A stretch of DNA of 64,000 nucleotides, taken from assembly GCA_964651245.1 (NCBI GenBank), contig CAZYVI010000010.1, forward strand, positions 93,182-157,181. Direction: 5' to 3'. The stretch comes from an uncultured Anaerolineales bacterium. GTDB taxonomy: Bacteria > Chloroflexota > Anaerolineae > Epilineales > Epilineaceae. A program made the position numbers and the translations under genes. Numbering within the stretch: position 1 is the stretch's first letter; each line of letters opens with the position of its first letter. Below, piece after piece: positions 1 through 64,000 of this stretch. The notes under the pieces were generated by a model. The model made no database searches, was not told where the DNA came from, and worked only from the letters and a program-made list of their open reading frames with translations.

Positions 1-632
1 CGCCGACGCAGCCCGTCATCGCCGACGCGCCGCGCCTGTCGGACCACCTCGACGCCGAGAGCCAGGCCCACTTCGACGACCTGCGCCGCTACCTCGACCT
101 GGCCGGCCTGGCCTACGACCTCAACCCGACGCTCGTGCGCGGCCTCGACTACTACGCCCGGACGGTGTTCGAGATCCATGTGGCGGGCATCGGCGCCCAG
201 AGCGCGCTGTGCGGCGGCGGCCGCTACGACGGCCTCGTCGAGCTCCTCGGCGGCCCGCCGACGCCCGGCGTCGGCTTCGGCAGCGGCATCGAGCGCTGTG
301 TGGCCGTTCTGAAGCAGTTCGAGATCCCGCCGCCGCCGCTCGGCGCGCCGGCGGTGTGGTTCGTCTACTTCGACGCCGCCACCAAGGACGCCTGCGTCGC
401 CGCCGCGGTGGCGCTGCGGCGCGCCGGCGTCGCGGCGGCGATGTCGCCCGGCTCCAAGGGGATGCGCAAGCAGCTCGGCGACGCCTCGGCCGCCGGCGCG
501 CGCTACGCCGCCATCCTCGGCGGCGACGAGCTGGCCGCCGGGACGGTGACCCTCAAGGACCTGGCCAGCGGCGAGCAGCGCGTGGTGGCGCGCGCGGCGC
601 TGGCGGGCGCGGTGGCGACGCCGACTGCCTAG
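1..632 (+). CDS. hisS: histidine--tRNA ligase, C-terminal portion (5' end lies outside window)
   Basis: Frame open from nt 3 to TAG at 630-632. Class II aaRS motifs GLDYYARTVFE, CGGGRYDGL, GFGSGIERC, followed by an anticodon-binding-like C-terminus. No start codon in window. Confidence 0.85.
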   Translation, partial: PTQPVIADAPRLSDHLDAESQAHFDDLRRYLDLAGLAYDLNPTLVRGLDYYARTVFEIHVAGIGAQSALCGGGRYDGLVELLGGPPTPGVGFGSGIERCVAVLKQFEIPPPPLGAPAVWFVYFDAATKDACVAAAVALRRAGVAAAMSPGSKGMRKQLGDASAAGARYAAILGGDELAAGTVTLKDLASGEQRVVARAALAGAVATPTA

Positions 633-2098
633 CGCGGCTCGAACCGGGCCTGGAAGAACCTCAGGTACGTCGGCTCGTAGGTCATCCGCAGGCCGCGCGC
701 CGCGTCGCGCTGGTCGTGGACGGCCTTGACGGACTCGGCCACCACGTCCATGTGGGCCTGGGTGTAGACGCGGCGCGGGACCGTCAGCCGGGTCAACTCG
801 AGCGCCGGGCGGTTGTGGTCGCCGGTCACGGGGTCGCGGCCGGCGCTGACGATGCCGCGCTCCATCGCCCGGATCCCGCCGTCGCGGTAGAGCTCGGCCG
901 CCAGCAGCTGGGCCGGAAACTGGTCCTGGGCCAGGTGCGCGTAGAACGCGCGGGCGTCGAGGAACACGGCATGGCCGCCGATCGGGCGGACGATCGGGAT
1001 GTCCCAGTCGGCCAGCAGCTCGCCCAGGTAGCGCACCTGGCCGATCCGCGACCGGATGTAGTCGTCCTGCATCGACTCCTCGATGCCGATCGCCATCGCC
1101 TCCATGTCGCGCCCGGCCAGGCCGCCGTAGGTGTGGAGCCCTTCATAGACGACGACGAGGTTGCGCAACGCCTCGCCCAGCCCGTCGTCGTTCACCGCCA
1201 CCCAGCCGCCGATGTTCACCAGGCTGTCCTTCTTGGCGCTCATCCAGGCGCCGTCGGTGAGGTCGCACAGCGCGCGGACGATGGCCGCGATCGGCCGGTC
1301 GGCCATGCCGGGCTCGCGCTCCTGGATGAAGAACGCGTTCTCGACGATCCGGGTGGCGTCGAGGTAGAGCTTGAGGCCGTGCCGGTCGCACAGCGCCCGC
1401 AGCGCCGTCACGCCGGCCAGGCTCACCGGCTGCCCGCCGGCCATGTTCACCGTGCCCGCCAGGCTGACGTAGGCGATGTCGGCCGCGCCCTCGCGCGCGA
1501 TGACCGCCTCGAGCTTGGCGAGGTCGATGTCGCCCTTGAACGGGTGCGGGTCGCGCGGGTCGTGCGCCGCGTCGCCGATGACGTCGACGAAGCGGCCGCC
1601 GGCCAGCTCCTGGTGCAGCCGGGTGGTGGTGAAGTACATGTTGCCCGGGACCACCTGGCCGGGCCGGATCGCGGCGCGGCTGATCAGGTGCTCGGCGCCG
1701 CGGCCCTGGTGGGTAGGGACCACGTGGCGGTAGCCGTAGAACCGCTGGATCGTCTCTTCGAGCCGGTAGAAGTTGCGGCTGCCGGCATACGCCTCGTCGC
1801 CCAGCATCATCCCGGCCCACTGCCGATCGCTCATCGCGTTCGTGCCGCTGTCTGTGAGCAGGTCGATCGTCACGTCGTCCGACCGCAGCAAGAACGTGTT
1901 GTAGCCGGCCTCGGCCAGGGCGCGCTCGCGCGCGGCGCGGGTCGTCACCGGCAGCGGCTCGACGACCTTGATCTTCCAGGGCTCGGCCCACGAGCGGCGG
2001 CCGAACTGCTGGCCCATGGTGCGCGGCGGCCACGGCTCGGGGCGGGCTTCGGCCGGCGGGACGGCGGCGGGCGGGGCGGCGGGCTGCGGGTCGGTCAT
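629..2098 (-). CDS. tnaA: tryptophanase / tyrosine phenol-lyase family beta-eliminating lyase (PLP-dependent)
   Basis: Near-collinear match to recalled E. coli TnaA: KIKVVEPL..TTRAARE, FLLRSDDVTIDLLTDSGT, GDEAYAGS, PTHQGRGAE, SAKKD, HAVFLDA, FPAQ, YTQAHMD. ATG at 2096-2098 is preceded by GGGAGA with a 5-nt spacer. The stop overlaps the hisS stop inside a CTAG palindrome (629-632). Confidence 0.85.
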   Translation of the reverse strand: MTDPQPAAPPAAVPPAEARPEPWPPRTMGQQFGRRSWAEPWKIKVVEPLPVTTRAARERALAEAGYNTFLLRSDDVTIDLLTDSGTNAMSDRQWAGMMLGDEAYAGSRNFYRLEETIQRFYGYRHVVPTHQGRGAEHLISRAAIRPGQVVPGNMYFTTTRLHQELAGGRFVDVIGDAAHDPRDPHPFKGDIDLAKLEAVIAREGAADIAYVSLAGTVNMAGGQPVSLAGVTALRALCDRHGLKLYLDATRIVENAFFIQEREPGMADRPIAAIVRALCDLTDGAWMSAKKDSLVNIGGWVAVNDDGLGEALRNLVVVYEGLHTYGGLAGRDMEAMAIGIEESMQDDYIRSRIGQVRYLGELLADWDIPIVRPIGGHAVFLDARAFYAHLAQDQFPAQLLAAELYRDGGIRAMERGIVSAGRDPVTGDHNRPALELTRLTVPRRVYTQAHMDVVAESVKAVHDQRDAARGLRMTYEPTYLRFFQARFEPR

Positions 2099-2117
2099 TC
2101 CATCTCCCTCGGTCGGA

Positions 2118-3044
2118 TCAGTTGTCCGGCGCGCCGGCTTCGATCCAGCGCCGGATCGTGGCGATGTCATCGTCGGACAGGCGCACGCCGCCGGGGGGCA
2201 TGTACGGCGCCAGCTGGCGCGACACCTTGCGGTACAGCAGGCTGGCCTGCGGGTCGCCCGGCACGATGGACGGCCCGCTGTTTCCGCCGGCCATCAACGA
2301 GGCGTAGCTCTCGAGGTTGAGCCCGGCCACATAGCCGTGGCAGGTCCGGCAGTCGCGGCTGAAGATCGGCAGCACCGCGCCCTGGAAGCTGACCGCCTCG
2401 GGGTCGGGCTCCGGCGTGCCGTCATCGACCGCTGCCACCGCCCACGGCCGCGGCCCGTCGAGGCCGTAGGCGCCGGTGACGCGGACGAGGTCGAAGAGGT
2501 CGATGCAGCCGCTGTCGTCGAGGTCGGCCAGCGGCTCGAAGTCGGGGTCGGCGGCGCACTGGCGGTAGTGGGCCGCCACGCGCACCAGGTCGAACAGGTC
2601 GACGCGGTCGTTGCCGTCGGCGTCGCCGGCCGGCAGCGCGACGGCGGCCATCGTCGTGCGCCCGCCGGCGCGGCACGGGACGTCGTCGGCCGCGGCGCTG
2701 AGGTGCCGCGGCCGGACGGCCGTCAGCCGCACCATCCCCGCCGCCACGCCGATCAGCGCGAAGCGCCCGGCGGCGTCCGTCGTGGCCGACGGACCGTCGG
2801 TCCCGGCCTGGACGACGACGCCGCCGTGGTCGCCGCCGCCCCAGCGCTCGACCGTCCCGACGATGTCGCACCCGCCGGCCGCCTGCCGCGGCGGCGCGGC
2901 CGCGGCGGGCGCGGCCCGCTGGCGCGCGGCGACGGCCGCGACGGCCACGGCCGCGGCGACGGCCCAGCGCGCCGCGGCGACGCTCGCGACGGCGGCCGTT
3001 CGGTCCCGTCCGTTGCAGCGGGCGGTGCGGGCGGGTCGGGCCAT
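2118..3044 (-). CDS. secreted multidomain protein: signal peptide, CarbopepD_reg-like segment, two dockerin-type Ca-binding repeats, C-terminal CxxCH cytochrome-c (PSCyt-like) domain
   Basis: N-terminal hydrophobic Ala-rich leader. DADGNDRVDLFDLVRVAAHY and DLDDSGCIDLFDLVRVTGAYG resemble dockerin repeats. The C-terminus carries FSRDCRTCHG...LNLESYASLMAGG...VPGDPQASLLY. GGGAGA lies 7 nt upstream of the ATG at 3044. Confidence 0.6.
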   Translation of the reverse strand: MARPARTARCNGRDRTAAVASVAAARWAVAAAVAVAAVAARQRAAPAAAAPPRQAAGGCDIVGTVERWGGGDHGGVVVQAGTDGPSATTDAAGRFALIGVAAGMVRLTAVRPRHLSAAADDVPCRAGGRTTMAAVALPAGDADGNDRVDLFDLVRVAAHYRQCAADPDFEPLADLDDSGCIDLFDLVRVTGAYGLDGPRPWAVAAVDDGTPEPDPEAVSFQGAVLPIFSRDCRTCHGYVAGLNLESYASLMAGGNSGPSIVPGDPQASLLYRKVSRQLAPYMPPGGVRLSDDDIATIRRWIEAGAPDN

Positions 3045-3237
3045 GGGCGGATCTCCCGGGTTCGGTCAGGGCGCGCCGGTCGCACGACGACCACCGGGGA
3101 CGGGCTCATGCCCACCGCCGCGGCCACCGCGCGCGTACAGCGTGGCCGCCGCCGGCCGCGGCGACGTTGCGCCAGCGCAACCTGGGACGGCGGGATCGGG
3201 TGTACTCTGGCGGTTGCGGCACTGGAGGCGCCCGACG

Positions 3238-4425
3238 ATGCCCCGCCCCTATCGACTCATGCTCGCGCTCTTCGCGGCCCTCGGCGCGCTGGCGGCCCTC
3301 GACGCCGCGCTGGCGGCGCTGGGGGTTACGCCGTTCCTCACCGGCCTGCGCTGGCTGCGGGTGCATGCCGTGACGCTCGGGCTCGTGACCGAGGCCGCGT
3401 TCGGGCTGCTGCCCGCGATGGCCGCGCGCCGGGCCGGCCGCCCTCGGCCGCCCGACGACCACGGCCGCTGGCTCCTCCTCCACGCCGGCCTCGTGGCGCT
3501 GCTCGTCGGCATCCCGCTCGTCCGCCCGCCGATGATCGCCGTGGGCGGCCTGCTGGTGCTGGCCGCAGCGCTGTGGCTGGCGCAGGACGTGGCGCGCCTC
3601 GGGCGCCCGGCCGCGGCCGGCGCGGCGCACCGCTGGCGGGCCGACGGCCAGGCGTACGCCCTGACGGCGCTGGCCTTCCTGGCCGTCGGAGCGCTGGTGG
3701 GTACCGGGCTGTGGATCGGCTGGGGGCCGTGGCTCGGCATCGCCGTGCCCAAGGAGACCCACGTCCACGCCGTGGTCTGGGGCTTTGCGTCGCTGTTCGT
3801 GGCCGGGCTGGCGGTCGATCTCGCCGCCCAGGCCGCGCCGGCGGGCGGGGGGCGCGGGACCGCCGGGCCGTGGGCGCTGATCGCCGCCGGCGCCGCGGCG
3901 CTGCTGGCGGCGCCATGGCTGGGCGACGCCAACGGCCTCATGGTCGGCGGCATCGTCGTCTATGCCGTCGGGACGCTGTGGCTGGCCGCGGCGGTCCTGC
4001 GCCCGCTCGCCCGGCCGTTCGGGCCCGGCGCGGCCCATCTGCTCACGGGCTATCTCTGGATCCTCGTCCCGGCCGGCGCGCTGCCGTTCGTGGTGCTCGG
4101 CAGCGGCGGCCTGCCGGTGGCGCGGGTCGAGTCGGTCGGGCCGTCGATCCTGGCCTACGGCTGGCTGCTGCAGGTCGTCATCGCGCTGCTCCCGCCGGCG
4201 GCCGACCGGGCGGACGGCGGCTCAGGTGCGCCCGACGCGACCGGCGACGTGGCCGCGCTCGGCGGGACGTGGCCCAGCTGGGTGGCCGTCAACGGTTGCG
4301 CCGCGGCGCTCGTGGCCAGCATCGCCCTGCCGGCCCACGAGGCGCAGCTGGGCGCGCTGGCGTTCGCCCTCCTCGCGGCGGTGCTGGCGGGCCTGGCGGT
4401 GCGGCTGGCGCGGCGGATGGGCTGA
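3238..4425 (+). CDS. polytopic membrane protein (about 9-12 TM helices), possibly NnrS-like
   Basis: Continuous hydrophobic helices with conserved-looking His residues in TM segments (KETHVHAVVWGF). GGAGG lies 9 nt upstream of the ATG. Composition is not Arg-rich, unlike the alternative frames. Confidence 0.5.
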   Translation: MPRPYRLMLALFAALGALAALDAALAALGVTPFLTGLRWLRVHAVTLGLVTEAAFGLLPAMAARRAGRPRPPDDHGRWLLLHAGLVALLVGIPLVRPPMIAVGGLLVLAAALWLAQDVARLGRPAAAGAAHRWRADGQAYALTALAFLAVGALVGTGLWIGWGPWLGIAVPKETHVHAVVWGFASLFVAGLAVDLAAQAAPAGGGRGTAGPWALIAAGAAALLAAPWLGDANGLMVGGIVVYAVGTLWLAAAVLRPLARPFGPGAAHLLTGYLWILVPAGALPFVVLGSGGLPVARVESVGPSILAYGWLLQVVIALLPPAADRADGGSGAPDATGDVAALGGTWPSWVAVNGCAAALVASIALPAHEAQLGALAFALLAAVLAGLAVRLARRMG

Positions 4426-4513
4426 GCGGTTCTCGCCCGCCGGGCGTAGAATCGCTCTCGCGTCGACCGTCGGCGCCGCCGGCCCAGGCCGGCGACCGCT
4501 CGCCGAGGCCCGC

Positions 4514-5773
4514 GTGCGCGAGATCCCGGTCCCGATCGCCCCCGACACGCTGCTCGACGCCTGCACGGTGCGCGGCCTGCGCATCCGCGCCACCGGCCGG
4601 CCGGGTGGGCGGGGCAAGGCGCCGCCGGCGTGGCAGCTGCGCTGGCCGGACCGCGCCGGGGCGCTCGAGGTCATCGAGACGCCGGACGGGGCGATGGTGC
4701 GCATCGCCGCCAACCGCGACGGCGGCTGGGCGCACGGCTTCGCCAAGCGGCTGGCGCGCACGCTCGCCGACGAGGCGGCGCGGCAGGCGGGGCGCATCGA
4801 GGTGCTGCGGCCGCGGGTGCTGGTGGTGGTCCACGACCCCATCGTCGACGCCCGCAGCGGCCGCCGGCTGGTGGCCCAGATGGGCTGGCACGACCCCGAC
4901 GCGCTCGTCGCCCAGTACATCGACGACGTCGCCGCCGCCAGCCACGGCCTGGTGCGCTACGAGGTCGTGGAGCGGCGCGACGCGCCGTGGTTCCCGCCCA
5001 AGCGCGACGGCTTCCGCTACACGCCCGACGACTACCTGGCCCGCTGGCGCCGCCGCGACATGCACCAGCCCGACGCGATCGACTACCCGGCCCAGCTCAA
5101 GGCGTTCGACCTCGTCCGGCGCTGGGAGCGCGACGAGATCGACGAGGTCTGGTTCCTGACGTTCCCGTACGCCGGCGACTGGGAGTCGACGATGGTCGGG
5201 CGCGACGCCTTCTGGTGCAACTCGCCACCGGTGGCCGGCACCGGCGCCTGCAGCGGTCGCTTCGTGCTCATGGGCTTCAACTACGAGCGCGACGTCGGCT
5301 GCATGCTGGAGAACCTGGGCCACCGCGTCGAGTCGATGATGGACCGCGTCTGGCGCCGCCACACCGGCGAGCGCAACCTCTGGCACCGCTTCATCCGCAC
5401 CGACCTCACCCATCCCGGCCGGGCCGAGTGTGGCAACGTCCACTTCGCGCCCAACAGCGCCCGCGACTACGACTGGGGCAACCCCCGCCCGGTGCCGAGC
5501 TACTGTGACGATTGGCTGGCGTTCCCGCGCTACGCCGCGGCCGGCGCCGACTTCCGTGACGACGACGGCCGCGCCGAGGTCGGCAGCGGCGCGAAGCGCG
5601 TCGCCGACCCCCCGGCGCGGCCGCGGATCGTCGATCATCGGGAGTGGGGCGGCGGCGACATGCGCGCCCACCACGTTTGGTGGCTGTCGCACCTGCCGCA
5701 CGTGGCGGGTGAGACCGACGGGGTGGCCAACCACTGGTGGCCGTACGTCGTCGACCCGAACCGCGTGCCGTAG
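4514..5773 (+). CDS. hypothetical Trp/Cys/Asp-rich protein (419 aa), family not recognised
   Basis: Protein-like composition from 4514 onward (FLTFPYAGDWESTMVGRDAFWCNSPP, GNVHFAPNSARDYDWGN). GTG at 4514 is the first start after the upstream stop at 4425, with GAGG 9 nt upstream. The upstream part of ORF 3962..5773 is Arg/Ser junk overlapping the membrane gene. Confidence 0.5.
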   Translation: MREIPVPIAPDTLLDACTVRGLRIRATGRPGGRGKAPPAWQLRWPDRAGALEVIETPDGAMVRIAANRDGGWAHGFAKRLARTLADEAARQAGRIEVLRPRVLVVVHDPIVDARSGRRLVAQMGWHDPDALVAQYIDDVAAASHGLVRYEVVERRDAPWFPPKRDGFRYTPDDYLARWRRRDMHQPDAIDYPAQLKAFDLVRRWERDEIDEVWFLTFPYAGDWESTMVGRDAFWCNSPPVAGTGACSGRFVLMGFNYERDVGCMLENLGHRVESMMDRVWRRHTGERNLWHRFIRTDLTHPGRAECGNVHFAPNSARDYDWGNPRPVPSYCDDWLAFPRYAAAGADFRDDDGRAEVGSGAKRVADPPARPRIVDHREWGGGDMRAHHVWWLSHLPHVAGETDGVANHWWPYVVDPNRVP

Positions 5774-5824
5774 TCGCCTGATGGCGCGGCGGACCGTCGC
5801 GTTCGGCGGGCCGCCGGAGCGGGC

Positions 5825-6067
5825 TCAGCTCAGCTCGAACGGGCTCCGGACGAGGACGAGGTAGGGCGAACCCGACGCGGGCGCGCCGAAGAGGCGCTCG
5901 CTGTCGACGACGATCGCGCCGGCCGTCTCGGCCCGCCGCCGCTCGGCCTCGAGGCTCCGCTGACGGGCGGCGAGGGCCATGAAGTCAAGGTCGACGGTGG
6001 TCGACGCCGCCTCGTGGCGCACGGTGGCGATGGGGTCCTGCCACACGGTGTCGTGGTCGTAGAACAT
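5825..6067 (-). CDS. small hypothetical protein (80 aa)
   Basis: Non-Arg-rich composition (MFYDHDTVWQDPIATVRHEA...). GGGAGA lies 7 nt upstream of the ATG at 6065-6067. It is embedded in a longer spurious ORF, 5825..6709. Confidence 0.45.
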   Translation of the reverse strand: MFYDHDTVWQDPIATVRHEAASTTVDLDFMALAARQRSLEAERRRAETAGAIVVDSERLFGAPASGSPYLVLVRSPFELS

Positions 6068-6321
6068 CGTCCTGTCTCCCAATGCCGATCCTGATCCACC
6101 AGGCGATCCCAATCCGAGCGGGTCCAACCGGACCGTCCAAACGCCCAACCGCACGTCCCAATCCAAACCCGGCCCATCGAACGAGCCAACCGCTCCCGAA
6201 ATCCAAATGTCCGCGGCCGTCGCGAGGTCACGATTGCGTTGCGACCGCTGGACTCGGCAGTGATGACGCGGCCTCGTCGACGGAGGATACGGCCAATCGG
6301 ACGCCGCGGTTCGAGACCGGC
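6068..6321. repeat. array of ten or more degenerate CCAA(T/C/A) motifs (TTGG(G/A) on the minus strand) spaced 9-15 nt apart, between the methyltransferase gene and the small ORF
   Basis: Read directly on the plus strand: tcccaat, tcccaat, gtccaacc, gtccaaac, cccaacc, tcccaatccaaaccc, gccaacc, tccaaatg. The stretch is C/A-rich and no credible ORF crosses it. Confidence 0.4.
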
Positions 6322-7158
6322 TCAGGCCCGCTCGACGACCGCGCCGTATGGTGCCAAACGGCGCGCCATGACCTCGATCGCCGCCGGGTTGTCGTCGACG
6401 AGGATGAAGTCGCGCCCGTGCTTGGCGGCGGCCTCGCCCAGCGTCCCGCTGCCGGCGAAGAAGTCGAGGCAGACGTCGCCGGGGTTCGTGTGGACCTTGA
6501 CGATCCGCTCGACGATCGCCAGCGGCTTCTGGGTGGCGTAGCCCGTCTTCTCGCGCCCGTTCGTGCTGACGATCGTCTGCCACCAGACGTCGGTCGGCGT
6601 CTTGCCGCGCGCCGCCTTCTCGGGTCCGACGATGCCGGGCGCCAGGTAGGGGATGCGGTCGATGGCGTCGTAGTGGAAGGTGTAGGCCTCGGGGTCGACG
6701 CTGTACCACAGGATGTTGTCGTGCTTGGCCGGCCAGCGACGCTTCGAGCGGGCGCCGTAGTCGTAGGCCCAGATGATCTCGTTCTGGAACGCGTCGCGCC
6801 CGAACAGGGCGTCCATCAGGACCTTGGCGTAGTGGACCTCGCGGTAGTCCATGTGCAGGAAGAAGCTGCCGGTCGGCTTGAGCACCCGCCGGCCCTCGGC
6901 CAGGCGCGGGGCGATGAAGCCCGGAAAGTCGACGAAGCGGTCGTCATAGCCGCTGCGGCCGACGGCCTCGCTGCGGTAGCGCCGTCCCTGGAAGCCCGTC
7001 CGGTCGCCGCCGCCGTCGTCGCGGACGGTGCGCAGCTGGGTGCGCGTCTGCCGCCGGCCGGTGTTGAACGGCGGGTCGATGTAGACGAGGTCGACCGACG
7101 CGCTCGGCAGCGTCGCCAGCACGGCCAGGTTGTCGCCCTCGATGATCCGGCCGGCCAC
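6322..7158 (-). CDS. DNA methyltransferase (N4-cytosine/N6-adenine class, DPPF motif); no adjacent restriction gene
   Basis: VDLVYIDPPFNTG, then the catalytic region, with a C-terminal FFAGSGTLGEAA AdoMet motif. This beta-class motif order matches the DNA_methylase_N4/N6 family. GTG start at 7156-7158 with GGAGGGGAGGG upstream. Confidence 0.8.
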   Translation of the reverse strand: MAGRIIEGDNLAVLATLPSASVDLVYIDPPFNTGRRQTRTQLRTVRDDGGGDRTGFQGRRYRSEAVGRSGYDDRFVDFPGFIAPRLAEGRRVLKPTGSFFLHMDYREVHYAKVLMDALFGRDAFQNEIIWAYDYGARSKRRWPAKHDNILWYSVDPEAYTFHYDAIDRIPYLAPGIVGPEKAARGKTPTDVWWQTIVSTNGREKTGYATQKPLAIVERIVKVHTNPGDVCLDFFAGSGTLGEAAAKHGRDFILVDDNPAAIEVMARRLAPYGAVVERA

Positions 7159-7246
7159 GCGCCCTCCCCTCCGGCGCGACGGCGCCGCGCCCGGCGCGGA
7201 GGATGATACCTCCGGCCGCCCGTCCCCTGCCGGCTATACTGCGGCC

Positions 7247-8029
7247 ATGCCCGCCCCGCCGCCACCCGCCCTCGTCCGCGCCGCCGCCGCCGTGGCGACG
7301 GCCTTCCTGGTGCTGCCGCTGGCCGGGCTGGCCGCGCGAACGCCGTGGGACCGGGCGCTGGCGGTCGTGACGGCGCCGGCCACGGTAACGGCGCTGCGGC
7401 TGTCGCTGGTCGTCTCGACGGCCGCCACCGCCGCCGCCTTCGCCCTCGGCTTCCCGCTGGGCTGGTGGTTGGCCCGCGGCGCGCGCCGGCCGGTGGCCGT
7501 GGTGCGGCCGTTCGTGCTGCTGCCGCTCGTGCTGCCGCCGGTGGTGGGCGGCGTGGCGCTGCTGGCGGCGCTCGGGCGCCGCGGCCTGGTGGGCGCCTGG
7601 CTCGACGCGGCCGGCATCCGGCTGCCGTTCACGACGCTCGGCGCCGTCGTCGCCGCCGCGTTCGTCGCGCTGCCGCTCGTCACGCTGGCCGTCGAGGCCG
7701 GCTTCCGCGCGCTCGACCCGCGGCTGGAGGCGGCGGCGGCGGTGCTGGGCGCGTCGCCCGGCTTCACGCTGCGGCGCGTGACGCTGCCGCTGCTGGGGGC
7801 GCAGTTGGCGGCCGGGCTGGCGCTGGGCTGGGCGCGTGCCCTGGGCGAGTTCGGCGCCACGATCACCTTCGCCGGCAACCGGGCGGGCCGGACCCAGACG
7901 CTGCCGCTGGCCATCTACGAGCTGCTCCACCACGACGCCGACGCGGCGATCGTGCTCTCGCTGGGCTTGGTGGCGGTGGCCGCGGCGACCCTGGCGCTGC
8001 TGCACGGCCGCCTGGTGCACGCCGGCTGA
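7247..8029 (+). CDS. modB: ABC transporter permease, molybdate/sulfate (ModB/CysT-like) type
   Basis: Five or six TM helices and the EAAAVLGASPGFTLRRVTLPL (EAA loop) motif. ATG at 7247 is preceded by TATACT (7235-7240) plus 6 nt and no SD, which fits a leaderless transcript. Confidence 0.7.
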   Translation: MPAPPPPALVRAAAAVATAFLVLPLAGLAARTPWDRALAVVTAPATVTALRLSLVVSTAATAAAFALGFPLGWWLARGARRPVAVVRPFVLLPLVLPPVVGGVALLAALGRRGLVGAWLDAAGIRLPFTTLGAVVAAAFVALPLVTLAVEAGFRALDPRLEAAAAVLGASPGFTLRRVTLPLLGAQLAAGLALGWARALGEFGATITFAGNRAGRTQTLPLAIYELLHHDADAAIVLSLGLVAVAAATLALLHGRLVHAG

Positions 8030-8037
8030 GCCCGGCG

Positions 8038-8766
8038 GTGGGCCTGGACCTGGCGCTGCGGGCGCGGCGCGGCGCGTTCGCGCTCGAGGCGCGGCTGGCC
8101 TGCGCGGCGGGCGAGGTCTGCGCCGTCGTCGGGCCCAACGGGGCCGGCAAGAGCACGCTGCTGGCGGCCATCGCCGGGCTGGTGCGGCCCGACGACGGCC
8201 ACGTCACGCTCGACGGCGTCGATCTGGACCGCGCCGGCGCCGGCTGGCGCCGGGCCCACGTGCCGCCGCGCCGGCGCCCGATCGGCGTCGTGTTCCAGGA
8301 CCGGCTGCTGTTCCCGCACTTGGACGCGCTCGACAACACCGCGTTCCCGCTGCGCGCCCGCGGCGTGGCCGCGGCCGAGGCGTGCGCCCGGGCCCAGGCG
8401 GCGCTCGACGACGTCGGCGTCGGCCACAAGGCCGCCGCGCGGCCGGCGGCGCTGTCGGGCGGCGAGGCGCAGCGCGTGGCGCTGGCGCGGGCGCTCGTGA
8501 CGCGGCCGCGGCTGCTGCTCCTCGACGAACCGCTGGTGGCCCTCGACGGCCCGGCGCGGGCGCGGATCGTCGAGCTGCTGCAGTCGATCGTGACGCGCTT
8601 CGACGGCGTCGCGTTGTGGGTGACGCACGACCCGCGCGACGTGCGCGCGGTGGCCGACACGCTCGTCGTGGTCGAGGCCGGCGCCGTCACCGAGGCCGGA
8701 CCGGCCGCCGCGGTGCTCGCGGCGCCGCGCAGCGCGTTCCTGCGCGGCCTCGTCGGGTCCGGGTGA
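8038..8766 (+). CDS. modC: ABC transporter ATP-binding protein (ModC-like, lacks a TOBE domain)
   Basis: Walker A GPNGAGKST, Q-loop, signature LSGGEAQRVALARAL, Walker B LLLLDEP, H-loop VTHD. GTG at 8038 lies 9 nt after the modB stop. Confidence 0.7.
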   Translation: MGLDLALRARRGAFALEARLACAAGEVCAVVGPNGAGKSTLLAAIAGLVRPDDGHVTLDGVDLDRAGAGWRRAHVPPRRRPIGVVFQDRLLFPHLDALDNTAFPLRARGVAAAEACARAQAALDDVGVGHKAAARPAALSGGEAQRVALARALVTRPRLLLLDEPLVALDGPARARIVELLQSIVTRFDGVALWVTHDPRDVRAVADTLVVVEAGAVTEAGPAAAVLAAPRSAFLRGLVGSG

Positions 8767-8827
8767 GGTGCGGCGCGCGCGGCGGGTTCGCGCGCGCCGC
8801 GCCGATCCGATTGGCCGCCGCCCGCCG

Positions 8828-11164
8828 CTAGCGCGCCCCGCCGCCCAGCCGCAACGGCGCCTGCGCGACGGGCGCGGCGGCGCCCGTGCCGTGCGCCAGC
8901 CGCCAGATGCCGTCGAGCCCGACGCCGCTGAACCGCTCGGGCGTCGTCTGGCCGGGCCAGGTCACGGCCACGCCGGTGACGGCCGTGGCGTCGCCGAGGC
9001 CAAGCTCGACCTGAAGGCTGTTGCCGCCGAAGCTGCTGCCGGTGCCGACGAGGCGGTGGAGCGTCCGCGGACCCGCCGGCGTCGCCAGCTCGACCGCCAC
9101 CCGCGCGCCGACGGCGAACGGGTTGGCGCCCGGGCCGCTCAGCCGCAGCGTCGCCCAGCGGTGGCCGTGGCCGGGGTTCTCGTAGAGCACGTTCGGGTAC
9201 CAATCGCCCTCCCAGGCGCCGCCCAGGTCGGCGTAGACGTCCTGGTCGCCGTCGTGGTCGAGGTCGGCGAACGCCACGCCGTGCCCCTTCTGGAGGTTGC
9301 CGAAGCCGCCGCTGGTGGTGATGTCCTCGAACCGGCCGTCGGCGGTGCCGCGGAAGGCGCGGTTGGGGACCAGGGCGCGGTAGTCGGGGTTGCCGGTGCC
9401 GAGCAGGAAGTCCTCCCAGCCGTCGTTGTCGAAGTCGCCGAAGTTCGTGCCCATGGCGTAGAACACGCGGCCGACGCCCGCCGCCGGCGCCACGTCCTCG
9501 AACGTGCCGTCGCCGCGGTTGCGGTACAGCGCCAGGCGCGACGCCGTCGTCGGCAGGCCGAGCAGGTCGGCCAGGGTGTCGTGGGCGGGGCGGACGTCGC
9601 TGCCCTGCTGGCCGAACGGGGCCACCAGCAGGTCGAGCCAGCCGTCGTTGTCGAAGTCCCACCACCACGTCGAGAAGCTGTTGCGGGGGCCCGCCACGCC
9701 GGCGGCGGCGGTGACGTCGCGGAAGCGCCAGGCGCCGGCGTCGTCCGGGCCCTCGTTGCGCCACAGCACGTTGTCCTGGCCCATCCGGCTTAGGTACAGG
9801 TCGGGGCGGCCGTCGTTGTCGTAGTCGCCCCACGCCGCGCCCTTGATGTAGCCCGGCAGGTCGACGCCCGCGGCCGCGGCGATGTCGGTGAAGGTCCCGT
9901 CGCCGTTGTTGCGCATGAGCTGGTTGGGGTGGCCCGTCCCGCCGTCGGCGTTCTCGTTGCCGACGAACAGGTCGAGGTCGCCGTCGCCGTCGAAGTCGGC
10001 CCAGGTGCCGGCCTGCGTCGGGTGGTCGGCGAGCAGGCCGGCGGCCTCGGTCACGTCCTCGAACGTCCCGTCGCCGCGGTTGCGCAGGAGCGAGCTGGGG
10101 AACGTCGAGCCGCCCATGCGCCACGCCCCGCGGTAGACCATCGCGTCGAGCCAGCCGTCGCCGTCGGCGTCGACCTGGTGGACGTGCAGGCCGCCGGTCA
10201 GGCCGGTGAGGCCGGCGGCGGCGGTGTGGTCGACGAACGTGCCGTCGCCCTGGCCGACCCAGAAGTGGAGCGGGTCCGACACCCCCCACGACGAGTTGAG
10301 GATGTCCAGCAGGCCGTCGCCCGTGAAGTCGTCGATCGCGACGCCGCCGGCCAGGCCCGGTGCGTCGACGCCGAGCGCCGGCGCGATGTCGGTGAAGCGG
10401 CCGATGTCGGCGTCCGAGGCGAACAGCGACGGGTCCAACCGCTGCGCCTCGGCCACACCGTCGGGCCAGGTGCCGCGGGCCATGTGGGCGACGTTGAGCA
10501 GCCAGCGGCTGGTCAGGTCGTTGGGGTCGACCCGCAGCAGGACCTCGAACTCCGGGATCGCGCGGTCGACGCCCTGGGTGTCCTGGTGCACGCCGTCCCC
10601 TTGGATAGGCAGCACGCACGAGTCGGCGTTGTGGTTCGCGTTGCAGTTCGTGACCTCGCCGTAGCGCAGCCAGGTGGTGCCGATCATCGACGTCAACGTC
10701 CGCAGCGCTTCGGAGTCGGACAGGTTCGAGAACGAGCGCAGCTCGGAGCGCAGGGCTTCGAACGTGGCGATGGCCTCGGGGAATCGCCCGGCCCCCAGCT
10801 GGTCCATGGCGATGCGGAAGCCGTGGTTGAAGCGGCCTTGCGCGTCGGCGGGCACCGGCATGCGCTCGAGCGCCGCCAGCCGGATCGAGCTCTCGTAGGT
10901 CGCGGTCTCCAGCGTCAGGTCGGCCACGAGCCGCTGGAGACGGGCGGCCATGGCGACGGTGCCGGGCGGTTGACCGACGCCGGACGGCGCCTGGGCGGCC
11001 GGCGCGGCGCCGTGCCCGTGGCCGCCCGGGCCGGGGGCGATGGCCGGGCTGTCGGCCGCCGCGGCCGGCGGCGGGGCCGGGGGCGGCGCCGCCGACCGGC
11101 TGCCCGCGCAGGACGACACGAGCGCGGCGGCCAGCAGGGCCAGCGCGCGCGACGGGTGCTGCAT
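8828..11164 (-). CDS. lipoprotein with FG-GAP/VCBS repeats and a C-terminal ASPIC/UnbV domain (CRTAC1-like)
   Basis: Signal peptide with lipobox LVSSC. Repeated [14 protein letters not shown] / [11 protein letters not shown] / DFDNDGW motifs. C-terminal [26 protein letters not shown] lies 7 nt upstream of the ATG at 11162-11164. The 360-codon upstream extension in ORF 8828..12244 is Arg/Pro junk. Confidence 0.7.
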
Positions 11165-11403
11165 CGAGGGATCCTCTTCGGTTGGGCGCGGACGGACACG
11201 CCCGGCCGCCGGGAAGGTCACGGGGGGAGCTCGAGGCGCGGATGGGGAGGATCCGCGCGCGAAGACCAGCCGCCGGCCGGCCGCCAAACCAGGCCGACGG
11301 AGTCCTCGCGTTGCGACGATGCAACGCAACACCGCGCCGGCCCGTGACGATAGGCGATCCGTCGATCTCGCCCGCGCGCGCCCGAAGGCGTCGCGCCGGC
11401 CCG

Positions 11404-12159
11404 CTACAACGGGTCGCGCGACGGCGTCCCGGCCTTGCGCGGGTAGGCGCGCGGCGTCGGGCGGCGCTTGTCGACGACGACGAGGTGGCGGGGGCGGTCG
11501 AGACCGGGCAGCTGGTAGGCCAGCCGCGGCCGCGACCGGCCGCCGAGCACCGACAGCGCGGCGACGCTGGCCGCCACCTCGGCGTCGGCGTCGGCGCCCT
11601 TGTACGCCACCACCCGGCCGCCGACGGCCACGAGCGGCAGGGTGTACTCCAGCAGCACCGGCAGCGGCGCCAGGGCGCGGGCGACGGCCAGGTCGAAGCG
11701 CTCGCGCAGGGCGCGGTCGCGGCCGGCGTCCTCGACGCGGCAGTGCAGGGCCGTGACGTTGCCCAGCTCCAGCGCCGCGACGGCCTGCTCGAGGTAGGCG
11801 ACGACCTTGCCGGTGGCCTCGATGAGCGTGAAGCGCCAGCGCGGCCGCATCACCGCCAGCGGCAGCCCCGGGAAGCCGGCGCCGGTGCCGACGTCGACGA
11901 CGGTCAGCGGCCGGTCGGGGTCGAGGTCGGCCATCGCCCGCAGGCCGATGAGGCTGTCGACGATGTGCTGGACGGCGATGTCGGCCGGCGCGGTGATCCG
12001 GGTCAGGTTCATGCGCTGGTTCGCGCCCAGCAGTGCCGCCCCCAGCCGGGCGAACCGCGCCAGCTGCGCCTCGTCGACGGCGATGCCGTGCGCCGCGGCC
12101 AGGTCGCGGACGACGTCGAGGTCGACCGCGGCGGGCGGGTCGGGCGGGGAGGCGGTCAT
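11404..12159 (-). CDS. rsmG: 16S rRNA (guanine527-N7)-methyltransferase RsmG (GidB)
   Basis: [54 protein letters not shown] at 12157-12159. Confidence 0.8.
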
Positions 12160-12282
12160 GGCGCCAAGTGTATACTGAGCCGCCGCGCGGCACGGGGCCG
12201 GCGGCGGGCTCGACGCGCCGCATCGCGGCGGCCGCGCGAGCCACCGCCGCGCGGCGGACCGTTTCGCACAGCGAGGAACGCC

Positions 12283-13581
12283 ATGCACCCTCCGACGGAC
12301 GCGCCCCCGCCGTTCGCCGACGCGGCGGAGGCGGTCGGCGCGGCGCTGCAGCGCCCGCTGGCCGAGGTCGACCCGGCGATCGCGGCCCTGGTGGCGGCCG
12401 AGGGCGAGCGCCAGCGGACCGGCATCGAGCTCATCGCCAGCGAGAACTTCACCAGCCGCGCCGTGCGCGAGGCCGTCGGCTCGGTCCTGACGAACAAGTA
12501 CGCCGAGGGGCTGCCGGGAAAGCGCTATTACGGCGGCTGCGAGATCGTCGACCAGGTCGAGGACCTCGCCCGCGAGCGGGCCAAGGCGCTGTTCGGCGCC
12601 GCGCACGCCAACGTTCAGCCGCACGCCGGATCGCCGGCCAACATGGCGGCCTACCGCGCCCTCATCCGGCCCGGCGACCTCATCATGGCGATGCGGCTCG
12701 ACCAGGGCGGCCACCTGACGCACGGCAGCCCGGTCAACTTCAGCGGCACCGACTACCGCGTCGTGGCCTACGGCGTCGACCCGGCGACCGAGCGGATCGA
12801 CATCGACGCCTTCGCCGCGCTCGCCCGCGAGCACCGCCCGGCGCTCGTCGTCGGCGGCGCCACGGCCTACCCGCGGGCGATCGACTTCGCGGCGATGGCG
12901 GAGGTGGCGCGCGAGGTCGGGGCGTACTTCGTCGTCGACATGGCCCACATCGCCGGGCTGGTGGCGGCGCGGCTGCACCCCGATCCGGTGCCGCATGCCG
13001 ACATCGTGACGACGACGACCCACAAGACGCTGCGCGGGCCGCGCGGCGGGCTCATCCTCTGCACGGCCGAGCACGCCAAGGCCGTCGACAAGATCGTCTT
13101 CCCGCACCTCCAGGGCGGCCCGCTCGAGCACGTCATCGCCGGCAAGGCCGTGGCGCTGCTCGAGGCGGCCCAGCCGGCGTTCGCCGCCTATCAGGCCGCC
13201 GTCATCGCCAACGCCCGCGCCCTGGCCGACGCGCTGGCCGGCCACGGCTTCCGGATCGTCTCGGGCGGCACCGACAACCACATCGTCTTGGTCGACCTGC
13301 GGCCGAAGGGCCTGACGGGCAAGGCGGCCGAGGCGCGCCTCGACCGCGCCGGCATCACGACGAACAAGAACACGATCCCGTTCGACCCCGAGTCGCCGTT
13401 CGTCACCAGCGGCCTGCGCCTCGGCACGCCGGCCGTGACGACGCGCGGGATGGGCGAGGACGACATGCGCACGATCGCAGGCTGGATCGACGACGCCCTC
13501 GACGGGCCGGAGGACGACGCGGCGCTGGCGCGGATCCGCGGGGCGGTGGGCGAGATGGCGGGGGGGTACCCGGTGCCGTAG
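12283..13581 (+). CDS. glyA: serine hydroxymethyltransferase
   Basis: [41 protein letters not shown], and the PLP-Lys region. GAGGA lies 5 nt upstream of the ATG at 12283. Confidence 0.9.
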
Positions 13582-13728
13582 CGGGACGACGCAGGCGGCA
13601 ACACGGCGTCGGCGACCGCGTCGACGTCGGGGCGATGCGGGAGCGACGAGATGGCGGTGCCGGCCACGGCGCGCACCGGCCGTCGCGAGCGCTCGAGCAC
13701 GACCGATCGATCACAGGGGGGCATGCGC

Positions 13729-14583
13729 ATGGAGATCCAAACCGTGGGCGTCATCGGCTGCGGCCTGATGGGGTCGGGCATCGTCGAGGTCTGCGCCCGC
13801 AGCGGCCTCAGCGTCGTCGTGCGCGAGGTGTCGCAGCCGGCGCTGCACGCCGGGCTGGGGCGGCTGCGGACATCGCTGGACAAGGGCCTCGAGCGCGGCA
13901 AGCTCAGCGCCGACGACCACGCGACCGCCCTCGACCGGGTGCGCGGGACGACCGAGCTGGCCGACCTGGCCGACTGCGACTGGGTCATCGAGGCGGCGGT
14001 CGAGGACCTGGCCGTCAAGCAGGCGTTGTTCGCCGAGCTCGACGGCATCGTCGGCCCCGACACCGTGCTGTCGAGCAACACGTCGTCGATCAGCATCACC
14101 AAGATCGCCGCCGCCACCGGCCGCGCCGACCGCGTCATCGGCACCCACTTCTTCAACCCGGTGCCGGTGATGCCGCTGCTCGAGCTGGTGCGCGGCCTTC
14201 AGACCAGCGACGCGACCTATGAGCGCGCCCGGGCGCTGGGCGAGCGGCTGGGCAAGACGCTGGTGGTCTGCCTCAAGGACGCGCCCGGCTTCATCGTCAA
14301 CCGCCTGTTCATCCCGTACGGCCTGGACGCGATCCGCGCTCTCGACGACGGGGTGGCCTCGATCGAGGACTTCGACACCGCCATGAAGCTCGGCATGAGC
14401 CACCCGATGGGCCCCTTCACCCTCATGGACTTCGTCGGCCTCGACACGATGCTCTTCATCGCCGACGCGATGTACGACGAGACCAAGGACCCCCGCTACG
14501 CCGCCCCGCCGCGCCTGCGGCAGATGGTGGCGGCGGGGTGGCTGGGGCGGAAGAGCGGGCGGGGGTTTTACGCGTACGGGTAA
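13729..14583 (+). CDS. 3-hydroxybutyryl-CoA / 3-hydroxyacyl-CoA dehydrogenase
   Basis: Rossmann VGVIGCGLMGSGI, SNTSSISIT, HFFNPVPVMPLLE. A G6 tract lies 7 nt upstream of the ATG at 13729; an alternative ATG sits 6 nt earlier. Confidence 0.8.
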   Translation: MEIQTVGVIGCGLMGSGIVEVCARSGLSVVVREVSQPALHAGLGRLRTSLDKGLERGKLSADDHATALDRVRGTTELADLADCDWVIEAAVEDLAVKQALFAELDGIVGPDTVLSSNTSSISITKIAAATGRADRVIGTHFFNPVPVMPLLELVRGLQTSDATYERARALGERLGKTLVVCLKDAPGFIVNRLFIPYGLDAIRALDDGVASIEDFDTAMKLGMSHPMGPFTLMDFVGLDTMLFIADAMYDETKDPRYAAPPRLRQMVAAGWLGRKSGRGFYAYG

Positions 14584-14704
14584 ACGTGGTGGCTGGGCGT
14601 CGCGATCAGCGTCGGCAGCCCGGTGGCCGTCGCGCTGTGCATGGGGGCGTGGGCCAGCCCGTTCGTGCTCGTCTGGTTCGTGGCGGTGATCGCCGGGGGG
14701 CAGC

Positions 14705-15142
14705 ATGACCGTCCACCGCATGGACAACGTCGGCATCGTCGTCGAGGACCTCGATGCCGCCATCGCGTTCTTCACCGAGCTTGGCCTAGATCTCGAGGGC
14801 CGCGCCCACATCGAGGGCGACTGGGCATCGGGCGTCACGGGACTGCGCGACATGCGCGTCGAGATCGCCATGATGCGCACGCCGGATGGCCACAGCCGGC
14901 TCGAGCTGTCCCGCTTCCTCGCGCCGCCCGTGGTCGCCGATCACCGCGGCGCGCCCGTGAACGCGCTGGGCTACCTGCGCGTCATGTTCACCGTGGCGGA
15001 CCTCGATGACACCCTCGCCCGCCTCGGCCAACACGGCGCCGAGCTCGTCGGCGAGGTGGCCCAGTACGAGGACAGGTATCGCCTCTGCTACGTCCGGGGG
15101 CCTGAAGGCATTCTGATCGGGCTGGCCGAAGAGCTCGGGTAG
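14705..15142 (+). CDS. VOC-family (glyoxalase/bleomycin-resistance fold) protein
   Basis: MDNVGIVVEDLDAAIAFF...paired beta-alpha-beta-beta-beta composition. A G7 tract lies 4 nt upstream of the ATG. Confidence 0.6.
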   Translation: MTVHRMDNVGIVVEDLDAAIAFFTELGLDLEGRAHIEGDWASGVTGLRDMRVEIAMMRTPDGHSRLELSRFLAPPVVADHRGAPVNALGYLRVMFTVADLDDTLARLGQHGAELVGEVAQYEDRYRLCYVRGPEGILIGLAEELG

Positions 15143-15204
15143 CCGTGTTGTACAGCCGCCCCGCGCAGTGGGTTCCGCGCTGCCCCGACACGGCGCGTGC
15201 GCCA

Positions 15205-15232
15205 TTGACGCAGTGCGCCGATGGCGTATACT
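15205..15232 (+). promoter_or_regulatory. sigma70-like promoter (TTGACG-N16-TATACT) giving a leaderless toxin-antitoxin transcript
   Basis: -35 TTGACG at 15205-15210 and -10 TATACT at 15227-15232. The GTG start at 15240 lies 7 nt past the -10, so the predicted transcription start coincides with the start codon. Confidence 0.45.
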
Positions 15233-15239
15233 TCTGCTC

Positions 15240-15530
15240 GTGAAGGTCTCCTGGGATCCCGCCAAGAGCGTCGCCAATCGCACGAAGCATGGCGTTTCGT
15301 TCGAGGAGGCTCAGGAGTTGTTCACTTCTGGGGTCGACTACCTCGAGATCTTCGACGACGCCCACTCCGACGACGAGGACCGGTTTCTGGCGATCGGGCC
15401 GATCCGCCGCGGCTTGGTGCTCGTGGTGTGGACCGAGCGCGACGAGCAGGAGATACGTGTCATCAGTGCGCGCTGGGCCACGCCGCGTGAAGCGCAACGC
15501 TTCACCGAACATCTGGAGCACCGATCATGA
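15240..15530 (+). CDS. brnT: BrnT-like (DUF497, RelE-fold) toxin
   Basis: KVSWDPAKSVANRTKHGVSFEEAQELF...VLVVWTERDEQEIRVISARWATPREAQRF. The stop overlaps the next start as ATGA at 15527-15530. Confidence 0.7.
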   Translation: MKVSWDPAKSVANRTKHGVSFEEAQELFTSGVDYLEIFDDAHSDDEDRFLAIGPIRRGLVLVVWTERDEQEIRVISARWATPREAQRFTEHLEHRS

Positions 15531-15820
15531 GCGATGAGATCCAGGAGCTGACGGATACCCAGCTGGCGCGCGCCATCCCGGCAAGCCTGCGCCGCCGTTT
15601 GATGGCCGGCGACATCCGGTCCGGCGAAGACGTGGCGGCCGTTCGACGCTTCGTCGGCCTGTCCCAGACCGAGTTCGCCCGCGCGATCGGTATCAGCGTG
15701 TCGACGCTGCGGAACTGGGAGCAGGGCCGCCGTCATCCGGAGGGTCCCGCCATCGCGCTGCTTCGCATTGCGGTCCGCCACCCGAGGATCATCCGCGAAA
15801 GCCTCGGACGCGCGGCCTGA
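15527..15820 (+). CDS. HTH-XRE antitoxin (COG2944/MqsA-HigA-like) partner of BrnT
   Basis: C-terminal HTH GLSQTEFARAIGISVSTLRNWEQGRRHP. 4-nt ATGA overlap with the toxin gene. Confidence 0.7.
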   Translation: MSDEIQELTDTQLARAIPASLRRRLMAGDIRSGEDVAAVRRFVGLSQTEFARAIGISVSTLRNWEQGRRHPEGPAIALLRIAVRHPRIIRESLGRAA

Positions 15821-15895
15821 TCCTGCTCCTGCGGACCACGGCCTGTCGACGCCGGCGCAATGGGCGGTTGCGTAGACAGCCGTCGCGATCCCGGC

Positions 15896-17221
15896 CTACC
15901 GCAAGAAATCCCGCAGCTTCTTCGACCGCGTCGGATGCCGCAGCCGCCGGATCGCCTTCGTTTCGATCTGGCGGATGCGCTCGCGGGTGACGCCGAAGCG
16001 CTCGCCGACCTCCTCGAGGGTGTGCTGCTTGCCGTCCAGCAGGCCGTAGCGGAGCATCAGGACCTCGGCCTCGCGCGGCAGGAGGTCGTCGAGGATGAGC
16101 TCGATCTCCTCGCGCAGCATCTCGCGGCCGGCTTGCTCGGTCGGGTCGGGCGAGTCGTCGTCGGCCAGGAACTCGCCGAGCTCGCTGTCGGCCTCGTCGC
16201 CGACCTTCTTCTCGAGCGACAACGGGCGCTGGGCGATCTCGCGGATGTGCTCGACGCGCTTGACGGTGACGCCCATCTCCTGGGCCACCTCGGCCAGCGA
16301 CGGCGCGCGGCCCTGCTCCTGCTCGAGGCGGCGGAAGATCGCCATGTACTTGGCGATCTGCTCGCTCATGTGGACCGGCACCCGGATCGTGCGCGCCTGG
16401 TCGGCCAGGGCGCGGGTGATCGCCTGGCGGATCCACCACGTGGCGTAGGTGCTGAACTTGAAGCCCCGCCGCCAGTCGAACTTCTCGACGGCCCGGATCA
16501 GGCCGACGTTGCCCTCCTGGATGAGGTCCAGCAGCGGCACGTCGTTGTTGTTGTACTTCTTGGCGATGTGGACGACGAGGCGGCTGTTGGCCTGGATGAG
16601 CCGCTCGCGCGCGTCGAGGCCCTTGCGGTAGGCGGCGACGAGGACCGGGTCGGTGCCGCCCGTCGCCTTGAGCTCATTCAGGGCCGCCTCGGCGGCGCGG
16701 CCGGCCTCGTAGGCTTGGGCCAGGCTCTTCTCGTCGTCGGCCGTCAGCAGCGGGATCGAGCCGATCTCGCGCAGGTAGAGGCTGACGGCGTCGTCGCCGT
16801 CGCTGAACGACAGGTCGAGGGGCGAGACGCGGATGCCGCGCCCCGACAGGAACGGGTCGAGCTCGGCCGCCAGCGCCTCGAGGTCGAGGTCCTCGAGCTC
16901 GGCCAGGATCTCGGGCGGCGGCTCGTCGTCCGCCAGCACCGCCAGCGGGTCGACGTCGTCGGGCTCGTCGGCCAGGGCGGCGATCGGGTCGCCGTCGGCG
17001 TCGTCGGCGTCGTCCGCGCCGACGACCATCGCGCCGTCGTCCCCGTCCGCGGCGCGCACCTCGAGCCCCGCGTCCTGCGCCGCCGCCCGTAGCGCCGCCA
17101 GCGTCGCGCCGTGCCGGTCGGCGGGGGGCAGCGCCTGCGCCAGGTCGCTCGAGGTGAGGTAGCCCTGTTCCTTCGCGACGGCCCGCAAGGCCGCGAGCGC
17201 TTGGTCGAACGACATCGGCAT
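15896..17221 (-). CDS. rpoD: primary RNA polymerase sigma factor (sigma-70 family, RpoD/SigA)
   Basis: Acidic region 1.1. Region 2 [53 protein letters not shown]. Region 3 and region 4 [30 protein letters not shown]. Confidence 0.9.
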
Positions 17222-17379
17222 CGGGGCGCAGATCCAGACAGGGGGGCGGCGGACGGACGGGCTGCTGGGCGTCGGTCGCGGTCCGTCCGTACGGGTGGCG
17301 CAAGTGTAGCGCCGCGGGGGGGGGAGTCAAACACACCTGCTATACTCAGGCGCTGCGCCGGCCTACACCTGCCACGACC

Positions 17380-18036
17380 ATGACCCAGCTCTTGCTCGTC
17401 CGCCATGGCATGACGGATTGGGTCGGCGAACGCCTCGCCGGCCGGACGCCGGGCATCCCGCTGAACGCCGCCGGCCGCGCCGAGGCTGCCGCCCTGGCCG
17501 CCCGCCTGGCCGATACGCCGATCGAGGCCGTCTACGCCAGCCCGTTGGAGCGCACGCGCGAGACGGCCGGCTACCTGGCCCAGCCGCGCGGCCTCGACGT
17601 GACCGTGCTCGACGGCGTCGGCGAGGTCGACTTCGGGGCCTGGACCGGTCGCCCGCTGGCCGAGCTGCGGCGCGAGAAGCTGTGGCGCACGGTGCGCGCC
17701 ACGCCCAGCGCCATGCGCTTCCCGGACGGCGAGCGCCTGCTCGACGCCCAGGCCCGGGCGCTGGCGGCGATCGAGGCGGTGCGCGCCGCGCACCCGTGGT
17801 CGACGGTGGCGGTGGTGTCGCACGCCGACATCATCAAGGCCATCCTCGCCCACCACGCCGGGCTCCACTTCGACCTGTTCCAGCGCATCACGATCGGCAC
17901 GGCCAGCCTCTCGATCCTCCACCTCGACGCCGACGGCGCGTCGGTCGTCCTGGTCAACGACGTCGGGAAGGTGCCGCCGCCGCCGAAGCCGCCCGAGCCC
18001 GAGCCGGCGGCCGAACCCGGTTCGCAGGAGGGCTAG
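17380..18036 (+). CDS. histidine-phosphatase (phosphoglycerate-mutase-like) family protein, MSMEG_4193-type
   Basis: LVRHGMTDW catalytic RHG motif and ...VVSHADIIKAI. It is the first gene of a conserved trio with the next two genes. TATACT at 17341-17346. Confidence 0.7.
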   Translation: MTQLLLVRHGMTDWVGERLAGRTPGIPLNAAGRAEAAALAARLADTPIEAVYASPLERTRETAGYLAQPRGLDVTVLDGVGEVDFGAWTGRPLAELRREKLWRTVRATPSAMRFPDGERLLDAQARALAAIEAVRAAHPWSTVAVVSHADIIKAILAHHAGLHFDLFQRITIGTASLSILHLDADGASVVLVNDVGKVPPPPKPPEPEPAAEPGSQEG

Positions 18037-18040
18037 CACG

Positions 18041-18583
18041 ATGGCGCAGCCGTTCGCCTTCGACCTCGACCCTGTGTCGTTCATCACCGTCGGCGCCGTC
18101 GGCGAGCCGGGCGCGCGCACGTTCTACCTCCAGGCAGCCGAGCAGGGCCGCACGGTGTCGCTGCTCATCGAGAAGGAGCAGGCGCTGGCGCTGGCGGCGG
18201 GCATCGAGCAGCTCTTCGCGCGGCTGCACGAGGCCGGCGTCCTGCCGACCGACGCCGTGGCGCCGGCGGCCGGTAACCTCGGGCTGCTGTTGCCGATCGA
18301 GCCGGCGTTCCGCGTCGGCCAGATGGGCATCGGCGTCGACGAGTCGCGCGAGCGGGTCGTGCTCATCGCCGAGGAGAACGACGACGACGACGTCGAGGGT
18401 CAGCGGGCGCGCTTCACGGCCAGCTACGCCCAGATGGCCGCCCTGGCCCAGCAGGCGGTCGAGGTGGCGCGCCAAGGCCGGCCGACCTGCCCGCTGTGCG
18501 GCGAGCCGCTCGACGGCGACGGTCACTTCTGCCCGCGCAAGAACGGCAAGCCGGCCCCGCCGCCGGACGTGCCGGACGCCTGA
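18041..18583 (+). CDS. DUF3090-like protein with a C-terminal CxxC...C zinc-ribbon
   Basis: Conserved-looking FDLDPVSFITVGAVGEPGARTFYLQA and a C-terminal CPLCGEPLDGDGHFCPR. GGAGGG lies 8 nt upstream of the ATG and 5 nt after the previous stop. Confidence 0.55.
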   Translation: MAQPFAFDLDPVSFITVGAVGEPGARTFYLQAAEQGRTVSLLIEKEQALALAAGIEQLFARLHEAGVLPTDAVAPAAGNLGLLLPIEPAFRVGQMGIGVDESRERVVLIAEENDDDDVEGQRARFTASYAQMAALAQQAVEVARQGRPTCPLCGEPLDGDGHFCPRKNGKPAPPPDVPDA

Positions 18584-18617
18584 CCGGGCGCCCACGGCCC
18601 GCCGCGCCGGCCCGCCG

Positions 18618-19421
18618 ATGCCCGACGACCGCGTCCCGGCCCACCCGGCGGCCGACGATCCGACCCGGCGGCTCGCGCCGGACCGCGTCGTCTGGCTGGC
18701 GCCCGAGGCGGCCCTGGCGCGCCTGGCGTCGGACGCGATCGAGGTCGAGGGCCAGTTCCTGCACGGCTCCAACGACACGTTCCTGGTGACGCTGGCCGGC
18801 GGCGACGGCGCCGTTGCGCTGCACGCGGTCTACAAGCCGCGCCGCGGCGAGCAGCCGCTGTGGGACTTCCCGCCCGCCACGCTGGCCCGGCGCGAGGTGG
18901 CTGCGCACGCCCTGTCGGAGGCCCTGGGCTGGGGGCTCGTGCCGCCGACGGTGCTCCGGCGCGGGCCGGCCGGACCGGGCATGCTCCAGCTGTTCATCCC
19001 GCACGACCCCATGACGCACTACCTGGCCCTCGACGCGCCCGACCCGCTCGTCGTCTGCCGGCTGGCGGCGTTCGACGTCGTGGCCAACAACGCCGACCGC
19101 AAGAGCGGCCATGTCCTGTCCGACCCGACCGGCCGGCTCTGGGCGATCGACCACGGCCTCACGTTCCACGTCGAGCCGAAGCTGCGGACCGTGATCTGGG
19201 ACACCGCCGGCACGCCGCTGCCGCCCCCGATCGCCGCCGACCTCGCCCGTGTCGCCGCGGCGCTGGCCGACCGGCAGGGCCCGCTGCGGCGCGCGATGGC
19301 GGCGCTGCTGGCCGCCGACGAAGTCGGGGCGACGCTGCATCGCATCCGCGCGCTCCTGCGCGCCGGCCAGCTGCCGGCGCCCGACCCGAACGTCCGCCAC
19401 CTGCCGTGGCCGCCCATCTGA
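18618..19421 (+). CDS. SCO1664-family protein (PI3/PI4-kinase-like fold, function unknown)
   Basis: FLHGSNDTFLVTL, VYKPRRGEQPLWDFP, DRKSGHVLSDPTGRLWAIDHGLTF. Third member of the conserved trio. Confidence 0.55.
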   Translation: MPDDRVPAHPAADDPTRRLAPDRVVWLAPEAALARLASDAIEVEGQFLHGSNDTFLVTLAGGDGAVALHAVYKPRRGEQPLWDFPPATLARREVAAHALSEALGWGLVPPTVLRRGPAGPGMLQLFIPHDPMTHYLALDAPDPLVVCRLAAFDVVANNADRKSGHVLSDPTGRLWAIDHGLTFHVEPKLRTVIWDTAGTPLPPPIAADLARVAAALADRQGPLRRAMAALLAADEVGATLHRIRALLRAGQLPAPDPNVRHLPWPPI

Positions 19422-19578
19422 GCCGGCGCGGGTCGACGCGTCAACCGATCCCACCGTCGACGCGCCGTCGCAGCCGTCGCGACCGCCCGTCGCGGACGGG
19501 CTGGCCTCGCCCGGCGCGGCCAACCTACAATCGGCGTCCGGCGCCCGGCCGTGGGGTGCCCCGCAGGAGGCGACGACG

Positions 19579-20676
19579 ATGAACGACCCAGGCGCGCGCC
19601 GCGCCGCCGCCGCCGCCGCGGCCGGCCTGGCGATGGCGCTCGTGCCGCTCGGCTTGGCCGGTTGCGGCCGCAGCGGCGGCCCGGCCGCCGAGCCCGACGC
19701 CGTCGCCGCCACCCGCGCCGCCAGCGCCACGCTGACCGCCAGCGCCACGCTCCAAGCGGGCGCCGTGGCGACCGACGGGGCTGGCGCGCGCCCGACGATG
19801 GCGCTCGTGCCCGTCACGCCGCGGCCGACGCCGACGGCCGACCCGGGGCTGCCGGCGCCGGCCCATGCCTTGGTCGTCGACCGCGACGACCCGGACCGCC
19901 TCTACCTGACGTTCGTGCGCGGCATGATGCACTCGACCGACGGCGGCATGACCTGGTCGCAGCTGCGCACCTCGAAGGCGGACGAGGGCACCTCGCTCGT
20001 CGTCGCGGCCCAGCTGGGCGACGGGACGCTGTTCGCCGCCGGCCCGGGCGCGTTCAAGCGCAGCGCCGACGGCGGCACCACGTGGCAGCCCGTGTCGACG
20101 ACGCTCGGCGCCGACATCCGCGGCCTGGCCGTCGACCCGAGCGACGGCCAGCGGCTCTACGCCCTGGTGCGCGGCGCCGGCGTCGCGTCGTCGACGGACG
20201 GCGGCGCCCGCTGGACCGCCGCCGGCGGCGCGCTGCCGTCCTTGGCCTACGGCCTCTGGGTCGTCGCCGCCGACCCGACGGTGCTGGTCACGACCGACCG
20301 CGCCGACGGCGGCCTGCTGCGCAGCGACGACGGCGGCGCGTCGTGGGCGCCGCTGCCGGCGACCGGCGCCCGTGGCGACTGGCGCGCCATCGTGCGCGGC
20401 GACGCCGGGCTGCTGTTCGCCGCCACCGGCGAGGGGCTCTTCCGCAGCGGCGACGGCGGCGCGAGCTGGCTGCCGCTCGGCCCGTTCAAGACGCTGGTGA
20501 CGATCGCCGTGGCGCCGAACGACGGCCAGGTGATCACGGCCATCACGCCCGGCCAGTACAACGTCTACCGCTCCCAGGACGGCGGCGCCACCTGGCCCGG
20601 CAGCGGTACGCGGACGGCCACCGCGCCGCCGTCGGGCGACGCGACGCCGCTGCCGACCGCGGGGCGCGCGCCGTGA
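19579..20676 (+). CDS. BNR/Asp-box repeat lipoprotein (Ycf48/sialidase-like beta-propeller)
   Basis: Lipobox LAGC. Six S-x-D-G-G-x-T/S-W repeats ([60 protein letters not shown]). GGAGG lies 9 nt upstream of the ATG. Confidence 0.65.
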
Positions 20677-21656
20677 GCGCGGCGCCGCTGCCGACGCGCC
20701 GCCTCGGCCGTACCGGCCTCGAGGTGTCGGCGCTGGCGCTGGGGACGATGCAGTTCGGCTGGACGGCCGACGAGGCAGCCAGCTTTGCCGTCCTCGACGC
20801 CTACCTCGAGGCCGGCGGCAACCTGATCGACACCGCCGACATCTACAGCCGCTGGGCCGACGGCAACCCCGGCGGCGTGAGCGAGCGGATCGTCGGCCGC
20901 TGGCTGGCCGACCGCGGCGTGCGCGACCGGGTCGTGTTGGCGACCAAGGTCAAGGGGCGGATGTGGGACGGGCCCAACGGCGAGGGGCTGTCGCGGCTGC
21001 ACATCCTGCGCGCCTGCGACGACAGCTTGCGGCGGCTGGGCGTCGACCACATCGACCTCTACCAAACCCACTCCTGGGACCCCCAGACCCCGATCGACGA
21101 GACGCTGCGGGCGCTGGACGACCTGGTGCGCGCCGGCAAGGTCCGCTACATCGGCGCCTCCAACCTGCCGGCCTGGCACCTCGTCGAGGCGCTGTGGCGC
21201 AGCGACGGGGCGGGGGTGGCCCGCTACGACAGCGTCCAGCCCAACTACAGCCTCGTGCGCCGCGCCGAGTTCGAGGCCGAGTTGGCGCCGGCCTGCGCCC
21301 GGTTCGGCGTCGGCGTGATCCCCTACAGCCCGCTGGGCGGCGGCTTCCTGACCGGCAAGTACCGGCCGTCGTCGCCCGGCGGTGCGCCCGACGGTCCCCG
21401 CGCGGCGCGCATCCGCGAGCGCTACGTGAACGACCGCGGCCTGGCCGTTCTCGACGCGCTCGACGCCGCGGCCGCCGACCACGGCGCGACCTGCGCCCAG
21501 GTGGCGCTGGCCTGGCTCCTCGCCCAGCCGAACGTCACGGCGCCGATCGTCGGCGCCAACACCGCGGCGCAGCTGCGCGAGATCCTGCCGGGCGCGCAGC
21601 TGGCGCTCGACGCGGCGGCCCTGGCGCGGCTCACCGAGGCGAGCGCGGGCTGGTAG
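20673..21656 (+). CDS. aldo/keto reductase
   Basis: [16 protein letters not shown], active-site [31 protein letters not shown]. The GTG start overlaps the upstream stop (GTGA). Confidence 0.85.
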
Positions 21657-21714
21657 CCGCCACGGGCGCGTCGCGGGCGCGGCCGCCCCGTCGAACGTCG
21701 TCGCCGCGGGGCGC

Positions 21715-22926
21715 CTAGCGCACGCGGTACTCCGCCTTGCAGTTCAGCCGGACATAGGCGAACAGCCGCGTCGCCCCATCGGCCACCCGGGGGTCGGCGT
21801 CGGACTGGAGCGCGGCGAGGTCGGGCGTCCGGGTCGGGCAGAGCGACCGGAGCCAGAGCCACTGCGGCGCGGCCGGGTCGGTGTACGTCGGCAGCAGCGG
21901 CCGCAGCGACGCGGTCGAGGCGTTCCGCAGCAACGTGTCCCAGGCCAGGCGCCGGACCGGATCGGGGTCGCCGAGGCGCTCGGCGAGGGCGGCGATCAGC
22001 TCGGGCTCGAGGAGCACCGGCGCCGCGGCGAGGAACGTCGCCTCGGCGAAGGCGGCGCGCGTGGCCGCGTCGCCGTGCGCCAGGCCGTCGGCGGCGATGA
22101 CCTGGAAGGCCGAGGGCAGCCGCGGCTCGACCAGCGCCGCCGGCGCCGTCGCCGCGGCGCCGAGGCGCGGCCGTAGCGCGGGCGTCGCCAGGGCGTGGGC
22201 GGTGAACGTCGCGGCCGGGTCGCCGGTCAGCCACCAGACCGTCGCCGCCACGCCGTCGCCGGCGGCGGCGCCGTCCGCCGCCAGGGCGGTGAGCAGCCGC
22301 CGCGCCAGCGACGCGCGGCTGCCGGCCGAGAGCACCGGCGCGCCGCGGTCGCGGGCGCGGTCGGCCACGGCGCGCGCGGCGGCGCCGTCCGGGACGGCGG
22401 CGTCGAGCAGCGCCTCGCGCTCGGCCGGCGAGGCGTAGCGGTGCGCCTCGAGCGTCAGGGCATTGTCGAGCGCCGCCGGCGATGCGACCGCGGCGGCGGC
22501 CCGCGCCCGCCAGGCGGCGCCGCGCAGCCGCGGCCCGGCGATGGCCAGGGCGGCGCCGGCCACGAGCAGTGCCGTCGCCGCGCCTCGCTGCCAGCGGCGC
22601 GGCCGGCGGCGCATCACCCAGGCGGCCACGATCGGGATCGGGGCCAGCGCCAACGCCAGCCAACCCAGGCCGCGCGCCAGCCCGGTGAGGGCCAGCGGCG
22701 CCCGGAAACCCATCAGGCCCAGCCAGAGCCCCAGCTCGGCGCCGAGGAAGAAGGCCGGCGCGGCCGCCGCCATCGCCAGCAGCTGCCAGCCGACGGTCCC
22801 GAACTCGCGCTCGCCCGGGCTCGGACGCCAGCGGGCGGCGATGAACGTGGCCAGACCCGCGGCCACGCCGGCCACGGCGGCCAGGGGTTCCAGCTGCAGC
22901 CAGAGAACGAGGGACGGGGTCGACAT
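21715..22926 (-). CDS. hypothetical membrane protein (N-terminal 4-5 TM helices, Ala-rich C-terminal domain)
   Basis: Hydrophobic helices MSTPSLVLWLQLEPLAAVAGVAAGLATFIAA... GGAG lies 6 nt upstream of the ATG. Confidence 0.45.
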   Translation of the reverse strand: MSTPSLVLWLQLEPLAAVAGVAAGLATFIAARWRPSPGEREFGTVGWQLLAMAAAAPAFFLGAELGLWLGLMGFRAPLALTGLARGLGWLALALAPIPIVAAWVMRRRPRRWQRGAATALLVAGAALAIAGPRLRGAAWRARAAAAVASPAALDNALTLEAHRYASPAEREALLDAAVPDGAAARAVADRARDRGAPVLSAGSRASLARRLLTALAADGAAAGDGVAATVWWLTGDPAATFTAHALATPALRPRLGAAATAPAALVEPRLPSAFQVIAADGLAHGDAATRAAFAEATFLAAAPVLLEPELIAALAERLGDPDPVRRLAWDTLLRNASTASLRPLLPTYTDPAAPQWLWLRSLCPTRTPDLAALQSDADPRVADGATRLFAYVRLNCKAEYRVR

Positions 22927-23084
22927 CGATGGCTCCAGGAGCGCAGCGCGCCGCAGGGCACGCCGGCGACCGCAAGACGCGCCGACGCCGGGCGCCTCGG
23001 CGCGGCGTCGAGACGAGGTGTACGACCGGTTCGGCGCGACGGTAGCGCCGCGCGGCGCGCGCCGCGCAGGGCAACCGCCTTAGA

Positions 23085-23130
23085 GGGCCTAACAAAACCA
23101 CACGGCCTCGGATCTCCACGGGGCCGAGGC
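23085..23130 (-). terminator. intrinsic terminator downstream of the mobA-like gene (GC stem, then a U-rich tract on the minus strand)
   Basis: gcctcgg(23105-11) - loop - ccgaggc(23124-30), followed on the minus strand by GUGUGGUUUUGUU. A U-tract is rare in this GC context. Confidence 0.4.
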
Positions 23131-23160
23131 ACGTCGTCGCGCCGGCTTTGTGAGGGACTC

Positions 23161-23904
23161 TTAGCCGCGCGGCCGGTTCAACCGCTGTGCGGCCGCGGCC
23201 AGATCGCTGAGGGTGTTGACGTTGAGAAACGACCGGCCATCCGGGTCGGCCGGCCGCCAGCGTTCCGGCGGTACGACCACCGACGGGACGGCGCTGGCCA
23301 ACAGTTGGGCTGGCGCCGGTCCGCCGGCCAGCAGCCGCTCGATCGCCGGGACGCAGCCGCGGCGGTAGGCGGCCAGCAGCGGCTGGAGACCGCCTGCCCC
23401 GGGGTCGGGCGACGGGCCGGCCGCGGGCAGCGCCTGCGGCCCGGCGTCCGGCACGGCCGCCAGGGCGGGGCCGACGGCGTCCGCCAGCAGCGCCAGCAGC
23501 GCCGGCTGGACGAGCGGCAGGTCGCAGGCCACCACCAGGCAGAGGTCGGTCGGCGCCGCCGTCAGGCCGGCGTGCAGCCCGGTGAGGGGTCCGCGGGCCG
23601 GCAGCCGGTCGACGACGACGGGCACCCCGAACGCGAGGAAGCGCGCGTCGTCGTCGTGCGCGACGACGACGCGGTGGGTCGTCACCGCCGCCAACGCCTC
23701 GAGCACCCACGCCAGCAGCGGCCGGCCGGCGAGCGCGAGGAAGGCCTTGTCGATGCCCATCCGCCGGCTGCGACCGCCGGCCAGCACGACGCCGGTGGCC
23801 GGCTCGGCGCCAAGGCGCAGCGGCGCGGCCGCCGGGTCGATCACAGCGGTGGCGTCCGGCGCGGCGACCGGCCGGCCGCGCGGCGCCGGGAGGGGGCGGG
23901 GCAT
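23161..23904 (-). CDS. mobA: molybdenum cofactor guanylyltransferase-like nucleotidyltransferase (MobA family)
   Basis: GVVLAGGRSRRMGIDKAFL, PLTGLHAGL, ACDLPLV, LNVNTLSDL. The start is uncertain: the ATG at 23904 gives a long N-terminal tail, and internal GTG or CTG starts are possible. Confidence 0.55.
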   Translation of the reverse strand: MPRPLPAPRGRPVAAPDATAVIDPAAAPLRLGAEPATGVVLAGGRSRRMGIDKAFLALAGRPLLAWVLEALAAVTTHRVVVAHDDDARFLAFGVPVVVDRLPARGPLTGLHAGLTAAPTDLCLVVACDLPLVQPALLALLADAVGPALAAVPDAGPQALPAAGPSPDPGAGGLQPLLAAYRRGCVPAIERLLAGGPAPAQLLASAVPSVVVPPERWRPADPDGRSFLNVNTLSDLAAAAQRLNRPRG

Positions 23905-24043
23905 GGCGCGATGGTGCCACAGGGGCGCGAGGGCGACCACATCGGCCCGGTCGGCCCCCGTGCCGGCGCGTTCGCCGACCCTGTCGCCGGGGACGGCCGC
24001 GCCGCCGCCGCCGCGCGCCGCGACCGTCCCTATAATCGCCGCC

Positions 24044-26077
24044 ATGTGCGGCATCTACGGCGTCGTCGTCCGACCCGGCGCGGCCATCGATCCGGCGCGC
24101 GTGGCGGCGATGGGCGCGGCGCTGGCCCACCGCGGGCCGGACGATGCCCACAGCTGGACGGACGGCACGGCGGCGCTGGGCGCGACGCGGCTGTCGATCA
24201 TCGACGTCGCGGGCGGCCGGCAGCCGGTGGCCAACGAGGACGGCTCGATCGTCGCCTGCCAGAACGGCGAGCTCTACAACTACGCCGCGCTGCGGGCCGA
24301 GCTGGCCGCCGCCGGCCACGCCTTCGGCAACCACGGCGACACCGAGGTCCTGCCGCACCTCTACGAGGCGGACGGCCTCGACTTCGCGCGGCGGCTGCGC
24401 GGCATGTTCGCGGCTGCGATCTGGGACGCCCGCCGCGGCCGATTGGTGCTCTCGCGCGATCGGCTCGGGATCAAGCCGCTGCACTACGCCGAGAGCGACG
24501 ACGGCCTCTGGTTCGCCAGCGAGATCAAGGCGATCCTGGCCGCCGGCTACGCCAAGCGCCTCGACCCGCAGGCGCTGCACGACTACCTCAGCCTCGACTA
24601 CGTGCCCGGGCCGGCGACGATGTTCGACGGCATCCGCAAGCTGCCGCCCGGCGCGCAGCTCGTCTGGGACGCCGGCGCGCCGCGCGGCCGGGCGCTGGGC
24701 GTGCGGCAGTGGTGGTCGTGGCCGGCGCAGCGCGGCGCGCCGGCGGGCGCCGCCGACCGCGCCGCGCTGCCCACCGCGCTGCCGCGCAGCGAGGACGGCT
24801 GGGTGCGCGTGGTGCGCGCCGCGCTCGAGGACGCCGTGGCCGCCCACCTGGTCAGCGACGTCCCTGTCGGCGCGTTCCTGTCGGGCGGGATCGACTCGAG
24901 CGTCGTCGTCGCGCTGATGCAGCGGCTGAGCGGCCGCGTCGAGACGTTCGCCGTCGGCTTCGACGACGCGTCGTACGACGAGCTGCCGTACGCCGAGCGC
25001 GTTGCGGCCCACTGCGGCACGGTCCACCACGCGACGATCGTGCGCCCGGCCGCCGAGGCGCTCGTGCACGACCTCGTCACGGCGTTCGACGAGCCGTTCG
25101 CCGACTCCTCGGCCATCGGCTCGTGGATCGTGGCGCGCGAGGCGGCCGGGCACACCAAGGTCGTGCTGTCGGGCGACGGGGGCGACGAGGTCTTCGGCGG
25201 CTACGTCATCTACCAGGCCGACCGCCTGGCGGCGATCGGGCGGCGGCTGCCGTCGCTCCTCACGCGGCGTCTCCTGCCGTCGCTCGCCCGCGCCGTGCCG
25301 GCCTCCGATCGCAAGATGGCGCTCGACCTGCGGCTGCAGCGCTTCGCGCGCGGCATCGCGCTCGACCCGCTGGCGGCGCACCTGGCGTGGCGGGAGATCT
25401 TCGCCGAGGACGCCAAGGCGACCCTCTACGCCGCCCACGACACTGCACGCCTCGGCGCCCACGACACCGACCACCCATCCCACGAGGGCCTGGACCCCGG
25501 ATCCCACGCCCGTGTAGGGGCACGGCATGCCGTGCCCTCCCCCGCCGTCCGCCCCACCCTCGACCTACTCCGGGCCGCCCACGACGCCTACCCCCATGCC
25601 GACCCGATCAACCGCCTCATGGCCGTCGATGCCTCGATCAGCCTCGTCGACGACATGCTCACCAAGGTCGACCGCACGAGCATGGCCCACGGCCTCGAGG
25701 TTCGGGTGCCGCTGCTCGACCACCCGCTCGTCGAGTTGCTGGCGCGCGTGCCCGACGTCTACAAGGTCCGCCCGATCCACCGCGGCCTCGGCCTCAAGCC
25801 GCTCCTGCGCCGCGTCGCCGCCGACCTGCTGCCGGCCGACATCGTCCGTCGGCCCAAGGCCGGCTTCCACGTCCCGATCCCGGGCTGGCTCAAGGGCGAG
25901 CTCCGGCCGCTGCTCACCGATGTCCTGTCGCCGGCGCGGGTGCGGCGCCAGGGCATCTTCGATCCCGATGCGGTCGATGCGCTCGTCCGGGCCCACCTCG
26001 ACGGCCGCCACAACCTCAGCCGCGAGCTCTGGGGGCTCTTGATGTTCGGGCTGTGGTACGAGCGGCATCTGGCGTGA
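24044..26077 (+). CDS. asnB: asparagine synthase (glutamine-hydrolysing)
   Basis: N-terminal MCGIYG nucleophile Cys2. SGGIDSS PP-loop. The C-terminal synthetase domain continues to ...WYERHL. TATAAT at 24031-24036 plus 7 nt precedes the ATG, suggesting a leaderless transcript. Confidence 0.9.
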   Translation: MCGIYGVVVRPGAAIDPARVAAMGAALAHRGPDDAHSWTDGTAALGATRLSIIDVAGGRQPVANEDGSIVACQNGELYNYAALRAELAAAGHAFGNHGDTEVLPHLYEADGLDFARRLRGMFAAAIWDARRGRLVLSRDRLGIKPLHYAESDDGLWFASEIKAILAAGYAKRLDPQALHDYLSLDYVPGPATMFDGIRKLPPGAQLVWDAGAPRGRALGVRQWWSWPAQRGAPAGAADRAALPTALPRSEDGWVRVVRAALEDAVAAHLVSDVPVGAFLSGGIDSSVVVALMQRLSGRVETFAVGFDDASYDELPYAERVAAHCGTVHHATIVRPAAEALVHDLVTAFDEPFADSSAIGSWIVAREAAGHTKVVLSGDGGDEVFGGYVIYQADRLAAIGRRLPSLLTRRLLPSLARAVPASDRKMALDLRLQRFARGIALDPLAAHLAWREIFAEDAKATLYAAHDTARLGAHDTDHPSHEGLDPGSHARVGARHAVPSPAVRPTLDLLRAAHDAYPHADPINRLMAVDASISLVDDMLTKVDRTSMAHGLEVRVPLLDHPLVELLARVPDVYKVRPIHRGLGLKPLLRRVAADLLPADIVRRPKAGFHVPIPGWLKGELRPLLTDVLSPARVRRQGIFDPDAVDALVRAHLDGRHNLSRELWGLLMFGLWYERHLA

Positions 26078-26147
26078 GCGCGGGACGGGCGGCGCGGGCG
26101 CATCGCACCCGCGCCGCCCGCCGGACGACGAACGCCTCGCTCCGCCG

Positions 26148-26576
26148 TCAGCCCTCGCGGTAGAGCCAGCCGGCCACGTACGCGCCGACCAGCGTCACAA
26201 TGATGCTCGGCACCATCGACACGCCGATGAGCGACCACTCGAAGACGTCCATGCTGGCCATGCCGGCCATGATCGGGACGCCGGCGACCCACAACAGGGC
26301 GCCGGCGATGAGGGCGGTGCGCATCCCCGCGCCGAAGCGCGGCCGCATCGCGGCGTAGGTGAACGCCAGGGCGATGCCCATCAGCACGTAGGTGCCGGCG
26401 AACACGGCCAGGTCCCCGAGTCCGCCCTCGGTGAACGGCGGCAGCCCAAGCCGCTCCATCGCCGCGTTCCAGCGGTCCGCCAGCAGCGTGCCGGTGATGA
26501 GCATGTCGAGGGCCACCATCACGATCCCGGCGGCAACGCCTCCGATGAGCACCTTCTTGCCGTTGATCCCAGCCAC
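26148..26576 (-). CDS. small hypothetical membrane protein (4 TM helices)
   Basis: Hydrophobic 143-aa protein. GTG start with AAGGAGGA 9 nt upstream. Confidence 0.45.
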   Translation of the reverse strand: MAGINGKKVLIGGVAAGIVMVALDMLITGTLLADRWNAAMERLGLPPFTEGGLGDLAVFAGTYVLMGIALAFTYAAMRPRFGAGMRTALIAGALLWVAGVPIMAGMASMDVFEWSLIGVSMVPSIIVTLVGAYVAGWLYREG

Positions 26577-26681
26577 GTCGTGCGTTCCTCCTTGCGCATC
26601 GTCGGACCGCCCGTTGACGGCCCGTGCGCGGCGAGTATCCTCCCCGCCGCCGCTGCGCGCAACCGCTTCCCCGAGGACGAC

Positions 26682-27948
26682 GTGGGCCATCGCCTGCCCC
26701 AGCGCCCGCCGCTGCCCGCCACCGTTCTCGCCCTGTCGGCGGCGAGCTTCCTGCGCGACGTGGCCAGCGAGATGCTCACCCATCTCGTGCCGATCTTCCT
26801 GGCCGAGACGCTCGGCGCCCGGACGGCCGTCGTCGGGCAGGTCGAGGGGGCGGCCGCTGGCCAGCCTCACCAAGCTGGCCAGCGGCCGCCTGTCGGACCG
26901 GTTGGGCCGCCGCAAGGGGCTGACGGCCGCCGGCTACGGCGTCGCCGCCGCCGCCGTGCCCGTCCTGCTCGCCGCCGCGTCGTGGCCGGTCGTCCTCGCC
27001 GCGCGCCTTCTCGACCGGCTCGGCAAGGGCATCCGCACGGCGCCGCGCGACGCGCTGCTGGCCGACGCGACCCCGCCCGCGGCGCGCGGCCGCGCGTTCG
27101 GCCTCCACCGCGCCGCCGACAGCGCCGGTGCGTTCGTCGGGCTGCTGCTGGCCCTGGCGATCGTCTGGCGGCGCGACCTCGGGGCGCTGCCGCTCGATGC
27201 GGCGACGTTCCGGACGATCGTCGGTTGGGCGATCGTGCCCGCGGTCCTGGCGGCGGTCGTCGTCGTCGGCGGCGTGCGCGAGTCAGTCCGGCCGCCGCCG
27301 GGCGACTCGGCCGTCGGCGGGGCGCGCGGCGAGCGGGCGGCGCCCTGGTCGTGGCGGGCGCCGAGCCCGTTCGCCCGCTTCGTCGTCGTCACCGTCCTCT
27401 TCACGCTGGCCAACGCCAGCGACGCCTTCCTCGTGCTCCGGGCGCGCAGCCTCGGCGCGTCGCTCGTCGAGGTCCTGGCGCTCCTGGCCGTGTTCAACCT
27501 GGTATACGCTGCCTGCTCGACCTGGGCCGGCGGCCTGTCGGACCGGGTGCCGCGGCGGCGGCTCGTCGTCGCCGGCTGGTCGATCTACGCGCTCGTCTAC
27601 CTCGGGTTCGCGTTCGTCGACGACGCCGGCTGGCTGTGGGGACTGTTCGCAGCCTACGGCCTGTACTACGCCCTGACCGAAGGCGTCGCCAAGGCGATCG
27701 TCGCCGACCTCGTGCCCGCGGCGCGGCGCGGCGCGGCGTACGGGGCGTACCATGCCGCCGTCGGCCTCACGGCCCTGCCGGCCAGCGTGCTGGCCGGGGT
27801 GCTGTGGCAAGGCGCGGGCACGTGGGACGGGTTCGGGCCGCGGGCGCCGTTCGTGGCCGGGGCGGGGCTGGCGCTGGCGGCGGCAGGGCTCATGGCGGTG
27901 TGGGTGACGACAGAGCCGGCCGAATCGTCGTCAGCGGCGGCCGCCTAG
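26682..27948 (+). pseudogene. MFS transporter interrupted by an apparent +1 frameshift in a G5 tract (about 26843-26847); either a sequencing error or a genuine pseudogene
   Basis: The N-terminus LSAASFLRDVASEMLTHLVPIFLAETLGARTAVVGQVEG is in frame 0 (ORF 26580..28103). The remainder, LASLTKLASGRLSDRLGRRKG and the following TM helices, is in frame 1 (ORF 26392..27948). Removing one G from gagggggcgg restores a continuous MFS sequence. Confidence 0.6.
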
Positions 27949-28737
27949 CGACCGCCGCGCACTTCGCCGCGCGGCGGTCGCCAGCGTCAGGCCGACGAAC
28001 CGCACCAGCCGCAGCTGCCGCCGCCAGCGCCACGGTTCGTTCAAGAGGCGCCACAGCCAGATCAGCCCGAGGCGGCGGACGATCAAGGGCGGCCACGGGC
28101 TGACGCCGGCGATGAAGTCGAACGTCCCGCCGACCCCGATGCCGACCGGGATGCCGAGCCCAGGCAGCGCATCGTGCAGCCAGATCTCCTGCGCCGGCGT
28201 GCCATACGCCACGAGCACGACGTCGACGGGCGCCGCGGCGGCCAGCGCGGCGCGGACGGCCGCCGCGTCCGAGGCGCGCGGGCTGCCGGCGAACGTGCCG
28301 GCGATCGTCAGCCCGGGGTGGTCGGCGGCCAGCCGGGCTGCGGCGCGATCGGCCACGCCGTCGGCCGCGCCGAGCAGGAACACCCGCCAGCCGGCCGTCG
28401 CCGCGGCGCCCGCTAGGCGCACCGTCAGCGCGCTGCCCGGGACGACGGCCCGGATCGGCGTCCCGAGCCGCCGCGCCGCCCAGCGGATCCCGACGCCGTC
28501 CGGCGTCGCCAGCGCGGCGGAGGCGAGCGCGGCGGCCAGGGCGGGGTCGTGACGGGCTTGGACGACCATCTCGGGGTTGGGGGTCGCGACGACGTGGCTG
28601 CGCCCCGACGCGCGCCCGTCGGCGATGAGCGCGGCGACGCGGTCGACGGCCTCGTCCATCGTCACGTCGTCGACGCGCGTCCCGAGGACGTCGATCGCGC
28701 CGCCCGCGCCCGCGGCCGTCCGCCGTTCAGGTATCAT
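27931..28737 (-). CDS. WecB/TagA/CpsF-family glycosyltransferase
   Basis: IDVLGTRVDDVTMDEAV, VVATPNPEMVVQA, PDGVGIRWAAR, WRVFLLGA, VGGTFDFIAG. The 3' end overlaps the MFS 3' end by 18 nt in convergent orientation. Confidence 0.75.
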   Translation of the reverse strand: MIPERRTAAGAGGAIDVLGTRVDDVTMDEAVDRVAALIADGRASGRSHVVATPNPEMVVQARHDPALAAALASAALATPDGVGIRWAARRLGTPIRAVVPGSALTVRLAGAAATAGWRVFLLGAADGVADRAAARLAADHPGLTIAGTFAGSPRASDAAAVRAALAAAAPVDVVLVAYGTPAQEIWLHDALPGLGIPVGIGVGGTFDFIAGVSPWPPLIVRRLGLIWLWRLLNEPWRWRRQLRLVRFVGLTLATAARRSARRSLGGRR

Positions 28738-28745
28738 CGCCGGCC

Positions 28746-29987
28746 ATGTCGCCCACTGCGCCTGTCCCGCCCCCCGCCGGCCGCCGCGCCCTCGCACCCG
28801 GCGGCCGACGCCAGCAGCGCGGCCGGTTCGCGCTGGCGCTCCTGGCGTACGCCGCGCTGACGGTGGTCGTGTTCGGGCTCGTCTTCCGCTACATGAAGCG
28901 GCTGGCGCGCCTGTACGGCTACGACATCGAAAACATCTGGCTGCAGTACGGCCTGGTGTGCCTGATCTTCCTGGTGTTCGTCGTCGGCGTCGACTGGGCG
29001 TTCGGCTGGCTGCCGGGACGGCCGCGGCCGCGGCTGCGGCGCGAGAACCGGCTGCGCCTGGCGCTGCTCGGCGGGCTGACGCTCGCGGCGATCGTCGCCG
29101 CCTACCAGTCGCGCTTTCCGAACGACCCCGAGATCGGCATCGACAAGGGGATCACCTACCTCATCGCCGGGGCGCTGGGCAGCTACGCCGGGGCGCTGGC
29201 CGCCACCTGGCGGACCTACGGCCTCGTCGAGGTCATCGCCCCGCCGCCGCCCGACGTCGTGCGCGCGGTGGCGGCGGCCCACGCGGGCGTGCCGCCGGCG
29301 CGGACGGCGTGGGACCGCGCCAAGCGCCTCTTCGACGCCGCGATCGCGCTCCTCATCCTGTTCGTCAGCCTGCCGATCTCGATCCCGCTGACGATGGCGC
29401 TGTGGTGGCAGGATCCCGGCCCGCTGCTCGTGGCCAAGGTGGCCGTGCGGCAGGGCGGCAAGAGCTTCCGCCAGCTCAAGCTCCGGACGATGGTCAAGAA
29501 CGCCGAGGCCGCCACCGGCCCGGTCCCCGCCGCGCCGACCGACGCCCGCGTGACGCGCCTCGGCGGGCTGTTGCGCCGGACGCACATCGACGAGCTGCCG
29601 CAGATGATCAACATCGCGCTCGGACAGATGAGCCTCGTCGGGCCGCGCCCCGAGCGGACCGTCTTCGTCGCCCGCCACCTGGTCCAGGTGCCCGGCTACG
29701 CCGAGCGCCACGCCGTGCCGCCCGGGCTCGCCGGCCTGGCCCAGGTCTACGGCGACTACTACAGCACGCCGCGCGAGAAGCTGCGCTACGACCGCCTCTA
29801 CATCCGCAAGCGCGGCCCCGCGCTCGACGTCCACCTGTTCCTGACCGCCGTCGCCCTCGCCTTCCTCGGCATCCGCCCCGGCGCCCGACACCGCCGCCGC
29901 GAGCGCCTCCGGCAGCGGGAGCAGGGCCGCCGCTACGGGCGGGCGTACGAGGCGCTGCGCGGCGAGCGGATGGACGGCCAGGGGTAG
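28746..29987 (+). CDS. undecaprenyl-phosphate sugar phosphotransferase (bacterial sugar transferase, WbaP/EpsL-like)
   Basis: N-terminal TM helices. RLFDAAIALLILFVSLPI, RQLKLRTM, DELPQMINIALGQMSLVGPRPE. TATCAT at 28732-28737 plus 8 nt precedes the ATG. Divergent from the TagA-like gene. Confidence 0.8.
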   Translation: MSPTAPVPPPAGRRALAPGGRRQQRGRFALALLAYAALTVVVFGLVFRYMKRLARLYGYDIENIWLQYGLVCLIFLVFVVGVDWAFGWLPGRPRPRLRRENRLRLALLGGLTLAAIVAAYQSRFPNDPEIGIDKGITYLIAGALGSYAGALAATWRTYGLVEVIAPPPPDVVRAVAAAHAGVPPARTAWDRAKRLFDAAIALLILFVSLPISIPLTMALWWQDPGPLLVAKVAVRQGGKSFRQLKLRTMVKNAEAATGPVPAAPTDARVTRLGGLLRRTHIDELPQMINIALGQMSLVGPRPERTVFVARHLVQVPGYAERHAVPPGLAGLAQVYGDYYSTPREKLRYDRLYIRKRGPALDVHLFLTAVALAFLGIRPGARHRRRERLRQREQGRRYGRAYEALRGERMDGQG

Positions 29988-30010
29988 CGGGAGCGGGGCG
30001 CGGCCGGCCG

Positions 30011-30505
30011 CTACCAGCGGTGCCACGCCGGGTGGCCTTCGCGCACCGCCACGAACACCCCGTCGCACGTCGCGCACAGCTCGCCCGCGGCGTCGAACAG
30101 CTCGCCGTGGACGTTGGCGCGGCGGTCGCTGGCGTCGGTGACGCGGGCGACGAGGTGGACCGGGCCGCCGGACGGCGTCGGGCGCAGCAGCTTGATGTGG
30201 TACTCGGCCGTCACGGTGCACGGCGGCTCGCTCGCCCCGGACCGGACCATGAGATGGTGGGCCGCCGTCCAGTTGCAGTGGCAGTCGAGCAGCGACCCGA
30301 TGATGCCGCCGTTGAGCATGCCCTCGAACGCCTCGTGGTACGGCTCGCCCTGCCAGTCGGCGACGACGGCGTCGCCCTCGACGCGGCTCTTGATGCGCAG
30401 CCCCCGGGCATTCGCCGGACCGCAGCCGAAGCAGATGCTGGCGGGGGCGTAGCGGTCCTGGAGGGCGAGCGGTGTTCGATCGGCGTCCGGCGGCACGTTC
30501 GTCAA
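30011..30505 (-). CDS. PaaI-family (hotdog-fold) thioesterase
   Basis: [14 protein letters not shown]...[23 protein letters not shown]...[16 protein letters not shown] start with GAGGAGG 6 nt upstream. The longer ORF to 30658 adds an Arg-rich N-terminus. Confidence 0.55.
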
Positions 30506-30651
30506 CTCAAGCCTCCTCACCCCTGTCGATCGAGGTTCGGCCCTCAGCCTACCACAACCATCGCCGCCGCGGCGCCGGGCGTCGGGGCGGCGACCGCCGC
30601 CGCGGACCACCCATCCGCATCGACGCCCGCGCGATGCGGTATCCTGGGCCG

Positions 30652-33297
30652 ATGGCACCGCGACCGCGCCCGCCGCTCCCCCCGCTGCCCGTCGAGCGCA
30701 CCGCCCTCATCGGCCGCGACGAGGCGCGCCGCGCCGTGGCCGAGCGGCTGGCGCGGCCCGACGTCGGGCTGGTGACGATCACCGGGCCCGGCGGCGCCGG
30801 CAAGACGCGCCTCGCCCTCGCCGTCGCCGCCGACGTGCGCGATCAGTTCCCCGACGGCGTCGCGCTGGCGCCCCTGGCCGCCCTCGCCGACCCCGCCCGC
30901 GTGCCCGACGCCCTCGGCGCCGCCGTCGGCCTGGCCGAGGCCGACGGCGCGGCCGCCGTCGCCGCGGCCATCGGCGACGCGTCGCTCCTGCTCGTCGTCG
31001 ACAACTTCGAGCACGTCACGTCCGCCGCGCCGGTCGTCGCCGACCTCCTCGCGGCCTGCCCGGGCCTCAAGGTCGTGGCGACGAGCCGCGAGCCCCTCGG
31101 TCTCTACGGCGAGCACGAGCTGCCGCTGGCGCCGTTCGACGTGCCCCGCCTCGACCAGCTGCCGGCCGGGCGCGGCGTCGCCGACGTCCTGCCGGCGCTC
31201 GCCCGCAGCCCGGCCATCGCCTTGCTCGTCGAGCGCGCCCGCGCCGTGCGGCCCGACTTCGCGCTGACCGCCGCCAACGCGCCGGCTATCGTCGACATCT
31301 GCCGCCGGCTCGACGGGCTGCCGCTGGCCATCGAGCTGGCGGCCGGCCGGCTGCGGCTGCTCGACCCGGCCGCGCTGGCCGACCGCCTGGCCGAGAGCCT
31401 CGACGTCCTGGGCGTCGGGCCGCGCGACCGGCCGGCCCGCCAGCAGACGCTGCGCGGCGCCATCGACTGGAGCTACCGGCTGCTCGAGCCCGACGAGCAG
31501 GCCCTGTTCCGCAGCCTCGGCGCGTTCGCCGGCGCCGTCGGCGTCGCGGCGGCGGCGGCGGTGCGCGCGGCGCTGCCGGATGGCGGGGCGGTGGTCGAGC
31601 CCGGCCCGGCGGCCAACGGCGGGCGGTCCGGCGACGGGGCGGCGGTCGAGGCGGGGCTGGCGTCGCTGGCGGCCAAGAGCCTGGTGCGGCCGCAGCCGGG
31701 ACCCGGTCGTCCCCGCTTCGAGCTGCTGGCGATGCTGCGCGCCTACGCCGTCGAGGCGTTGCGCGCAGCGGGCGAGCACGACGCCGTGCGCCGCGCCCTG
31801 CTGCGGTGGTGCCTCGACGAGGCGCGCGACGCGGCGGCGGCGCTCGAGTCGGCCGAGCCGCGCACCGGGGTCGAGCGGATCGTGGCCGAGCACGACAACC
31901 TCGGCGCCGTCCTGGCGTGGTCGCTGGGCGGTGGCGTCGACGCCGCTGTGGCGCAGGACGGCGCGCGGCTGGCCATCGCCTTGGAGCGGTTCTGGCTGGT
32001 GCGCGGCCGGCCGGCCGAAGGCCAGCGCTGGTGCGCCCGCGCCGCCGCCGTCCTCGACGCCAGCCCCGGCGCCGCGCCGCGCGAGCGGCTGGCCGCGCAC
32101 CGCGCCACCGGCCGCTTCGCCTACCTGCGCCACGACGTCGCCGCCGCCTCCGAGGCGCTCGACGCGGCGATGGCGCTGGCCCGGGTGATCGGCGACGACC
32201 TCGAGGCGGCCCGGACGCTGCACAGCCTGGGCACGCTAGCGCGCAACGTCGGCCGGCTCGACGACGCGCGCGCGTGCTACGCCGAGGCGCTGATCCTGGG
32301 CCGGCAGGCCGGCGCCGCGCGCGAGCCGGCGATCAGCCTCTACAACCTGGGCGCGCTGGCGATGCTCGACGGCGACCTGCCGGCGGCCGAGGCCGCCTTG
32401 ACCGAGAGCCTGGCGCTGGCCGTGGCCGCTGGCGATGTCCGCGGCGAAGTTTTCGGCCGCAGCGCGCTCGGGACGTTGGCGGCCTGGCGCGGGCACGCCG
32501 ACGCGGCCGTCACCGCCCTCGAGGCCGCGCTGGCGCTGGCCGAGCGGCACGGCTTCCGCGACCACGCCGTTGGGCACGCCAGCCTTGCGCTCTCGGCGGT
32601 CGAGCACGGCCTCGGGCGGGTCGATCGGGCGGCGGCCGTTCTGGCCGCGGCGCTGGTCCGGCGCGTCGACGACGCCGTCGCGACCGCCCACCTGGTCTGG
32701 GCGGTGGCGAACCTCGTCGGCTGGCCGGCGACGGTGCCGATCGACGACGCGGCCGGGCCGCTCGCGGCGCGCCGCCGGCGGCCCGACGCGCGCCGATCGC
32801 GCGACGCGGCGGCGCTGGCGACGGCCCTGCGCCTCGTGGCCGCGGCCGAGGCCGTCGCGCCGCTGGCCGACGTCTTCGGGGCCGAAGACGCCGCGGTCGC
32901 CGACGCCAACCGCACCGCGCTGCGGACGGCGCTCGGCCCGGCGGCGGCGTCCATCGAGGCGGACGGGGCGGCGCTGGACATCGAAGCCGCTGTGGCCGAG
33001 GCCCTGGCGGCCTGTCGCCGGCTGGCCGAGGCGGCCCCGACGCCGCCGGCCGGGTGGGCGAACGACGACGCCACGCCCGAGGACGGTGGGCGCCGCGCCG
33101 ACATGCGCGCCATGCTCAGCGAGCGCGAGTGGGAGGTCGCCGAGCGCATCGCCGCCGGGCGCACCTACCGCCAGATCGCCGACGAGCTCGCGATCGTGCC
33201 GAAGACCGTCGAAAAGCACGTCGGCAGCGCGCTGGCCAAGCTGGGGCTGGCCAACCGGACCCAGCTGGCGTTGTGGGTGCGGGGGCGCACCGGGTAG
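30652..33297 (+). CDS. LuxR-family transcriptional regulator with an N-terminal NB-ARC/AAA (STAND) NTPase and TPR repeats
   Basis: Walker [12 protein letters not shown], Walker [18 protein letters not shown], and the LPLAIELAA helical domain. Long TPR-like Ala/Leu repeats. C-terminal [51 protein letters not shown] plus 6 nt precedes the ATG at 30652. Confidence 0.8.
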
Positions 33298-33360
33298 GAC
33301 GCGCGACCGCGCCGCCACATGCGATCGACCCGGGTCGCCGAGGGTCGCCCGCGAGGTGAA

Positions 33361-33830
33361 TGTAGGGGCACCCCTTGTGGGTGCCTATAGGCGACAAGGT
33401 AGCGGCCGCACGTAGATGATCGCGCTGCCGTCCGATCACCCGGCGATGAATCGCCGGGCTACAACAACGACGCCGGCTGAAGCCGGCAACAGGCAGCAAC
33501 ACGTATCGCGACGTGCCGTTTGGTTCCTCACTCCTCACCGCCGCTGAACCGTCCAAGCGGCCCCGGCTTCTCTGACCTAGGCGAGACCGCTGAAGGTCCG
33601 CCCGTAGCCGGCTTCAGCCGGCGTCGTTCCTGTAGCCCGGCCGTTCACGGCCGGGCGGGGCGGGGCGGGAACCGGACCACGCCGTGGCCGCTACCTTGTC
33701 GCCTATGGGGCACCCCTTGTGGGTGCCCTTCGCCCACCATGCGACCACCCTTCGCCCACCAGGCGAATACCATGCGACCGACGATGGTCGTGCAACGTGC
33801 GAAGGGCACCCACAAGGGGTGCCCCTACGC
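33361..33830. repeat. nested inverted-repeat element (MITE/SNR-like) in a convergent intergenic region
   Basis: gggcaccccttgtgggtgcc-tataggcgacaaggtagcggcc (33365-33407) is inverted against ggccgctaccttgtcgcctat-ggggcaccccttgtgggtgccc (33686-33727). An inner inverted repeat centres on the palindromic gccggctgaagccggc (about 33468-33492 against 33600-33636). A third copy of the gggcacccacaaggggtgccc hairpin lies at about 33800-33823. Direct repeats ttcgcccacc...atgcgacc lie at 33729-33780. No coding potential. Confidence 0.5.
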
Positions 33831-33858
33831 GGATGTCGTGACGAACGACAACGCCCCG

Positions 33859-34761
33859 CTAACCCCCCACCCGGTCGCGCGTCCGGCCGCGGCGGGCGCG
33901 CTTCTCGAGGAACTCGATGATGGCGCTGGCGACGTCGACGCCGCTGGCGGCCTCGATCCCCTCGAGGCCGGGCGACGAGTTGACCTCGATGACGAGCGGC
34001 CCGTGGTTGCTGCGCAACAGGTCGACGCCGGCCACGTTCAGGCCCAGCGTCTTGCAGGCGCGCACCGCCGTCGTCCGCTCCACCGGGCGCAGGCGGATGG
34101 CGCTGGCCGAGCCGCCGCGGTGGAGGTTGCTGCGGAACTCGCCCTCGGCCGCCTGCCGGCGCATCGCCGCCACCACCCGGCCGCCGACGACGAAGGCGCG
34201 GATGTCGGCGCCGCCGGCTTCGGCGATGAACTCCTGGAGCAGGATGTTGGCGTCGAGCTGTCGGAAGGCGGCGATGACCGACTCGGCCGCGTTGCGCGTC
34301 TCGGCCAGGACGACGCCCATCCCCTGGGTGCCCTCGAGCAGCTTGACGACGAACGGCGGCGAGCCGACGCTGTCGATCAGGCCCTGGATGTCCTTCGTGG
34401 CGTGGGCGAAGCCGGTGACGGGCAGGCCGACCCCCTCGCGGCTCAGCAGCTGCAGGCTGCGCAGCTTGTCGCGCGAGCGCGAGATCGCCTGCGACTCGTT
34501 GGCGGCGAAGACGCCCATCATCTCGAACTGGCGCACCACCGCCGTACCGTAGAACGTGTAGCTGGCGCCGATGCGCGGGATGATCGCGTCGAAGTCGAGC
34601 GTCTTGCCGCCGAGGATGACGGACGGCTTCTGCGACGTGATGTTCATGTAGCAGCGCAGATAGTCCACCACCTGGACCTCGTGGCCGCGCGCCTCGGCGG
34701 CCTCGCGCAGGCGGGAGGTGGAGTAGAGCGAGGCGCGGCGCGACAGGATGCCGATCTTCAC
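33859..34761 (-). CDS. rimK: ribosomal protein S6 modification protein RimK (alpha-L-glutamate ligase, ATP-grasp)
   Basis: Collinear match to recalled E. coli RimK: [91 protein letters not shown] start with GGAGAA 6 nt upstream. Confidence 0.9.
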
Positions 34762-35258
34762 GCGGGGTTCTCCGGGGCGGGGGTGGGCGCGCGGTCGTCG
34801 CCGGACATCGGCTCGCGCGCGGTCTGGAGGAACGAGCGGCCGCTGTGGACCAGGAAGCGGCGGCGCAGCGCCTGGCGGCCGAGGAGCAACCGGAAGCCCA
34901 TAACGTCGCGCCGCACCAGCGTCAGGTCGATCGGGTAGCGGTGGTCGCCCACCACGAGCGTCGTCGAGATCACCGGCCGGAACGTGAGCTTGCCGCTGGA
35001 CGAGCGCACCCACTTCATGCCCGCCAGCGGCGCGGCGCAGGCCACGATCGTGTCGTCGTCGCCCTGCACCGGATGGACCTGGAACCGCACCCAGCGCTCG
35101 CCGTCGCGCGCGAACCGCTTCACGTCCCAGGCGTGCAGCGCCGACGACCGCGCGCCGGTGTCGACCTTGGCCTTGACGGCCGCGATGCCGAGATCGGGCA
35201 GGGCCACCCACTCCCGCCACCCGATCGTCTCGAGCGTGCGCCGCGCGCGTTTGACCAC
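34758..35258 (-). CDS. RimK-associated ATP-dependent zinc protease (retropepsin-like, DUF785/PF05618)
   Basis: [36 protein letters not shown] start with GGAGGT 5 nt upstream. The stop overlaps the rimK start as GTGA. Confidence 0.7.
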
Positions 35259-35377
35259 CCCCACCTCCGCGTCTCGGCGGCCCACGAAGGGGCGGGCTTG
35301 GCCGCGCGCCGCGATGATGCCACCACGCCACCGGGCGCGCCACCGGGCGCAACGGCCCCGCGGCGCCCCGCCCGCCC

Positions 35378-38227
35378 TCAGGTAGGCGGCGCCGTGGCCA
35401 GCGCGACCGCGTCGTCGGCCGACAACGCCTCGCCCTCGGCCACGGCGGCCGCGGCGGCGTCGGCGCCGAGGGCGGCGACGACGGACGCTGTGTCGGCATC
35501 GCACTTGGGCACCTCGCGCGGCGTCAGGTGGGCGCCGATCCGATGCCGCAGACCGGCTGCGGCGCCGAACAGCCGCGCCGCCGCGATCGGGTTGCCCTCC
35601 GCCAGCGCCAGCCGGCCCAGCGGCGGCAGGACGCGCGACAACCCGCGCGGGTCGCCGGCGTCGAGGCGCAGCCGCGCCGCGGCGCCGAGCTCGGCGCGGG
35701 CGGCGGCCAGGTCGCCTTGGGCCAGCCGGATGTCGCCGCGGGTGTGGTGGATCGTGGCCAGCGTCCAGATGTCCTCGACGGCTTCGGCCAGCGGCCGCGC
35801 CTCGTCGAGCCAGGCCTCGGCGGCCGCCAGGTCGCGGGCGTCGGCGTCGATCCCCGCCAGGTTGATCAGCGTCGCCGCCATGCCCTCGCGGTCGTCGAGT
35901 TCGCGCTGGATGGCCAGGGCGGCGGCGAAGTGGTCCCGCGCTTCGGCCATGTCGCCGCGCTCGGCGGTGACGATGCCCAGACCGTGCAGCACGCCGGCCT
36001 CGGCGTAGCGGTCGCCCAGGCGCCGGGCGACGACCAGGTTGAGGCGCGCCGCATCGGCCGCGGCGTCGAGGTCGCCTTCGTCGACCGCCACGAGGCCGAG
36101 GTTGTGGACGATCCGCAGCGCCAGCGCGTCGTCGCCGCAGGCCTCGGCCAGCGCCCGGGCCTCGCCGAGGGCGGCGCGGGCGGCGGCGAAGTCGCCGCGC
36201 AGCCACGTCAGGACGCCGAGGCCGTTCATCGCCCGCGCGCGGGCGTTGGAGGCGCGGCCGGCGGCCGGGTTGGACAGGGCCCGGCGCAGGTAGGCTTGGC
36301 CTTCCTGGAGGTGGCCCCGCAGGTACCAGTAGCGCCAGAGGTCGGCGGCCATCGCCACCGCGGCGTCGGCCTGTCCGCGGGCGATGAGGTGGTCGAGGGC
36401 GGCGCGCAGGTTGGCGTGCTCGGCTGCCAGACGCTCGAGCCAGAGCGCCTGCTCGCCACCGACGACGTGCTGCCGGCCGGCATCGGCCATCGCCGCCAGC
36501 GCCGCGGCGTGCCGGTCGGCCACCGCCTCGGCCTCGCCGGCCGCGGCGAGCAGGTCGGCGGCGTACTCGATGACGACCTGGAACAGCGTGAACCGGGCGG
36601 AATCGCCCGCGGGCGCCGGCTGGACCAGGCTCATGTCGACGAGCGCCGTCAGCGACGTGAAGACGTCGAGCGGACTGGTCTCGGGGTCGACCGGGGCGGC
36701 GCAGATGGACTCGGCCAGCTCGATCGTCCAGCCGCCGCGGAAGACGGCCAGGCGGCGGAACAGCCGGCGCTCGTCGGGCCCGAGCAGGGCGTGGCTCCAG
36801 TCGAGGGTGGCGGCCAACGTCTGCTGCCGCGCCGGCAGGTCGCGCCGCGCCCCGCCGAGCTCGGCCAGCCGGCCTTCGAGGCGCGCCAGCAGCGCGGCCG
36901 GCGGCAGCATGCGCACCCGGGCCGCGGCCAGCTCGATCGCCAGCGGCACGCCGTCGAGACGGCGACAGATCGCCTCGACGGCCGCCGCGTTGTCGGCGGT
37001 GAGCGCGAAGTCGGCGTCGGTGGCGCGGGCGCGATCGACGAACAGCATCACGGCCGGGCTGGCGGCGACGGCGGCCACGGCATCGGCGTCGAGCCCGCGG
37101 GCGCTGCCGGCGGCGGCGTCGGGCAGGCGGTCGAGGTCGTCGAGGTCGTCGTCCGCTGCCGGCAGCGCCAGCGGGCCGAGGGCCACCTCGTGCTCGCCGC
37201 GCACCCGCAGCGGGGCGCGGCTGGTGACGATCAGCCGCAGCGACGGGCAGGCTTCGAGCAACGCGGCGAGGTCGGGGCCGACCGCCACGATCTGCTCGAG
37301 GTTGTCGAGCACCAGCAGCGTGCGGCGCTCGGCCAGGCGCGCCGTGAGCACCTCGGCCAGCGGCGTGCTGCCGCCCTCGGCGACGCCGAGCGCGGCCGCC
37401 AGGGCCGGCAGGACGAGGGCTGGATCGTCGATCGCGGCCAGCGGCACGAAGAAGGCGCCGTCGGGGAAGTCGTCGAGGGCCTCGGCGGCCAGCTGCAGCG
37501 CCAGCCGCGACTTGCCGATGCCGCCCGGTCCGGTCAGCGTCACAAGCCGGGCGTCGGGGCGGTCGAGGAGGGCGTGGACCTCGGCGACCTCGGCGGCGCG
37601 GTCGATGAGCGGCGTCAGCGCCTGCGGCAGGTTGTGGGGGTGGGCGTCGAGCGTCTTCAGCGCCGGGAACGCCGCCGGCAGGTCATCCACGACCGCTTGG
37701 TGGACCTCCTCCGGCGCCAGCAGGTCGCGCAGCCGGTGCGCGCCGAGCGACTGCAGCGCCACGCCCGAGGGCAGGTGGTCGCGCACCAGCAGCGCCACCG
37801 CCTGGCTGAGCAGGATCTGGCCGCCGTAGCCGGCCGCCATGAGCCGCGCCAGACGGTTGAGGCACGGCGCCACGTAGTCGCCGCGATGCGGTGCGGCCTC
37901 GCCGGCGTGGACCGCCATCCGCACCGCCAGCGGCCCGTCGGGCCCCCAGTCCGCCGTCGCCAGGGCGCGCTGGGCGTCGACGGCCGCGGCGAGGGCGTCG
38001 GGGGCGGTGTGGAACGCGGCCTGGACGGCGTCGCCGACGCGCTTGAACCAGACGCCGCCGTGCGCGGCGATCGCGCGCTCGACGATCGCGTCGTGCCGGG
38101 CCAGGGCGGCGCGCATGGCCGCGGCGTCGCGCTCCCAGCGGGCCGTGCTGCCCTGGATGTCGGTGAACAGGAAGGCGACGGTGCCGGTGGGCCAGGCGGG
38201 GGCGGCGTCGCCGGGCCGGGCGGTCAG
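35378..38227 (-). CDS. class III adenylate/guanylate cyclase domain fused to an NB-ARC (STAND) NTPase and a long TPR array; no HTH; start codon uncertain
   Basis: Cyclase motifs [44 protein letters not shown] motifs [39 protein letters not shown]. More than ten TPR-like repeats follow. No in-frame ATG or GTG lies upstream of the cyclase domain; only a CTG at 38225-38227, which overlaps the upstream gene's stop. Confidence 0.75.
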
Positions 38228-38790
38228 CGGACGAGCTCCGCCGCCAGCCCGACCGCCAGCAGTCCCAGGCCGAGCAGGACGAACAGCGACGCCTGGTTGA
38301 AGGCACGCAGCTTGGCGTTCGTGATCACGGCGTTGGCGACGATCTGGCCGGCCAGCGCGACGTGCAGCGGGTGGTCGGCCGGCGCGTAGCCCGTGGCGCC
38401 GCCGTAGCGGGCGGCGACCTCGGCGGCGAGCTCGTCGGGCGTGTAGGCCGCCAGGTGGCCGCTGTAGAACAGGTTGTCGTGCGGCTCGCCGCGGCGGGGG
38501 CGCGACGGCCGCAGCCGCGGCGGGCCGTGCGGCCGGAACGACCACACCGCGGTGGCCAGCGCCGCCAGGAACGCCAGCTCGGCGGCGCCGAACGCGGCCA
38601 CCGCCGGCGCCGGCATGTTGTCGGCGCCGCGCAGCAGGCTGATCATCGCCGCGTTCGCCGTGCCCGTCAGGGCGGAGACGGCCAGGTTCTTGGCCTCGGC
38701 GAACCGCAGCCAGGCGTCGACGCGGTCGAGGATGTCGGCCAGGAGGTCGCCGGTCGGGCCGGCGTCGGCGGCCGGCGCGCGGGCGGTCAT
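38224..38790 (-). CDS. hypothetical membrane protein (188 aa; hydrophobic segments plus a C-terminal TM anchor)
   Basis: MTARAPAADAGPTGDLLADILDRVDAWLRFAEAKN..., hydrophobic stretches, then the C-terminal SLFVLLGLGLLAVGLAAELV. Its ATG overlaps the upstream stop as ATGA at 38787-38790, and its stop overlaps the cyclase CTG. Confidence 0.5.
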   Translation of the reverse strand: MTARAPAADAGPTGDLLADILDRVDAWLRFAEAKNLAVSALTGTANAAMISLLRGADNMPAPAVAAFGAAELAFLAALATAVWSFRPHGPPRLRPSRPRRGEPHDNLFYSGHLAAYTPDELAAEVAARYGGATGYAPADHPLHVALAGQIVANAVITNAKLRAFNQASLFVLLGLGLLAVGLAAELVR

Positions 38791-39218
38791 GCCGCCGGCC
38801 AGAACCGCGTGACGAGCTCGTCGACGATCGGGACGAGCAGCACCGTCGTGGCCAGGATGGCCGGCGTCACCCCTTCGTCGAGGCCGAACAGGTCGCCGCC
38901 GGCCGAGGTGACGCTGACGGCCCAGCCGACGTAGGCCACGCCCGCCAACGCGTAGAAGTACCACGGCCCGCGGGTCTGCTGCTCGCGCAGCCGCGTCGCC
39001 AGCAGGTAGAGGACGGTGCCGACGAGGCCGATGCCGAAGACCGCCCAGCGCCAGGCGGCGGCGCTGTCCGGCAGGTTGGCGTACGTCGGCACGTAGAACG
39101 CCAGCACCTCGGCCGGGACGTACTTCGTCAGCTTGCTCGGCAGCGTGTCGGCCTCGCCGCCGGCGTCGGCGGCGCGCACGCGCTGGCTGTCGGGGGCGTA
39201 GACGATGGCGCGGGGCAT
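38787..39218 (-). CDS. hypothetical small membrane protein (143 aa, 3 TM helices)
   Basis: MPRAIVYAPDSQ... then WRWAVFGIGLVGTVLYLL, PWYFYALAGVAYVGWAV, VTPAILATTVLLVPIV. Strong RBS: GAGGAGG 5 nt upstream of the ATG at 39216-39218. Confidence 0.55.
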   Translation of the reverse strand: MPRAIVYAPDSQRVRAADAGGEADTLPSKLTKYVPAEVLAFYVPTYANLPDSAAAWRWAVFGIGLVGTVLYLLATRLREQQTRGPWYFYALAGVAYVGWAVSVTSAGGDLFGLDEGVTPAILATTVLLVPIVDELVTRFWPAA

Positions 39219-39353
39219 CGGGTCCTCCTCGGGGCGAACGGAGAAGCGCGGGCCAGTGTAGGCCGGCGGGGGGCGGGTCGCAAGGGCGGCGACGGGGGTG
39301 GTATCATCGACCGGCTCGACCGACACCGTCCCCACCAACGAGGAGCCCCTGCC

Positions 39354-41267
39354 ATGCCCACGACCCCGTGGCGCCGCTGGGCGCCGCACGCGCCGCTGGC
39401 GGCGATCGTGGCGCTCTACCTGGCGACGGCCGCCGCCTACGCCTGGCGGGTGCCGATCCTCGAGGGCGCCGACGAGCACGGGCACGCGCTGGTGGTCCAG
39501 CACGTCAGCATCCACGGCAGCCCGCCGCGCATCGGCACGCTCTGGGAGGCCGTCCAGCCGCCGCTCTACTACGCCGTCGCCGCAGCGGTCCACGGCGCGG
39601 CCGGCGGCGGCCGGATCGTGCCGTCCACGCTCCGGCTCAACGACGGCTTCCGGTTCGACGACCCCAGCTCGGCCGACGCGTTCGATCCGCGCAGCTATGC
39701 GCCGGCCGACGCCCGCCCGGCGCGCCGCCTGCGCGCCCTGTCGATGCTCTTCGGCGCGCTGACGCTCGGCTGCGTGTACGCGACGGCCCTGGCGGTCTCG
39801 CGCGGGCGACGGTTGGTGGCATGGTCGGCCGCCGCGCTCCCGGCGCTCACGCCGATGTACGCCCACCACCACGCCGTGATCACGAACGACAGCCTGGCAA
39901 CGCTGTGGTGCGCCGTGGTCGTCTGGCTGCTGGCGCGGCACGTCATGGCGGGCGCGGCGGCGCCGGGAGCCGGCGGCGGAGTCGGGGGCAGCGGGGGCAC
40001 CGCGCGGCAGGCGGTGGGAATGGGCATCGCCGCCGGCCTCGGCATCTGGACCAAGCTCACGATGGCCCCGGTGGCCGCCGCCGCCGCCGTCCTGCTGGTG
40101 TGGGGGCCGGGGCCGGCCGCGGCGCGCCGGCGCGCCGCCGTCCGATTCGCGCTGACGGCAGGGGCCGTGGCCAGCCCGTGGCTGATCCTGAACACCTGGC
40201 ACTACGGTGATCCGCTCGCCCGCGCCGCGATGCAGCAGGCGCACGCCGCGCTGGCGGTGCAGCGCACGCCGTTCGCGTTGATCGGCGACGGCGGGTTCTG
40301 GCGGATGGTCTTCGAGTCCTACTGGGGTCGGCTGGGGTCGATGACGGTGCCGCTGCGCGCCGAGGACTACGCCCTGTTCCGCCTCGTAGCGGCCGTCGGC
40401 GCGCTTGGCCTGCCCGTCGCCATGGGGCGCCGCGTCATCGACCGGCGGGCCGCCGGCGCGCTGGGGCTCGTGGTCGGCCTGACCTGGGTCGCCTTCGTGG
40501 CCCACAACCTGGGGTTGTCGGCGCCGCAAGGCCGGCTGCTGTTCCCGGCGCTGCCGGCGCTGTCGGTGCTGTGGGCGGCCGGCTGGACCGCCGGGCTCGA
40601 TGGGGCGGTCGACGCCGCCCGCCATGCCGCGCGGCGCGCCGGTGTGGCCGTCGGGCCGCGCCGGCGCTGGGCGGGCGCGATCGGCGCGGCGGCATCCGCC
40701 GGGCTCGTCGCGGCGCTCGGGCTGGTCAACCTCCAGACGCTGGCCGGCCCCGTGCAGCGCGCCTTCCACGACGCGCCGGCGGCGCGCGCGGCGCAGCTCG
40801 CCGCGCCCGCGCCGCGCCGGCCGGCCGCCGCCTCCGCCCCCGCCGCGCCCGACGACGGCGCCCGGCCCGTCGCGTCGCGCGCGATCCGTGCCGCGGCGCG
40901 ACCCGACCGGCCGCCGCCCGCGCCGCCTTCGACGCTGGCCCGTGCCGATCGGCCCGCTGCGGCCGGCACGCTCCGCACGGCGCCCGGCGCCGCCGAGGAC
41001 GCCAGCGTGGCCGTTGCCGCGCCCGCTGCCGCGGAGTCGCGCGATCGGCGCCCGCGGCGGCCCGCGGCCAAGCCCCGGCCGCCGTTCGAGCCCGACGCGG
41101 ACGACGCGGCGGCCGACGACCGGGCCGCGCTCGAGCGGCGACGCCACGTCCCGAACGGGGGCGAGCTGCCGCCGATCGACGCCGCGCCGTGGGCGGCGCC
41201 GACGCCGCAGGCGGGCGGCGCGCAGCAGCCGATGCCCGTGCCGCCGGTGTCGCCGCCCTCGGCCTGA
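39354..41267 (+). CDS. glycosyltransferase family 39 / PMT_2-like (ArnT/PMT-type GT-C) membrane protein with a Pro/Ala-rich C-terminal tail
   Basis: N-terminal loop EGADEHGH and QPPLYYAV as in PMT/ArnT-like enzymes, with 10 or more TM helices. AGGAG lies 8 nt upstream of the ATG. Convergent with the YfhO-like gene, stops 3 nt apart. Confidence 0.55.
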   Translation: MPTTPWRRWAPHAPLAAIVALYLATAAAYAWRVPILEGADEHGHALVVQHVSIHGSPPRIGTLWEAVQPPLYYAVAAAVHGAAGGGRIVPSTLRLNDGFRFDDPSSADAFDPRSYAPADARPARRLRALSMLFGALTLGCVYATALAVSRGRRLVAWSAAALPALTPMYAHHHAVITNDSLATLWCAVVVWLLARHVMAGAAAPGAGGGVGGSGGTARQAVGMGIAAGLGIWTKLTMAPVAAAAAVLLVWGPGPAAARRRAAVRFALTAGAVASPWLILNTWHYGDPLARAAMQQAHAALAVQRTPFALIGDGGFWRMVFESYWGRLGSMTVPLRAEDYALFRLVAAVGALGLPVAMGRRVIDRRAAGALGLVVGLTWVAFVAHNLGLSAPQGRLLFPALPALSVLWAAGWTAGLDGAVDAARHAARRAGVAVGPRRRWAGAIGAAASAGLVAALGLVNLQTLAGPVQRAFHDAPAARAAQLAAPAPRRPAAASAPAAPDDGARPVASRAIRAAARPDRPPPAPPSTLARADRPAAAGTLRTAPGAAEDASVAVAAPAAAESRDRRPRRPAAKPRPPFEPDADDAAADDRAALERRRHVPNGGELPPIDAAPWAAPTPQAGGAQQPMPVPPVSPPSA

Positions 41268-41270
41268 CGA

Positions 41271-43814
41271 TCAGCCGCGCGCCGCGCGCTCCGGCCGCGC
41301 CGGGGACGGGCGCGCCGCCCCGCCGCCTACGGCCAGCCACCCGCCCACCGCCCACCACGCCGCGATCGCCAGCGCCGCGGCAGCCGCCAGCGCCCGGCCC
41401 AGCCGCCAGCCGGCGGGCTCGTAGCGCAGGACGATGCGGTGCCGCCCGGCCGGCGCCGGCACGGCGCGGAACGTGAAGTCGGCGCGCAGCACCGGGGCCG
41501 GCGCGTCGTCGACGGTCGCGCGCCAGTCGGGGTGCCAGGTGTCGGACAGCAGCACGAACGCCGGCGCGCCGAGGTCGACGTCGACGACGATGTGGTCGGG
41601 CTCGTAGGCGGCGACCGACGCGGCGCCCTGAACGGCTGGGCCGGCGCTGTCCGGCGCCGGGTCGACGGCGCGCACGGCGTCGGCGGCCGCCGGTTCGCGC
41701 GCGAGGTCGGCGGCGGCGAAGTGCACCACGGCCGCGGGGGCGGCCGGGTCGCGCAGCGCGTCGAACACCGCGGCGTCGTCGGCCCGTACGGCGGCGTCGG
41801 CGACGAGCCGGAGCCGCGGCAGGGCGCCGTCGTTGCGCCAGACGTCGACGGCCGGGTCGGCGTCGTAGGCGAGGGTCCAGCGGCCGCGGTCGCTGGGGGC
41901 GGCGCCCTTGTCGGTGACGCACCAGCCGACGCCGAAGCGGTTGTAGAGCGGCGAGCCGCGGTGCTCCAGCCCGTCCATGCTGAAGCTGTAGGTGCCCAGC
42001 CGCGACGGGTTGTAGACGCCGCCGAGGCCGTAGAGCCCCCAGAGCTGCGGCGCCGCCGGCGGCCAGGCGCCGGCCGCCACGTCGATGCGCGCCGGCAGGT
42101 CGGGCGCGCCGGGGGCGAACGACGCGCCGCGCTCGGCCAGCCACCGCACCGCCGGCGACGGCCGGAACCCGGCGGCCGGGTCGGCGCCGTCGACCTCGAC
42201 GCCGGCGCCGAGGGCGACGAGGTCGACCGCGGTGGCCAGCGCCAGCAGCGGGGCGGCGGCGCGTGCCAGCGGAATCGCCCATGGGCGGGGAGCGCGCACG
42301 GCGGTCGTCGGACCCGCCGTGGCCGGCATCGCCGTCGCGGCTGCGGTCATGGTCGCCATCGATGTCGATCTCGACGTTGATGGCGATGGCGACGTCGATG
42401 TCGACGTCGATGGCGGTGACGATGGCGATGGCGGTGACGATGTCGCGGCGGCGGTCGCCGCACGCCCGCTCCAGCGGGCCGCGGCCGACGCCGCCACGGC
42501 CTGCGCCCCCGCCGCCGCCAGCCACGCCAGCGCCAGGTCGGTCACCAGGAGGTAGCGCGCCGGCGCCCGGAACGGCAGGTCGAGCGGGGCGATGAGCCAG
42601 CTGTGGACCGGCGTCGCCGGCCCGAGCGCGATCAGCAGCGACACGGCGGCCAGCGAGGCGAAGACGGCGACGTCGGCGCCGTCGGTCGAGCCGAACGCGT
42701 AGTCGCCCCGGCGGCCGCGGCCCACCGTGAGGTCGCCGCCGGCACGTCGCCGCCGCCGGCTGGGCCACGCGGCCGCGACGGCGAACAAGGCCAGGCCCAG
42801 CGGCGCGAGGCCGACATAGCCGACCTCGACCCGGTCCCAGTCGCCGCGGAAGTCCGCCGCCCCCCGCCCGTACCACCACGGCGCCACAAGGCCGACGAGC
42901 GCCCGCGGCGGCAGGCTGTACTGCACCGCCGTGGCGTCGTCGTAGGCGGCGCGCACGGTGTGGGGCCGCAGCGCGACCGTCGGCAGCAGCGCCGGCGCCG
43001 CCAGCGCGAACGCCAGCGCGCCGGCGACGGCGACGTGAACGAGCGGCCCGGCGCGGCGGCCGAGCGCGGCCCGCCCGGCGGCGACCCAGCCGACGGCCGC
43101 CGCGCCGAGCCACGTGGCCTGGGCGTGGCCCGCCAGGGCGCCCATCGCCAGCGCCACCGCCGCCAGCGCCACCCAGGCGCCGCGCCGGACGAGCGCGGGC
43201 GCGCGGGGTGCGAGGCGGCGGTCCGATCCGCCGCCGACGGTGTCGGCGCGGCAGAGGCCGAGCAGCGCCAGCGGCAGCCAGCTGGCGGCGGCGTTGAAGT
43301 TGAGGTTGCCGAGGTGGGTGACGAAGACGTCGTTGAACATCCAGGCCAGCGCGCCCAGCAGCGCCGGGGCGGGCGCGAAGCCGCCGCCGTCGCCGCCGCG
43401 GCGCCACAGCCGCAGGCAGGCGTACATCGCCGCCCCGGCCAGCCAGGCGTGGCCGATGACGACCCACTGCAGGTGGCGGTAGTCGAAGGCGGGCGCGAGC
43501 GCGTAGAGCAGCCGCAAGGGCGGGTAGAGCAGGCCCGACTGGTTGTCGGCCAGCAGCGGCGCGCCGGCGTAGAGGTGCGGGTTCCACAGCGGCAGCTCGC
43601 CGGCGGCCAACCGTTCGGCGGCGAAGCGGTACATCGGGTAGAGGAACGACGCCAGGTCGCCGCCGCCGCGCGGCAGCCAGTAGCCGCCGAACAGGACGGG
43701 GGCGAAGAAGGCGGCGCAGGCGGCGGTGAGGGCGGCGAGGGCGGCGACGTCGCCGGCCGGCCACCGTTTCGGAGTCGGCGCCGAGGTCGGCGGCGGTGTC
43801 GCCGGCGCGCTCAT
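41271..43814 (-). CDS. YfhO-like polytopic membrane protein with a large extracytoplasmic C-terminal domain and an internal Ser/Thr/Pro-rich linker
   Basis: N-terminal multi-TM domain (LWNPHLYAGAPLLADNQSGLLYP...). STP-rich linker TSSPPSPSSPPSTSTSTSPSPSTS. The ATG overlaps the upstream gene's stop as ATGA (43811-43814). The longer listed ORF (to 46202) is a frame artefact. Confidence 0.5.
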   Translation of the reverse strand: MSAPATPPPTSAPTPKRWPAGDVAALAALTAACAAFFAPVLFGGYWLPRGGGDLASFLYPMYRFAAERLAAGELPLWNPHLYAGAPLLADNQSGLLYPPLRLLYALAPAFDYRHLQWVVIGHAWLAGAAMYACLRLWRRGGDGGGFAPAPALLGALAWMFNDVFVTHLGNLNFNAAASWLPLALLGLCRADTVGGGSDRRLAPRAPALVRRGAWVALAAVALAMGALAGHAQATWLGAAAVGWVAAGRAALGRRAGPLVHVAVAGALAFALAAPALLPTVALRPHTVRAAYDDATAVQYSLPPRALVGLVAPWWYGRGAADFRGDWDRVEVGYVGLAPLGLALFAVAAAWPSRRRRRAGGDLTVGRGRRGDYAFGSTDGADVAVFASLAAVSLLIALGPATPVHSWLIAPLDLPFRAPARYLLVTDLALAWLAAAGAQAVAASAAARWSGRAATAAATSSPPSPSSPPSTSTSTSPSPSTSRSTSMATMTAAATAMPATAGPTTAVRAPRPWAIPLARAAAPLLALATAVDLVALGAGVEVDGADPAAGFRPSPAVRWLAERGASFAPGAPDLPARIDVAAGAWPPAAPQLWGLYGLGGVYNPSRLGTYSFSMDGLEHRGSPLYNRFGVGWCVTDKGAAPSDRGRWTLAYDADPAVDVWRNDGALPRLRLVADAAVRADDAAVFDALRDPAAPAAVVHFAAADLAREPAAADAVRAVDPAPDSAGPAVQGAASVAAYEPDHIVVDVDLGAPAFVLLSDTWHPDWRATVDDAPAPVLRADFTFRAVPAPAGRHRIVLRYEPAGWRLGRALAAAAALAIAAWWAVGGWLAVGGGAARPSPARPERAARG
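42361..42444. repeat. tandem hexanucleotide repeat (14 x GAYGKC) inside the YfhO-like CDS; it encodes the Ser/Thr/Pro linker
   Basis: gatgtc gatctc gacgtt gatggc gatggc gacgtc gatgtc gacgtc gatggc ggtgac gatggc gatggc ggtgac gatgtc. Confidence 0.6.
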
Positions 43815-46366
43815 CGCACCGTCACCGTGCCGACCGTCACCGCGTCGTCGCTCCAGCGCGCACCCGCGGCGTCCACGGCCGGCAGGCGCGGGGTGCCGTC
43901 GGTCGGGCGGTAGAGGCCGAGGCGCACCGTCAGCCGGTCGCCCGGCCGGACCGGCGACGGCCACGCCCAGGCCACGCGCGACGGGATGCGGTCGCCCGGC
44001 CGCCAGCGCGACGTCGGGTAGCGGTGGTCGCGCGAGGGCGGGCCGTCGAGCGCGAGCGGCTCGGCCTCGCCGTCGCGCGTCACGTGCACGAACAGCTGCA
44101 GGTCCTCGCCCGGCGCCTGGAGCGCCCGCCAGACGAGGTCGAGCGTGCCGCTCGCCGCCGGGGCGTTCATGTCGAGCGCCAGCGGCAGCGCCGGCCGCTG
44201 CGGCACGCCCGCGGCGTCGAACGCCCGCACGTCGAGCGCGATGGCGTCGCCGAAGCGGGCCGACGGCGGCCCGGCCGCGGCCATGCGCGCCTCGTCGCGG
44301 CGTGGCTGCGGCGCCGCCGCGTCGATCGCGACGTCGACCGCCGCGCTGTCCGGCCCGCCCGGTGCGGCCGGCGCGGACGGCCAGCTTTCCTGGGCGTTCA
44401 TGTCGTAGATGTCGACGACCAGCCGGGCGAGCGTCGACGGGCGGTAGCCGTCCCAGTCGGGCCGGGTCGCCAGGGCCGGCGCCCGGATCGTCCGGACGTC
44501 TTCGACGAGCAGGCCCGCACTGCGGTCGAGCGTGGCGAACGGGGCGTTGCCGCGGCCGGGGTAGCTCAGGTCGGGCGGGCTGGCGACGGTGCGCAGCGCC
44601 GTCGGGTCGTCGGCCGCGGCCACCGCCTGGTCCCAGCGCAGCGCGACGTAGCCGTCGCGCAGCGGGCCGTCGAATTCGGACGTCGGGTGGTCGAGGATGC
44701 GCCAGTAGAGGGTGACGTCGACGTTGCGCCCCTCGACGACGCGGGCCGGCGCCCGGATCGCCGCGAGCTCGACCCGGGCGTGGGTGCCGTCGAACGCGAC
44801 CCCGACCGGCACGGCGTCCGGTGGCAGCGTGCGCTCGACGATGAACCGCGGCCGGGCGTAGGCCGGCCGGATCGCGCCGAGGAGCGCGCCTGCGGACAGG
44901 CCGGCCATCGCGACCGCGACGATGGCCGCGAGCGCGCCATCGCCAAGCCGCCGCGGCGGCAGCAGCGCGCGCCAGCCCAGGACGAGGAGGACGGCCGGGG
45001 CGGCGACGGCCGGGAAGAGCAGCCGGCCGTGGGCGCCCTTGGCGATGAGCATCCAGCGCAGCAGGGCGGCGAAGGCGACGAGCCACCACACGACGAGCAG
45101 CGCGATGTCGGGCCTCGGCCACGACGGCCGCCGCCATGCGCGCCGCCCCCACGCCCGCACGCCGCCGGCCAGCGCGGCAAGGGCGGCGGCGTCGACGAGC
45201 GCGTAGACCCAGCGCGGCAGCAGGATCGTGAACCAGCCGAAGACGCCCCAGCTCGAGAGCCAGAGGCCGTAGAGCTCGGCCGGCAGGCCGCGCACGAACC
45301 GCGCGGCGCTGACGTCGCGCTGCAGCTCGGGCGGCAGCATGAGGTTCAGGCCGGTGAGCGAGCCGTAGAGCCGCAGGTTGCGCAGGTACCACCAGCCGGC
45401 CAGCACGACGCAGGCGGCGACGACGGCGGCCGCGGTGGCGACGAGGCGGCGAGCATCGGCGGCGGCGCCCGCACCGCGCCGCCGCCACGCTGCCCACAGG
45501 AGCGCCCCGACGACGAACGCGGCCAGCGCCAGCCCGGAGAGCTTGGCCAACGGGGCCAGGCCGACGGAGACGGCGAGGGCGGCGGCGTCGCGGCGGCGGG
45601 CGCGGGCGCGCCCGCTCGCGGCGCCGATGCTCGGGCCATCGCCACCGCCATCGCCATCGCCACCGCCGCCGACGTCGTCGTCGCGCGCGCCCACGACCCG
45701 CAGCAGCAGCGCCAGCGACACCGCGGCGACGGCGTTCATCGCGTTGTCGTTGGACACCGTCGACGAGAGGTGGATGAACTGCGGGTTGAGGCCGACGAGC
45801 GCCAGGGCGGCGACGGCGAGCCAGCGGCGGGGGGCGAGGACGCGGGCGAAGATCGACCATAGGGCGACGAGGGTGGCGAGGGCGAGGAGGGTCGAGGCGA
45901 GGCGCATCGCGCGGACGGCGGCGAGGTAGCGGTCGTCGCGGCGGGACGCGCTGGCGACGAACCGGTTCTCGTTGCCGCGCACCTCGGGTCGCCCCATCGA
46001 GTTCTGGTGGTTGTACGTCAGCGCGTCCCAGCCGGGTTCGCAGTGCCCGCGGAAGGTCTCGCCGGCGGGATCGAAGCCGTTGCCGTCGAGCCGGACGAGC
46101 GGGCTCACCAGGGCGTAGTACAGCGGCGGCTGGCTGCCCTCTTGCTCCCACAGCCCCCGGTCCTCGGCGCGCGCCTGCTGCACCGGCAGCGTGCCGGTGC
46201 AATAGAGGTGCTTGGCGAAGAAGTAGTGCGAGCTCTCGTCGGCGCCCTCGAACGGCGGCACGACGGCGTTGTAGGCGAGGGCCAGCGCGGCGAAGGCGGC
46301 GATGATCGCGCCAGCGGCGGCCCTCGCTGCGCGTTGGGTCGAGGGCGCTGGCCGCGTGACGGTCAT
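43811..46366 (-). CDS. glycosyltransferase family 39 / PMT_2-like membrane protein (second copy) with a C-terminal extracytoplasmic domain
   Basis: PFEGADESSHYFFAKH and QPPLYYALV motifs, multiple TM helices, and an acidic Gly/Asp low-complexity insert DDDVGGGGDGDGGGDG. Start taken at the in-frame Met-15 of ORF 43811..46408. Its stop overlaps the YfhO-like start. Confidence 0.55.
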   Translation of the reverse strand: MTVTRPAPSTQRAARAAAGAIIAAFAALALAYNAVVPPFEGADESSHYFFAKHLYCTGTLPVQQARAEDRGLWEQEGSQPPLYYALVSPLVRLDGNGFDPAGETFRGHCEPGWDALTYNHQNSMGRPEVRGNENRFVASASRRDDRYLAAVRAMRLASTLLALATLVALWSIFARVLAPRRWLAVAALALVGLNPQFIHLSSTVSNDNAMNAVAAVSLALLLRVVGARDDDVGGGGDGDGGGDGPSIGAASGRARARRRDAAALAVSVGLAPLAKLSGLALAAFVVGALLWAAWRRRGAGAAADARRLVATAAAVVAACVVLAGWWYLRNLRLYGSLTGLNLMLPPELQRDVSAARFVRGLPAELYGLWLSSWGVFGWFTILLPRWVYALVDAAALAALAGGVRAWGRRAWRRPSWPRPDIALLVVWWLVAFAALLRWMLIAKGAHGRLLFPAVAAPAVLLVLGWRALLPPRRLGDGALAAIVAVAMAGLSAGALLGAIRPAYARPRFIVERTLPPDAVPVGVAFDGTHARVELAAIRAPARVVEGRNVDVTLYWRILDHPTSEFDGPLRDGYVALRWDQAVAAADDPTALRTVASPPDLSYPGRGNAPFATLDRSAGLLVEDVRTIRAPALATRPDWDGYRPSTLARLVVDIYDMNAQESWPSAPAAPGGPDSAAVDVAIDAAAPQPRRDEARMAAAGPPSARFGDAIALDVRAFDAAGVPQRPALPLALDMNAPAASGTLDLVWRALQAPGEDLQLFVHVTRDGEAEPLALDGPPSRDHRYPTSRWRPGDRIPSRVAWAWPSPVRPGDRLTVRLGLYRPTDGTPRLPAVDAAGARWSDDAVTVGTVTVR

Positions 46367-46809
46367 GCGCCCTGCGCCGGCGGCAGCTGGCGGGGGAAGA
46401 TCCAGCACGAGGGGTGGGCTTCCATGCCGATGTGCGGGTAGTACGTCCGCGCCCCGGGCGCGGCCAGCAGGATGAGGTTCGCCGTCGGCGGGACGGCGGC
46501 GCGGGTGCGGGCGATGAGGGTGCGGCCGATACCGCGGCCCTGGAAAGCGACGTCGACGCCGAGGTCGGAGAGGTAGGTGCAGTAGACGAAGTCGGTGAGG
46601 CTGCGGGCGACGCCGACGAGCAGGCGATCGGCGGTTCGGGCCGTGACGATGAGGTCGGCCTTGGACAGCATGCCGGCGATGATCGCGGGGGCGTGGATCG
46701 GGCGGCGCGAGGCGAGGGTCGAGCGGACGAGGAGATCGACGAACTCAGCTGGCGTCAGGTCGGGCTCGAGCGCGTAACGGATGTCGGCGGCGTCGCGGTC
46801 CATGGGCAT
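46363..46809 (-). CDS. GNAT-family N-acetyltransferase
   Basis: C-terminal 148 codons of ORF 46363..49038: VAFQGRGIGRTLI acetyl-CoA-binding motif. GGAGGG upstream of the ATG. The stop abuts or overlaps the GT39 start. Confidence 0.6.
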   Translation of the reverse strand: MPMDRDAADIRYALEPDLTPAEFVDLLVRSTLASRRPIHAPAIIAGMLSKADLIVTARTADRLLVGVARSLTDFVYCTYLSDLGVDVAFQGRGIGRTLIARTRAAVPPTANLILLAAPGARTYYPHIGMEAHPSCWIFPRQLPPAQGA

Positions 46810-46826
46810 CCCTCCGACCCTCCGCC

Positions 46827-48893
46827 TTAGATCGGCAGCTGGGTCCCGAGCTCGACGACCTGCGCCGGCGGCAGGCCGTAGTAGTACGTCGCGCTCTGGG
46901 CGTTGCGCGACAGCCAGGCGAAGAGGTGCTCGCGCCAGACCGCCATGCCCGGGCGGCGGGTGGCGATGATGCGCTCGCGGCTCAGGAAGTACGTCACCGA
47001 CCGTGGGTCGAGCGACCAGCCGGGCGCTTCGACCGCCGCCAGGCCGCGCGGCACGTCGGGCTGCTCCATGAAGCCCGACCGGATCGTGACCCGCCAGACG
47101 TCGTCGCGCAGGCGCTCGACGGCGGTGCGCGCGCCGACCGGCAGGTAGGGCACGTCGGCGGTGTCCACATGGACGACGACGATCTGGCGATGCAGGACCT
47201 GGTTGTGCCGCAGGTTCTGGATGAGCGCCGGCGGCGTGCCGCGGGCGTTGGAGTAGAGGAACACCGCGGTGCCCGGTACCCGGGCGACGGCCTTGGCGTC
47301 GGCCTCGGCAAGGAACGTCCGCAGCGGCTGGGTGCTGGCGGCCAGCCGGATCGCCAGCAGCTTGCGGCCGGTGTGCCAGGTCGTCAGGATCGCGAACACG
47401 CCGCCGGCCACCACCAGCGGGAACCAGCCGCCGTGGAACAGCTTGAGGAGGTTGGCGCCGAAGAAGGCCAGGTCGATGACCAGGAACACCGCGCACAGCG
47501 CCAGCGCCCGGCCCTGAGACCAGCCCCAGCGCTCGCGCAGCACGGCGTAGAACAGGGCCGTCGTGATCGCCATCGTGCTCGTGACGGCGATGCCGTAGGC
47601 GGCGGCCAGGTTGCTCGACGTCCGGAAGCCGAGGACGACGGCGATGCACATGGCCAGTAGCGCCCAGTTGATGGCGCCGATGTAGATCTGCCCGCGCGCC
47701 TCGGCCGAGGTGTGGCGGATGTCGAGCCGCGGGCTGTAGCCCAGCTGGATGGCCTGCATCGTCAGCGAGTAGGCGCCGGAGATGAGGGCCTGCGACGCGA
47801 TCACCGTGGCGCAGGTTGCCAGCATCACCAGCGGCGCCAGCGCCCAGCCGGGCGCCAGCTGGTAGAACGGGTGCGCCGCCGCCGCCGCCGGATCGACGAG
47901 CAGCAGCGCGCCCTGGCCGAAGTAGTTCAGCAGCAGGCACGGCAGCACCAGCGCGAACCAGGCCAGCCGGATCGGACGCGCCCCGAAGTGCCCCATGTCG
48001 GCGTACAGCGCTTCGCCGCCGGTCACCACCAGGAAGACCGAGCCCAGGATCACGAAGCCGTGGAAGCCGTTGGCGGCGAAGAACCGCGCGCCGTGCAGCG
48101 GGTTGACGGCCGCCAGGACGGCCGGCGCGTCGGCGATGGCGGCGACGCCGAGCAGGGCCAGGACGGCGAACCAGAGCAGCATGATCGGTCCGAACACCGC
48201 CCCGACGCTGGCCGTGCCGCGGTGCTGGAACGCGAACAGGCCGATCAGGATGCCGACGGTCAACGCCAGCAGCAGGTTGTGGTCGACGGACGGCGCCAGG
48301 ACCGCCAGCCCCTCGACCGCCGACAGCACGCTGATGGCCGGGGTGATGACGCCGTCGCCGTAGAGCAGCGCCGCGCCGAACAGCCCCAGCAGGATGAGCC
48401 GCCCCCGCCAGCGGTGGGCCTTGTCGTGGCGCGGGCTGATCAGGGCGATGAGGGCCAGGATGCCGCCCTCGCCCTGGTTGTCGGCCCGCAGGATGAAGCC
48501 GACGTACTTGATCGAGATGACAATGACGAGCGACCAGACGATGAGCGACAGCACGCCGAGCACGTTGGCCGCTGTGGCCGCCACGCCGTGGGCCGGGTTG
48601 AAGCACTCCCGCAGCGCGTAGAGCGGGCTGGTGCCGATATCGCCGAAGACGATGCCCAGCGCCGCCAGCGCCAGCGGCCAAACCGGGCCGTGGTGCGGGC
48701 GGTGGCCGGCGGCCGTGGGCGTCGCGCCGCCAGCGTCGGCCGCCTGGTCGTCGGCCGCCGGCGCGGCGTCGTTCGACGCGTCCGACGGCGCCGCCGTCCC
48801 GGCGGACGGCGCCGTCACGTCGTCCGGCGCGGGCGGGGCGGCGGGGGCATCGGGCGGGGCAGCGGGCTGGGCAGCGGGCGGGGCGGCGGCCAT
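46827..48893 (-). CDS. kup: KUP/HAK/KT potassium uptake transporter with an Ala/Pro-rich N-terminal extension
   Basis: GIVFGDIGTSPLYAL, ADNQGEGGILAL, 12 TM helices, and a C-terminal cytoplasmic domain. GGAG lies 8 nt upstream of the ATG. Confidence 0.85.
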   Translation of the reverse strand: MAAAPPAAQPAAPPDAPAAPPAPDDVTAPSAGTAAPSDASNDAAPAADDQAADAGGATPTAAGHRPHHGPVWPLALAALGIVFGDIGTSPLYALRECFNPAHGVAATAANVLGVLSLIVWSLVIVISIKYVGFILRADNQGEGGILALIALISPRHDKAHRWRGRLILLGLFGAALLYGDGVITPAISVLSAVEGLAVLAPSVDHNLLLALTVGILIGLFAFQHRGTASVGAVFGPIMLLWFAVLALLGVAAIADAPAVLAAVNPLHGARFFAANGFHGFVILGSVFLVVTGGEALYADMGHFGARPIRLAWFALVLPCLLLNYFGQGALLLVDPAAAAAHPFYQLAPGWALAPLVMLATCATVIASQALISGAYSLTMQAIQLGYSPRLDIRHTSAEARGQIYIGAINWALLAMCIAVVLGFRTSSNLAAAYGIAVTSTMAITTALFYAVLRERWGWSQGRALALCAVFLVIDLAFFGANLLKLFHGGWFPLVVAGGVFAILTTWHTGRKLLAIRLAASTQPLRTFLAEADAKAVARVPGTAVFLYSNARGTPPALIQNLRHNQVLHRQIVVVHVDTADVPYLPVGARTAVERLRDDVWRVTIRSGFMEQPDVPRGLAAVEAPGWSLDPRSVTYFLSRERIIATRRPGMAVWREHLFAWLSRNAQSATYYYGLPPAQVVELGTQLPI

Positions 48894-49031
48894 CGGGTGC
48901 GCTCCGGGACAGGTCGGGCGGCATCGTCGGCGCTCGGGCGCCGGCGGCACGATGGTAGCCAGGCGGCCCGGGAACGCAATCCCCGACGCCGATGCGATGG
49001 GCCGGAAGGACACCGGATGTGCATGGCAGGC

Positions 49032-49060
49032 TTGACATGGTGACAAGTATGGCTTACACT
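49032..49060 (+). promoter_or_regulatory. sigma70-type promoter TTGACA-N17-TACACT for the XRE/2-TM gene pair, carrying a TGACA-N3-TGACA direct repeat
   Basis: -35 TTGACA at 49032-49037, a 17-nt spacer, and -10 TACACT at 49055-49060. AGGAGG at 49072-49077 lies 7 nt before the ATG at 49085. Confidence 0.5.
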
Positions 49061-49084
49061 TCGCCCAGTACAGGAGGCACGCCG

Positions 49085-49321
49085 ATGGCCGCTCGCCGCC
49101 TCACGAATCGCCTTCGCGTCGCCCGCGCCGAGCACGGCTGGTCGCAGGATGAGCTCGCCCGTCGGGCGGGCGTGACCCGCCAGACCGTCAGCTCGATCGA
49201 GACCGGCCAGTACGTGCCCTCGGCCCTGCTGGCGTTCGTGCTGGCCGAGCAGCTCGGCGTGCCGGTCGATGCGCTGTTCCGTCTCGAGCCGGCGTCGCCG
49301 GCCGAGCCGCCCAGGGAGTGA
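49085..49321 (+). CDS. XRE-family (Cro/C1-type) HTH transcriptional regulator, 78 aa
   Basis: LRVARAEHGWSQDELARRAGVTRQTVSSIETGQYVPSALLAFVLAEQLGVPVDALF. Confidence 0.75.
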   Translation: MAARRLTNRLRVARAEHGWSQDELARRAGVTRQTVSSIETGQYVPSALLAFVLAEQLGVPVDALFRLEPASPAEPPRE

Positions 49322-49326
49322 CGCTC

Positions 49327-49638
49327 ATGGCTCCGTCCACACCGTCCACACCGACCGAGATCGACCGCGACGAGCGCACGATCGCCGTCGAGCGGGCCGG
49401 GAACCGTTGGGCCTACCTTGTGCTCAGCTACGGCCTGCTGGCCAGCGTGGCCTACCGCAGCTTCGCCCGCCACGAGCAGCCGTGGGATCTGCTGGCACTC
49501 GTCGTGGCGGGCGGCGTCGTCAGCGCCGGCTACCAGGCCGCGCACCGCGCCCTGAGCCAGCGCTGGGCGGTCGTCGTCGTGACGACACTGGTCGTCGCCG
49601 CCGCGCTGGCCGCCGTGGCCGCCGGCGTGATGCGCTAG
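49327..49638 (+). CDS. small 2-TM membrane protein co-transcribed with the XRE regulator
   Basis: GGGAG lies 8 nt upstream of the ATG at 49327; an alternative GTG at 49318 overlaps the upstream stop. Two hydrophobic helices (WAYLVLSYGLLASVAY, VVVVTTLVVAAALAAVAAGV). Confidence 0.5.
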   Translation: MAPSTPSTPTEIDRDERTIAVERAGNRWAYLVLSYGLLASVAYRSFARHEQPWDLLALVVAGGVVSAGYQAAHRALSQRWAVVVVTTLVVAAALAAVAAGVMR

Positions 49639-49659
49639 CGGTCGCCGCGCCGCCGGCGG

Positions 49660-53442
<3,783 letters not shown>

Positions 53443-53591
53443 GGGCCTCCTCCTTCCCGCGGCTGCGGGGGCACGGGCGCTCTCGGGGCTGGGGCGATGC
53501 GGTGGCGAAGTATAGCGCCCCGCCGCCCGCCGACGGCGTATCATCGGCGCCACGATGCGCCGCCGTGGCGCCGCCCACCGAGGAGCGCTGC

Positions 53592-54458
53592 ATGGCCCGC
53601 CGCCCGAATCGCCGCCGACGACGGCTCGCCGTCGCCGCCGCGCTCGCCGGCGCGGCGGTCGGCGGCTTCGCCCTGCTGGCCCACCAGTCGGAGGCCATGT
53701 TCGAGGCTTCGGTCGGTATCGAGCACCTCGACGCCGTCGGCGTGCCGCGGCGCTGGCTCGACGGCCCGGATGGGCTGCGGCTGAGCTACTTCGAGCGCGG
53801 CGACCCCGCGCGCGGCCGCGTCGTCTACGTCCACGGCTCGCCGGGCGACGCGAACAACTGGTCCGCGTACGTCCGCGACCCCGTCGGCGGCATGCAGTCC
53901 ATCAGCTACGACCGCCCGGGCTTCGGCCAGACCACGCCCGGCGCGGCGCTGCCGTCGCTGGCGGACCAGGCGCGGGCGATGGCGCCGTTCCTGGCTGCGC
54001 CAGGCCCCAAGGCCGTCCTCGTCGGCCATTCGCTGGGCGGGCCGATCGTCGCCGCGGCCGCGCTCGCGCAACCCGACCGGGTGGCCGGCCTCGTCATCGC
54101 CGCGGGCTCGCTCGATCCGGCGCTGGAACGCTGGGCGTGGTTCAACCGCGCCGCCGACCTGGCCGCGCTGCGGCTGCTCCTGCCGGCGGCCTGGCGCCAC
54201 AGCAACGACGAGATCCGGACGCTGAAGGAGGAGCTCGACGCGCTCGGCGCCCGGCTGGGCGAGCTCGCCGTGCCGGTGATCGTCGTCCACAGCCGCGACG
54301 ACCGCCTGGTGCCCTTCGCCAACGTCGACTACCTGCGGCGCCGGCTGCCGCCGGCGACGCTCGAGGCGGTCGTGGCCCTCGACGACAAGGACCACTTCGT
54401 GATCTGGAACGCCGCCGACGTCGTGCGCGACGCCATCGCGCGGCTCGCGGACCGCTAG
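53592..54458 (+). CDS. alpha/beta-hydrolase fold protein with an N-terminal signal/anchor
   Basis: Basic N-terminus plus a hydrophobic helix. HGSPGD and nucleophile elbow GHSLGG. GAGGAG lies 7 nt upstream of the ATG. Confidence 0.7.
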
Positions 54459-54632
54459 CGCGGCGGCCGTCCGCTGACGGCCCCGCCGGGGGCGCGACGC
54501 GCCTCAAGCGCATTTACGATATAATCACGCCAGCTTTCCCGCGGGAACCAAGCGGCGCGGCCGCGCGCGGCGCGCCCGCCGGAGCCCTGCGGCACGCCGA
54601 CGAGCGCGCCGGCGACAGAGGAAGGGGCCGAC

Positions 54633-56369
54633 GTGGCGACGACACAGCCGTTCCGCATCCGACTGCTCGGCACGTTCGCCCTCGAGCGCGATGGCCATGA
54701 AGTGCAGCGCTTCCACGCCAACCGCCCGGAGCTGCTGCTGATGTACATGGCGGTGGCCCCCGACACCTGGCACCTGCGCAAGTCGATCGCGGCCGATCTC
54801 TGGCCGGCGACGGACGTCTCGACGGCCCGCAAGCACCTCTCCTACAACCTGTTCTTGCTCAAGAAGATCACCGCCGGGCACGGCCTCGAGACGCCGTTCG
54901 AGGAGACCCGCCACGCGCTCCGCCTCCGGCCCGACCTGGGCCTCGACACGCGCGACTTCCTGCACGCCTTGGCCGCCGCCGGCGCCGCGCAGACCGTCGA
55001 CGGGCGGCTGCGACACCTCGAGGCGGCGCTCGAGCTCTACGGCCAGGGCCTGCTGCCGTCGCACCGCCAGCCGTGGCTGACGGTGCCGCAGCAGCGGCTG
55101 GCCGAGCTGGCCGACGGGGCGCGCCAGATGATGACGGTGGCCCTGCCGGCGCCCGCGGCGGCGATCGCCGGCCAGCTGCCGGGCCTCGCCGGCGCCTGGG
55201 CGCCGGGTGGTCCGATCGGCCTGGCCTCCGACGGCGGTCCCGCGCCGGCGTTCCCCGGCCTCGTCGACGGGCCGGCCGAGGCGCCGCCGCACGACGGCGA
55301 CGAGGCGGGCTGGACGCTCGGCGCGTGGGCGGCCTGGGCGGACGAGGCCGAGGCCGCGGTGCACGGACCGGACCGCGACGCCTGGCTGGCGCAGTTCGAT
55401 GACCGCGCCGCCGCCCTCGCCGACGCGGTCGAGCACGCCATCCGCCGCGGCCGCGCCCTCGAGGCGCTGCCGATCTGCGCCGCGCTGTCGGACTACTACC
55501 GCCTCCGCCGCCGCCTGCCCGAGGGGCGTCGCCTGCTCGACCGCCTGCTGGCCGAGGTCCGCGCCGTCCCGCCGCAGCTGCACGCCCGGGCGCTGCACAG
55601 CGCCGGCACGATGGCCTACTTCGACGGCGACCGCGAGACCGCCCGGCGCCGGCTCGAGCAGGCGCTGGCCCGCTGGCGGGCGCTCAAGGAGCCCGGCGTC
55701 GGGCTGCTGCGGACGCTGGGCAACCTCGCCATCGCGCTGCAGGGCCTCCACGAGCTCGACCGGGCGGCCGAGATCTACGACCAGTGCCTGGCGATGGCCC
55801 AGCGCCTCGATGAGCCGCGGCTGGCCGCGACGGCGCTCTACAACGCGGCCCAGAACGAGATCCGCCGCCGCGACCCGGCGCGGGCGCGCGCGCTCATCGC
55901 CCAGCGCCAGGCGCTGCTGGCCGAGCGGCCCGACGTCGTCGAGCTGGCGCGCACCTACGCGCTCGAGGCGGCCGTCGACATCCTGCTCGGCGCCCCGGAC
56001 GACGCCCGCCACGCGGCGGCGCTCGCCTTGTCGCTCTACACGTCGGCGGGCGATGGCGACGGCACTGCGCACGCGCTGCGGCTGCTCGGCCAGATCGCCC
56101 TGGCGGACGGCGACGCTGACGGCGCCGAAGCGCACTACGACGAGAGCCTCGCGGTGGCCGAGCGGAGCCGCAGCTTCTGGGACGTCGGCCAGTCGCTGGC
56201 CGGCCTGGCGCTCGTCTACCGCGAGCGCGGCGACGAGGCCAAGGCGCAGGCGACCTACCTGCGCGCCAGCGGCCTGCTGCGCGCCGCGCAGGACGACGAG
56301 AGCGTCCGGCGCCTGGCGGCCGAGTTCGCGGCCCGCGCCCCGGCGACGGCGCCCGCGGTCGCCGGCTAG
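54633..56369 (+). CDS. SARP-family transcriptional activator (OmpR-type winged-helix, BTAD and TPR)
   Basis: FRIRLLGTFALERDGHEV N-terminal DNA-binding domain, BTAD region, and TPR-like repeats. GTG start with GAGGAAGGGG upstream. Promoter-like TATAAT at 54520-54525 gives a leader of about 108 nt. Confidence 0.75.
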   Translation: MATTQPFRIRLLGTFALERDGHEVQRFHANRPELLLMYMAVAPDTWHLRKSIAADLWPATDVSTARKHLSYNLFLLKKITAGHGLETPFEETRHALRLRPDLGLDTRDFLHALAAAGAAQTVDGRLRHLEAALELYGQGLLPSHRQPWLTVPQQRLAELADGARQMMTVALPAPAAAIAGQLPGLAGAWAPGGPIGLASDGGPAPAFPGLVDGPAEAPPHDGDEAGWTLGAWAAWADEAEAAVHGPDRDAWLAQFDDRAAALADAVEHAIRRGRALEALPICAALSDYYRLRRRLPEGRRLLDRLLAEVRAVPPQLHARALHSAGTMAYFDGDRETARRRLEQALARWRALKEPGVGLLRTLGNLAIALQGLHELDRAAEIYDQCLAMAQRLDEPRLAATALYNAAQNEIRRRDPARARALIAQRQALLAERPDVVELARTYALEAAVDILLGAPDDARHAAALALSLYTSAGDGDGTAHALRLLGQIALADGDADGAEAHYDESLAVAERSRSFWDVGQSLAGLALVYRERGDEAKAQATYLRASGLLRAAQDDESVRRLAAEFAARAPATAPAVAG

Positions 56370-56435
56370 CGGCCGGGGTCACGGCCCAACCGACACGCGG
56401 GCCCGGCGCTTCGAGCCCGCGCGATCGGCCATTCG

Positions 56436-56459
56436 CCGGGCCGGCGATCGCCGGCCCGG
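56436..56459. terminator. perfect 24-bp GC palindrome between convergent genes (possible bidirectional terminator)
   Basis: ccgggccggcgatcgccggcccgg equals its own reverse complement. It lies 67 nt after the SARP stop and 20 nt after the stop of the convergent secreted-protein gene. Confidence 0.45.
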
Positions 56460-56478
56460 TGGGCGAGCGGCGATCCGG

Positions 56479-56922
56479 CTACTCGAACACCAGGTCGACC
56501 TGGTCGTCGCCGTGGCCGCCGTCGATGACGTGGCTCGGGTTGAGCGTCGTGGCGGCAGGCTTGCGGCCGGCGAGCACGCCCTCGAGCGGGGCGTAGACCA
56601 CGTAGTCGGCATCGGCGGCGAGGCCGGCGAAGGCGTAGCGGCCGTCGCCCGCCGTGAGCGCGGCGCCGGCCGGCAGCGGCACGCCGGCCACACAGCGCGC
56701 CAGCAGGACCGCGGCGCCGGCGATCGGCGTGCCGGCGTCCGACGTGACCGTGCCGCCGATGAACGGCACCGCCGGCCCGGGGTGCGGGTCGCCCGGCCCT
56801 TGGCCGCCGGTCGGGCACACCGTGCCGCCGGCGACGATGGCCGCCGGCCGGGCAGCGACGAGGCCCAGCACCACCCACACACCCGCCACGAGCGCACGGC
56901 GTCCCCAACCACGGCGATTCAT
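56479..56922 (-). CDS. small secreted protein with a carboxypeptidase-regulatory-like (CarbopepD_reg) beta-sandwich
   Basis: Signal peptide MNRRGWGRRALVAGVWVVLGLVAARPAAIVA, then GTVTSDAGTPIAGAAVLL...GDGRYAFAGL. GGAGG lies 7 nt upstream of the ATG. Confidence 0.55.
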   Translation of the reverse strand: MNRRGWGRRALVAGVWVVLGLVAARPAAIVAGGTVCPTGGQGPGDPHPGPAVPFIGGTVTSDAGTPIAGAAVLLARCVAGVPLPAGAALTAGDGRYAFAGLAADADYVVYAPLEGVLAGRKPAATTLNPSHVIDGGHGDDQVDLVFE

Positions 56923-57152
56923 CCGAGCACCTCCACGCTTCGCAGGGCCCCGGGGGAGGGAGCAACGGTGCGGAACGACCGTCCCGGCGGCTGTATGATT
57001 TCTATTTGTATCAGAAACGGTGCCGGTTGGCTACTGCATCCGTACGCTCGATTGCGACGCACGCCGGCGGCGGTCCGATACCGGCGGTTTGCCGCAGCGG
57101 ACGACGCCGGGTCGGCCGAGCGCGACGCGAACCCGGCGGGCCGCCCGCGGCC

Positions 57153-58829
57153 TCAGGGGCGCGGCGCCGCGCCGGCGGACCCCACCGCGGCCGCGTGGAT
57201 CGCCTCGTCGGCGCCCCAGTGCATCGCGTCGCGGCCGAGCGCGGCCACGATGCCGCCGCGCTCGAGCTGGGCCTGGACGTCGGGCTGGACGGCGGCCAGC
57301 AGGAGCCGCGCGCCGCGCGCGGCCAGGCGCTCGTGGAGGTGCGCCATCGCCAGCAGGCCCGAGGTGTCGACGAGCGGGACGCCGCGCATCGACAGGATCA
57401 GGACGCGGACGTCGTCGAGACGGGCGAACGCTTCGTTGAACGTGCCGACGGCGGCGAAGAAGAGCGGCCCGGAGAGGTAGGCCACCCGGATCCCGGCGTA
57501 GGGGTCGGGCCAGGCAAGCGGCAGCGGGTCGCGCAGCCGCGCCGGGTCGACGGCGACGACCTCGACGCGCAACGCGGCGATGCGGCCGATGAACACCACC
57601 GCCGACAGCGCCACGCCCAGCAGGATCGCCTGGGTGAGGTCGAGCGCGATCGTGGCCAGCATCGTCACGGCGAACTTCAGCTGGGCCGACGTCAGCCGGT
57701 GGCGCCACATGAAGCCGATGGCCTCCCACTCGTTCATCCGCCAGGCGGTGACGATGAGGACGCCGGCCAAGGCGCACAGCGGCACGGCGGCCATGAGCGG
57801 CGCGCCGACGAGCACCGTCGCCAGGAGCGCCGCGCTGTGGACCAGGCTCACGACCCGCGTCTTGCCGCCGCTCTTGATGCCGACGCTCGAGCGCGCGATC
57901 GCCGCCGTGGCCGGCACGCCGCCGAAGAACGGGATCACCAGGTTGCCGAGGCCCTGGGCGATCAGCTCCTGGTTGGCGCGCAGCCGGATGCCGGTCATCT
58001 GGCTGCCGACGGCCCCGCACAGCAGGCTCTCGATCGCGCCCAGCGCCGCGATGGACAGCGCCGGCGCCACGAGGCCGCGCCAGGCGTCCAGCGGCAGCGC
58101 AGCCAGGGTGAGTCGGTCGTCGAGGAGAAGCCGGCGCGGGATGTCGCCGATGCGATCCACCGGCCAGCCGAGCCACGACGCCACCGCCGTGGCGGCTACG
58201 AGGCCGACGAGCGAGGCCGGCACCCGCTGCCAGCGCCGCGGCCACAGGACCATGACGGCCATGACGAGCCCGCCGAGCGCCAGCGGCAGGACGTGCGGCG
58301 TCGGCGGCTGGCGGACCAGGGCGACGAGCTTGAGCAGCGCGGTCTCGGCCGGCGGCGTGGCGGTGCCGAACCAGGCGTCGACCTGTCCGATGGCGATGAT
58401 CAGGGCGATGCCGCTGGTGAAGCCGGTGATGACCGGCGACGGGATGAACGCCACGAACCGCCCCAGCCGCAGCAGCCCGACGGCCAGCAGCACCAGCCCG
58501 GCCAGCGCTCCGGCTGCCCAGACGCCCTCGAGGCCGTAGCGCGTCGCCAGGCCCACCAGGATCGCGCTCATGGCGCCGGTCGGGCCCGAGATCTGGTAGG
58601 GCGCCCCGGACAGCGCGCCGATGATCAGGCCAGCCAGGATCGCCGTCACCAGCCCGGCGGCCGGCGTGGCGCCCGACGCGACGCCGAACGCCAGCGCCAG
58701 CGGCAGCGCCACCGCCGCCACCGTCAGGCCGGCCAGCGCGTCGCGGGTGAGGTCCGGCAGCCGGTAGCGACCGAACTCCTCGCGGTACAGTTCACGCAGC
58801 GTGGCGAACGGTCGGCTGGCGATCGACAT
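57153..58829 (-). CDS. SulP-family anion permease with a C-terminal STAS domain
   Basis: AYAGIRVAYLSGPLFFAAVGTF, 10 or more TM helices, and the C-terminal STAS VRVLILSMRGVPLVDTSGLLAM. Confidence 0.8.
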   Translation of the reverse strand: MSIASRPFATLRELYREEFGRYRLPDLTRDALAGLTVAAVALPLALAFGVASGATPAAGLVTAILAGLIIGALSGAPYQISGPTGAMSAILVGLATRYGLEGVWAAGALAGLVLLAVGLLRLGRFVAFIPSPVITGFTSGIALIIAIGQVDAWFGTATPPAETALLKLVALVRQPPTPHVLPLALGGLVMAVMVLWPRRWQRVPASLVGLVAATAVASWLGWPVDRIGDIPRRLLLDDRLTLAALPLDAWRGLVAPALSIAALGAIESLLCGAVGSQMTGIRLRANQELIAQGLGNLVIPFFGGVPATAAIARSSVGIKSGGKTRVVSLVHSAALLATVLVGAPLMAAVPLCALAGVLIVTAWRMNEWEAIGFMWRHRLTSAQLKFAVTMLATIALDLTQAILLGVALSAVVFIGRIAALRVEVVAVDPARLRDPLPLAWPDPYAGIRVAYLSGPLFFAAVGTFNEAFARLDDVRVLILSMRGVPLVDTSGLLAMAHLHERLAARGARLLLAAVQPDVQAQLERGGIVAALGRDAMHWGADEAIHAAAVGSAGAAPRP

Positions 58830-58948
58830 GCGCACCCCCTGGCGCGGGCGGGTCCGCGCGCCGGCGCGCGCGGTGTGGCCGGCGCCGGGGCGGAGTATGC
58901 GGCCGGGGTTGCGCGGCGGGCGAGATTTCGGCGGGCCTCCGGCGACGA

Positions 58949-61336
58949 TCAGCGCACCCGCACCGGCGCCAGCGCCAGCTCGTGGCCGAAGACGTCGACG
59001 CTCAGGCCGCCGCGCTCGGGATCGTAGACCTTGACGAACAGCGTGTAGGCGTCCGGCGGGGCATCGGCGGAGACGGCCACCGGCTGGGCGTCGACGACGA
59101 CCTCGCCGGGCCGCCAGGCCGACGTCGGCCGGGCGCCGTCGGCGGGCGCCTCGTCGCGCTGGCCCCAGGTCTCGGCCGCACCGCGCCGGAGCTGGACCGA
59201 GACCTTGAGGTCGCGTCCCACGGCCCGGGTGGCGCGCCAGTACAACGTCAACGGCACCGTGGCGCCGGGCCGGACCGCGCGCGTCGGCAGCGCGTAGCCC
59301 ACCAGCTCGATCCGGTCGCCGAAGCGCACCCGCATCGGCGACGGGACGCCGTCGCGCCCGACGGCCGCCGCGACGACGACGCGGCCGACGGTGACCGCCC
59401 GATCGACGACGGCCGCGGCGTCGTCGACGGCGCCGGCAACCGCCGCGCCGCCGCCGAGGGGCGCGACGCGGCGGCCGTCGCGGGCGTCGTACAGCCCGAC
59501 GATCACGCGGCAGTCGCACGGAGCGGCGGTGGACGGCGGCAGGTCGAAGGCGTGGCGGTCGGGGATGCCGGCGTCCAGGGGCCAGTCCGACGTCGGCCAG
59601 CGGCCGCCGGCCGGCATGCTGTCGTGCTGGGCGACGACGAGGCCGTCGCCGTCGACGAGGTGCACGAACACTGACAGGTCGCGGGAGATCGGCGCCGTCG
59701 TCGACCAGACCAGGTCGACCGTCAGGCGCTCGCCGGGGCGCACCGGCGTGGCCGGGTCGCCGGCTGGCGCGACGGCGGCGCGGTGCAGGGTGATGCCGCC
59801 TTCGAACGTGGCCCGGACGTCATCGCCGACCGCCACCGTCGCCGGCGGCCGGTAGGCGGGCGCCGCGACGGCGGCCAGCAGCCAGGCCGACAGGGCGGCC
59901 CAGAGGCCGACGACGAGCCAGGGCCAGCGCGCGGCGTCGCCGGCCTGGCCATGCGGCGCGCCGGCGGCACCGGCGCCGTCGCGGCGCCCGCCGCCCGCGC
60001 GCCGGCGCGCCCACGCCGAGGCGTCGGCGGCGCGCCCGGCGAGCCAGCGCGCCACCTCGTCCCAGCCCACGGCCAGCACCACGGCCAGGGCCGGCAGGGC
60101 CGGGAACAGGAGTCGCCCCTGCGGGAACTGCACCCGCGCCCAGAGCACGACGCCCAGCGCCAGCGACGCCACCGCCAGCGCGCCCAGCCCCACCGCCTGC
60201 CGCGTCCGCCGGCCGCGCCGCACGGCCGCCGCCGCCGCGCCGGCCGCGCCCAGCGCCTGCGCGGCGCCGAGGGCGACGAAGACGGCGTCGGGCGCCGGCA
60301 GGTTGTACCACCCGAACACCGCCCAGGCGCTCTTCCAGACGCCGCCGAGCTGGCCCAGCAACTCGGCCAGGCCCGGCGGGCTCGGCCGGCGCGGCATCGC
60401 CGCCCACATCAGCGGCAGCCCGGTCGGGTCGCCGAAGCGCCACAGGTTGCGCGCCGGCCACCAGCCGGCCACCGCGGCCAGCGCCAGCGCGAACGCGCCG
60501 GCCGGTCGCGCCAGGCGCGCCGCGCCGCCCCCGCCGCGGGGCGCGCCGACGAGGGCCGCCGCGGCCACGGGCAGCAGGAAGAGCCCGTTGAGCTTGGCCA
60601 GCACGGCCAGGCCGCACGCCGTGCCAAGCCCGGCCGCGCGCCCGACGGTCGGGCCGCCGTCGACGACGCGGGCGGCGGCCCAGAGGACGACGGCGCCGGC
60701 GGCCAGGGCGGCGATGTCGTTGCTGACCTGGCTGCCGAAGAACAGCGTGGCCGGCGAGAGGCCGACCGTCGCCGCCGCCGCGGCGGCCACCGCCGGCCGG
60801 TCGGGCAGCAGCCGGCGGGCGGCGGCGTGCGTGGCGGCGACGGCGGCCAGCGCCAGCGCCAGGCTGACGAGGCCGGCGACGCGGGCGGCGCGGGCCGTGC
60901 CACGCCACGGGAAGCGCTCGCCGGGCGGGTGGAGGACGCGGTTCGCATTGCCGCCGGATGCGGCGACGCCGACGGCGGCGTGCGGGTTGTCGCGCACGGC
61001 GCGGTCGGCGTCACCGCGGTCGAAGCCGCGGACGGCCAGCGCGACGAGGGCGTAGTAGAGGGGCGGTTGGCTGCCTTCCTGCCGCCACGGCGCATCGCGC
61101 GCCTGCTCGACCGACACCGGCAGCCCGCCGCCGTCGGCCAGGTGCGACGCGAAGTGCCAGTGCCAGATGCCGTCGGGCGCCTCCCACGGCGGGACGCGCC
61201 ACCACCACGCCAGCCCGAGCGCCAGCGTCAGGCCGAGGACGGCGGCCAGCGGCGGCGGGCGGCGGGCGGGCGGGGCGGGGCGGGGCACGGCCGCCAGTGT
61301 GCCATTGCCCCCCGCCGCCCGGCCAGCGGCTATCAT
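58949..61336 (-). CDS. glycosyltransferase family 39 / PMT_2-like membrane protein (third copy) with a C-terminal extracytoplasmic domain
   Basis: WEAPDGIWHWHFASH and QPPLYYALV motifs, many TM helices. GGGGAGGG lies 4 nt upstream of the ATG at 61334-61336. The extension to 63706 in the ORF track is junk. Confidence 0.55.
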   Translation of the reverse strand: MIAAGRAAGGNGTLAAVPRPAPPARRPPPLAAVLGLTLALGLAWWWRVPPWEAPDGIWHWHFASHLADGGGLPVSVEQARDAPWRQEGSQPPLYYALVALAVRGFDRGDADRAVRDNPHAAVGVAASGGNANRVLHPPGERFPWRGTARAARVAGLVSLALALAAVAATHAAARRLLPDRPAVAAAAAATVGLSPATLFFGSQVSNDIAALAAGAVVLWAAARVVDGGPTVGRAAGLGTACGLAVLAKLNGLFLLPVAAAALVGAPRGGGGAARLARPAGAFALALAAVAGWWPARNLWRFGDPTGLPLMWAAMPRRPSPPGLAELLGQLGGVWKSAWAVFGWYNLPAPDAVFVALGAAQALGAAGAAAAAVRRGRRTRQAVGLGALAVASLALGVVLWARVQFPQGRLLFPALPALAVVLAVGWDEVARWLAGRAADASAWARRRAGGGRRDGAGAAGAPHGQAGDAARWPWLVVGLWAALSAWLLAAVAAPAYRPPATVAVGDDVRATFEGGITLHRAAVAPAGDPATPVRPGERLTVDLVWSTTAPISRDLSVFVHLVDGDGLVVAQHDSMPAGGRWPTSDWPLDAGIPDRHAFDLPPSTAAPCDCRVIVGLYDARDGRRVAPLGGGAAVAGAVDDAAAVVDRAVTVGRVVVAAAVGRDGVPSPMRVRFGDRIELVGYALPTRAVRPGATVPLTLYWRATRAVGRDLKVSVQLRRGAAETWGQRDEAPADGARPTSAWRPGEVVVDAQPVAVSADAPPDAYTLFVKVYDPERGGLSVDVFGHELALAPVRVR

Positions 61337-61417
61337 CCGGCCCTCCCCACCGCCGCGCGCGCCGCGGTCCGGTCGCCGCCATCGGCGCCGGCCGGCGCGC
61401 CGTCCCGAGGATGCGCC

Positions 61418-64000
61418 ATGATCCGCCTCCGCCGCCTCGTCGCCCGCGAGTTCCGCCAGCTCGTCGACGTCGAGCTGCGGTTCCCGCGCCGCGGCCGCAT
61501 CCTGGTCCAAGGGCGCAACGAGGCCGGCAAGAGCACGCTGTTCGAGGCGGTCTTCGTGGCCCTGTTCGGCAAGCCGCTCGACGGCAAGACGCTCGACGAG
61601 TGCGTCCAGTACGGCCGCGACCAGGCCTGGCTCGAGCTCGAGGTCGAGCTGCCCGGCGGCCGGGCGATGACCGTCGCGCGCCAGATCCGCGCCACGTCCG
61701 CCCGCAACCGCTACACGCTGACGATCACGAACGCCGACGGCAGCGACGAGACGCTCCAGGGCGTGGGGGTCAACGCCCGGATCGAGGCCGAGCTCGGCCT
61801 CGACGGCGAGGCGCTGCTCAACAGCTGCTTCGTCGAGCAGAAGAAGCTCGAGAAGCTCGAGGGCCTGGGGCTGCGGGAGCGCGAGCACAGCCTGATGAAG
61901 CTCCTCAACCTCGACCGGCTGGTGGCGCTGGCCGACGAGCTCAAGGTCACCCGCGCCGACCAAGCCGACCTCCAGCGCCTGCGCGATCGGCTGGCCCTGG
62001 CCGACGTCCAAGCCCAGCTGCCGGCCCTCGAGGCCCAGCACGCCGCCGCCGCCGCCGCCGTGGCGCGCGCCGAGGCCGCCGCCGCCGTCGCCGCCGCGCT
62101 GGCCGAACGCCGCGCCGTCGACGCCCTGGCCCAGGAGCGCGCCGCCGCCGCCGCCGAGGCCGCCGCGCTGGCCGAGCGCGCCGCCGCGGCCGAGGCGCTG
62201 CAGCGCGCCGCCGCCCGGCTGCGCGACCTGACCACCGCCCGCGACCGCGCCGTCGCGGCCGAGGCCGAGCGCCGCGCCGCCGACGAGGCGGCGGCCGTCG
62301 CCACCGCCGCCCAGGCGGCGCTGCCGGGCGTCGCCGCCCTCGGCGCCCGCCTCACCACCCTGGGGCGGCGGCGCGAGGCGCTCGACCGCCTGGGCGAGGA
62401 GCGGGCCACGACGGCGCGCTGGGTCGAGGCGGCGGACGCCCAGCTGGGGCGGCTGGCCGAGGCGCGCGACGCCCTGAACGACACCCGCCGCAGCCTGGTC
62501 GAGGCCCGTGCCGCCGAGCGCGACGCCACCGCCGACGCCGAGGCCGCCGCCCACGACGTCCGCGCGTTCGACGTGCGCGACGCCCTCGCCGCCTGGCTCG
62601 AGGCGGCCGGCGCCGCCGACCCGGCCGCGGCCCCCCGCGCCGCGATCGCCGCGGCGCGCGCCGAGCTGGCGGCGCGCGCCGGCCGCGCCCGCACCCGCGT
62701 CGGTGTGCCGGCGGCCCTGGGCGTGGCGCTGGCGCTGGCCGCGTTCGGGCTGAACCGCGCGCTCGGGGCGGACGGTGTTCTCGGCGCCCGGCTGGTCGGC
62801 GACGTCTGGGCGCCGCCGCCGCTGTGGCTGCAGCTCGCCGCCGCGCTCGGGACGCGCGCCGCGCTGGCGCTGGGGGCGCTCGCCTGCCTCGCGCTGGCCG
62901 CCCGCCGTTACGCGGCCGAGCGCGCCCGCCGCGCCGAGGTCGACCGCGCCATCGCCCGGCTCGAGGGCGAGGCGTCGGTGGCCGAACAACGGCGGGCGAT
63001 GCTGGCCGAACGACGCGCCGCGGCCGAGGCGCGGCTGCGCTTGCTCAACAGCGTCGTGCCCACCGAGGCGGTGCGCGCCGCCTCGGCCGTCGCCGAGCTC
63101 GGCGCGCGCCTCGGCGACCGGTCGCGCGCCGACGTGGCCGAGGCGCTCGAGGCGGCCCGCGAGGCCCGGGCGCGCGCCGCGGCGCGCATCGAGTCGCTGG
63201 CGCGACGCGAGGCCGAGCTGCGCGAGGCGGGCGGGCCGGTCGACGCCCAGGCGCTGGCCCAGGAGCGGGCCGCCAAGGCGGCGCGGGCCGAGCGCCTGGC
63301 GGCGTTCGGCGCCCGGGCGGCGGCCCACCTGGCGGCGCGCGCCGCCCGCCTCGATGTCGTCGCCGAGCGCGAGGCGATCGCCGAGGCGCTGGCGGCGATG
63401 CGCGGGCGCTGGGCGGCCCTCAAGGAGCAGGCCGATCGACTGCCGGCGCTGGGCGCGGCCCGCGACCGCTGGGCGGCCGAGGCCGCGGCGCGCTGGGACG
63501 AGGCCGCGGCGGCCCACGGCGCCGTCGTCGAGGCCATCGCGGGCCAGTCCGTGGCGTCGCCGTCGTGGTCGCGCGACCACGACGGCGAGGTCTGGGCGAC
63601 GCTGGCGGCGGCCGTCGCCGGCGCCTACGCCGCGGCCGGCGGCGACGCCGTGCGCGAGGCGCACCGCAGCGCGGCCGAGGCCGCCGCCGCCGTCGCGGCG
63701 CGCCACGACGACGCGCGCGCCCGCTGGCGGGTGACGGCCGCGGCGCTGGCGGCACGGCTGGCCGCGCTCGATGCGGCGGACGACGCGCTTCGGGCGGCCG
63801 GGGCCGCGCTGGAAGCCGGCGCCGGCGGCGACGGCGGCGACGGGACGGTGGCCGCGGCGCTGGCGGCGCTGCTGCCGAGGCTAGGTAGCAGCGAGGCGGC
63901 CGAGCGCGCGGTGCTCGTCGAGCGGCGCGACCGCCTGGTGCGCGACATCGACGTGGCGCGGCACGAGCAGGCGCGGCTGGCCACGGCCCTGGGCCTGCGG
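61418..64000 (+). CDS. SMC/SbcC/Rad50-like P-loop ATPase with Ala-rich coiled coils and an internal hydrophobic hairpin; 3' end lies outside the window
   Basis: Frame 2 is open from the ATG at 61418 to the window end; it is absent from the ORF track because it contains no stop. N-terminal Walker A QGRNEAGKSTLFEAV in an SbcC/AAA_23-like head, long Ala/Glu/Arg coiled coils, and two hydrophobic helices around 62690-62900. Confidence 0.55.
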   Translation, partial: MIRLRRLVAREFRQLVDVELRFPRRGRILVQGRNEAGKSTLFEAVFVALFGKPLDGKTLDECVQYGRDQAWLELEVELPGGRAMTVARQIRATSARNRYTLTITNADGSDETLQGVGVNARIEAELGLDGEALLNSCFVEQKKLEKLEGLGLREREHSLMKLLNLDRLVALADELKVTRADQADLQRLRDRLALADVQAQLPALEAQHAAAAAAVARAEAAAAVAAALAERRAVDALAQERAAAAAEAAALAERAAAAEALQRAAARLRDLTTARDRAVAAEAERRAADEAAAVATAAQAALPGVAALGARLTTLGRRREALDRLGEERATTARWVEAADAQLGRLAEARDALNDTRRSLVEARAAERDATADAEAAAHDVRAFDVRDALAAWLEAAGAADPAAAPRAAIAAARAELAARAGRARTRVGVPAALGVALALAAFGLNRALGADGVLGARLVGDVWAPPPLWLQLAAALGTRAALALGALACLALAARRYAAERARRAEVDRAIARLEGEASVAEQRRAMLAERRAAAEARLRLLNSVVPTEAVRAASAVAELGARLGDRSRADVAEALEAAREARARAAARIESLARREAELREAGGPVDAQALAQERAAKAARAERLAAFGARAAAHLAARAARLDVVAEREAIAEALAAMRGRWAALKEQADRLPALGAARDRWAAEAAARWDEAAAAHGAVVEAIAGQSVASPSWSRDHDGEVWATLAAAVAGAYAAAGGDAVREAHRSAAEAAAAVAARHDDARARWRVTAAALAARLAALDAADDALRAAGAALEAGAGGDGGDGTVAAALAALLPRLGSSEAAERAVLVERRDRLVRDIDVARHEQARLATALGLR

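What the first reader, a model, noticed from the sequence alone, without database searches (positions are those of the whole stretch)
7235..7249. Recurrent TATACT/TATAAT-N6-8-start codon arrangement points to frequent leaderless mRNAs
Several well-supported genes have a -10-like hexamer 6-8 nt before the start codon and no Shine-Dalgarno sequence:
- modB: TATACT 7235-7240, ATG 7247.
- The brnT toxin: TATACT 15227-15232, GTG 15240, with a proper -35 TTGACG 16 nt upstream.
- asnB: TATAAT 24031-24036, ATG 24044.
- The sugar transferase: TATCAT 28732-28737, ATG 28746.
- The LuxR-STAND regulator: TATCCT 30639-30644, ATG 30652.

Other genes in the same window carry strong GGAGG-type RBSs. The genome therefore appears to mix leaderless and SD-led initiation, with TATACT as the preferred -10.
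Basis: seen in the sequence. Interest (0 to 1): 0.5.

Follow-up and report, generated by a model that had tools for sequence, protein, structure and literature searches.

The report
Promoter boxes abutting start codons: leaderless genes
In this very GC-rich bacterial DNA, six or seven genes have a promoter "-10 box" only 6-8 bases before their start codon and no ribosome-binding site, the well-known signature of leaderless mRNAs, so the finding is real but ordinary.

Summary
All five hexamer/start-codon pairs are in the sequence; only the LuxR hexamer is off by 1 nt (30640-30645). A sixth pair (rsmG, TACACT-N7-ATG, minus strand) and a probable seventh (mobA-like, TGGCACCAT-N6-ATG) were missed.

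The window is ~76% GC and holds only 56 TANNNT hexamers on both strands. Six of them lie 6-8 nt before gene starts that my hexamer-blind codon-usage caller picked. Public gene calls use the same starts for the five genes on record. Shuffles expect 0.18 such sites (0 of 2000 reach 6).

All six genes head transcription units and lack an SD. About 20 other genes have GGAGG-type SDs, several fed by the same kind of hexamer 20-110 nt upstream.

The asnB start is fixed by the obligatory Met-Cys N-terminus. In 65 of 80 orthologous loci TANNNT sits 6-9 nt before it. This includes the closest relative, an Ardenticatenales (Chloroflexota) MAG, where TATAAT is kept while the spacer differs.

This is the TA-led / GeneMarkS-2 "group C" architecture known from Actinobacteria and Deinococcus. 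No transcription start site has been mapped, so leaderlessness remains inferred. "TATACT preferred" is only partly right: TATCAT is equally common.

The parts
7235..7240 (+). -10-like hexamer TATACT, 6 nt before the modB ATG
7247..8029 (+). modB (molybdate ABC permease, 260 aa). First gene of the modBC unit, divergent from a DNA methyltransferase gene. No SD.
   Evidence: The start was picked by blind codon scoring. A public gene call gives the same 260-aa product. TIGR02141/TIGR01581 match and TM1 lies at the N-terminus.
15205..15210 (+). -35 hexamer TTGACG of the brnT promoter, 16-nt spacer
   Evidence: 10 of 12 matches to consensus
15227..15232 (+). -10 hexamer TATACT, 7 nt before the brnT GTG
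15240..15530 (+). brnT toxin gene (96 aa, GTG start). brnA antitoxin (15527-15820) overlaps its stop by 4 nt.
   Evidence: The Pfam BrnT_toxin profile starts at residue 5. A public gene call gives the same 96-aa product followed by a 97-aa HTH antitoxin. brnA Pfam hits are.
24031..24036 (+). -10 hexamer TATAAT, 7 nt before the asnB ATG
   Evidence: It is conserved as TATAAT-N8-ATG in the closest relative L001, although the intergenic spacer differs in length and sequence.
24044..26077 (+). asnB (glutamine-hydrolysing asparagine synthase, 677 aa). The start is fixed by the N-terminal Met-Cys-Gly-Ile.
   Evidence: TIGR01536 and the GATase domains align from residue 1-2. All 80 orthologs begin ATG/GTG-TGY.
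28732..28737 (+). -10-like hexamer TATCAT, 8 nt before the sugar transferase ATG. It overlaps the ATG of divergent wecG on the opposite strand.
28746..29987 (+). Polyprenyl glycosylphosphotransferase (Bac_transf, 413 aa). ATG 28746 is the first start codon in the ORF.
   Evidence: A public gene call gives the same 413-aa product. The next in-frame start would cut the first TM helix.
30640..30645 (+). -10-like hexamer TATCCT, 6 nt before the LuxR-STAND ATG.
30652..33297 (+). LuxR-family STAND regulator (AAA_16 + TPR + GerE, 881 aa)
   Evidence: AAA_16 starts at residue 19. Public gene calls give an 881-aa product and the same start. Homologs align from residues 1-12.
12167..12172 (-). -10-like hexamer TACACT, 7 nt before the rsmG ATG.
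11404..12159 (-). rsmG (16S rRNA m7G527 methyltransferase, 251 aa). Divergent from glyA. No SD.
   Evidence: A public gene call gives the same 251-aa product.
23911..23919 (-). TGGCACCAT: a VANNNT-type -10 (CACCAT) with a TGn extension, 6 nt before ATG 23904 of the mobA-like gene. Probable seventh case.
   Evidence: The block TGTGGCACCAT-N6-ATG is conserved in L001 while the 6-nt spacer differs.
23161..23904 (-). MobA-like nucleotidyltransferase gene, start revised to ATG 23904
   Evidence: The Pfam NTP_transf_3 domain position, candidate starts and conservation in L001.

Best explanation
These hexamers are the -10 elements (T-12, A-11, T-7) of housekeeping sigma-70-type promoters. A primary-like sigma factor is encoded in the window itself. 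Each hexamer ends 6-8 nt before an ATG or GTG, so RNA polymerase should start transcription on, or within a few bases of, the A or G of the start codon. The resulting mRNA has no 5' untranslated region and no Shine-Dalgarno sequence. A ribosome carrying initiator tRNA recognises the 5'-terminal AUG or GUG directly.

In this window that applies to six genes, probably seven, and every one is the first gene of its transcription unit: modB, rsmG, brnT, asnB, a sugar transferase, a LuxR-STAND regulator, and probably a mobA-like gene. About 20 other genes use GGAGG-type SD sites. Some of these lie behind the same kind of -10 hexamer placed 20-110 nt upstream. A further set has leaders without an SD.

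Shown here: the sequence arrangement, its statistical excess, the gene starts, the position at the head of transcription units, and conservation at asnB.

Inferred: the position of the transcription start and the SD-independent mode of translation.
For: Sequence and statistics:
- All sites were verified.
- Six TANNNT lie at d=6-8 against 0.18 expected; 0 of 2000 shuffles reach 6; placement p = 9e-6.
- TANNNT is very rare here (56 in 128 kb of strand) and concentrated in non-coding DNA: 31 sit in about 8% of the sequence.
- Relaxing the motif to ANNNT gives 10 hits at d=6-8 against about 0.9 per offset elsewhere.

Gene starts:
- They are independent of the hexamers: blind codon-usage calling and identical products in public gene calls for modB, brnT, Bac_transf, rsmG and LuxR.
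- Pfam and NCBIfam coordinates agree.
- asnB must start at Met-Cys, because the Ntn amidotransferase nucleophile is Cys2.

Context:
- All six genes have a divergent neighbour or a gap of at least 97 nt upstream, and none has an SD.
- brnT has a full TTGACG-16-TATACT promoter.

Conservation at asnB:
- 65 of 80 orthologous loci have TANNNT 6-9 nt before the fixed start. Only T1, A2 and T6 are invariant, and the middle positions are mostly G, A or C (TAGACT, TAGAGT, TAAGGT).
- Nine of the 15 loci without the hexamer have a GGAG/GAGG/AGGA SD core instead; the other six show neither signal.
- The closest relative, L001, keeps TATAAT although the intergenic region differs in length and sequence.

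Literature:
- The same spacing is the published hallmark of bacterial leaderless genes. GeneMarkS-2 places the Pribnow box 6-8 nt from the gene start in group C genomes (PMC6028130).
- TANNNT about 12 bp upstream of the translation start defines TA-led leaderless genes (PMC3160421).
- In M. smegmatis, mapped starts give 24% leaderless transcripts, an (T)ANNNT -10 and no -35 consensus (PMC6448022).
- Toxin-antitoxin transcripts are predominantly leaderless in M. tuberculosis (PMC8485053 abstract).
Against: - No transcription start site, RNA-seq or proteomic N-terminus data exist for this organism.
- Five of the six promoters lack any recognisable -35. This is also typical of mycobacterial promoters.
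- For LuxR an in-frame ATG (30634) lies 18 nt upstream and overlaps the hexamer.
- For modB, LuxR and the sugar transferase, the N-terminal 20-190 residues lie outside conserved domains. Their starts therefore rest on codon statistics, TM-helix logic and gene callers.
- The sample is only 64 kb with about 47 genes, so the genome-wide frequency is uncertain.
- Conservation could be tested only for asnB and the mobA-like gene. No close relative was found for the other loci.
Confidence: 0.8

Rival explanations
1. The hexamers are genuine -10 promoter elements, but for some of the genes the real start codon lies further downstream. Those mRNAs would then have a short, SD-less leader rather than none.
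For: modB, LuxR and the sugar transferase have in-frame GTG or ATG codons 15-40 codons downstream. Their conserved domains begin only at residues 19-190. Leadered genes without an SD do exist in this window: the sigma-70 gene, the His_Phos gene, and the abhydrolase gene with TATCAT 20 nt upstream.
Against: - It is impossible for asnB (Cys2) and unlikely for brnT, where the domain starts at residue 5.
- Downstream starts would truncate the first TM helix of modB and of the sugar transferase, and the GidB domain of rsmG.
- Codon scoring and public gene calls all choose the hexamer-adjacent start.
- The tight 6-8 nt clustering would be unexplained if these codons were not the real starts.
Confidence: 0.1
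2. The genes are transcribed from promoters further upstream. The A/T-containing hexamer would act on the RNA as an unstructured or S1-binding translation enhancer that replaces the SD in a very GC-rich leader.
For: A/U-rich patches upstream of start codons have been proposed as RPS1 sites for non-SD genes (PMC5397173). In a 76% GC genome any A/T patch would lower local structure.
Against: - The conserved positions are exactly T1, A2 and T6. The middle positions are G/C-rich in orthologs such as TAGACT and TAAGGT, so the signal is not general AU-richness.
- The same hexamer types occur at promoter distance with TTGAC -35 boxes before SD-led genes.
- There is no other TANNNT upstream of these genes.
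- All six genes are at the heads of transcription units and none is operon-internal, which a purely translational signal would not require.
Confidence: 0.06
3. The arrangement is a coincidence combined with biased choice of starts by the first reader.
For: Long ORFs and alternative starts are abundant in high-GC DNA.
Against: Zero of 2000 shuffles reach the observed count, and only 2 of 2638 non-gene ATG/GTG have the hexamer. The arrangement is conserved across 65 of 80 asnB orthologs.
Confidence: 0.02

Closest known systems
Bacterial leaderless ('TA-led') genes; GeneMarkS-2 'group C' genome organisation (Actinobacteria, Deinococcus-Thermus)
   Same: - A -10 Pribnow-like TANNNT lies 6-8 nt from the start codon of first genes in operons.
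- There is no SD.
- SD-led genes coexist in the same genome (PMC6028130; PMC3160421).
- The first T of the hexamer sits at -12 to -14 here, against about -12 reported.
   Different: The organism appears to be an uncultured, about 76% GC Chloroflexota relative, not an actinobacterium or Deinococcus. Its closest asnB is in an Ardenticatenales MAG. Zheng et al. found TA-led genes in only 4 of 12 Chloroflexi genomes, at 4-5.7% of genes. This window shows about 13-15% of genes, on a small sample.
Mycobacterial SigA promoters and leaderless transcripts (M. tuberculosis, M. smegmatis; mapped by TSS-seq)
   Same: - The -10 is TANNNT or ANNNT, with no conserved -35.
- About a quarter of transcripts are leaderless and start with AUG or GUG.
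- Many leadered genes lack an SD.
- Toxin-antitoxin and amino-acid biosynthesis genes are over-represented among leaderless transcripts (PMC6448022; PMC8485053).
- Here brnTA and asnB are among the cases.
   Different: The middle of the hexamer is more E. coli-like here (TATACT, TATCAT, TATAAT) than the degenerate TAnnnT of actinobacteria. Several promoters in the window do have good TTGAC -35 boxes. There is no experimental start-site map.
Deinococcus deserti leaderless transcriptome
   Same: Transcription starts lie exactly at or very near AUG or GUG, with a TAnnnT -10 just upstream (PMC4007540).
   Different: D. deserti has 47-60% leaderless mRNAs. Here the figure is roughly 17-20% of candidate transcription units.

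Membership tests
Bacterial leaderless (TA-led / group C) gene architecture | A -10-like TANNNT hexamer ending 6-8 nt upstream of the start codon (first T about -12 to -14) | tested here: met
   Six genes have d=6, 7, 7, 7, 8 and 6. A seventh has CACCAT at d=6.
Bacterial leaderless (TA-led / group C) gene architecture | Positional excess of the hexamer at that offset over shuffled upstream sequence and over other offsets | tested here: met
   Six observed against 0.18 expected; 0 of 2000 shuffles reach 6; binomial p = 9e-6.
Bacterial leaderless (TA-led / group C) gene architecture | No Shine-Dalgarno sequence between the hexamer and the start codon | tested here: met
   There is no GGAG, GAGG or AGGA at -3 to -13 in any of the six genes.
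Bacterial leaderless (TA-led / group C) gene architecture | The gene is the first in its transcription unit | tested here: met
   Five have a divergent upstream neighbour. brnT follows a 97-nt gap that contains a full promoter.
Bacterial leaderless (TA-led / group C) gene architecture | The start codon is AUG or GUG, and it is the true translation start | tested here: met
   Five ATG and one GTG. The starts are supported by blind codon scoring, identical public gene calls, domain coordinates and the Cys2 of AsnB.
Bacterial leaderless (TA-led / group C) gene architecture | The transcription start site coincides with the start codon (leader of 5 nt or less) | not testable with these tools
   No transcriptome or 5'-end data are available for this organism.
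Bacterial leaderless (TA-led / group C) gene architecture | The arrangement is conserved in orthologs of related genomes | tested here: met
   For asnB, 65 of 80 loci have it, including the closest relative L001. The mobA-like block is conserved in L001. The other loci have no close relatives available.
Canonical sigma-70 promoter (-35 TTGACA, 16-18 nt spacer, -10 TATAAT) | A recognisable -35 hexamer at 16-18 nt from the -10 | tested here: inconclusive
   This is met for brnT (TTGACG-16-TATACT, 10 of 12). It is not met for the other five leaderless candidates. Promoters that rely on the -10 alone are usual in high-GC Gram-positive lineages (PMC6448022).

The most novel reading that the evidence does not exclude
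This uncultured, about 76% GC lineage is probably Chloroflexota, near Ardenticatenia. It may use leaderless initiation at actinobacterial-like frequency, roughly one transcription unit in five. The only survey read here that gives a Chloroflexi figure reports 4-6% of genes (PMC3160421), so this would extend 'group C' genome organisation to a branch of Chloroflexota. In addition, some divergent gene pairs are packed very tightly: the wecG and sugar-transferase start codons are 8 bp apart, and the rsmG and glyA -10 boxes overlap back to back. A -10 box of one gene then overlaps the start codon or the -10 box of its neighbour, which could couple or mutually exclude their expression.
Probability: 0.35. 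Interest if true: 0.3.

Novelty: new member of a known kind. Interest (0 to 1): 0.2.

Why it matters
The practical value is for annotation. In this lineage, gene finders that assume an SD will misplace starts, and "group C"-aware models should be used. The -10 box next to the ATG gives a cheap way to fix start codons and promoters in a 76% GC genome, where ORF-based calling is unreliable.

Biologically it adds one more, probably Chloroflexota, lineage to the bacteria that mix leaderless, SD-led and SD-less leadered initiation. It does not open a new question. The mechanism and its signature are textbook for Actinobacteria and Deinococcus.

Tried and rejected
- Exact-protein lookup of AsnB found nothing. 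Other window proteins were found, but only on contigs of 7 kb or less from the same or a near-identical organism. These help check gene calls, not conservation.
- A metagenome scan with the LuxR regulator returned only 32-55% identical family members and no orthologous loci. Conservation of the modB, brnT, sugar transferase, LuxR and rsmG promoters could therefore not be tested.
- Rfam and tRNA scans of the window found nothing, so no riboswitch or RNA gene explains any of the leaders.
- I profiled start codons that open ORFs of at least 150 aa at each distance after TANNNT. The profile is too noisy inside the window, because long shadow ORFs are common at 76% GC. It gives a sharp peak at 6-8 nt in the actinobacterial loci.
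- I looked for a symmetrical -10 for wecG, the divergent neighbour of the sugar transferase, and found none.
- Two further hexamer-plus-start pairs were rejected as genes. TATGAT-N6-TTG 57006 is antisense to the SulP gene and has no Pfam hit. TACCTT-N7-ATG 33705 opens a 71-aa ORF inside a repeat region, also with no Pfam hit.
- TACTCT-N5-TTG 3214 was rejected in favour of the SD-led ATG 3238.
- The GeneMarkS-2 supplementary tables, which might list group C Chloroflexi, are not held.

Full report
**1. What is in the sequence**

- modB: TATACT 7235-7240, then 6 nt, then ATG 7247.
- brnT: TTGACG 15205-15210, a 16-nt spacer, TATACT 15227-15232, then 7 nt, then GTG 15240.
- asnB: TATAAT 24031-24036, then 7 nt, then ATG 24044.
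- Sugar transferase: TATCAT 28732-28737, then 8 nt, then ATG 28746.

Pfam and NCBIfam confirm the gene identities:
- BPD_transp_1 / TIGR02141 for modB
- BrnT_toxin
- GATase_7 + Asn_synthase / TIGR01536
- Bac_transf
- AAA_16 + TPR + GerE

**2. Is it more than chance?**

I built a codon-usage log-odds gene caller that knows nothing about upstream motifs. It also chose ATG 12159 on the minus strand for rsmG, which is preceded by TACACT 12167-12172 with a 7-nt gap.

TANNNT is very rare in this DNA. There are 56 copies on both strands together, and 31 of them lie in the roughly 8% that is non-coding. Six of the 48 called starts have TANNNT ending 6-8 nt upstream.
- Dinucleotide-preserving shuffles of the 100-nt upstream regions give a mean of 0.18 and a maximum of 3. 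None of 2000 shuffles reaches 6.
- Placing the 17 real upstream hexamers at random offsets gives p = 9e-6.
- Only 2 of 2638 non-gene ATG/GTG codons have such a hexamer.

**3. Are the start codons right?**

- asnB: the protein must begin Met-Cys, because Cys2 is the catalytic nucleophile of class II (Ntn) amidotransferases. This is established biochemistry. The ORF reads M-C-G-I, and family models align from residue 1-2.
- brnT: the Pfam profile begins at residue 5.
- Sugar transferase: ATG 28746 is the first start codon in the ORF. The next candidates fall inside the first TM helix.
- rsmG: the next downstream ATG would delete the beginning of the GidB domain.
- modB: downstream GTGs fall inside TM1, and the upstream candidates overlap the divergent gene.
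- LuxR: AAA_16 starts at residue 19, and homologs align from residues 1-12.

Gene calls stored in a public collection for contigs of the same organism give exactly the same products: modB 260 aa, BrnT 96 aa, Bac_transf 413 aa, RsmG 251 aa and LuxR 881 aa.

**4. Context**

All six genes head a transcription unit. Five have a divergent upstream neighbour. brnT follows a 97-nt gap that holds a full promoter. None has an SD core at -3 to -13.

By the same criterion, 20 of 47 genes have an SD. Examples are GGAGGGGAGGG before 7158(-), GGAGG before 18041, 19579, 26576(-), 30505(-), 46809(-) and 53442(-), and AGGAGG before ATG 49086.

Many other strong hexamers sit 20-110 nt upstream of SD-led genes, several with TTGAC-type -35 boxes:
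- TTGACA-17-TACACT at 49031-49060
- TTGACT-16-TACACT at 17330-17303
- TTGACG-16-TATCCT at 26614-26641
- TATCAT at 39302 and 61331
- TACAAT at 19526
- TATACT at 53509(-)

The same -10 type therefore drives both leadered and putatively leaderless units.

A third class also exists: leadered genes without an SD. It includes the primary-like sigma-70 gene 15896-17221(-) and the His_Phos gene at 17380.

Among the hexamers, TATACT and TATCAT are equally frequent (5 each). TACACT follows with 4, TATCCT with 3 and TATAAT with 2. "TATACT preferred" is thus only partly right.

**5. Comparative evidence**

A scan of 185,579 species genomes with AsnB returned 80 loci. The closest are all Chloroflexota MAGs:
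- an Ardenticatenales MAG (L001, 76% identity; taxonomy)
- Candidatus Epilinea brevis (58%)
- a Thermomicrobiales MAG (55%)

The remainder are mostly Thermoleophilia and other Actinomycetota.

All 80 genes begin ATG/GTG-TGY. In 65 of them a TANNNT ends 6-9 nt upstream (spacings: 6 nt in 17 loci, 7 in 15, 8 in 28, 9 in 5). Only 4 hexamers occur at any other offset within 60 nt. Only T1, A2 and T6 are invariant. The middle positions are mostly G, A or C (TAGACT 21, TAGAGT 14, TAAGGT 12, TACACT 9). This is the sigma-70 -10 signature rather than general AU-richness.

Of the 15 loci without the hexamer, nine carry a GGAG/GAGG/AGGA SD core instead. These include all five Dactylosporangium loci and the Thermomicrobiales MAG. 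The other six show neither signal.

In L001 the TATAAT is retained (N8-ATG). The rest of the divergent intergenic region differs in length, about 66 nt against 139 nt, and in sequence.

The same alignment revealed a second conserved block, TGTGGCACCAT-N6-ATG, in front of the divergent mobA-like gene (window ATG 23904, minus strand). The hexamer CACCAT keeps A2 and T6 and is preceded by TGn, so it looks like an extended -10. This is a probable seventh leaderless gene. It also corrects my first start call for that gene, 24054.

Across the roughly 1.3 Mb of actinobacterial loci, start codons that open long ORFs peak sharply 6-8 nt after TANNNT.

**6. Mechanism**

In sigma-70 promoters the -10 hexamer occupies -12 to -7, and transcription starts about 7 nt after it, usually on a purine. 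This is established knowledge.

A gap of 6-8 nt therefore places +1 on, or next to, the A or G of the start codon. The mRNA then has no 5' UTR. Such mRNAs are translated by ribosomes that recognise the 5'-terminal AUG or GUG with initiator tRNA, without an SD:anti-SD interaction (mechanism reviewed in PMC10783764).

What is shown here:
- the motif, its spacing and its statistical excess
- the validity of the starts
- the position at the head of transcription units
- the absence of an SD
- conservation at asnB

What is inferred:
- the actual position of the transcription start
- the mode of translation

**7. Comparison with what is known**

This is the architecture described as TA-led genes. 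TANNNT lies about 12 bp upstream of the translation start; the class makes up 19% of genes in Actinobacteria, 39% in Deinococcus-Thermus, and 4-5.7% in 4 of 12 Chloroflexi genomes (PMC3160421).

It is also the GeneMarkS-2 "group C" organisation, with the Pribnow box 6-8 nt from the gene start in 25-50% of operons (PMC6028130).

It has been confirmed by start-site mapping in mycobacteria: 24% of transcripts are leaderless, the -10 is (T)ANNNT, there is no -35 consensus, and 53% of leaders lack an SD (PMC6448022). It has also been confirmed in Deinococcus deserti (PMC4007540).

Toxin-antitoxin transcripts are predominantly leaderless in M. tuberculosis (PMC8485053 abstract). Amino-acid biosynthesis genes are enriched among leaderless transcripts in M. 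smegmatis. brnTA and asnB fit both patterns.

One survey lists Ardenticatenia at 44% SD usage, alongside Deinococci at 45% (PMC10783764 Table 1). My crude count here is 20 of 47, or 43%.

**8. Verdict**

The phenomenon is well known. The only new element is the lineage, an uncultured and very GC-rich organism that is probably Chloroflexota. Its apparent frequency is about 13-15% of genes, or 17-20% of candidate transcription units, and this rests on only 64 kb.

Interest is low. The main use is correct start and promoter annotation.

Noticed in passing
window 28732-28748: The start codons of divergent wecG (ATG 28737, minus strand) and the sugar transferase (ATG 28746, plus strand) are only 8 bp apart. 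The TATCAT -10 of the sugar transferase overlaps the wecG ATG on the other strand. wecG has neither an SD nor any TANNNT on its strand for about 1.8 kb upstream, so its promoter must lie inside the neighbour's coding region or be of another type.
   Followed up: partly
window 12167-12176: Two -10-like hexamers overlap back to back in AGTGTATACT. TACACT on the minus strand lies 7 nt before rsmG. TATACT on the plus strand lies 106 nt before the SD-led glyA. RNA polymerase could probably not occupy both at once.
   Followed up: no
window 23911-23919 (minus strand); L001 843-851: TGGCACCAT-N6-ATG before the mobA-like gene is conserved between the window and the Ardenticatenales MAG, while the 6-nt spacer differs. 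It is a non-TANNNT, extended -10-like leaderless candidate that a strict TANNNT search misses.
   Followed up: partly
window 7198-7213: A perfect palindrome, GGAGG-ATGATA-CCTCC, surrounds the minus-strand TATCAT hexamer upstream of the DNA methyltransferase gene (6322-7158). It could be an operator or a hairpin at the divergent modB / methyltransferase promoter region.
   Followed up: no
window 33298-33858: This 560-bp intergenic region is packed with repeats. There are three exact copies of the hairpin-forming GGGGCACCCCTTGTGGGTGCC (33365, 33707, and 33805 on the minus strand), found nowhere else in the window. There is also a 56-nt inverted repeat (33439-33494 / 33600-33655) and an 11-nt-period tandem at 33726-33769. 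It looks like a REP- or MITE-like element. There is no Rfam hit.
   Followed up: partly
window 15896-17330 (minus strand): A primary-like sigma-70 gene (regions 1.2, 2, 3 and 4; 441 aa) has its own TTGACT-16-TACACT promoter 81 nt upstream of the ATG. Its leader has no recognisable SD, so it is an example of the third class, leadered without SD.
   Followed up: partly
window 38224-38790 (minus strand): There is a weak Pfam hit (E = 3e-7) to PycTM, the Pycsar anti-phage effector. It lies next to a large AAA/TPR protein (35378-38116 or longer). The upstream in-frame extension of that protein reads [11 protein letters not shown], a motif that resembles a nucleotide cyclase. This could be a defence module.
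   Followed up: no
window 58949-64000: The 1585-aa minus-strand ORF 58949-63706 has no Pfam hit. The plus strand carries an AAA_23/AAA_27 (SbcC/YhaN-like) gene starting at ATG 61418, with a GAGGA SD and a TATCAT promoter at 61331. The long minus ORF is probably a high-GC shadow ORF, at least in that part.
   Followed up: partly
window 53539-53567: The alpha/beta-hydrolase gene (GTG 53565) has TATCAT ending 20 nt upstream and CACGAT ending 8 nt upstream, with no SD. It is either a very short SD-less leader or another VANNNT-type leaderless start.
   Followed up: no
window 15240-15820: brnT and brnA form a toxin-first operon with a 4-nt ATGA overlap (15527-15530), sitting in a local GC dip (68.5% against about 76%). 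This is consistent with a mobile toxin-antitoxin cassette.
   Followed up: partly

Follow-up and report, generated by a model that had tools for sequence, protein, structure and literature searches.

The gene-free block between a LuxR/STAND-type regulator gene and rimK in this uncultured member of the Chloroflexota is most probably a BIME-like REP/REPIN cluster of the kind tied to group-4 RAYTs, as read from a 64-kb stretch of DNA that was analysed as a whole (the window). REP clusters of this kind have been documented before, and it is the lineage-specific example that is new. A conspicuous palindrome would thereby be explained as an ordinary, if elaborate, REP cluster, and REP/REPIN biology would be extended to an uncultured Ardenticatenales lineage. 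Unit H, the outermost hairpin of the block, is a 25-nt REP whose sequence recurs unchanged in a dozen or more phyla and lies in frame within the gene of its presumed transposase.

Locus and parts of the block

The stop codons of the two convergent genes are separated by 561 bp in which no gene with a coding signature was found, in agreement with the earlier note on this DNA, which had seen no protein-like orf there. The genome has a G+C content of 76%, and by comparison of RimK homologues the organism falls among Ardenticatenales (Chloroflexota) MAGs. The LuxR-type protein is not on record by exact database look-up, a homology search with its Ala-rich C-terminus returned nothing at E <= 1e-30, and a tRNA/tmRNA scan found none. 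The parts of the block and the flanking genes are listed below; orthologous loci of relatives are called filled or empty sites according to the presence or absence of the block.

30652-33297, plus strand: LuxR/STAND-type regulator gene, convergent with rimK
33297-33309: outer closing arm a (GGACGCGCGACCG), directly 3′ of the stop codon of the LuxR-type gene; 13 of 13 positions complementary to 33872-33884
33310-33361: left non-REP flank, absent from the empty sites L142, L150, L131 and L134
33362-33385, plus strand: REP unit H1, a GTAG tag and GGGCACC-CCTTGT-GGGTGCC; where it joins the core it lacks the final base of its stem
33386-33407: outer arm X, left (TATAGGCGACAAGGTAGCGGCC), overlapping the GTAG of D1; 21-nt complement of 33686-33706
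33399-33430, plus strand: unit D1, GTAG and an imperfect hairpin (CGGCcGCaCG...CGcGCtGCCG) that aligns with D2; a weak and probably decayed REP
33439-33462, minus strand: REP unit B1, GTAG-CCCGGCGAT-TCA-TCGCCGGG; perfect 8-bp stem, tag facing the centre
33472-33490, minus strand: unit C1, GTTG-CCGGCTTCAGCCGGC; 6-7-bp stem, degenerate tag
33491-33603: central loop of the long palindrome, about 113 nt, without a REP unit
33604-33622, plus strand: unit C2, GTAG-CCGGCTTCAGCCGGC; inverted partner of C1
33632-33655, plus strand: REP unit B2, GTAG-CCCGGCCGT-TCA-CGGCCGGG; inverted partner of B1
33673-33694, minus strand: unit D2, GTAG-CGGCCAC-GGC-GTGGTCCG; one stem mismatch; inverted partner of D1, tag outward
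33686-33706: outer arm X, right (GGCCGCTACCTTGTCGCCTAT), found by direct reading and by the repeat finder
33707-33728, plus strand: REP body H2 (GGGGCACCCCTTGTGGGTGCCC), with TATG in place of GTAG; then CT-TCGC
33729-33803: spacer of the H2/H3 dimer, with 22-nt units CTTCGCCCACC + ATGCGACC
33804-33828, minus strand: REP unit H3, GTAG-GGGCACCC-CTTGT-GGGTGCCC; perfect 8-bp stem
33829-33858: right non-REP flank, extending as far as the stop codon of rimK
33859-34761, minus strand: rimK, convergent with the regulator gene
33872-33884: outer closing arm b (CGGTCGCGCGTCC), within the last rimK codons

Repeat architecture and folding

Repeat finding and folding bear out the nested inverted-repeat element of about 470 bp that the earlier note had placed between the convergent genes, with several changes to its anatomy. 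The units are arranged in a symmetric, nested order: H+ D+ B− C− on one side of the centre, C+ B+ D− H+ on the other, and H− beyond the spacer. The two halves (33362-33500 and 33595-33731) can be aligned end to end, with agreement at 109 of 145 columns. At the two ends of the element (33362-33385 and 33805-33828) the repeat finder placed an inverted pair that is perfect over 24 nt; it also placed a perfect 27-nt inverted pair with 65 nt between its arms at 33707-33733 and 33799-33825, and a perfect 13-nt stem (33297-33309 with 33872-33884) that closes the whole block and is also present in the minimum-free-energy DNA fold. The 27-nt pair joins H2 and H3 head to head in the manner of a REPIN, and its arms are paired in both the RNA and the DNA folds.

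The outer arms, which had been described as reverse complements at 33365-33407 and 33686-33727 apart from a near-palindromic hairpin unit, are perfect complements over 21 nt (33386-33406 and 33686-33706), but the hairpin units that flank them are direct copies and not inverted ones: the H body forms a direct repeat of 21 nt at 33365-33385 and 33707-33727, 342 nt apart. The inner arms do form an inverted pair, but a longer one than the proposed 33468-33492 and 33600-33636, namely 56 nt at 86% complementarity (33439-33494 and 33600-33655). The supposed perfect 16-bp palindrome gccggctgaagccggc (33472-33487) turned out to be a hairpin of 6 bp in the stem and 4 nt in the loop; its reverse complement is found at 33607-33622. 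A third copy of the terminal hairpin is present, but at 33804-33828 of the minus strand rather than at 33800-33823. The short direct repeats CTTCGCCCACC and ATGCGACC were correctly seen, and they belong to a family of 22-nt tandem units at 33726-33769. A sequence related to the H2-H3 spacer, CATGCGATCGACCCGGGTCG (33318-33337), is found in the left flank as a direct repeat with 80% identity to 33771-33790.

The 20-mer GGGCACCCCTTGTGGGTGCC, from the body of H, has three exact copies in the window (33366 plus, 33708 plus, 33805 minus), compared with a mean of 0.01 matches in shuffled sequence, where none of 100 shuffles contained three. Besides these three copies of H the 64 kb hold only one H-like intragenic unit, and the intergenic sequence has no further copy within the window.

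Internal secondary structure, as the earlier note proposed, was confirmed: the RNA folds of the two strands have z = -16.4 and -16.5, and the DNA fold of 33290-33890, which adds the closing stem, has z = -18.1. Such extreme folding energy on both strands might indicate a large structured non-coding RNA gene, as the note had suggested, or a cis-regulatory 3′-UTR structure selected for its fold, and a block downstream of two genes is probably transcribed. However, that the strands fold equally well is expected of DNA palindromes. The Rfam scan gave 0 matches at the gathering score in the whole window and nothing usable over the region at E up to 10; the best sub-threshold match, Acido-Lenti-1 (E = 0.005; 23.4 bits, where the family's cut-off is 37), covers one 40-nt hairpin, B1 only. 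A scan for sigma-70 promoters found no sites, the region is absent from relatives with rimK products of 96-98% protein identity, and the length of the spacer differs between near-identical strains. B1 and B2 differ from each other by paired changes (GAT/ATC to CGT/ACG) by which each keeps its own hairpin while arm-to-arm pairing is reduced; since these differences preserve the hairpins and weaken the long-range helix, it is the local hairpins and not a giant fold that are constrained. An RNA selected for its overall fold is hardly credible as the origin of the block.

Unit H as a REP linked to group 4 RAYT genes

REPs are defined by the tetranucleotide GTAG at the foot of a G+C-rich hairpin (PMC3733652; PMC8266576), and where GT[AG]G leads into a long hairpin with three consecutive G-C pairs at its foot, the unit is the 'canonical long REP' of subclass-2.4 TnpAREP (Quentin et al. 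2018, PMC6006769). Members of the GTAG super-family have the conserved GT[AG]G immediately 5′ of a G+C-rich stem-loop of 20-50 nt. Within the block, GTAG is followed by a perfect stem of 7-8 bp in H1, H3, B1 and B2, by a stem of 6-7 bp in C2, and by imperfect stems in D1 and D2; the tags of H2 (TATG) and C1 (GTTG) are degenerate. The three-G-C foot is present in H (GTAG-GGG...CCC) and in B (GTAG-CCC...GGG). Seven sites with GTAG and a perfect hairpin were counted in the 64-kb window, four of them in the 470-bp region, against 0-3 sites per window for control tetranucleotides except the commoner GTGG (6) and GCAG (8).

In a scan of one genome per species, GGGCACCCCTTGTGGGTGCC was found at 120 or more loci in a dozen or more phyla, which among the matches listed include Acidobacteriota, Planctomycetota, Desulfobacterota, Gemmatimonadota, Proteobacteria and Cyanobacteria, as well as several classes of Chloroflexota, Bacteroidota/Rhodothermota and several candidate phyla. 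From the 120 listed loci of other genomes, 158 copies of H were aligned; GTAG precedes nearly all of them, their conserved unit is GTAG-GGGCACCC-CTTGT-GGGTGCCC, and H1 equals their consensus. Among the matches listed, H occurs as singletons, as head-to-head dimers 32-60 nt apart and as tandem arrays with a period of 39-74 nt, and other genomes listed also have it at several loci each.

Sister variants of H differ at their stems in complementary fashion (CACC/GGTG, CGGG/CCCG, CAGG/CCTG, CAAC/GTTG, CGAC/GTCG and others). Among sequences chosen on the invariant parts only, with pairing not required, 20 distinct combinations occur at the four stem positions that vary, and 8 of these are fully Watson-Crick; the covariance analysis across hairpin copies that had been proposed for this element yielded compensatory stem changes.

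The link between H and a transposase family is given by RAYT genes that contain the unit in frame. In L007, the gene reads MPNHFH...VGAPLVGA(x3)...WQRNYYEH...YILNNP and is followed by more H units downstream, and a RAYT gene with an in-frame H and a similar layout is present in L068. H encodes VGAPLVGA inside these subclass-2.4 (group 4) RAYT/TnpAREP genes, between the HuH motif (NH[IFV]H) and the Y motif (YIxNNP). At that position, dozens of the best 120 database relatives carry VGAPLVGA...AGTRPAPT, and these relatives are annotated as "REP element-mobilizing transposase RayT" (Pfam PF01797). REP units in frame inside the tnpAREP gene are the published hallmark of subclass 2.4 (PMC6006769), and group 4 RAYTs are common in Cyanobacteria, Chlorobia and Caldilineae (PMC5581495), which fits the many Caldilineaceae matches. 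RAYT genes were found among all fetched loci only in L007, L068 and L059, and a tblastn test for a decayed RAYT gene in the window found nothing; neither the window nor the orthologous sequence of relatives, about 120 kb, contains a RAYT gene. A link of H or B1 to phages was ruled out by scans of viral contigs, of which only three contained H and none B1. A full-text literature search with the H sequence and its peptides gave no match.

The inner arms of the palindrome are strings of GTAG-tagged hairpins (B, C and D), and B1 recurs as an exact 24-mer in an unrelated REP cluster (L061 3366, from a Planctomycetaceae MAG), which also has a related inverted partner. No match elsewhere was found for units C and D and arm X, which are placed in the REP class by anatomy only and could be chance or local hairpins.

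Filled and empty sites among relatives

Synteny is kept in relatives of the organism, and at the empty sites the convergent genes abut, with 0 bp between them in L131, L134 and L135, 12 bp in L150 and 18 bp in L142-144. Because only 0-18 bp separate the genes in these close relatives, the block (roughly 33310-33850, some 540 bp) represents an insertion that is polymorphic, and its site is the loop of a small palindrome that spans both stop codons. Closing arms a and b are the halves of this older palindrome, split by the insertion; in the empty-site relatives they are about 25 nt apart.

The filled sites are L122, L128, L145 and L146. L122 is an ENA contig with the same locus at 99.9% identity, and the empty site L150 comes from the same metagenome. 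In L128, L145 and L146 the rimK-proximal flank is followed by H3, in or just past which short-read contigs end, and the motif GTCACGACA(G/T)CC directly before GTAG is common to the three and absent from the empty sites. Nine short-read contigs from closely related strains have their ends at or within H3, and eight contigs of a strain with 98.5-99% identity end in or just past it. The contig of L128 (96.8% identity) runs on into the H2-H3 spacer, which has one 22-nt unit fewer there, so the block continues to change in length. The patchy distribution of the block among lineages implies repeated gain, loss or recombination, and the pattern of presence and absence may reflect deletions or recombination instead of insertion.

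The same comparison bears on the possibility that the block is a complex bidirectional terminator, built in place by duplication and inversion of G+C-rich hairpins with no transposition. Its position between convergent genes, inside the older palindrome, would be suitable, and slippage of the 22-nt unit is evident. Two terminator-like hairpins, both weak and the only such sites in the region, face each other near the centre: one is C1, which on the minus strand has a T-rich run downstream, and the other lies at 33500-33515 of the plus strand within the central loop. However, the empty sites show that the 540 bp must come from elsewhere, and the identity of H and B1 to units in unrelated genomes, together with the presence of H in RAYT genes, means that these units are not products of local drift. 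An origin by local duplication is therefore very unlikely.

The ends of the block and its 321-bp core

The earlier note had regarded the block as a MITE or a dispersed structured repeat. The dispersed, miniature and non-autonomous kind of element is confirmed in the REP hairpins, but a MITE in the strict sense is not: no clean target-site duplication was found and, in the sequences searched, no second copy of the core. A classical MITE would be a deletion derivative of a DDE-type IS, inserted as a single unit of 467 bp (33362-33828); alternatively, the 321-bp core alone might be a TA-flanked MITE of the IS630/Tc1 type. The perfect 24-nt inverted repeats at the ends of the larger unit, the core termini GGCGAC...GTCGCC with TA on both sides (33388-89 and 33704-05) and the absence of the block from related genomes would all suit such an element. 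Yet the sequences that abut the 467-bp unit (AAT and GCG) show no duplication of the kind that the earlier note had proposed to look for, and the DNA missing from the empty sites exceeds the terminal repeats by about 50 nt on one side and 25 nt on the other. The terminal repeat itself is the pan-phylum REP hairpin and not the end of an IS, and the TA beside the core belongs to the palindrome. No transposase remnant was found in the window or at the orthologous loci, the sequences searched contained no other copies of the element, and a metagenome scan for the core end together with TA yielded just four matches, all due to chance and in coding sequence. A MITE in either form is highly improbable.

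The search for further copies of the composite was negative as well: neither the 470-bp composite nor the 321-bp core or its arm has a second copy in what was searched, namely the window, fetched loci amounting to about 1 Mb, and JGI metagenome contigs that probably lack this organism. The RimK of the source is recorded from NCBI, Logan and ENA only, and hence the organism is probably absent from the metagenome collection that was scanned. The four chance matches of the metagenome scan, which was made with the outer-arm 20-mer, include a biotin-carboxylase-type LGDKVAA motif, and the central loop (33491-33603) has no similarity to the fetched loci except L122.

On either side of the core (33386-33706) stands one of the direct 21-nt copies of the H body, and the two junctions coincide exactly with the two feet of the hairpin: H1 has lost its last stem base and CT, and H2 its GTAG. 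In other terms, the 5′ junction lies between the expected position of the tag and the stem, and the 3′ junction lies just before CT. None of the 158 other H copies listed is followed by the end of the core as at the junction with H1. The duplication of the H body on both sides of the core is a product unlike those known for TnpAREP. Conceivably the junctions are an in-vivo footprint of RAYT strand transfer, by which a foreign palindrome was spliced into a REP, or they mark an independent small element with REP hairpins as its target; we consider this very unlikely, but either, if true, would be one of the few direct glimpses of the growth of REP clusters.

Possible mechanism and role

That a RAYT of this genome mobilised the units, that events took place in a certain order and that transcripts are affected is proposed here with less confidence than the identity of the block. 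By analogy with characterized systems, each unit would fold on single-stranded DNA, such as the lagging-strand template, and an HuH/Tyr TnpAREP would read GTAG and the stem and cleave at the CT beside the hairpin. CT is the reported cleavage dinucleotide of E. coli TnpAREP (PMC8266576), and it is present directly 3′ of the hairpin in H2 and H3. Strands would then be rejoined, by which REPs or REPINs would be copied into permissive sites and no target duplication would arise. Here, units may have landed in the loop of the small palindrome that overlaps both stop codons, after which the block could have grown by further gain of REPs, by inverted duplication and by tandem slippage of the 22-nt unit.

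REPs of E. coli are reported to hinder read-through and 3′ exonucleases. By the same reasoning, the stack of G+C-rich hairpins would form a two-way barrier at both 3′ ends, acting in termination or in protection from 3′ exonucleases, and the block probably has the role of a bidirectional 3′-end hairpin block. Such a barrier would be a by-product of the cluster and not the reason for its existence. The natural filled and empty alleles of close strains offer a ready test of the effect of the cluster on the expression of the flanking genes.

Comparison with known systems

The block resembles the REPs of subclass-2.4 TnpAREP in its GTAG tags, its three-G-C feet, its head-to-head dimers, a spread over many phyla that includes Caldilineae relatives, and the occurrence of the same units in frame inside tnpAREP genes of other genomes. 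It differs from them in that the window has no tnpAREP gene, H2 is tagless, and units B, C and D as well as non-REP DNA are present. It resembles REPINs, which were reportedly described by Bertels & Rainey in 2011, in having an inverted pair of REPs and a spacer that fold into a longer hairpin (H2/H3, with 27-nt arms and a 65-nt spacer). Like the BIMEs of E. coli, it holds several REPs in both orientations in one intergenic region and is polymorphic between relatives; BIMEs, however, consist of regularly alternating REPs with defined linkers, whereas the order here is symmetric and nested and one spacer is unusually long.

A published setting close to this one is that of the GTAG REPs, which Di Nocera et al. 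2013 (PMC3733652) described as preferring convergent intergenic regions, as nested in palindromes, and as forming clusters into which flanking DNA is drawn. GTAG-15 of A. variabilis and GTAG-23 of T. roseum are REP dimers inside longer or pre-existing palindromes, and in a G+C-rich member of the Chloroflexi the REPs form blocks at few loci, inside small G+C palindromes (PMC3733652). The present block shares the nesting in a palindrome, the clustering in a block and the convergent intergenic site, but the palindrome sequences differ, and the REPs here also form the arms of a palindrome and not only its centre. With the IS200/IS605 family it has in common subterminal hairpins with a 5′ guide tetranucleotide, a presumed HuH/Y1 single-strand transposition and no target duplication; it differs in having no transposase gene between its hairpins and in its far shorter, non-autonomous units. 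A CRISPR, an integron attC site, a retron and a degraded REPtron were also considered and rejected: the spacings of the units are irregular, there are no R′/R″ core sites, and no reverse transcriptase, integrase or RAYT remnant is nearby.

Clusters of H are also found in a related genome, SJ541, whose orthologous site (L134) is empty. H is present there at two or more other loci, of which L020 has the same order of H+, H+ and H−. Another, L069, is a head-to-head H dimer; its spacer of 104 nt is made of tandem repeats that include CCATGCG, as does the spacer in the window, although the likeness between these doublets outside H is suggestive at most.

Conservation of the hairpin across phyla and within a transposase gene

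A scan of genome contigs found the 25-mer GTAGGGGCACCCCTTGTGGGTGCCC of H, the repeated GTAG-tagged REP hairpin of the cluster, unchanged at 120 or more loci (L001-L120, at least) in bacteria of a dozen or more phyla; a full-text search did not find it in any paper of the literature library covered. REPs are generally held to be lineage-specific, and the identity of this sequence across phyla contrasts with that view. The 25-mer also forms part of the reading frame of the subclass 2.4 (group 4) gene for RAYT, the tyrosine transposase that mobilizes REPs, where it encodes VGAPLVGA; therefore, it might travel, and be held constant, along with the RAYT gene. One of the loci matching H, L007, carries a RAYT gene.

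L007 1780-2520, minus strand: RAYT gene of a Longimicrobiaceae MAG, with three tandem H units inside

One H-unit spacing in this gene is 40 nt rather than 39, shifting the frame, and the reading frame continues into a REP array downstream.

Surroundings of REP clusters and related units

In the related genome SJ541, the REP clusters at L069 3549-3721 and L020 1706-1878 have short, imperfectly palindromic sequences on either side (CGCGCCC...GGGACGCG is one example). Like the cluster in the window, each is a REP block within a small palindrome, which suggests that REP blocks favour palindromic targets. Such a preference has been reported for the REPs of T. roseum (PMC3733652).

The inner-arm REP unit B1 coincides with a sub-threshold match to the Rfam family Acido-Lenti-1 (window 33439-33478, 23.4 bits, E = 0.005). 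In the consensus of that family, GGCUA comes directly after a hairpin, and the family itself might be a REP-type repeat read from the opposite strand.

A further unit resembling H lies within a protein-coding gene.

Window 25514-25537, plus strand: H-like GTAG-tagged hairpin GTAGGGGCACGGCATGCCGTGCCC, in frame within an asparagine synthase gene

It codes for VGARHAVP, part of a low-complexity linker in the asparagine synthase. Because two related genomes keep the peptide in their orthologous proteins, the hairpin looks like an old intragenic REP.

Neighbouring genes

The LuxR/STAND regulator gene adjoining the element is absent or only a remnant in several related genomes (orthologous loci L132, L133, L136, L137, L148 and L149), where the gene after rimK is a GCS2-CBS gene; thus the boundary between rimK and the regulator gene varies within the lineage. 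The rimK and rimB-like genes (window 33900-35200) have a G+C content of 0.65-0.72, below the 0.78-0.83 of neighbouring DNA, and RimK is 75-82% identical to proteins of other phyla. This may point to horizontal acquisition of the pair.

Window 35378-38545, minus strand: STAND NTPase-TPR gene
Window 38224-38964, minus strand: PycTM / 2TM effector-like gene directly upstream of it (Pfam PF18967; PADLOC PDLC00668, E = 6.6e-25)

The only sign of a nucleotide cyclase is a weak Guanylate_cyc match (E = 7e-4), which falls where the long ORF extends upstream. The PycTM-like and STAND NTPase-TPR genes may constitute a defence-related pair.

Follow-up and report, generated by a model that had tools for sequence, protein, structure and literature searches.

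A candidate Pycsar-like gene pair in an Anaerolineales bacterium, joining a PycTM-family membrane protein to a cyclase-STAND-TPR protein

Described cyclase and STAND systems

How does a cyclic-nucleotide system sense its trigger? The described systems closest to the locus analysed here are Pycsar and Pucsar, in which PycC or PucC acts together with a PycTM/PucTM or CNBD-TIR effector. They are two-gene operons with a class III-type cyclase adjoining its effector, and the presumed course of events leads from the cyclase via a cNMP to the membrane effector and an aborted infection. Described Pycsar loci also include the order found here, effector first and cyclase second (PMC13069673). Members of the PycTM family are reportedly activated by cCMP, cUMP or cGMP and protect against phage (PMC13069673 and the accessible part of bioRxiv 10.64898/2026.08.12.744502). 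The same part of that preprint describes cNMP cyclases fused to STAND NTPases as 'immune clade 1' and predicts an immune role for them. The only systems to which it links them are 'less-understood predicted immune systems'; it assigns the PycTM (3TM) effector to a separate, Pycsar-related clade. Cyclase-bearing conflict systems are also the subject of Kaur et al. 2020 (PMC7159879).

Here, we analysed a 64,000-nt stretch of DNA (the window) from an uncultured Anaerolineales bacterium (GCA_964651245.1 CAZYVI010000010.1:93182-157181), whose minus strand carries three successive genes: gene A (38787–39218), encoding a 143-aa helical membrane protein with 3–4 hydrophobic helices; gene B (38224–38790), encoding a 188-aa PycTM-family protein (pJV1-spdB3-like 3TM); and gene C (35378–38227), encoding a 949-aa cyclase-STAND-TPR protein. 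With Pycsar and Pucsar the locus shares the effector family (PF18967) and the adjacency of effector and cyclase. It departs from Pycsar in that the cyclase, a stand-alone protein of ~250–330 aa there, is here the head of a STAND-TPR receptor; in that gene C lies nearer to canonical adenylyl cyclases, Ma1120 for example, and lacks a match to the PADLOC PycC model; in specificity residues that, from the alignment, appear purine-type (K/D) instead of pyrimidine-type (cCMP/cUMP); and in its Chloroflexota host, the absence of a defence island and a stop/start coupling via a CTG codon.

The combination of a cyclase, an AP-ATPase/NACHT-type STAND module and a repeat sensor, with an immune role predicted by comparative analysis, is common to gene C, to the systems of PMC7159879 and to immune clade 1. 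Relative to the latter, as set out in the accessible part of the preprint, the STAND-fused cyclase is here coupled directly to a PycTM effector. Since that text already predicts cyclase-STAND fusions to be immune (bioRxiv 10.64898/2026.08.12.744502), the novelty of the locus is smaller than the first reading implied.

Regulators of the Rv0386/Rv1358/Rv2488c type and MalT/LAL proteins have the same order of class III cyclase, P-loop NOD and TPR, with a homologous NOD; unlike the Rv0386 type, gene C lacks a C-terminal GerE/LuxR HTH and is accompanied by a dedicated membrane effector gene. Avs/bNACHT proteins and plant TIR-NLRs likewise place an effector head before a STAND NTPase and a repeat sensor, ligand-induced oligomerisation joins their N-terminal enzymatic domains, and plant TNLs, too, signal to a separate executor through a small molecule of their own making. 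In contrast to these, the head of gene C is a nucleotide cyclase and not a nuclease, protease or TIR domain, and its sensor is of the MalT/PH0952 kind of TPR; apart from one generic TPR model and a mad8 match of marginal strength, PADLOC returned nothing for gene C, and thus no Avs model. A likeness to type I CBASS lies in the label of gene B's best PADLOC model, '2TM effector' (PDLC00668). However, the nucleotide-making enzyme is here a class III cyclase; a CBASS CD-NTase/SMODS gene was not present among the called genes of nine related loci (L001–L008 and L178), nor was a CD-NTase found by PADLOC in genes A, B or C.

Modules of the PycTM-family protein and the cyclase protein

Comparing the small proteins with Pycsar and CBASS effector profiles, as the first-pass annotation had proposed, was decisive for the 188-aa protein. 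Gene B reaches 31.2 bits against Pfam PF18967 (PycTM; cut-off 27.2), matches the PADLOC PycTM models with E-values from 3.7e-15 (PDLC02364) to 1.4e-8, and has its best PADLOC match in 'Effector 2TM' (PDLC00668; E 2.7e-25, profile positions 12–177 of 184), so that the effector profile is matched end to end. Its hydrophobic helices span residues 64–82 and 169–187, and an exhaustive HMMER search recovered 741 relatives. By these profile matches, gene B is a predicted membrane effector of the PycTM family, the class that is activated by cyclic nucleotides in Pycsar and Pucsar.

For gene C, the module order read initially (cyclase, NB-ARC-like NTPase, TPR) was borne out by Pfam, by a sequence search of the PDB and by Foldseek comparison of an AlphaFold model of high confidence (pLDDT 86.5), and the cyclase and NTPase motifs quoted at that stage are present and kept across 27 homologues. 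The class III nucleotidyl cyclase domain (37643–38194; aa 12–195) scores 19.9 bits against PF00211, below the gathering score of 21.9 and over residues 13–89 only, compared with 39.9 bits for its relative in L018. We attribute this shortfall to divergence and not to a missing domain, because the fold matches Ma1120 and Rv1900c at a TM-score of ~0.9. The nearest PDB sequences found by phmmer are canonical adenylyl cyclases and not PycC, namely Ma1120 (4wp3; E 5.5e-13), GRESAG4 and Rv1900c. Alignment with Ma1120 and the 27 homologues retains all catalytic residues: the metal-binding D23 and D66, R103, N124, R128 and the pair K62/D117 are invariant or nearly so. This pair is of the purine/adenine type and aligns with the K/D that sets specificity in the adenylyl cyclase Ma1120, suggesting that the product is probably cAMP; Castro et al. 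2005 are said to have found Q/N in Rv0386 where gene C keeps K/D. No PADLOC cyclase model, PycC included, matched gene C at E<=0.1. HMMs of stand-alone cyclases that adjoin PycTM genes scored 12–18 bits on it, and hhalign related the two at 94.9% probability, a homology at superfamily level only. The closer resemblance to canonical adenylyl cyclases than to Pycsar cyclases counts against a Pycsar-type reading of the locus.

The STAND NTPase module (NOD; NB-ARC/AP-ATPase/MalT-like) occupies 36548–37630 (aa ~200–560). Its Walker A motif GPGGIGKS (aa 233–240; nt 37508–37531), its Walker B motif LLVLDN (aa 304–309) and the subsequent TSR (aa 335–337) are invariant among the aligned homologues. Pfam matches to AAA_22, AAA_16, NACHT and NB-ARC are weak, the latter two falling below their cut-offs. 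Foldseek ranks 6mfv first (E 1.6e-12), the structure of the STAND protein PH0952, whose sensor is likewise a TPR domain; Apaf-1 and plant resistosomes including ZAR1 come next. The C-terminal TPR array (35381–36460; aa ~590–949) matches Pfam TPR_12 (E 3e-15) and is modelled as a continuous helical-repeat solenoid resembling LGN-type TPR structures in Foldseek. The array evolves faster than any other part of the protein, with 58–64% identity to orthologues against 77–84% for the cyclase domain, and is presumed to be the ligand sensor. The reported absence of an HTH was upheld, Pfam finding no GerE domain in gene C, and the output therefore cannot be direct transcription control. A neighbouring paralogue (30472–33297) does carry a C-terminal GerE domain (E 4.6e-15) and, as a LuxR-type STAND protein, is clearly a transcription regulator.

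Linkage of the pair and its possible function

The three genes are chained by overlapping stops and starts as originally described. Gene A starts with ATG, preceded by GAGGAGGA at 39230–39223; its TGA shares nucleotides with the ATG of gene B in an ATGA at 38790–38787; and genes B and C overlap by 4 nt in a CTGA (CTG 38227–38225, TGA of gene B 38226–38224). A, B and C form one translationally coupled unit, and independent assemblies keep this arrangement, which is thus not due to chance.

Are the small genes kept together with cyclase-STAND homologues elsewhere? For gene B they are, beyond mere synteny, and for gene A mostly not. At least five clearly delimited genomic contexts in Chloroflexota contain the PycTM and cyclase-STAND pair. 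The syntenic clade retains it; without gene A, it is kept in different neighbourhoods in L005/6, L007/8, L178/9 and on the P0012 contig, and the two genes are directly adjacent in L014, L015, L018 and L031, with PycTM identity down to 36%. In a neighbour-joining tree (computed without support values), the window clade groups with L015, P0010 and P0012, and every member of this group is linked. A PycTM gene within 4 kb was found for 0 of 65 cyclase-bearing relatives sampled from metagenomes, and the cyclase-STAND-TPR family has more than 7,700 matches in Chloroflexota; judged by these comparisons, the PycTM-linked cyclases appear as one branch of a very large, otherwise unlinked family. Gene A lies outside the conserved core, being absent from most loci that keep the B–C pair (L005–8, L011, L012, L014, L015, L018 and L178) and present only in a syntenic subset (the window, L001–4, L009/10 and L013). 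Without a match in Pfam, PADLOC, NCBIfam or PHROGs, with only 7 close homologues and a poor AlphaFold model (pLDDT 50), it is a later, lineage-specific addition of an accessory membrane protein.

Together, this makes the best reading of the locus a STAND module that produces a nucleotide signal, as suggested at the outset, and whose output lies at the membrane, because the 188-aa protein belongs to a PycTM effector family. More specifically, we hold it somewhat more probable than its negation that B and C, with C translated from the CTG, act as a Pycsar-like abortive-infection module, a reading built on sequence and structure comparisons. The core would be a two-gene, coupled cNMP module whose signal-making enzyme is built into an NLR-like STAND receptor. 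At rest, gene C would be an ADP-bound monomer, autoinhibited by its TPR array, with the cyclase heads held apart. Activity of class III cyclases requires a dimer, in which the active sites are shared. Binding of a trigger (most likely a phage protein) to the TPR array would let the NTPase exchange its nucleotide and oligomerise, which would bring the cyclase domains together to produce a 3',5'-cNMP; this would activate or open PycTM, the membrane would be damaged, and the infected cell would stop growing. The B–C pair probably shows how such a cyclic-nucleotide system senses its trigger. On a bolder and less likely reading, an NLR-like immune receptor whose output is a diffusible messenger, the STAND-fused cyclase and its separate membrane executioner would offer bacteria an equivalent of plant TNL signalling and would readily explain how infection is sensed by Pycsar-type cyclases.

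Counting against a defence role, the locus lies in no recognisable defence island and was inherited vertically with its flanking genes over a range of 65–100% identity. On one side it is bordered by PMT/YfhO envelope glycosyltransferase genes and on the other by rimK/rimB-like genes, in long-range synteny shared by several genomes.

Rather unlikely, yet the most serious competitor, is housekeeping signalling, in which the STAND-TPR protein, like MalT, AfsR and the Rv0386-type proteins, would sense an endogenous or environmental ligand and make cAMP, and a PycTM-like, cNMP-gated, non-lethal channel would tune envelope or ion physiology. The genomic surroundings agree with this, as do the LuxR-type STAND paralogue next door, the K62/D117 pair with its predicted cAMP product, and the near absence of the family from viral contigs. 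The cyclase-STAND-TPR family is huge and mostly without linked effectors, so general signal transduction fits it as well as immunity does, and ~13 Thermomicrobiales/Chloroflexia PycTM genes lack a nearby cyclase. Moreover, cAMP is a housekeeping messenger and would therefore be risky as a trigger of abortive infection. On the other hand, all characterised members of the PycTM family are phage-defence effectors, the pair moves as a unit among unrelated neighbourhoods as defence modules typically do, evolution is fastest in the sensor domain, and the weak start of the sensor gene suggests a dangerous dose.

The start codon of gene C

Where does translation of gene C begin? At the B–C coupling junction (38224–38239), a GGAG at 38239–38236 (–12 to –9) is separated by an 8-nt spacer from the CTG that overlaps the TGA of gene B. 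All 10 distinct clade sequences carry the CTGA, although the sense codon that ends gene B differs among them (CGC, CTC, CCC), and the GGAG is conserved in all nine checked, eight of which have a linker of equal length. Counting against a CTG start, the constancy of the third-position C among related sequences may partly be chance. The frame of gene C contains no ATG, GTG or TTG from the CTG up to D23 (38161–38159), its first catalytic Asp, and likewise no canonical start precedes D23 in L001, L002, L004–8 or L011–13. We propose CTG 38227 as a non-canonical start, used by termination-reinitiation. The sister lineages L014 and L015 carry GTGA at the homologous position, from which we infer that the CTG is derived from an ancestral GTGA overlap; in other outgroups the genes are separate, and 5 to about 220 nt lie between the end of gene B and the ATG of gene C. 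Among the NTG codons CTG alone initiates poorly, so the receptor-cyclase is probably made in a much lower amount than the effector. It is possible, though doubtful, that the CTG was selected for such a low dose of an NLR-like receptor with a diffusible messenger, within a many-sensors-to-one-effector network that would take in the many cyclase-STAND-TPR paralogues that stand unlinked in Chloroflexota, together with the 'orphan' PycTM genes of this phylum.

It is improbable that gene C starts instead at Met38 (ATG 38116), the next ATG in its frame, or at GTG 38545. Met38 is conserved; NCBI, JGI and Logan gene callers all picked it or its equivalent in clade members, the public annotation being a 912-aa 'tetratricopeptide repeat protein'; and the Pfam cyclase score below cut-off would suit the outcome, in which the first strand and the first metal-binding Asp, D23, are lost, the cyclase is dead, and a STAND-TPR scaffold or a decaying gene remains. 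However, codons 12–37, upstream of Met38, encode a conserved strand including D23, and the remaining catalytic residues are all retained. Variation in these codons falls mostly on the third position (2/4/13 by codon position), with 10 variable codons synonymous-only against 4 with replacements, a pattern indicative of purifying selection. As for GTG 38545, the initial statement that the cyclase frame has neither ATG nor GTG overlooked this codon, which lies 106 codons upstream and wholly within gene B, but was right in that no credible canonical start exists: the GTG is conserved in no orthologue and would add 106 arginine-rich, off-frame residues.

Least probable of all, and hardly credible, is that B and C are one membrane-anchored protein, through a sequencing indel (the 1-nt split suspected in the first-pass annotation) or programmed –1 ribosomal frameshifting: although gene C has no canonical start and its frame, –1 relative to gene B, is open across most of the latter, at 76% G+C chance alone is expected to leave such a frame open, the window has no in-frame X_XXY_YYZ heptamer and the clade no conserved one, the nearest outgroups keep the genes separate, PycTM aligns with its profile through its very end, and the junction is not a sequencing error because the same CTGA is shared by ten distinct sequences from independent assemblies.

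The predicted effector and receptor-cyclase of the cassette

What do the three chained minus-strand genes encode? Gene A (39218..38787; 143 aa) starts with an ATG that has GAGGAGGA ahead of it, gene B (38790..38224; 188 aa) starts with an ATG that shares nucleotides with the TGA of gene A as ATGA, and gene C, whose frame ends at 35378, comprises 949 aa when read from a CTG at 38227-38225. Since the window has a G+C content of ~76%, open frames by themselves are weakly informative, and a scan of 34600-39500 for promoters and terminators found none, which says little at this G+C content and for an organism whose promoters do not follow the sigma-70 consensus.

The product of gene B exceeds the cut-off of Pfam PF18967 (31.2 bits; cut-off 27.2) and is matched end to end by the PADLOC effector and PycTM models (E 2.7e-25 to 1.4e-8); the comparison with effector profiles proposed in the first-pass annotation thus places it, by sequence, in the PycTM family. 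Two studies describe PycTM, alias pJV1-spdB3-like 3TM, as the membrane effector in anti-phage systems of the Pycsar and Pucsar types; an adjacent cyclase supplies the cCMP, cUMP or cGMP that activates it (bioRxiv 10.64898/2026.08.12.744502; PMC13069673). Gene A encodes a small helical membrane protein with just seven close homologues; searches of Pfam, PADLOC, NCBIfam and PHROGs gave nothing for it, and its AlphaFold model (pLDDT 50) was too poor for a fold search. It is present in a syntenic subset of loci only and is an accessory gene, outside the B-C module.

For gene C, the first-pass annotation had claimed a cyclase with intact motifs, an NTPase and a TPR array, in this order and with no helix-turn-helix (HTH), and each point was borne out. 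In a PDB search, class III adenylyl cyclases of solved structure (Ma1120, E 5.5e-13; GRESAG4; Rv1900c) match the N-terminal 200 residues. Across 27 homologues, there is no or almost no variation at D23, K62, D66, R103, D117, N124 and R128 (numbered from the CTG), which correspond to both metal-binding Asp residues, the Lys/Asp pair for specificity, the Arg that binds phosphate, and the Asn and Arg of the transition state. The 27 homologues also share, without exception, Walker A (GPGGIGKS), Walker B (LLVLDN) and the TSR of the NTPase. The full-length AlphaFold model is confident (pLDDT 86.5, pTM 0.73), and Foldseek retrieved with it matches for each module: first 6mfv (PH0952, a TPR-sensor STAND protein), then adenylyl cyclases (TM ~0.9 to Ma1120), Apaf-1, plant resistosomes and LGN-type TPR domains. 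Among orthologues, divergence between the modules is greatest in the TPR array, with 58-64% identity versus 77-84% for the cyclase. Pfam finds no LuxR/GerE domain in gene C, whereas one is present at the C-terminus of a 941-aa paralogue at 30472-33297 (plus strand).

This paralogue has the same STAND NTPase (NOD) and TPR modules (NOD HMM, E 1.7e-113), lacks the cyclase head and looks like a MalT/LAL-type regulator with a GerE/LuxR HTH beside the cyclase version. It is convergent on the cassette, with rimK (ATP-grasp) and a rimB-like 'Zn_protease' gene (PF05618) in between; the latter two lie directly 3′ of gene C on the same strand (33859-35351) and are kept in the comparison loci L001, L003 and L004, L001 also having the whole arrangement. 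At 54525-56366 (plus strand), an open frame of at most 614 aa without NOD or cyclase domain contains TPR_12 repeats (E 1.4e-18) that match a TPR HMM made from the cyclase-STAND family (E 3e-42).

The CTGA junction

Where does gene C start? The TGA of gene B (38226-38224) is overlapped by the CTG in the frame of gene C. The three-gene chain and the lack of an ATG had been described correctly in the first-pass annotation, but not the lack of a GTG, since GTG 38545 is in frame. This sole canonical start upstream of the cyclase domain lies 106 codons further up, wholly within gene B, and the next ATG in frame is Met38 (38116), where public annotation starts gene C.

Ten distinct sequences of the window clade, that is, of close orthologous B-C loci, bear on this question. 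At the junction, C-TGA is present in each of the ten, even though PycTM ends in different sense codons (CGC, CTC, CCC), and most of the sequences contain no ATG, GTG or TTG from the upstream stop to the catalytic Asp. A GGAG is found 8 nt 5′ of the CTG in the nine sequences checked around the junction, and the linker from the CTG to the WP[TS]G motif has equal length in 8/9; in the exception, the Ardenticatenales orthologue L013, an in-frame 15-nt tandem duplication (GHNAA twice; L013:8529-8590) preserves the cyclase frame. Codons 12-37, 5′ of Met38, vary at positions 1, 2 and 3 in 2, 4 and 13 cases, with ten variable codons purely synonymous and four with replacements, and from this mostly third-position, synonymous variation it follows that the cyclase frame is the one translated here. 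Decisive is the comparison with two sister lineages, L014 and L015: both carry GTGA at the exact junction position, where GTG serves as the start in a normal 4-nt overlap with the stop. More distant linked loci have an ATG start after a short gap. Because of the GTGA in L014 and L015, the CTG is the homologue of a normal start codon with G changed to C. Together, these comparisons identify the CTG as the probable start of gene C, descended from a normal start codon.

The public gene calls (NCBI, JGI, Logan) for gene C and its close orthologues place the start at Met38 or its equivalent instead (912-921 aa); throughout the clade (among others P0001, P0002, P0004-P0007), each public call begins at an internal Met or later, a systematic error, and the proteins have no precomputed PF00211 match. 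A start at Met38 cuts off the initial strand of the cyclase together with its first metal-binding Asp; the proteins are called 'tetratricopeptide repeat protein', and domain-based defence finders do not see the system. GTG 38545 is rejected as a start, as it is not conserved in orthologues. Programmed -1 frameshifting is rejected as well: when the whole PycTM frame was scanned for X_XXY_YYZ heptamers, the window had none, nor did the clade share one. The suggestion that a 1-nt sequencing indel splits a single B-C fusion protein is excluded, the junction being identical across independent assemblies and the genes separate in outgroups.

Of the NTG codons, CTG alone is not known as an efficient initiator in bacteria, and the receptor-cyclase is thus probably produced in smaller amounts than the effector. 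Overlaps of 4 nt are the classical substrate of termination-reinitiation coupling (PMC6728339; PMC10666635). The conserved CTGA junction would offer a clean, naturally occurring example of reinitiation where the start codon is non-canonical.

Recurrence and possible role of the B-C pair

A-B-C recurs in four other assemblies (C orthologues, 65-72% identity), flanked as in the window by PMT/YfhO glycosyltransferase genes and, at the opposite end, by rimB-like/rimK, and linkage there, taken alone, could be synteny. B-C without A, however, follows methyltransferase, OTCase and amino-acid kinase genes in L005/6 and SpoU methylase and AP endonuclease genes in L007/8. Among 80 loci obtained by running a profile from diverse PycTM proteins on one genome per species, a cyclase-NOD(-TPR) gene lies directly 3′ of PycTM in L011-L015, L018 and L031, at PycTM identities down to 36%, and 1.4-1.8 kb away in L019 and L032; several linked loci are on short contigs. 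When the three nearest non-clade homologues of gene C, by sequence identity, were looked up, PycTM was directly upstream in two (P0010, P0012), again in different contexts, and not in the third (P0047). A neighbour-joining tree of the cyclase and NOD region, built without support values, unites the window clade with L015, P0010 and P0012 in a group whose members are all PycTM-linked; L018 and L032 join at the next node, and P0011, with PycTM not immediately upstream, sits just outside the linked group. Of 80 metagenome relatives (34-52% identity), a sample that holds no window-clade members, 65 bear a cyclase, and none of these had PycTM within 4 kb among the matches listed. The family of gene C has >7,700 matches.

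The recurrence of the pair in differing neighbourhoods and the all-linked tree group, set beside the unlinked sampled relatives, argue that B-C is a genuine module of two genes, and that within this very large family it is limited to a single branch. Regarding the neighbourhood conservation proposed as a check, gene B therefore stays upstream of gene C outside synteny, and gene A does not. Among named genomes, the nearest relatives are MAGs of Ardenticatenales and Anaerolineae. On viral contigs, PycTM relatives adjoin stand-alone cyclases, and cyclase-STAND proteins are almost absent. The sole defence-like neighbour among all orthologous loci seen is a HEPN/minimal nucleotidyltransferase (MNT) toxin-antitoxin-like pair ~2.4 kb downstream of the cassette in an Anaerolineae MAG (L003:11223-11919; GCA_046328485.1).

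How might the pair work? Class III cyclases work only as dimers, whose subunits jointly form the active sites. STAND proteins are autoinhibited in the ADP-bound state, which a ligand lifts, and then oligomerise (PMC6468293). Given these established properties, a ligand on the TPR array would lead to oligomerisation of C and hence to dimerised N-terminal cyclase heads, and the cNMP made would activate PycTM, compromising the membrane. As to the product, K62 and D117 align with the K/D of Ma1120, of which a KDA-to-EGY mutant was made for a specificity switch, weakly suggesting cAMP rather than a pyrimidine nucleotide.

We lean slightly towards a defence module, because the effector family has a known role, the pair is mobile between neighbourhoods and the sensor is fast-evolving. 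Alternatively, B-C may act as a non-lethal physiological cNMP switch; we regard this as rather unlikely, yet the context, which is not a defence island, the vertical inheritance, the predicted cAMP product and the large size of the unlinked cyclase-STAND family all count against defence.

Known systems and other PycTM neighbourhoods

By analogy, B-C would work in the same way as Pycsar and Pucsar, through a PycTM effector and a cyclase, but the cyclase there is of the PycC clade. The cyclase of gene C falls outside this clade, since the PycC models of PADLOC gave no match to it, HMMs from stand-alone (PycC-like) cyclases neighbouring PycTM reached 12-18 bits only, and in the PDB it comes closest in sequence to canonical adenylyl cyclases. 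Mycobacterial Rv0386-type proteins have their architecture in common with gene C, whereas their LuxR output is absent from it. Cyclase-STAND NTPase fusions have already been noted as a predicted immune clade in a preprint whose accessible text assigns the PycTM effector only to the Pycsar-related clade (bioRxiv 10.64898/2026.08.12.744502), and other conflict systems also carry cyclase heads (PMC7159879). A survey of bacterial STANDs published in Nature in 2026 (PMC13581612) makes no mention of cyclases, and the PycC variants reported by a domain-centric screen of the same year are all stand-alone (PMC13069673).

In Pycsar and Pucsar, the effector side is understood, but not how the cyclase senses infection. 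Here, the cyclase is built into a STAND-TPR receptor, which would offer an explicit route to activation, with oligomerisation bringing about cyclase dimerisation, as well as a defined sensor domain. The main interest of B-C lies in this candidate sensing mechanism for a cyclic-nucleotide defence system and in the conserved CTGA junction that hides the cyclase from annotation. The pair would connect NLR-like pattern receptors with cyclic-nucleotide signalling, so far treated separately, and suggest what one branch or more of the very large, uncharacterised Chloroflexota 'predicted ATPase / class 3 adenylate cyclase / TPR' family may do.

PycTM genes occur in other settings, too. In Thermomicrobiales/Chloroflexia MAGs, PycTM at 33-39% identity to gene B (L016, L017, L020-L029, L033, L034, L036) has no cyclase of any type in the fetched flanks (<=8 kb); several of these orphan loci have a 3-keto-5-aminohexanoate-cleavage-like gene upstream in common and are hence syntenic, and the orphan effectors might be served in trans by unlinked Chloroflexota cyclase-STAND proteins. 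In cyanobacteria and Cryosericum (L045, L049, L064, L066, L085, L043), the gene directly 3′ of PycTM has cyclase-like N-terminal motifs (xxDLVxSS ... GGDxY ... RIGxxTG) fused to VMAP-M1/VMAP-C, FGE-sulfatase, GAF, WD40 (1089 aa) or PPR repeats. Pfam recognises the C-terminal parts only, and hhalign did not confirm the heads as cyclases at the sequence level, so that the resemblance is one of motifs; were they cyclases, pairing of PycTM with a sensor-fused cyclase would be a wider theme. A Chitinophaga MAG encodes a 1024-aa NACHT NTPase protein (L082:235-3306; Pfam E 3.7e-12) ending 3 nt before a PycTM gene, whose N-terminal 190 aa contain cyclase-reminiscent HFDIKGFT and GDGY motifs; this resemblance, too, stays at the motif level (hhalign probability <5%). 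In two Chamaesiphon MAGs (L044, L050), PycTM is followed by a ~680-800-aa protein with an N-terminal Pol-beta-type nucleotidyltransferase domain (weak Pfam match) and a long TPR array, which may represent a different nucleotide-making enzyme in the cyclase's place.

Follow-up and report, generated by a model that had tools for sequence, protein, structure and literature searches.

What do the large membrane glycosyltransferase genes clustered in the genome of an uncultured Anaerolineales bacterium encode, and what might their products build? Three such genes, referred to here as M, N, and O, lie side by side in the window (the whole stretch of DNA that was analyzed, 64,000 nucleotides long, from a source of approximately 76% GC), and a fourth, W, is found further along. 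A preliminary description of this DNA took M, O, and W for GT39/PMT-like enzymes and placed them in an extensive envelope or protein O-glycosylation apparatus. The core of that description, a cluster of GT-C membrane glycosyltransferases with one YfhO-like member and coupled translation, holds in our analysis; protein O-glycosylation is without specific support.

Gene organization

M (39354–41267, plus strand, 637 aa) encodes a GT-C membrane glycosyltransferase from a short branch of the superfamily that also contains O and W. N (41271–43814, minus strand, 847 aa) encodes a YfhO-family membrane protein and putative GT-C enzyme, O (43811–46366, minus strand, 851 aa) a GT-C glycosyltransferase, and W (58949–61336, minus strand, 795 aa) a paralogue that shares the architecture of O. 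All four reading frames, including the third paralogue, W, are present where they had been placed, and GC3 is 0.95–0.96 in the called frames (0.95 for M and 0.96 for N). M has a Shine–Dalgarno-like GAGGAG 8 nt 5' of its ATG and is convergent with N, with 3 nt separating the two stop codons. The stop codon of O overlaps the start codon of N in an ATGA at 43811–43814 (minus strand), as previously claimed. A second ATGA, which had been missed, lies at 46363–46366 (minus strand), where the stop codon of a GNAT acetyltransferase gene (46363–46809, minus strand, 148 aa; Pfam Acetyltransf_10, E 4.7e-7) overlaps the start codon of O. Both overlaps were read directly in the sequence, and GNAT, O, and N are translationally coupled through them. 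Upstream, Kup ends 17 nt before the GNAT gene and is probably co-transcribed with GNAT-O-N. A promoter and terminator scan of positions 38000–49600 returned one promoter-like site (plus strand, 49032–49060) and zero terminators, a result that is uninformative at a GC content of 76%.

Family assignment of M, O, and W

Searches of NCBIfam returned no match for M, N, O, or W. The architecture of a GT-C enzyme was found: a multi-pass membrane domain whose first extracytoplasmic loop contains a conserved acidic residue. For O, the predicted membrane domain (44858–46366, minus strand) has 11 helices, with Arg-rich loops on alternating sides, the N-terminus inside, and the C-terminus outside, and it is followed by two predicted extracytoplasmic β-sandwich modules (43814–44854, minus strand). 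In an alignment of 53 O-family sequences, the EGADESSH motif of O (46226–46249, minus strand) opens the first extracytoplasmic loop, and QPPLYYA (46112–46132, minus strand) is part of a family signature, QEGSQPPLYYA. Residues P37, E40, D43, H47, Q79, P81, N206, D207, K275, R329, N330, and R448 are invariant in this alignment, and E44 is conserved in at least 90% of the sequences. The peptide QEGSQPPLY has at least 599 matching stretches in species-representative genomes.

O, W, and M are one superfamily of the GT-C fold with a shared motif set: P-x-x-E-x-x-D-E-x-x-H right after TM1, QEGSQPPLYYA, SNDN, a Lys after TM5, WWYLRN, and GRLLFP. M aligns with the O family over the whole membrane domain (hhalign probability 100%, E 2e-51, 396 columns) and with O itself at 29% identity over approximately 200 residues (BLASTP). 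Over the membrane domain, W and O are 33% identical (E 4e-25). W scores 668 bits against the O-family HMM, and its C-terminal modules match the last module of O. Close homologues of M numbered only 13 in a word-indexed search, and the M-family profile retrieves 6076 representative proteins. The superfamily is large and essentially Chloroflexota-specific. Recent duplication or an assembly artefact, a caveat raised in the preliminary description, was rejected because the paralogues are just 29–33% identical at the protein level (O/W 33%, M/O 29%); they are old and not assembly duplicates.

The motifs and the C-terminal domains are less uniform than had been described. EGADExxH is present in M and O; W carries EAPDGIWH (61160–61183, minus strand), that is, EAPDGxxH with D-G in place of D-E, and N has neither the EGADE..H nor the QPPLYYA motif. 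Similarly, a large extracytoplasmic C-terminal domain is predicted for O and, by homology, for W, but M ends in a low-complexity tail of 172 residues (40749–41264, plus strand; 30% Ala, 20% Pro, and 13% Arg). This tail is disordered, follows a membrane domain of approximately residues 1–465, and is missing from shorter M homologues.

The GT39/PMT-like label proved over-specific, with Pfam PMT below its gathering cut-off or absent in M, O, and W. Pfam scores of the window proteins are at or below threshold, and those of M for PMT_2 and N for YfhO are only just above. O scored 19.2 bits for PMT (cut-off 22.7) with no PMT_2 match, W scored 23.2 for PMT_2 (cut-off 26.1) with no PMT match, and M scored 26.6 for PMT_2 (cut-off 26.1) and 21.4, which is below the cut-off of 22.7, for PMT. 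At E ≤ 1e-3, PMT (PF02366) was matched by 23 of the 53 O-family members (best 1.5e-11), PMT_2 (PF13231) by 40, and DUF2142 by 23. “GT39” is too specific because PMT (GT39) and ArnT (GT83) lie at about the same distance from the O/W/M family. The D-E motif in the first loop (D43-E44 in O and D40-E41 in M; W has D-G) does not discriminate for GT39, since other GT-C families have D-E too. Homologues are already labeled GT39, ArnT, or YfhO family in public records, and a GT39 or protein-glycosylation label should not be accepted as it stands.

If O, W, and M were of the PMT (GT39) type, they would, like actinobacterial Pmt, transfer a hexose (mannose or a different one) from a polyprenyl-phosphate-sugar to Ser/Thr residues of proteins that are secreted or belong to the envelope. 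PMTs have 11 transmembrane helices, the number predicted for O, and the D-E pair of loop 1 is positioned like the PMT DE motif. The O-family profile had a sole match in the PDB, yeast Pmt1 (E 0.012), and PDB searches with the single O, N, and M sequences gave nothing relevant. The Pfam PMT matches in 23 of the 53 family members and the disordered segments in N (Ser/Thr/Pro-rich) and M (Ala/Pro-rich) are also consistent with protein O-glycosylation. However, the PMT score is below threshold in every window protein, and PMT_4TMC, a four-helix domain found C-terminally in PMTs, was matched by none of M, O, and W and by 0/53 O-family members; the β-sandwich modules come after the post-TM7 region, where a PMT would have PMT_4TMC. 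On balance, we consider protein O-glycosylation unlikely, and the gene arrays of related genomes, described below, point away from it as well.

The YfhO-family protein

N scored 28.8 bits for Pfam YfhO (cut-off 28.5), with the match limited to its C-terminal 48 residues, and PF09586 (YfhO) is carried by nearly all of its best 120 homologues. The motifs PxGGGDxxS and WNP are conserved in the N family. Its profile link to the O family is weak (hhalign probability 12%), and PDB sequence searches with N alone and then with the N-family profile returned nothing meaningful. Within N, Tandem Repeats Finder located 14.5 copies of a TCGATG hexanucleotide (42359–42445). The repeat and its flanks (42300–42473) form an in-frame Ser/Thr/Pro-rich insert, approximately residues 448–505, that is missing from the closest homologues. 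A dip in GC3 at approximately 42250–42550 could have signaled a frameshift or assembly error, but this was rejected because tblastn with five homologues keeps one frame and the dip corresponds to the in-frame hexanucleotide-repeat insert.

Conservation of the neighborhood

Three paralogues within 25 kb had been regarded as unusual. Tandem arrays are the norm in Anaerolineae-type Chloroflexota, and the window is typical in this respect because, in crude ORF calls on MAG contigs, 40 of 47 Anaerolineae loci have at least two O-family genes and 22 of 47 have at least three, with arrays of up to 6–7; these loci are not independent samples, since they were picked by similarity to O. The most recurrent neighbors of the arrays are Wzy_C/O-antigen-ligase-like genes (15 loci), GT2 (10 loci), GT4 (8 loci), NAD-dependent sugar epimerases/dehydratases (6 loci), and, at five loci, a further GT2 whose hydrophobic C-terminal extension was noted by eye. 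Arrays of up to 6–7 members with YfhO, Wzy-like, GT2, and GT4 genes suit glycopolymer assembly better than one enzyme that modifies proteins.

Of the 47 loci that span at least 15 kb, 21 have a YfhO-like gene no more than 10 kb from an O-family gene, and directly adjacent, co-directional O-family/YfhO pairs were counted at 17 of 79 loci. The M-N-O arrangement is retained in relatives L001 and L004. In L001, YfhO comes after O with the same 4-nt overlap. It also comes after O in L003, which is only 41% identical, and the adjacency is retained at 41% identity across L003/L005 and L006. Since this pairing is found far beyond the close relatives, O and N most likely share one pathway. It is also conceivable that the four genes form no functional cluster and are independent members of a hugely expanded family, near one another by chance or tandem duplication and acting on unrelated substrates. 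W stands alone among unrelated genes, flanked by genes for a SulP transporter and an SMC-like ATPase and 12.6 kb from O; M is on the opposite strand; the surroundings are housekeeping genes (Kup, MetH, SulP, and RimK); and the family is very large, both by genomic matches (at least 599) and by the M profile (6076 representative proteins). However, the O/N ATGA overlap, the recurrence of O–YfhO adjacency at 41% identity and in 17 loci, and the M-N-O order in L001 and L004 all argue for a cluster, and fully unrelated roles seem very unlikely to us.

The WecG/TagA-like and Bac_transf pair described at 27931–29987 is present, but its suggested partnership with the GT-C genes lacks support. It is approximately 9 kb away, separated from them by unrelated genes for a thioesterase, a LuxR-STAND regulator, RimK, a STAND-TPR protein, and a 2TM effector. 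Beyond the window, WecG was matched at no locus, and Bac_transf was matched only in L004, a close relative that is syntenic throughout. A conserved linkage of GNAT, Kup, WecG, and Bac_transf to the GT-C genes was considered and rejected: GNAT, Kup, and Bac_transf recur only among the close relatives L001/L002/L004, and all four are absent from 79 more distant loci. The scanned genes of the 64-kb window included neither a GT2-type synthase of polyprenyl-phosphate sugars nor a GtrA/Wzx flippase, and no nucleotide-sugar gene was among them.

The GNAT gene bears on a further reading, an ArnT-type function in which a lipid or lipoglycan head group would receive a sugar or amino-sugar, changing surface charge, and the GNAT protein might supply or modify the amino-sugar. 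Its translational coupling to O fits such a role, and source pipelines have given some homologues the names ArnT family or 4-amino-4-deoxy-L-arabinose transferase-like in public records. However, ArnA/B/C/D-like and other donor-synthesis genes are absent nearby, and the linkage is confined to the window and close relative L004, where GNAT is upstream of O; it is absent in L001 and the 79 more distant loci. The GNAT–O linkage is thus lineage-specific. Furthermore, the periplasmic domain of ArnT is small and unlike the large tandem β-sandwich ectodomain found here. Literature cited in PMC13319060 also describes Chloroflexota as having no lipopolysaccharide biosynthesis pathway. Taken together, these points make an ArnT-type function improbable.

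Proposed function

We favor, at a probability of approximately 0.6, a reading in which the GT-C enzymes glycosylate an envelope glycopolymer from polyprenyl-phosphate sugars; here we infer the donor, the acceptor, the catalytic residues, and co-transcription. The acceptor is most likely a secondary cell-wall or surface-layer polysaccharide. The window's lack of donor-synthase and flippase genes and its housekeeping surroundings count against this reading. Characterized bacterial PMT_2-domain GT-Cs target cell-wall polymers (PMC8035078), a point against protein O-glycosylation. GtlB, GacL, CsdD/F, and GtsC, together with YfhO, use C55-P-sugars, the polymers that they glycosylate, outside the cell, are LTA, WTA, rhamnan, or SCWP, and some larger GT-Cs bear extracellular carbohydrate-binding domains (PMC8035078).

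The mechanism is extrapolated from the fold and from characterized GT-C enzymes. The donor would be a polyprenyl-phosphate-linked sugar that proteins encoded elsewhere make and flip, and conserved Lys/Arg residues on the outer face of the membrane would hold its lipid phosphate. As catalytic base, the enzymes may use the invariant Asp/Glu pair in the first extracytoplasmic loop. In M, this loop carries EGADEHGH (39462–39485, plus strand), which is invariant in the M family, and its acidic residues are proposed to be catalytic. Outside the cytoplasmic membrane, the sugar would then be passed to the acceptor. In O and W, where the 11-helix topology puts both C-terminal β-sandwich modules outside, the role of these modules is probably to hold or select the acceptor.

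A broader and considerably less probable view, offered by analogy, is that the arrays, with YfhO- and Wzy-like genes interleaved, could constitute a Chloroflexota-specific extracytoplasmic assembly line. Each GT-C would form one linkage with polyprenyl-phosphate sugars as donors, the β-sandwiches would read acceptor length or type, O and N would act as a physical heterocomplex, and the product would be the outer envelope layers. This scheme is modeled on mycobacterial arabinan and mannan synthesis. PMC13319060 describes an unusual, layered Chloroflexota envelope without LPS and BAM pathways, with outer layers proposed to be polysaccharide or protein. A lineage-specific GT-C superfamily with outward β-sandwich domains is a plausible source of such layers and a concrete gene set to examine in cultured relatives. 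For the window alone, the analysis is mainly a correction, as its genes are ordinary for the lineage. Our literature search found no paper on a GT39 or GT-C expansion in Chloroflexota.

Comparison with known systems

For ArnT (GT83; Cupriavidus metallidurans, PDB 5EZM/5F15), identity is only 15–18%, and PDB searches gave no sequence-level match to it. Relative to ArnT, O has 11 predicted helices and a 350-residue tandem β-sandwich ectodomain, and there is no arn operon. For the yeast GT39 enzymes Pmt4 (9E61) and Pmt1/Pmt2 (6P25/6P2R), identity is 12–13%; the family described here differs from them in having no MIR domains, which eukaryotic PMTs carry, no PMT_4TMC, and a genomic setting of tandem arrays with YfhO and polysaccharide genes. 

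N resembles the YfhO proteins of B. subtilis (BSU08610), L. monocytogenes (Lmo1079), and S. aureus in being large and multi-pass, in having an ectodomain, and in ending with a membrane anchor. However, csbB/gtcA are not adjacent to N, its partner is a second GT-C (O), and it carries the repeat-encoded Ser/Thr/Pro insert. For the mycobacterial EmbC/A/B and AftA–D enzymes, structural scores were below those of PMT/ArnT and no sequence relationship was detected, and the analogy is one of genome organization only.

The closest functional analogy is with Firmicute GtlB, GttB, GacL, CsdD/CsdF, GtsC, and YkcB, whose Pfam family, PF13231, is also touched by 40 of the 53 O-family members. Firmicute PMT_2 genes usually adjoin a GT2 partner, whereas the window is without a GT2/GtrA-type gene. 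The motif set combined with a tandem β-sandwich ectodomain was seen here only in Chloroflexota, with the Firmicute PMT_2 enzymes compared by description. By analogy, then, the system appears closer to Firmicute multi-component transmembrane glycosylation and to mycobacterial GT-C arrays than to protein O-mannosylation.

Family assignment and fold

On sequence comparison, the membrane glycosyltransferases encoded by O (43811-46366, minus strand, 851 aa), W (58949-61336, minus strand, 795 aa) and M (39354-41267, plus strand, 637 aa) are assigned to one superfamily, because M and O are homologous over the whole membrane domain (profile-profile probability 100%, E 2e-51) and O and W share 33% identity. 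The YfhO-like N (41271-43814, minus strand, 847 aa) is only remotely related to the O family (profile-profile probability 12%) and is placed in a separate GT-C family. Common to the superfamily are PxxExxDExxH, QEGSQPPLYYA, SNDN, a Lys after TM5, WWYLRN and GRLLFP, while N carries motifs of its own, PxGGGDxxS and WNP. The preliminary description had given EGADE..H and QPPLYYA to all four proteins; this was wrong for N, and the first motif holds only approximately for W, which reads EAPDG.

Pfam scores for all four proteins were marginal. M scored 26.6 for PMT_2 (cut-off 26.1) and 21.4 for PMT (cut-off 22.7), O scored 19.2 for PMT with no PMT_2 hit, W scored 23.2 for PMT_2 with no PMT hit, and N reached 28.8 for YfhO (cut-off 28.5) over its last 48 residues only. 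No NCBIfam model matched any of the four, and single-sequence searches of the PDB returned nothing relevant. Among 53 O-family members, PMT_2 was found in 40, DUF2142 and PMT in 23 each, and PMT_4TMC in none; the only PDB sequence matched by the O-family profile was yeast Pmt1 (E 0.012). The earlier placement in GT39 was not upheld, as neither of two defining features, a Pfam PMT match at the gathering score and a PMT_4TMC domain, was found in the window proteins. A homologue search with O gave 127 matches, every named one from Chloroflexota (Ardenticatenales, Anaerolineae, Thermoflexales) and variously labelled GT39, ArnT family or phospholipid carrier-dependent glycosyltransferase. N gave more than 384 matches, with PF09586 YfhO in nearly all of the best 120. 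M had just 13 close matches, and its family profile matched 6076 representative proteins (3026 at E<=1e-10), comprising forms of about 450 and 750 aa.

The AlphaFold model of O, built from 53 aligned sequences (pLDDT 87.5), places a GT-C fold beyond reasonable doubt. Values listed for this model were Pmt4 21.4, ALG12 21.1, ArnT 20.1 and Pmt2 18.4, followed by AglB 18.4, PIG-M 18.1 and AftB 17.7. Foldseek ranked ArnT first and Pmt4 third. Large C-terminal domains had been proposed throughout; W does have a two-module tail as in O, but in M the last helix is followed by 172 residues of low complexity, rich in Ala, Pro and Arg, and shorter homologues have no tail. This M tail (40749-41264, plus strand; 30% Ala, 20% Pro, 13% Arg) would lie outside the membrane by homology with the topology of O. 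It is confined to Ardenticatenales-like relatives, and homologues of 450-470 aa stop just past the last helix.

N carries 14.5 copies of the hexanucleotide TCGATG (42359-42445) within an insert at about 42300-42473, which encodes an in-frame Ser/Thr/Pro-rich segment (SSPPSPSSPPSTSTSTSPSPSTSRSTS...). GC3 drops at the insert, which is missing from the closest homologues; in more distant ones the site is taken up, as judged by eye, by hydrophobic stretches that look transmembrane. The insert could be a linker prone to contraction or expansion, or itself a glycosylation target.

Gene arrangement and neighbourhood

Spurious frames crowd mechanical ORF lists because the window has a G+C content of about 76%, and genes were called by GC3-based frame analysis, which supports exactly the four genes named at the outset. 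No GT-C genes beyond these four came up when every ORF in the window was scanned with HMMs. Direct reading of the junctions bore out the ATGA stop/start overlap of O and N and revealed a second ATGA (46363-46366), through which O is joined to the GNAT acetyltransferase gene that precedes it. The GNAT gene begins 17 nt after the end of Kup, and this spacing suggests that Kup, GNAT, O and N may be a single transcription unit, on which a promoter/terminator scan was uninformative. M and N are convergent, with stop codons just 3 nt apart (41265-41273); this gap leaves no space for terminators, and in two close relatives (L001 and L004) the 3' ends of their homologues actually overlap.

Genes around the cluster are housekeeping and regulatory (Kup, MetH, SulP, RimK, STAND/TPR regulators, GNAT, α/β-hydrolase), and the scanned genes of the window include no GT2 polyprenyl-phosphate sugar synthase, GtrA/Wzx flippase or nucleotide-sugar gene. 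At 27931-29987, the WecG/TagA-like and Bac_transf pair is genuine; it lies about 9 kb from the cluster and is separated from it by unrelated genes. Bac_transf recurs in one close relative only (L004), whose entire region is syntenic, and WecG matched in no locus.

Right beside the cluster, a 188-aa protein (38224-38790, minus strand; PADLOC PDLC00668, E 2.7e-25; Pfam PycTM, 3.2e-7) fits 2TM/PycTM-type anti-phage effector models. In window coordinates it lies directly downstream of a TPR-containing STAND NTPase of 912 aa (35378-38116, minus strand), and no cyclase gene is nearby. The two may form a module for defence or signalling. A similar pair recurs in L004, in which a gene annotated PycTM adjoins an AAA_16/AAA_22 ATPase, and in L001 the matching region falls within the ORF of a large AAA_22/TPR protein. 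The hypothetical protein at 38787-39338 (minus strand) has no Pfam or PADLOC match, and its TTG start at 39338 is 15 nt from the divergent M; the true start is probably further downstream, as its L001 and L004 homologues are 145 aa with spacers of about 150 nt. Farther away are a type II DNA methyltransferase (6322-7158, minus strand; PADLOC MTase_II, E 6e-136; Pfam N6_N4_Mtase), with no endonuclease family matched among the scanned neighbours (one has no Pfam hit), and, divergent from W, a large AAA_23/SMC-like ATPase (61418-64000, plus strand, continuing past the window end) weakly matching the defence-system ATPases LmuB, mad3, DndD and GajA.

Arrays in other Chloroflexota

Unlike the WecG/TagA-like and Bac_transf genes, the O-N pair is conserved: it is present in L001 (67% identity) with the identical 4-nt overlap and M convergent, and also in L003/L005 and L006, only 41-42% identical to O. 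When one genome per species was scanned, QEGSQPPLY was encoded by at least 599 stretches, and all 79 retained loci are from Chloroflexota. Of these loci, 47 span 15 kb or more, and HMM analysis shows two or more GT-C ORFs within about 10 kb in 40 of them, three or more (maximum seven) in 22 and a YfhO-like gene in 21. Three paralogues within 25 kb, initially considered unusual, are therefore typical of the lineage, for which this cluster is ordinary. O-family and YfhO genes are directly adjacent and co-directional in 17 of the 79 loci. The commonest other neighbours are Wzy_C/O-antigen-ligase-like (15 loci), GT2 (10), GT4 (8) and NAD-dependent sugar epimerase/dehydratase genes (6), together with a GT2 that by eye has a hydrophobic C-terminal extension (5), and this recurrence identifies polysaccharide biosynthesis as the usual company of the O family. 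In six Caldilineaceae loci (L044, L047, L051, L071, L080, L083; about 5100-9760), a YfhO-profile ORF of about 1500 codons (stop to stop) sits about 200 nt upstream of an O-family gene and may encode a fused or greatly extended YfhO-like protein.

Probable acceptor and comparison with known systems

By analogy with characterised GT-C enzymes, from which we infer donor, acceptor and catalytic residues alike, each protein would use a polyprenyl-phosphate sugar at the outer membrane face. The invariant loop-1 Asp/Glu (D43/E44 in O) would be the catalytic base, the conserved K275, R329 and R448 may bind the phosphate, and the ectodomain may position the acceptor. An envelope glycopolymer is the most likely acceptor (probability about 0.5-0.6) in view of the array organisation, the pairing with YfhO and the Wzy, GT2 and GT4 neighbours. 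We consider protein O-glycosylation, the function first proposed, unlikely, and an ArnT-like lipid modification more doubtful still. That first label was over-specific.

Apparently no protein of the O/M/W superfamily has been characterised, and a literature search turned up no study of how the superfamily expanded in Chloroflexota; from annotation pipelines, such proteins already carry the names GT39, ArnT or YfhO family. More broadly, the superfamily is large and specific to the phylum, has tandem β-sandwich ectodomains and occurs in arrays beside YfhO and Wzy-like genes, a pattern of mild interest for the question of what the layered envelope of Chloroflexota is composed of (PMC13319060). 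An envelope glycopolymer as acceptor has parallels elsewhere: bacterial GT-Cs with PMT_2 domains (GtlB, GacL, CsdD/F, GtsC) and YfhO glycosylate LTA, WTA, rhamnan or SCWP (reviewed in PMC8035078), so the Pfam label "mannosyltransferase" carries no implication of protein glycosylation.
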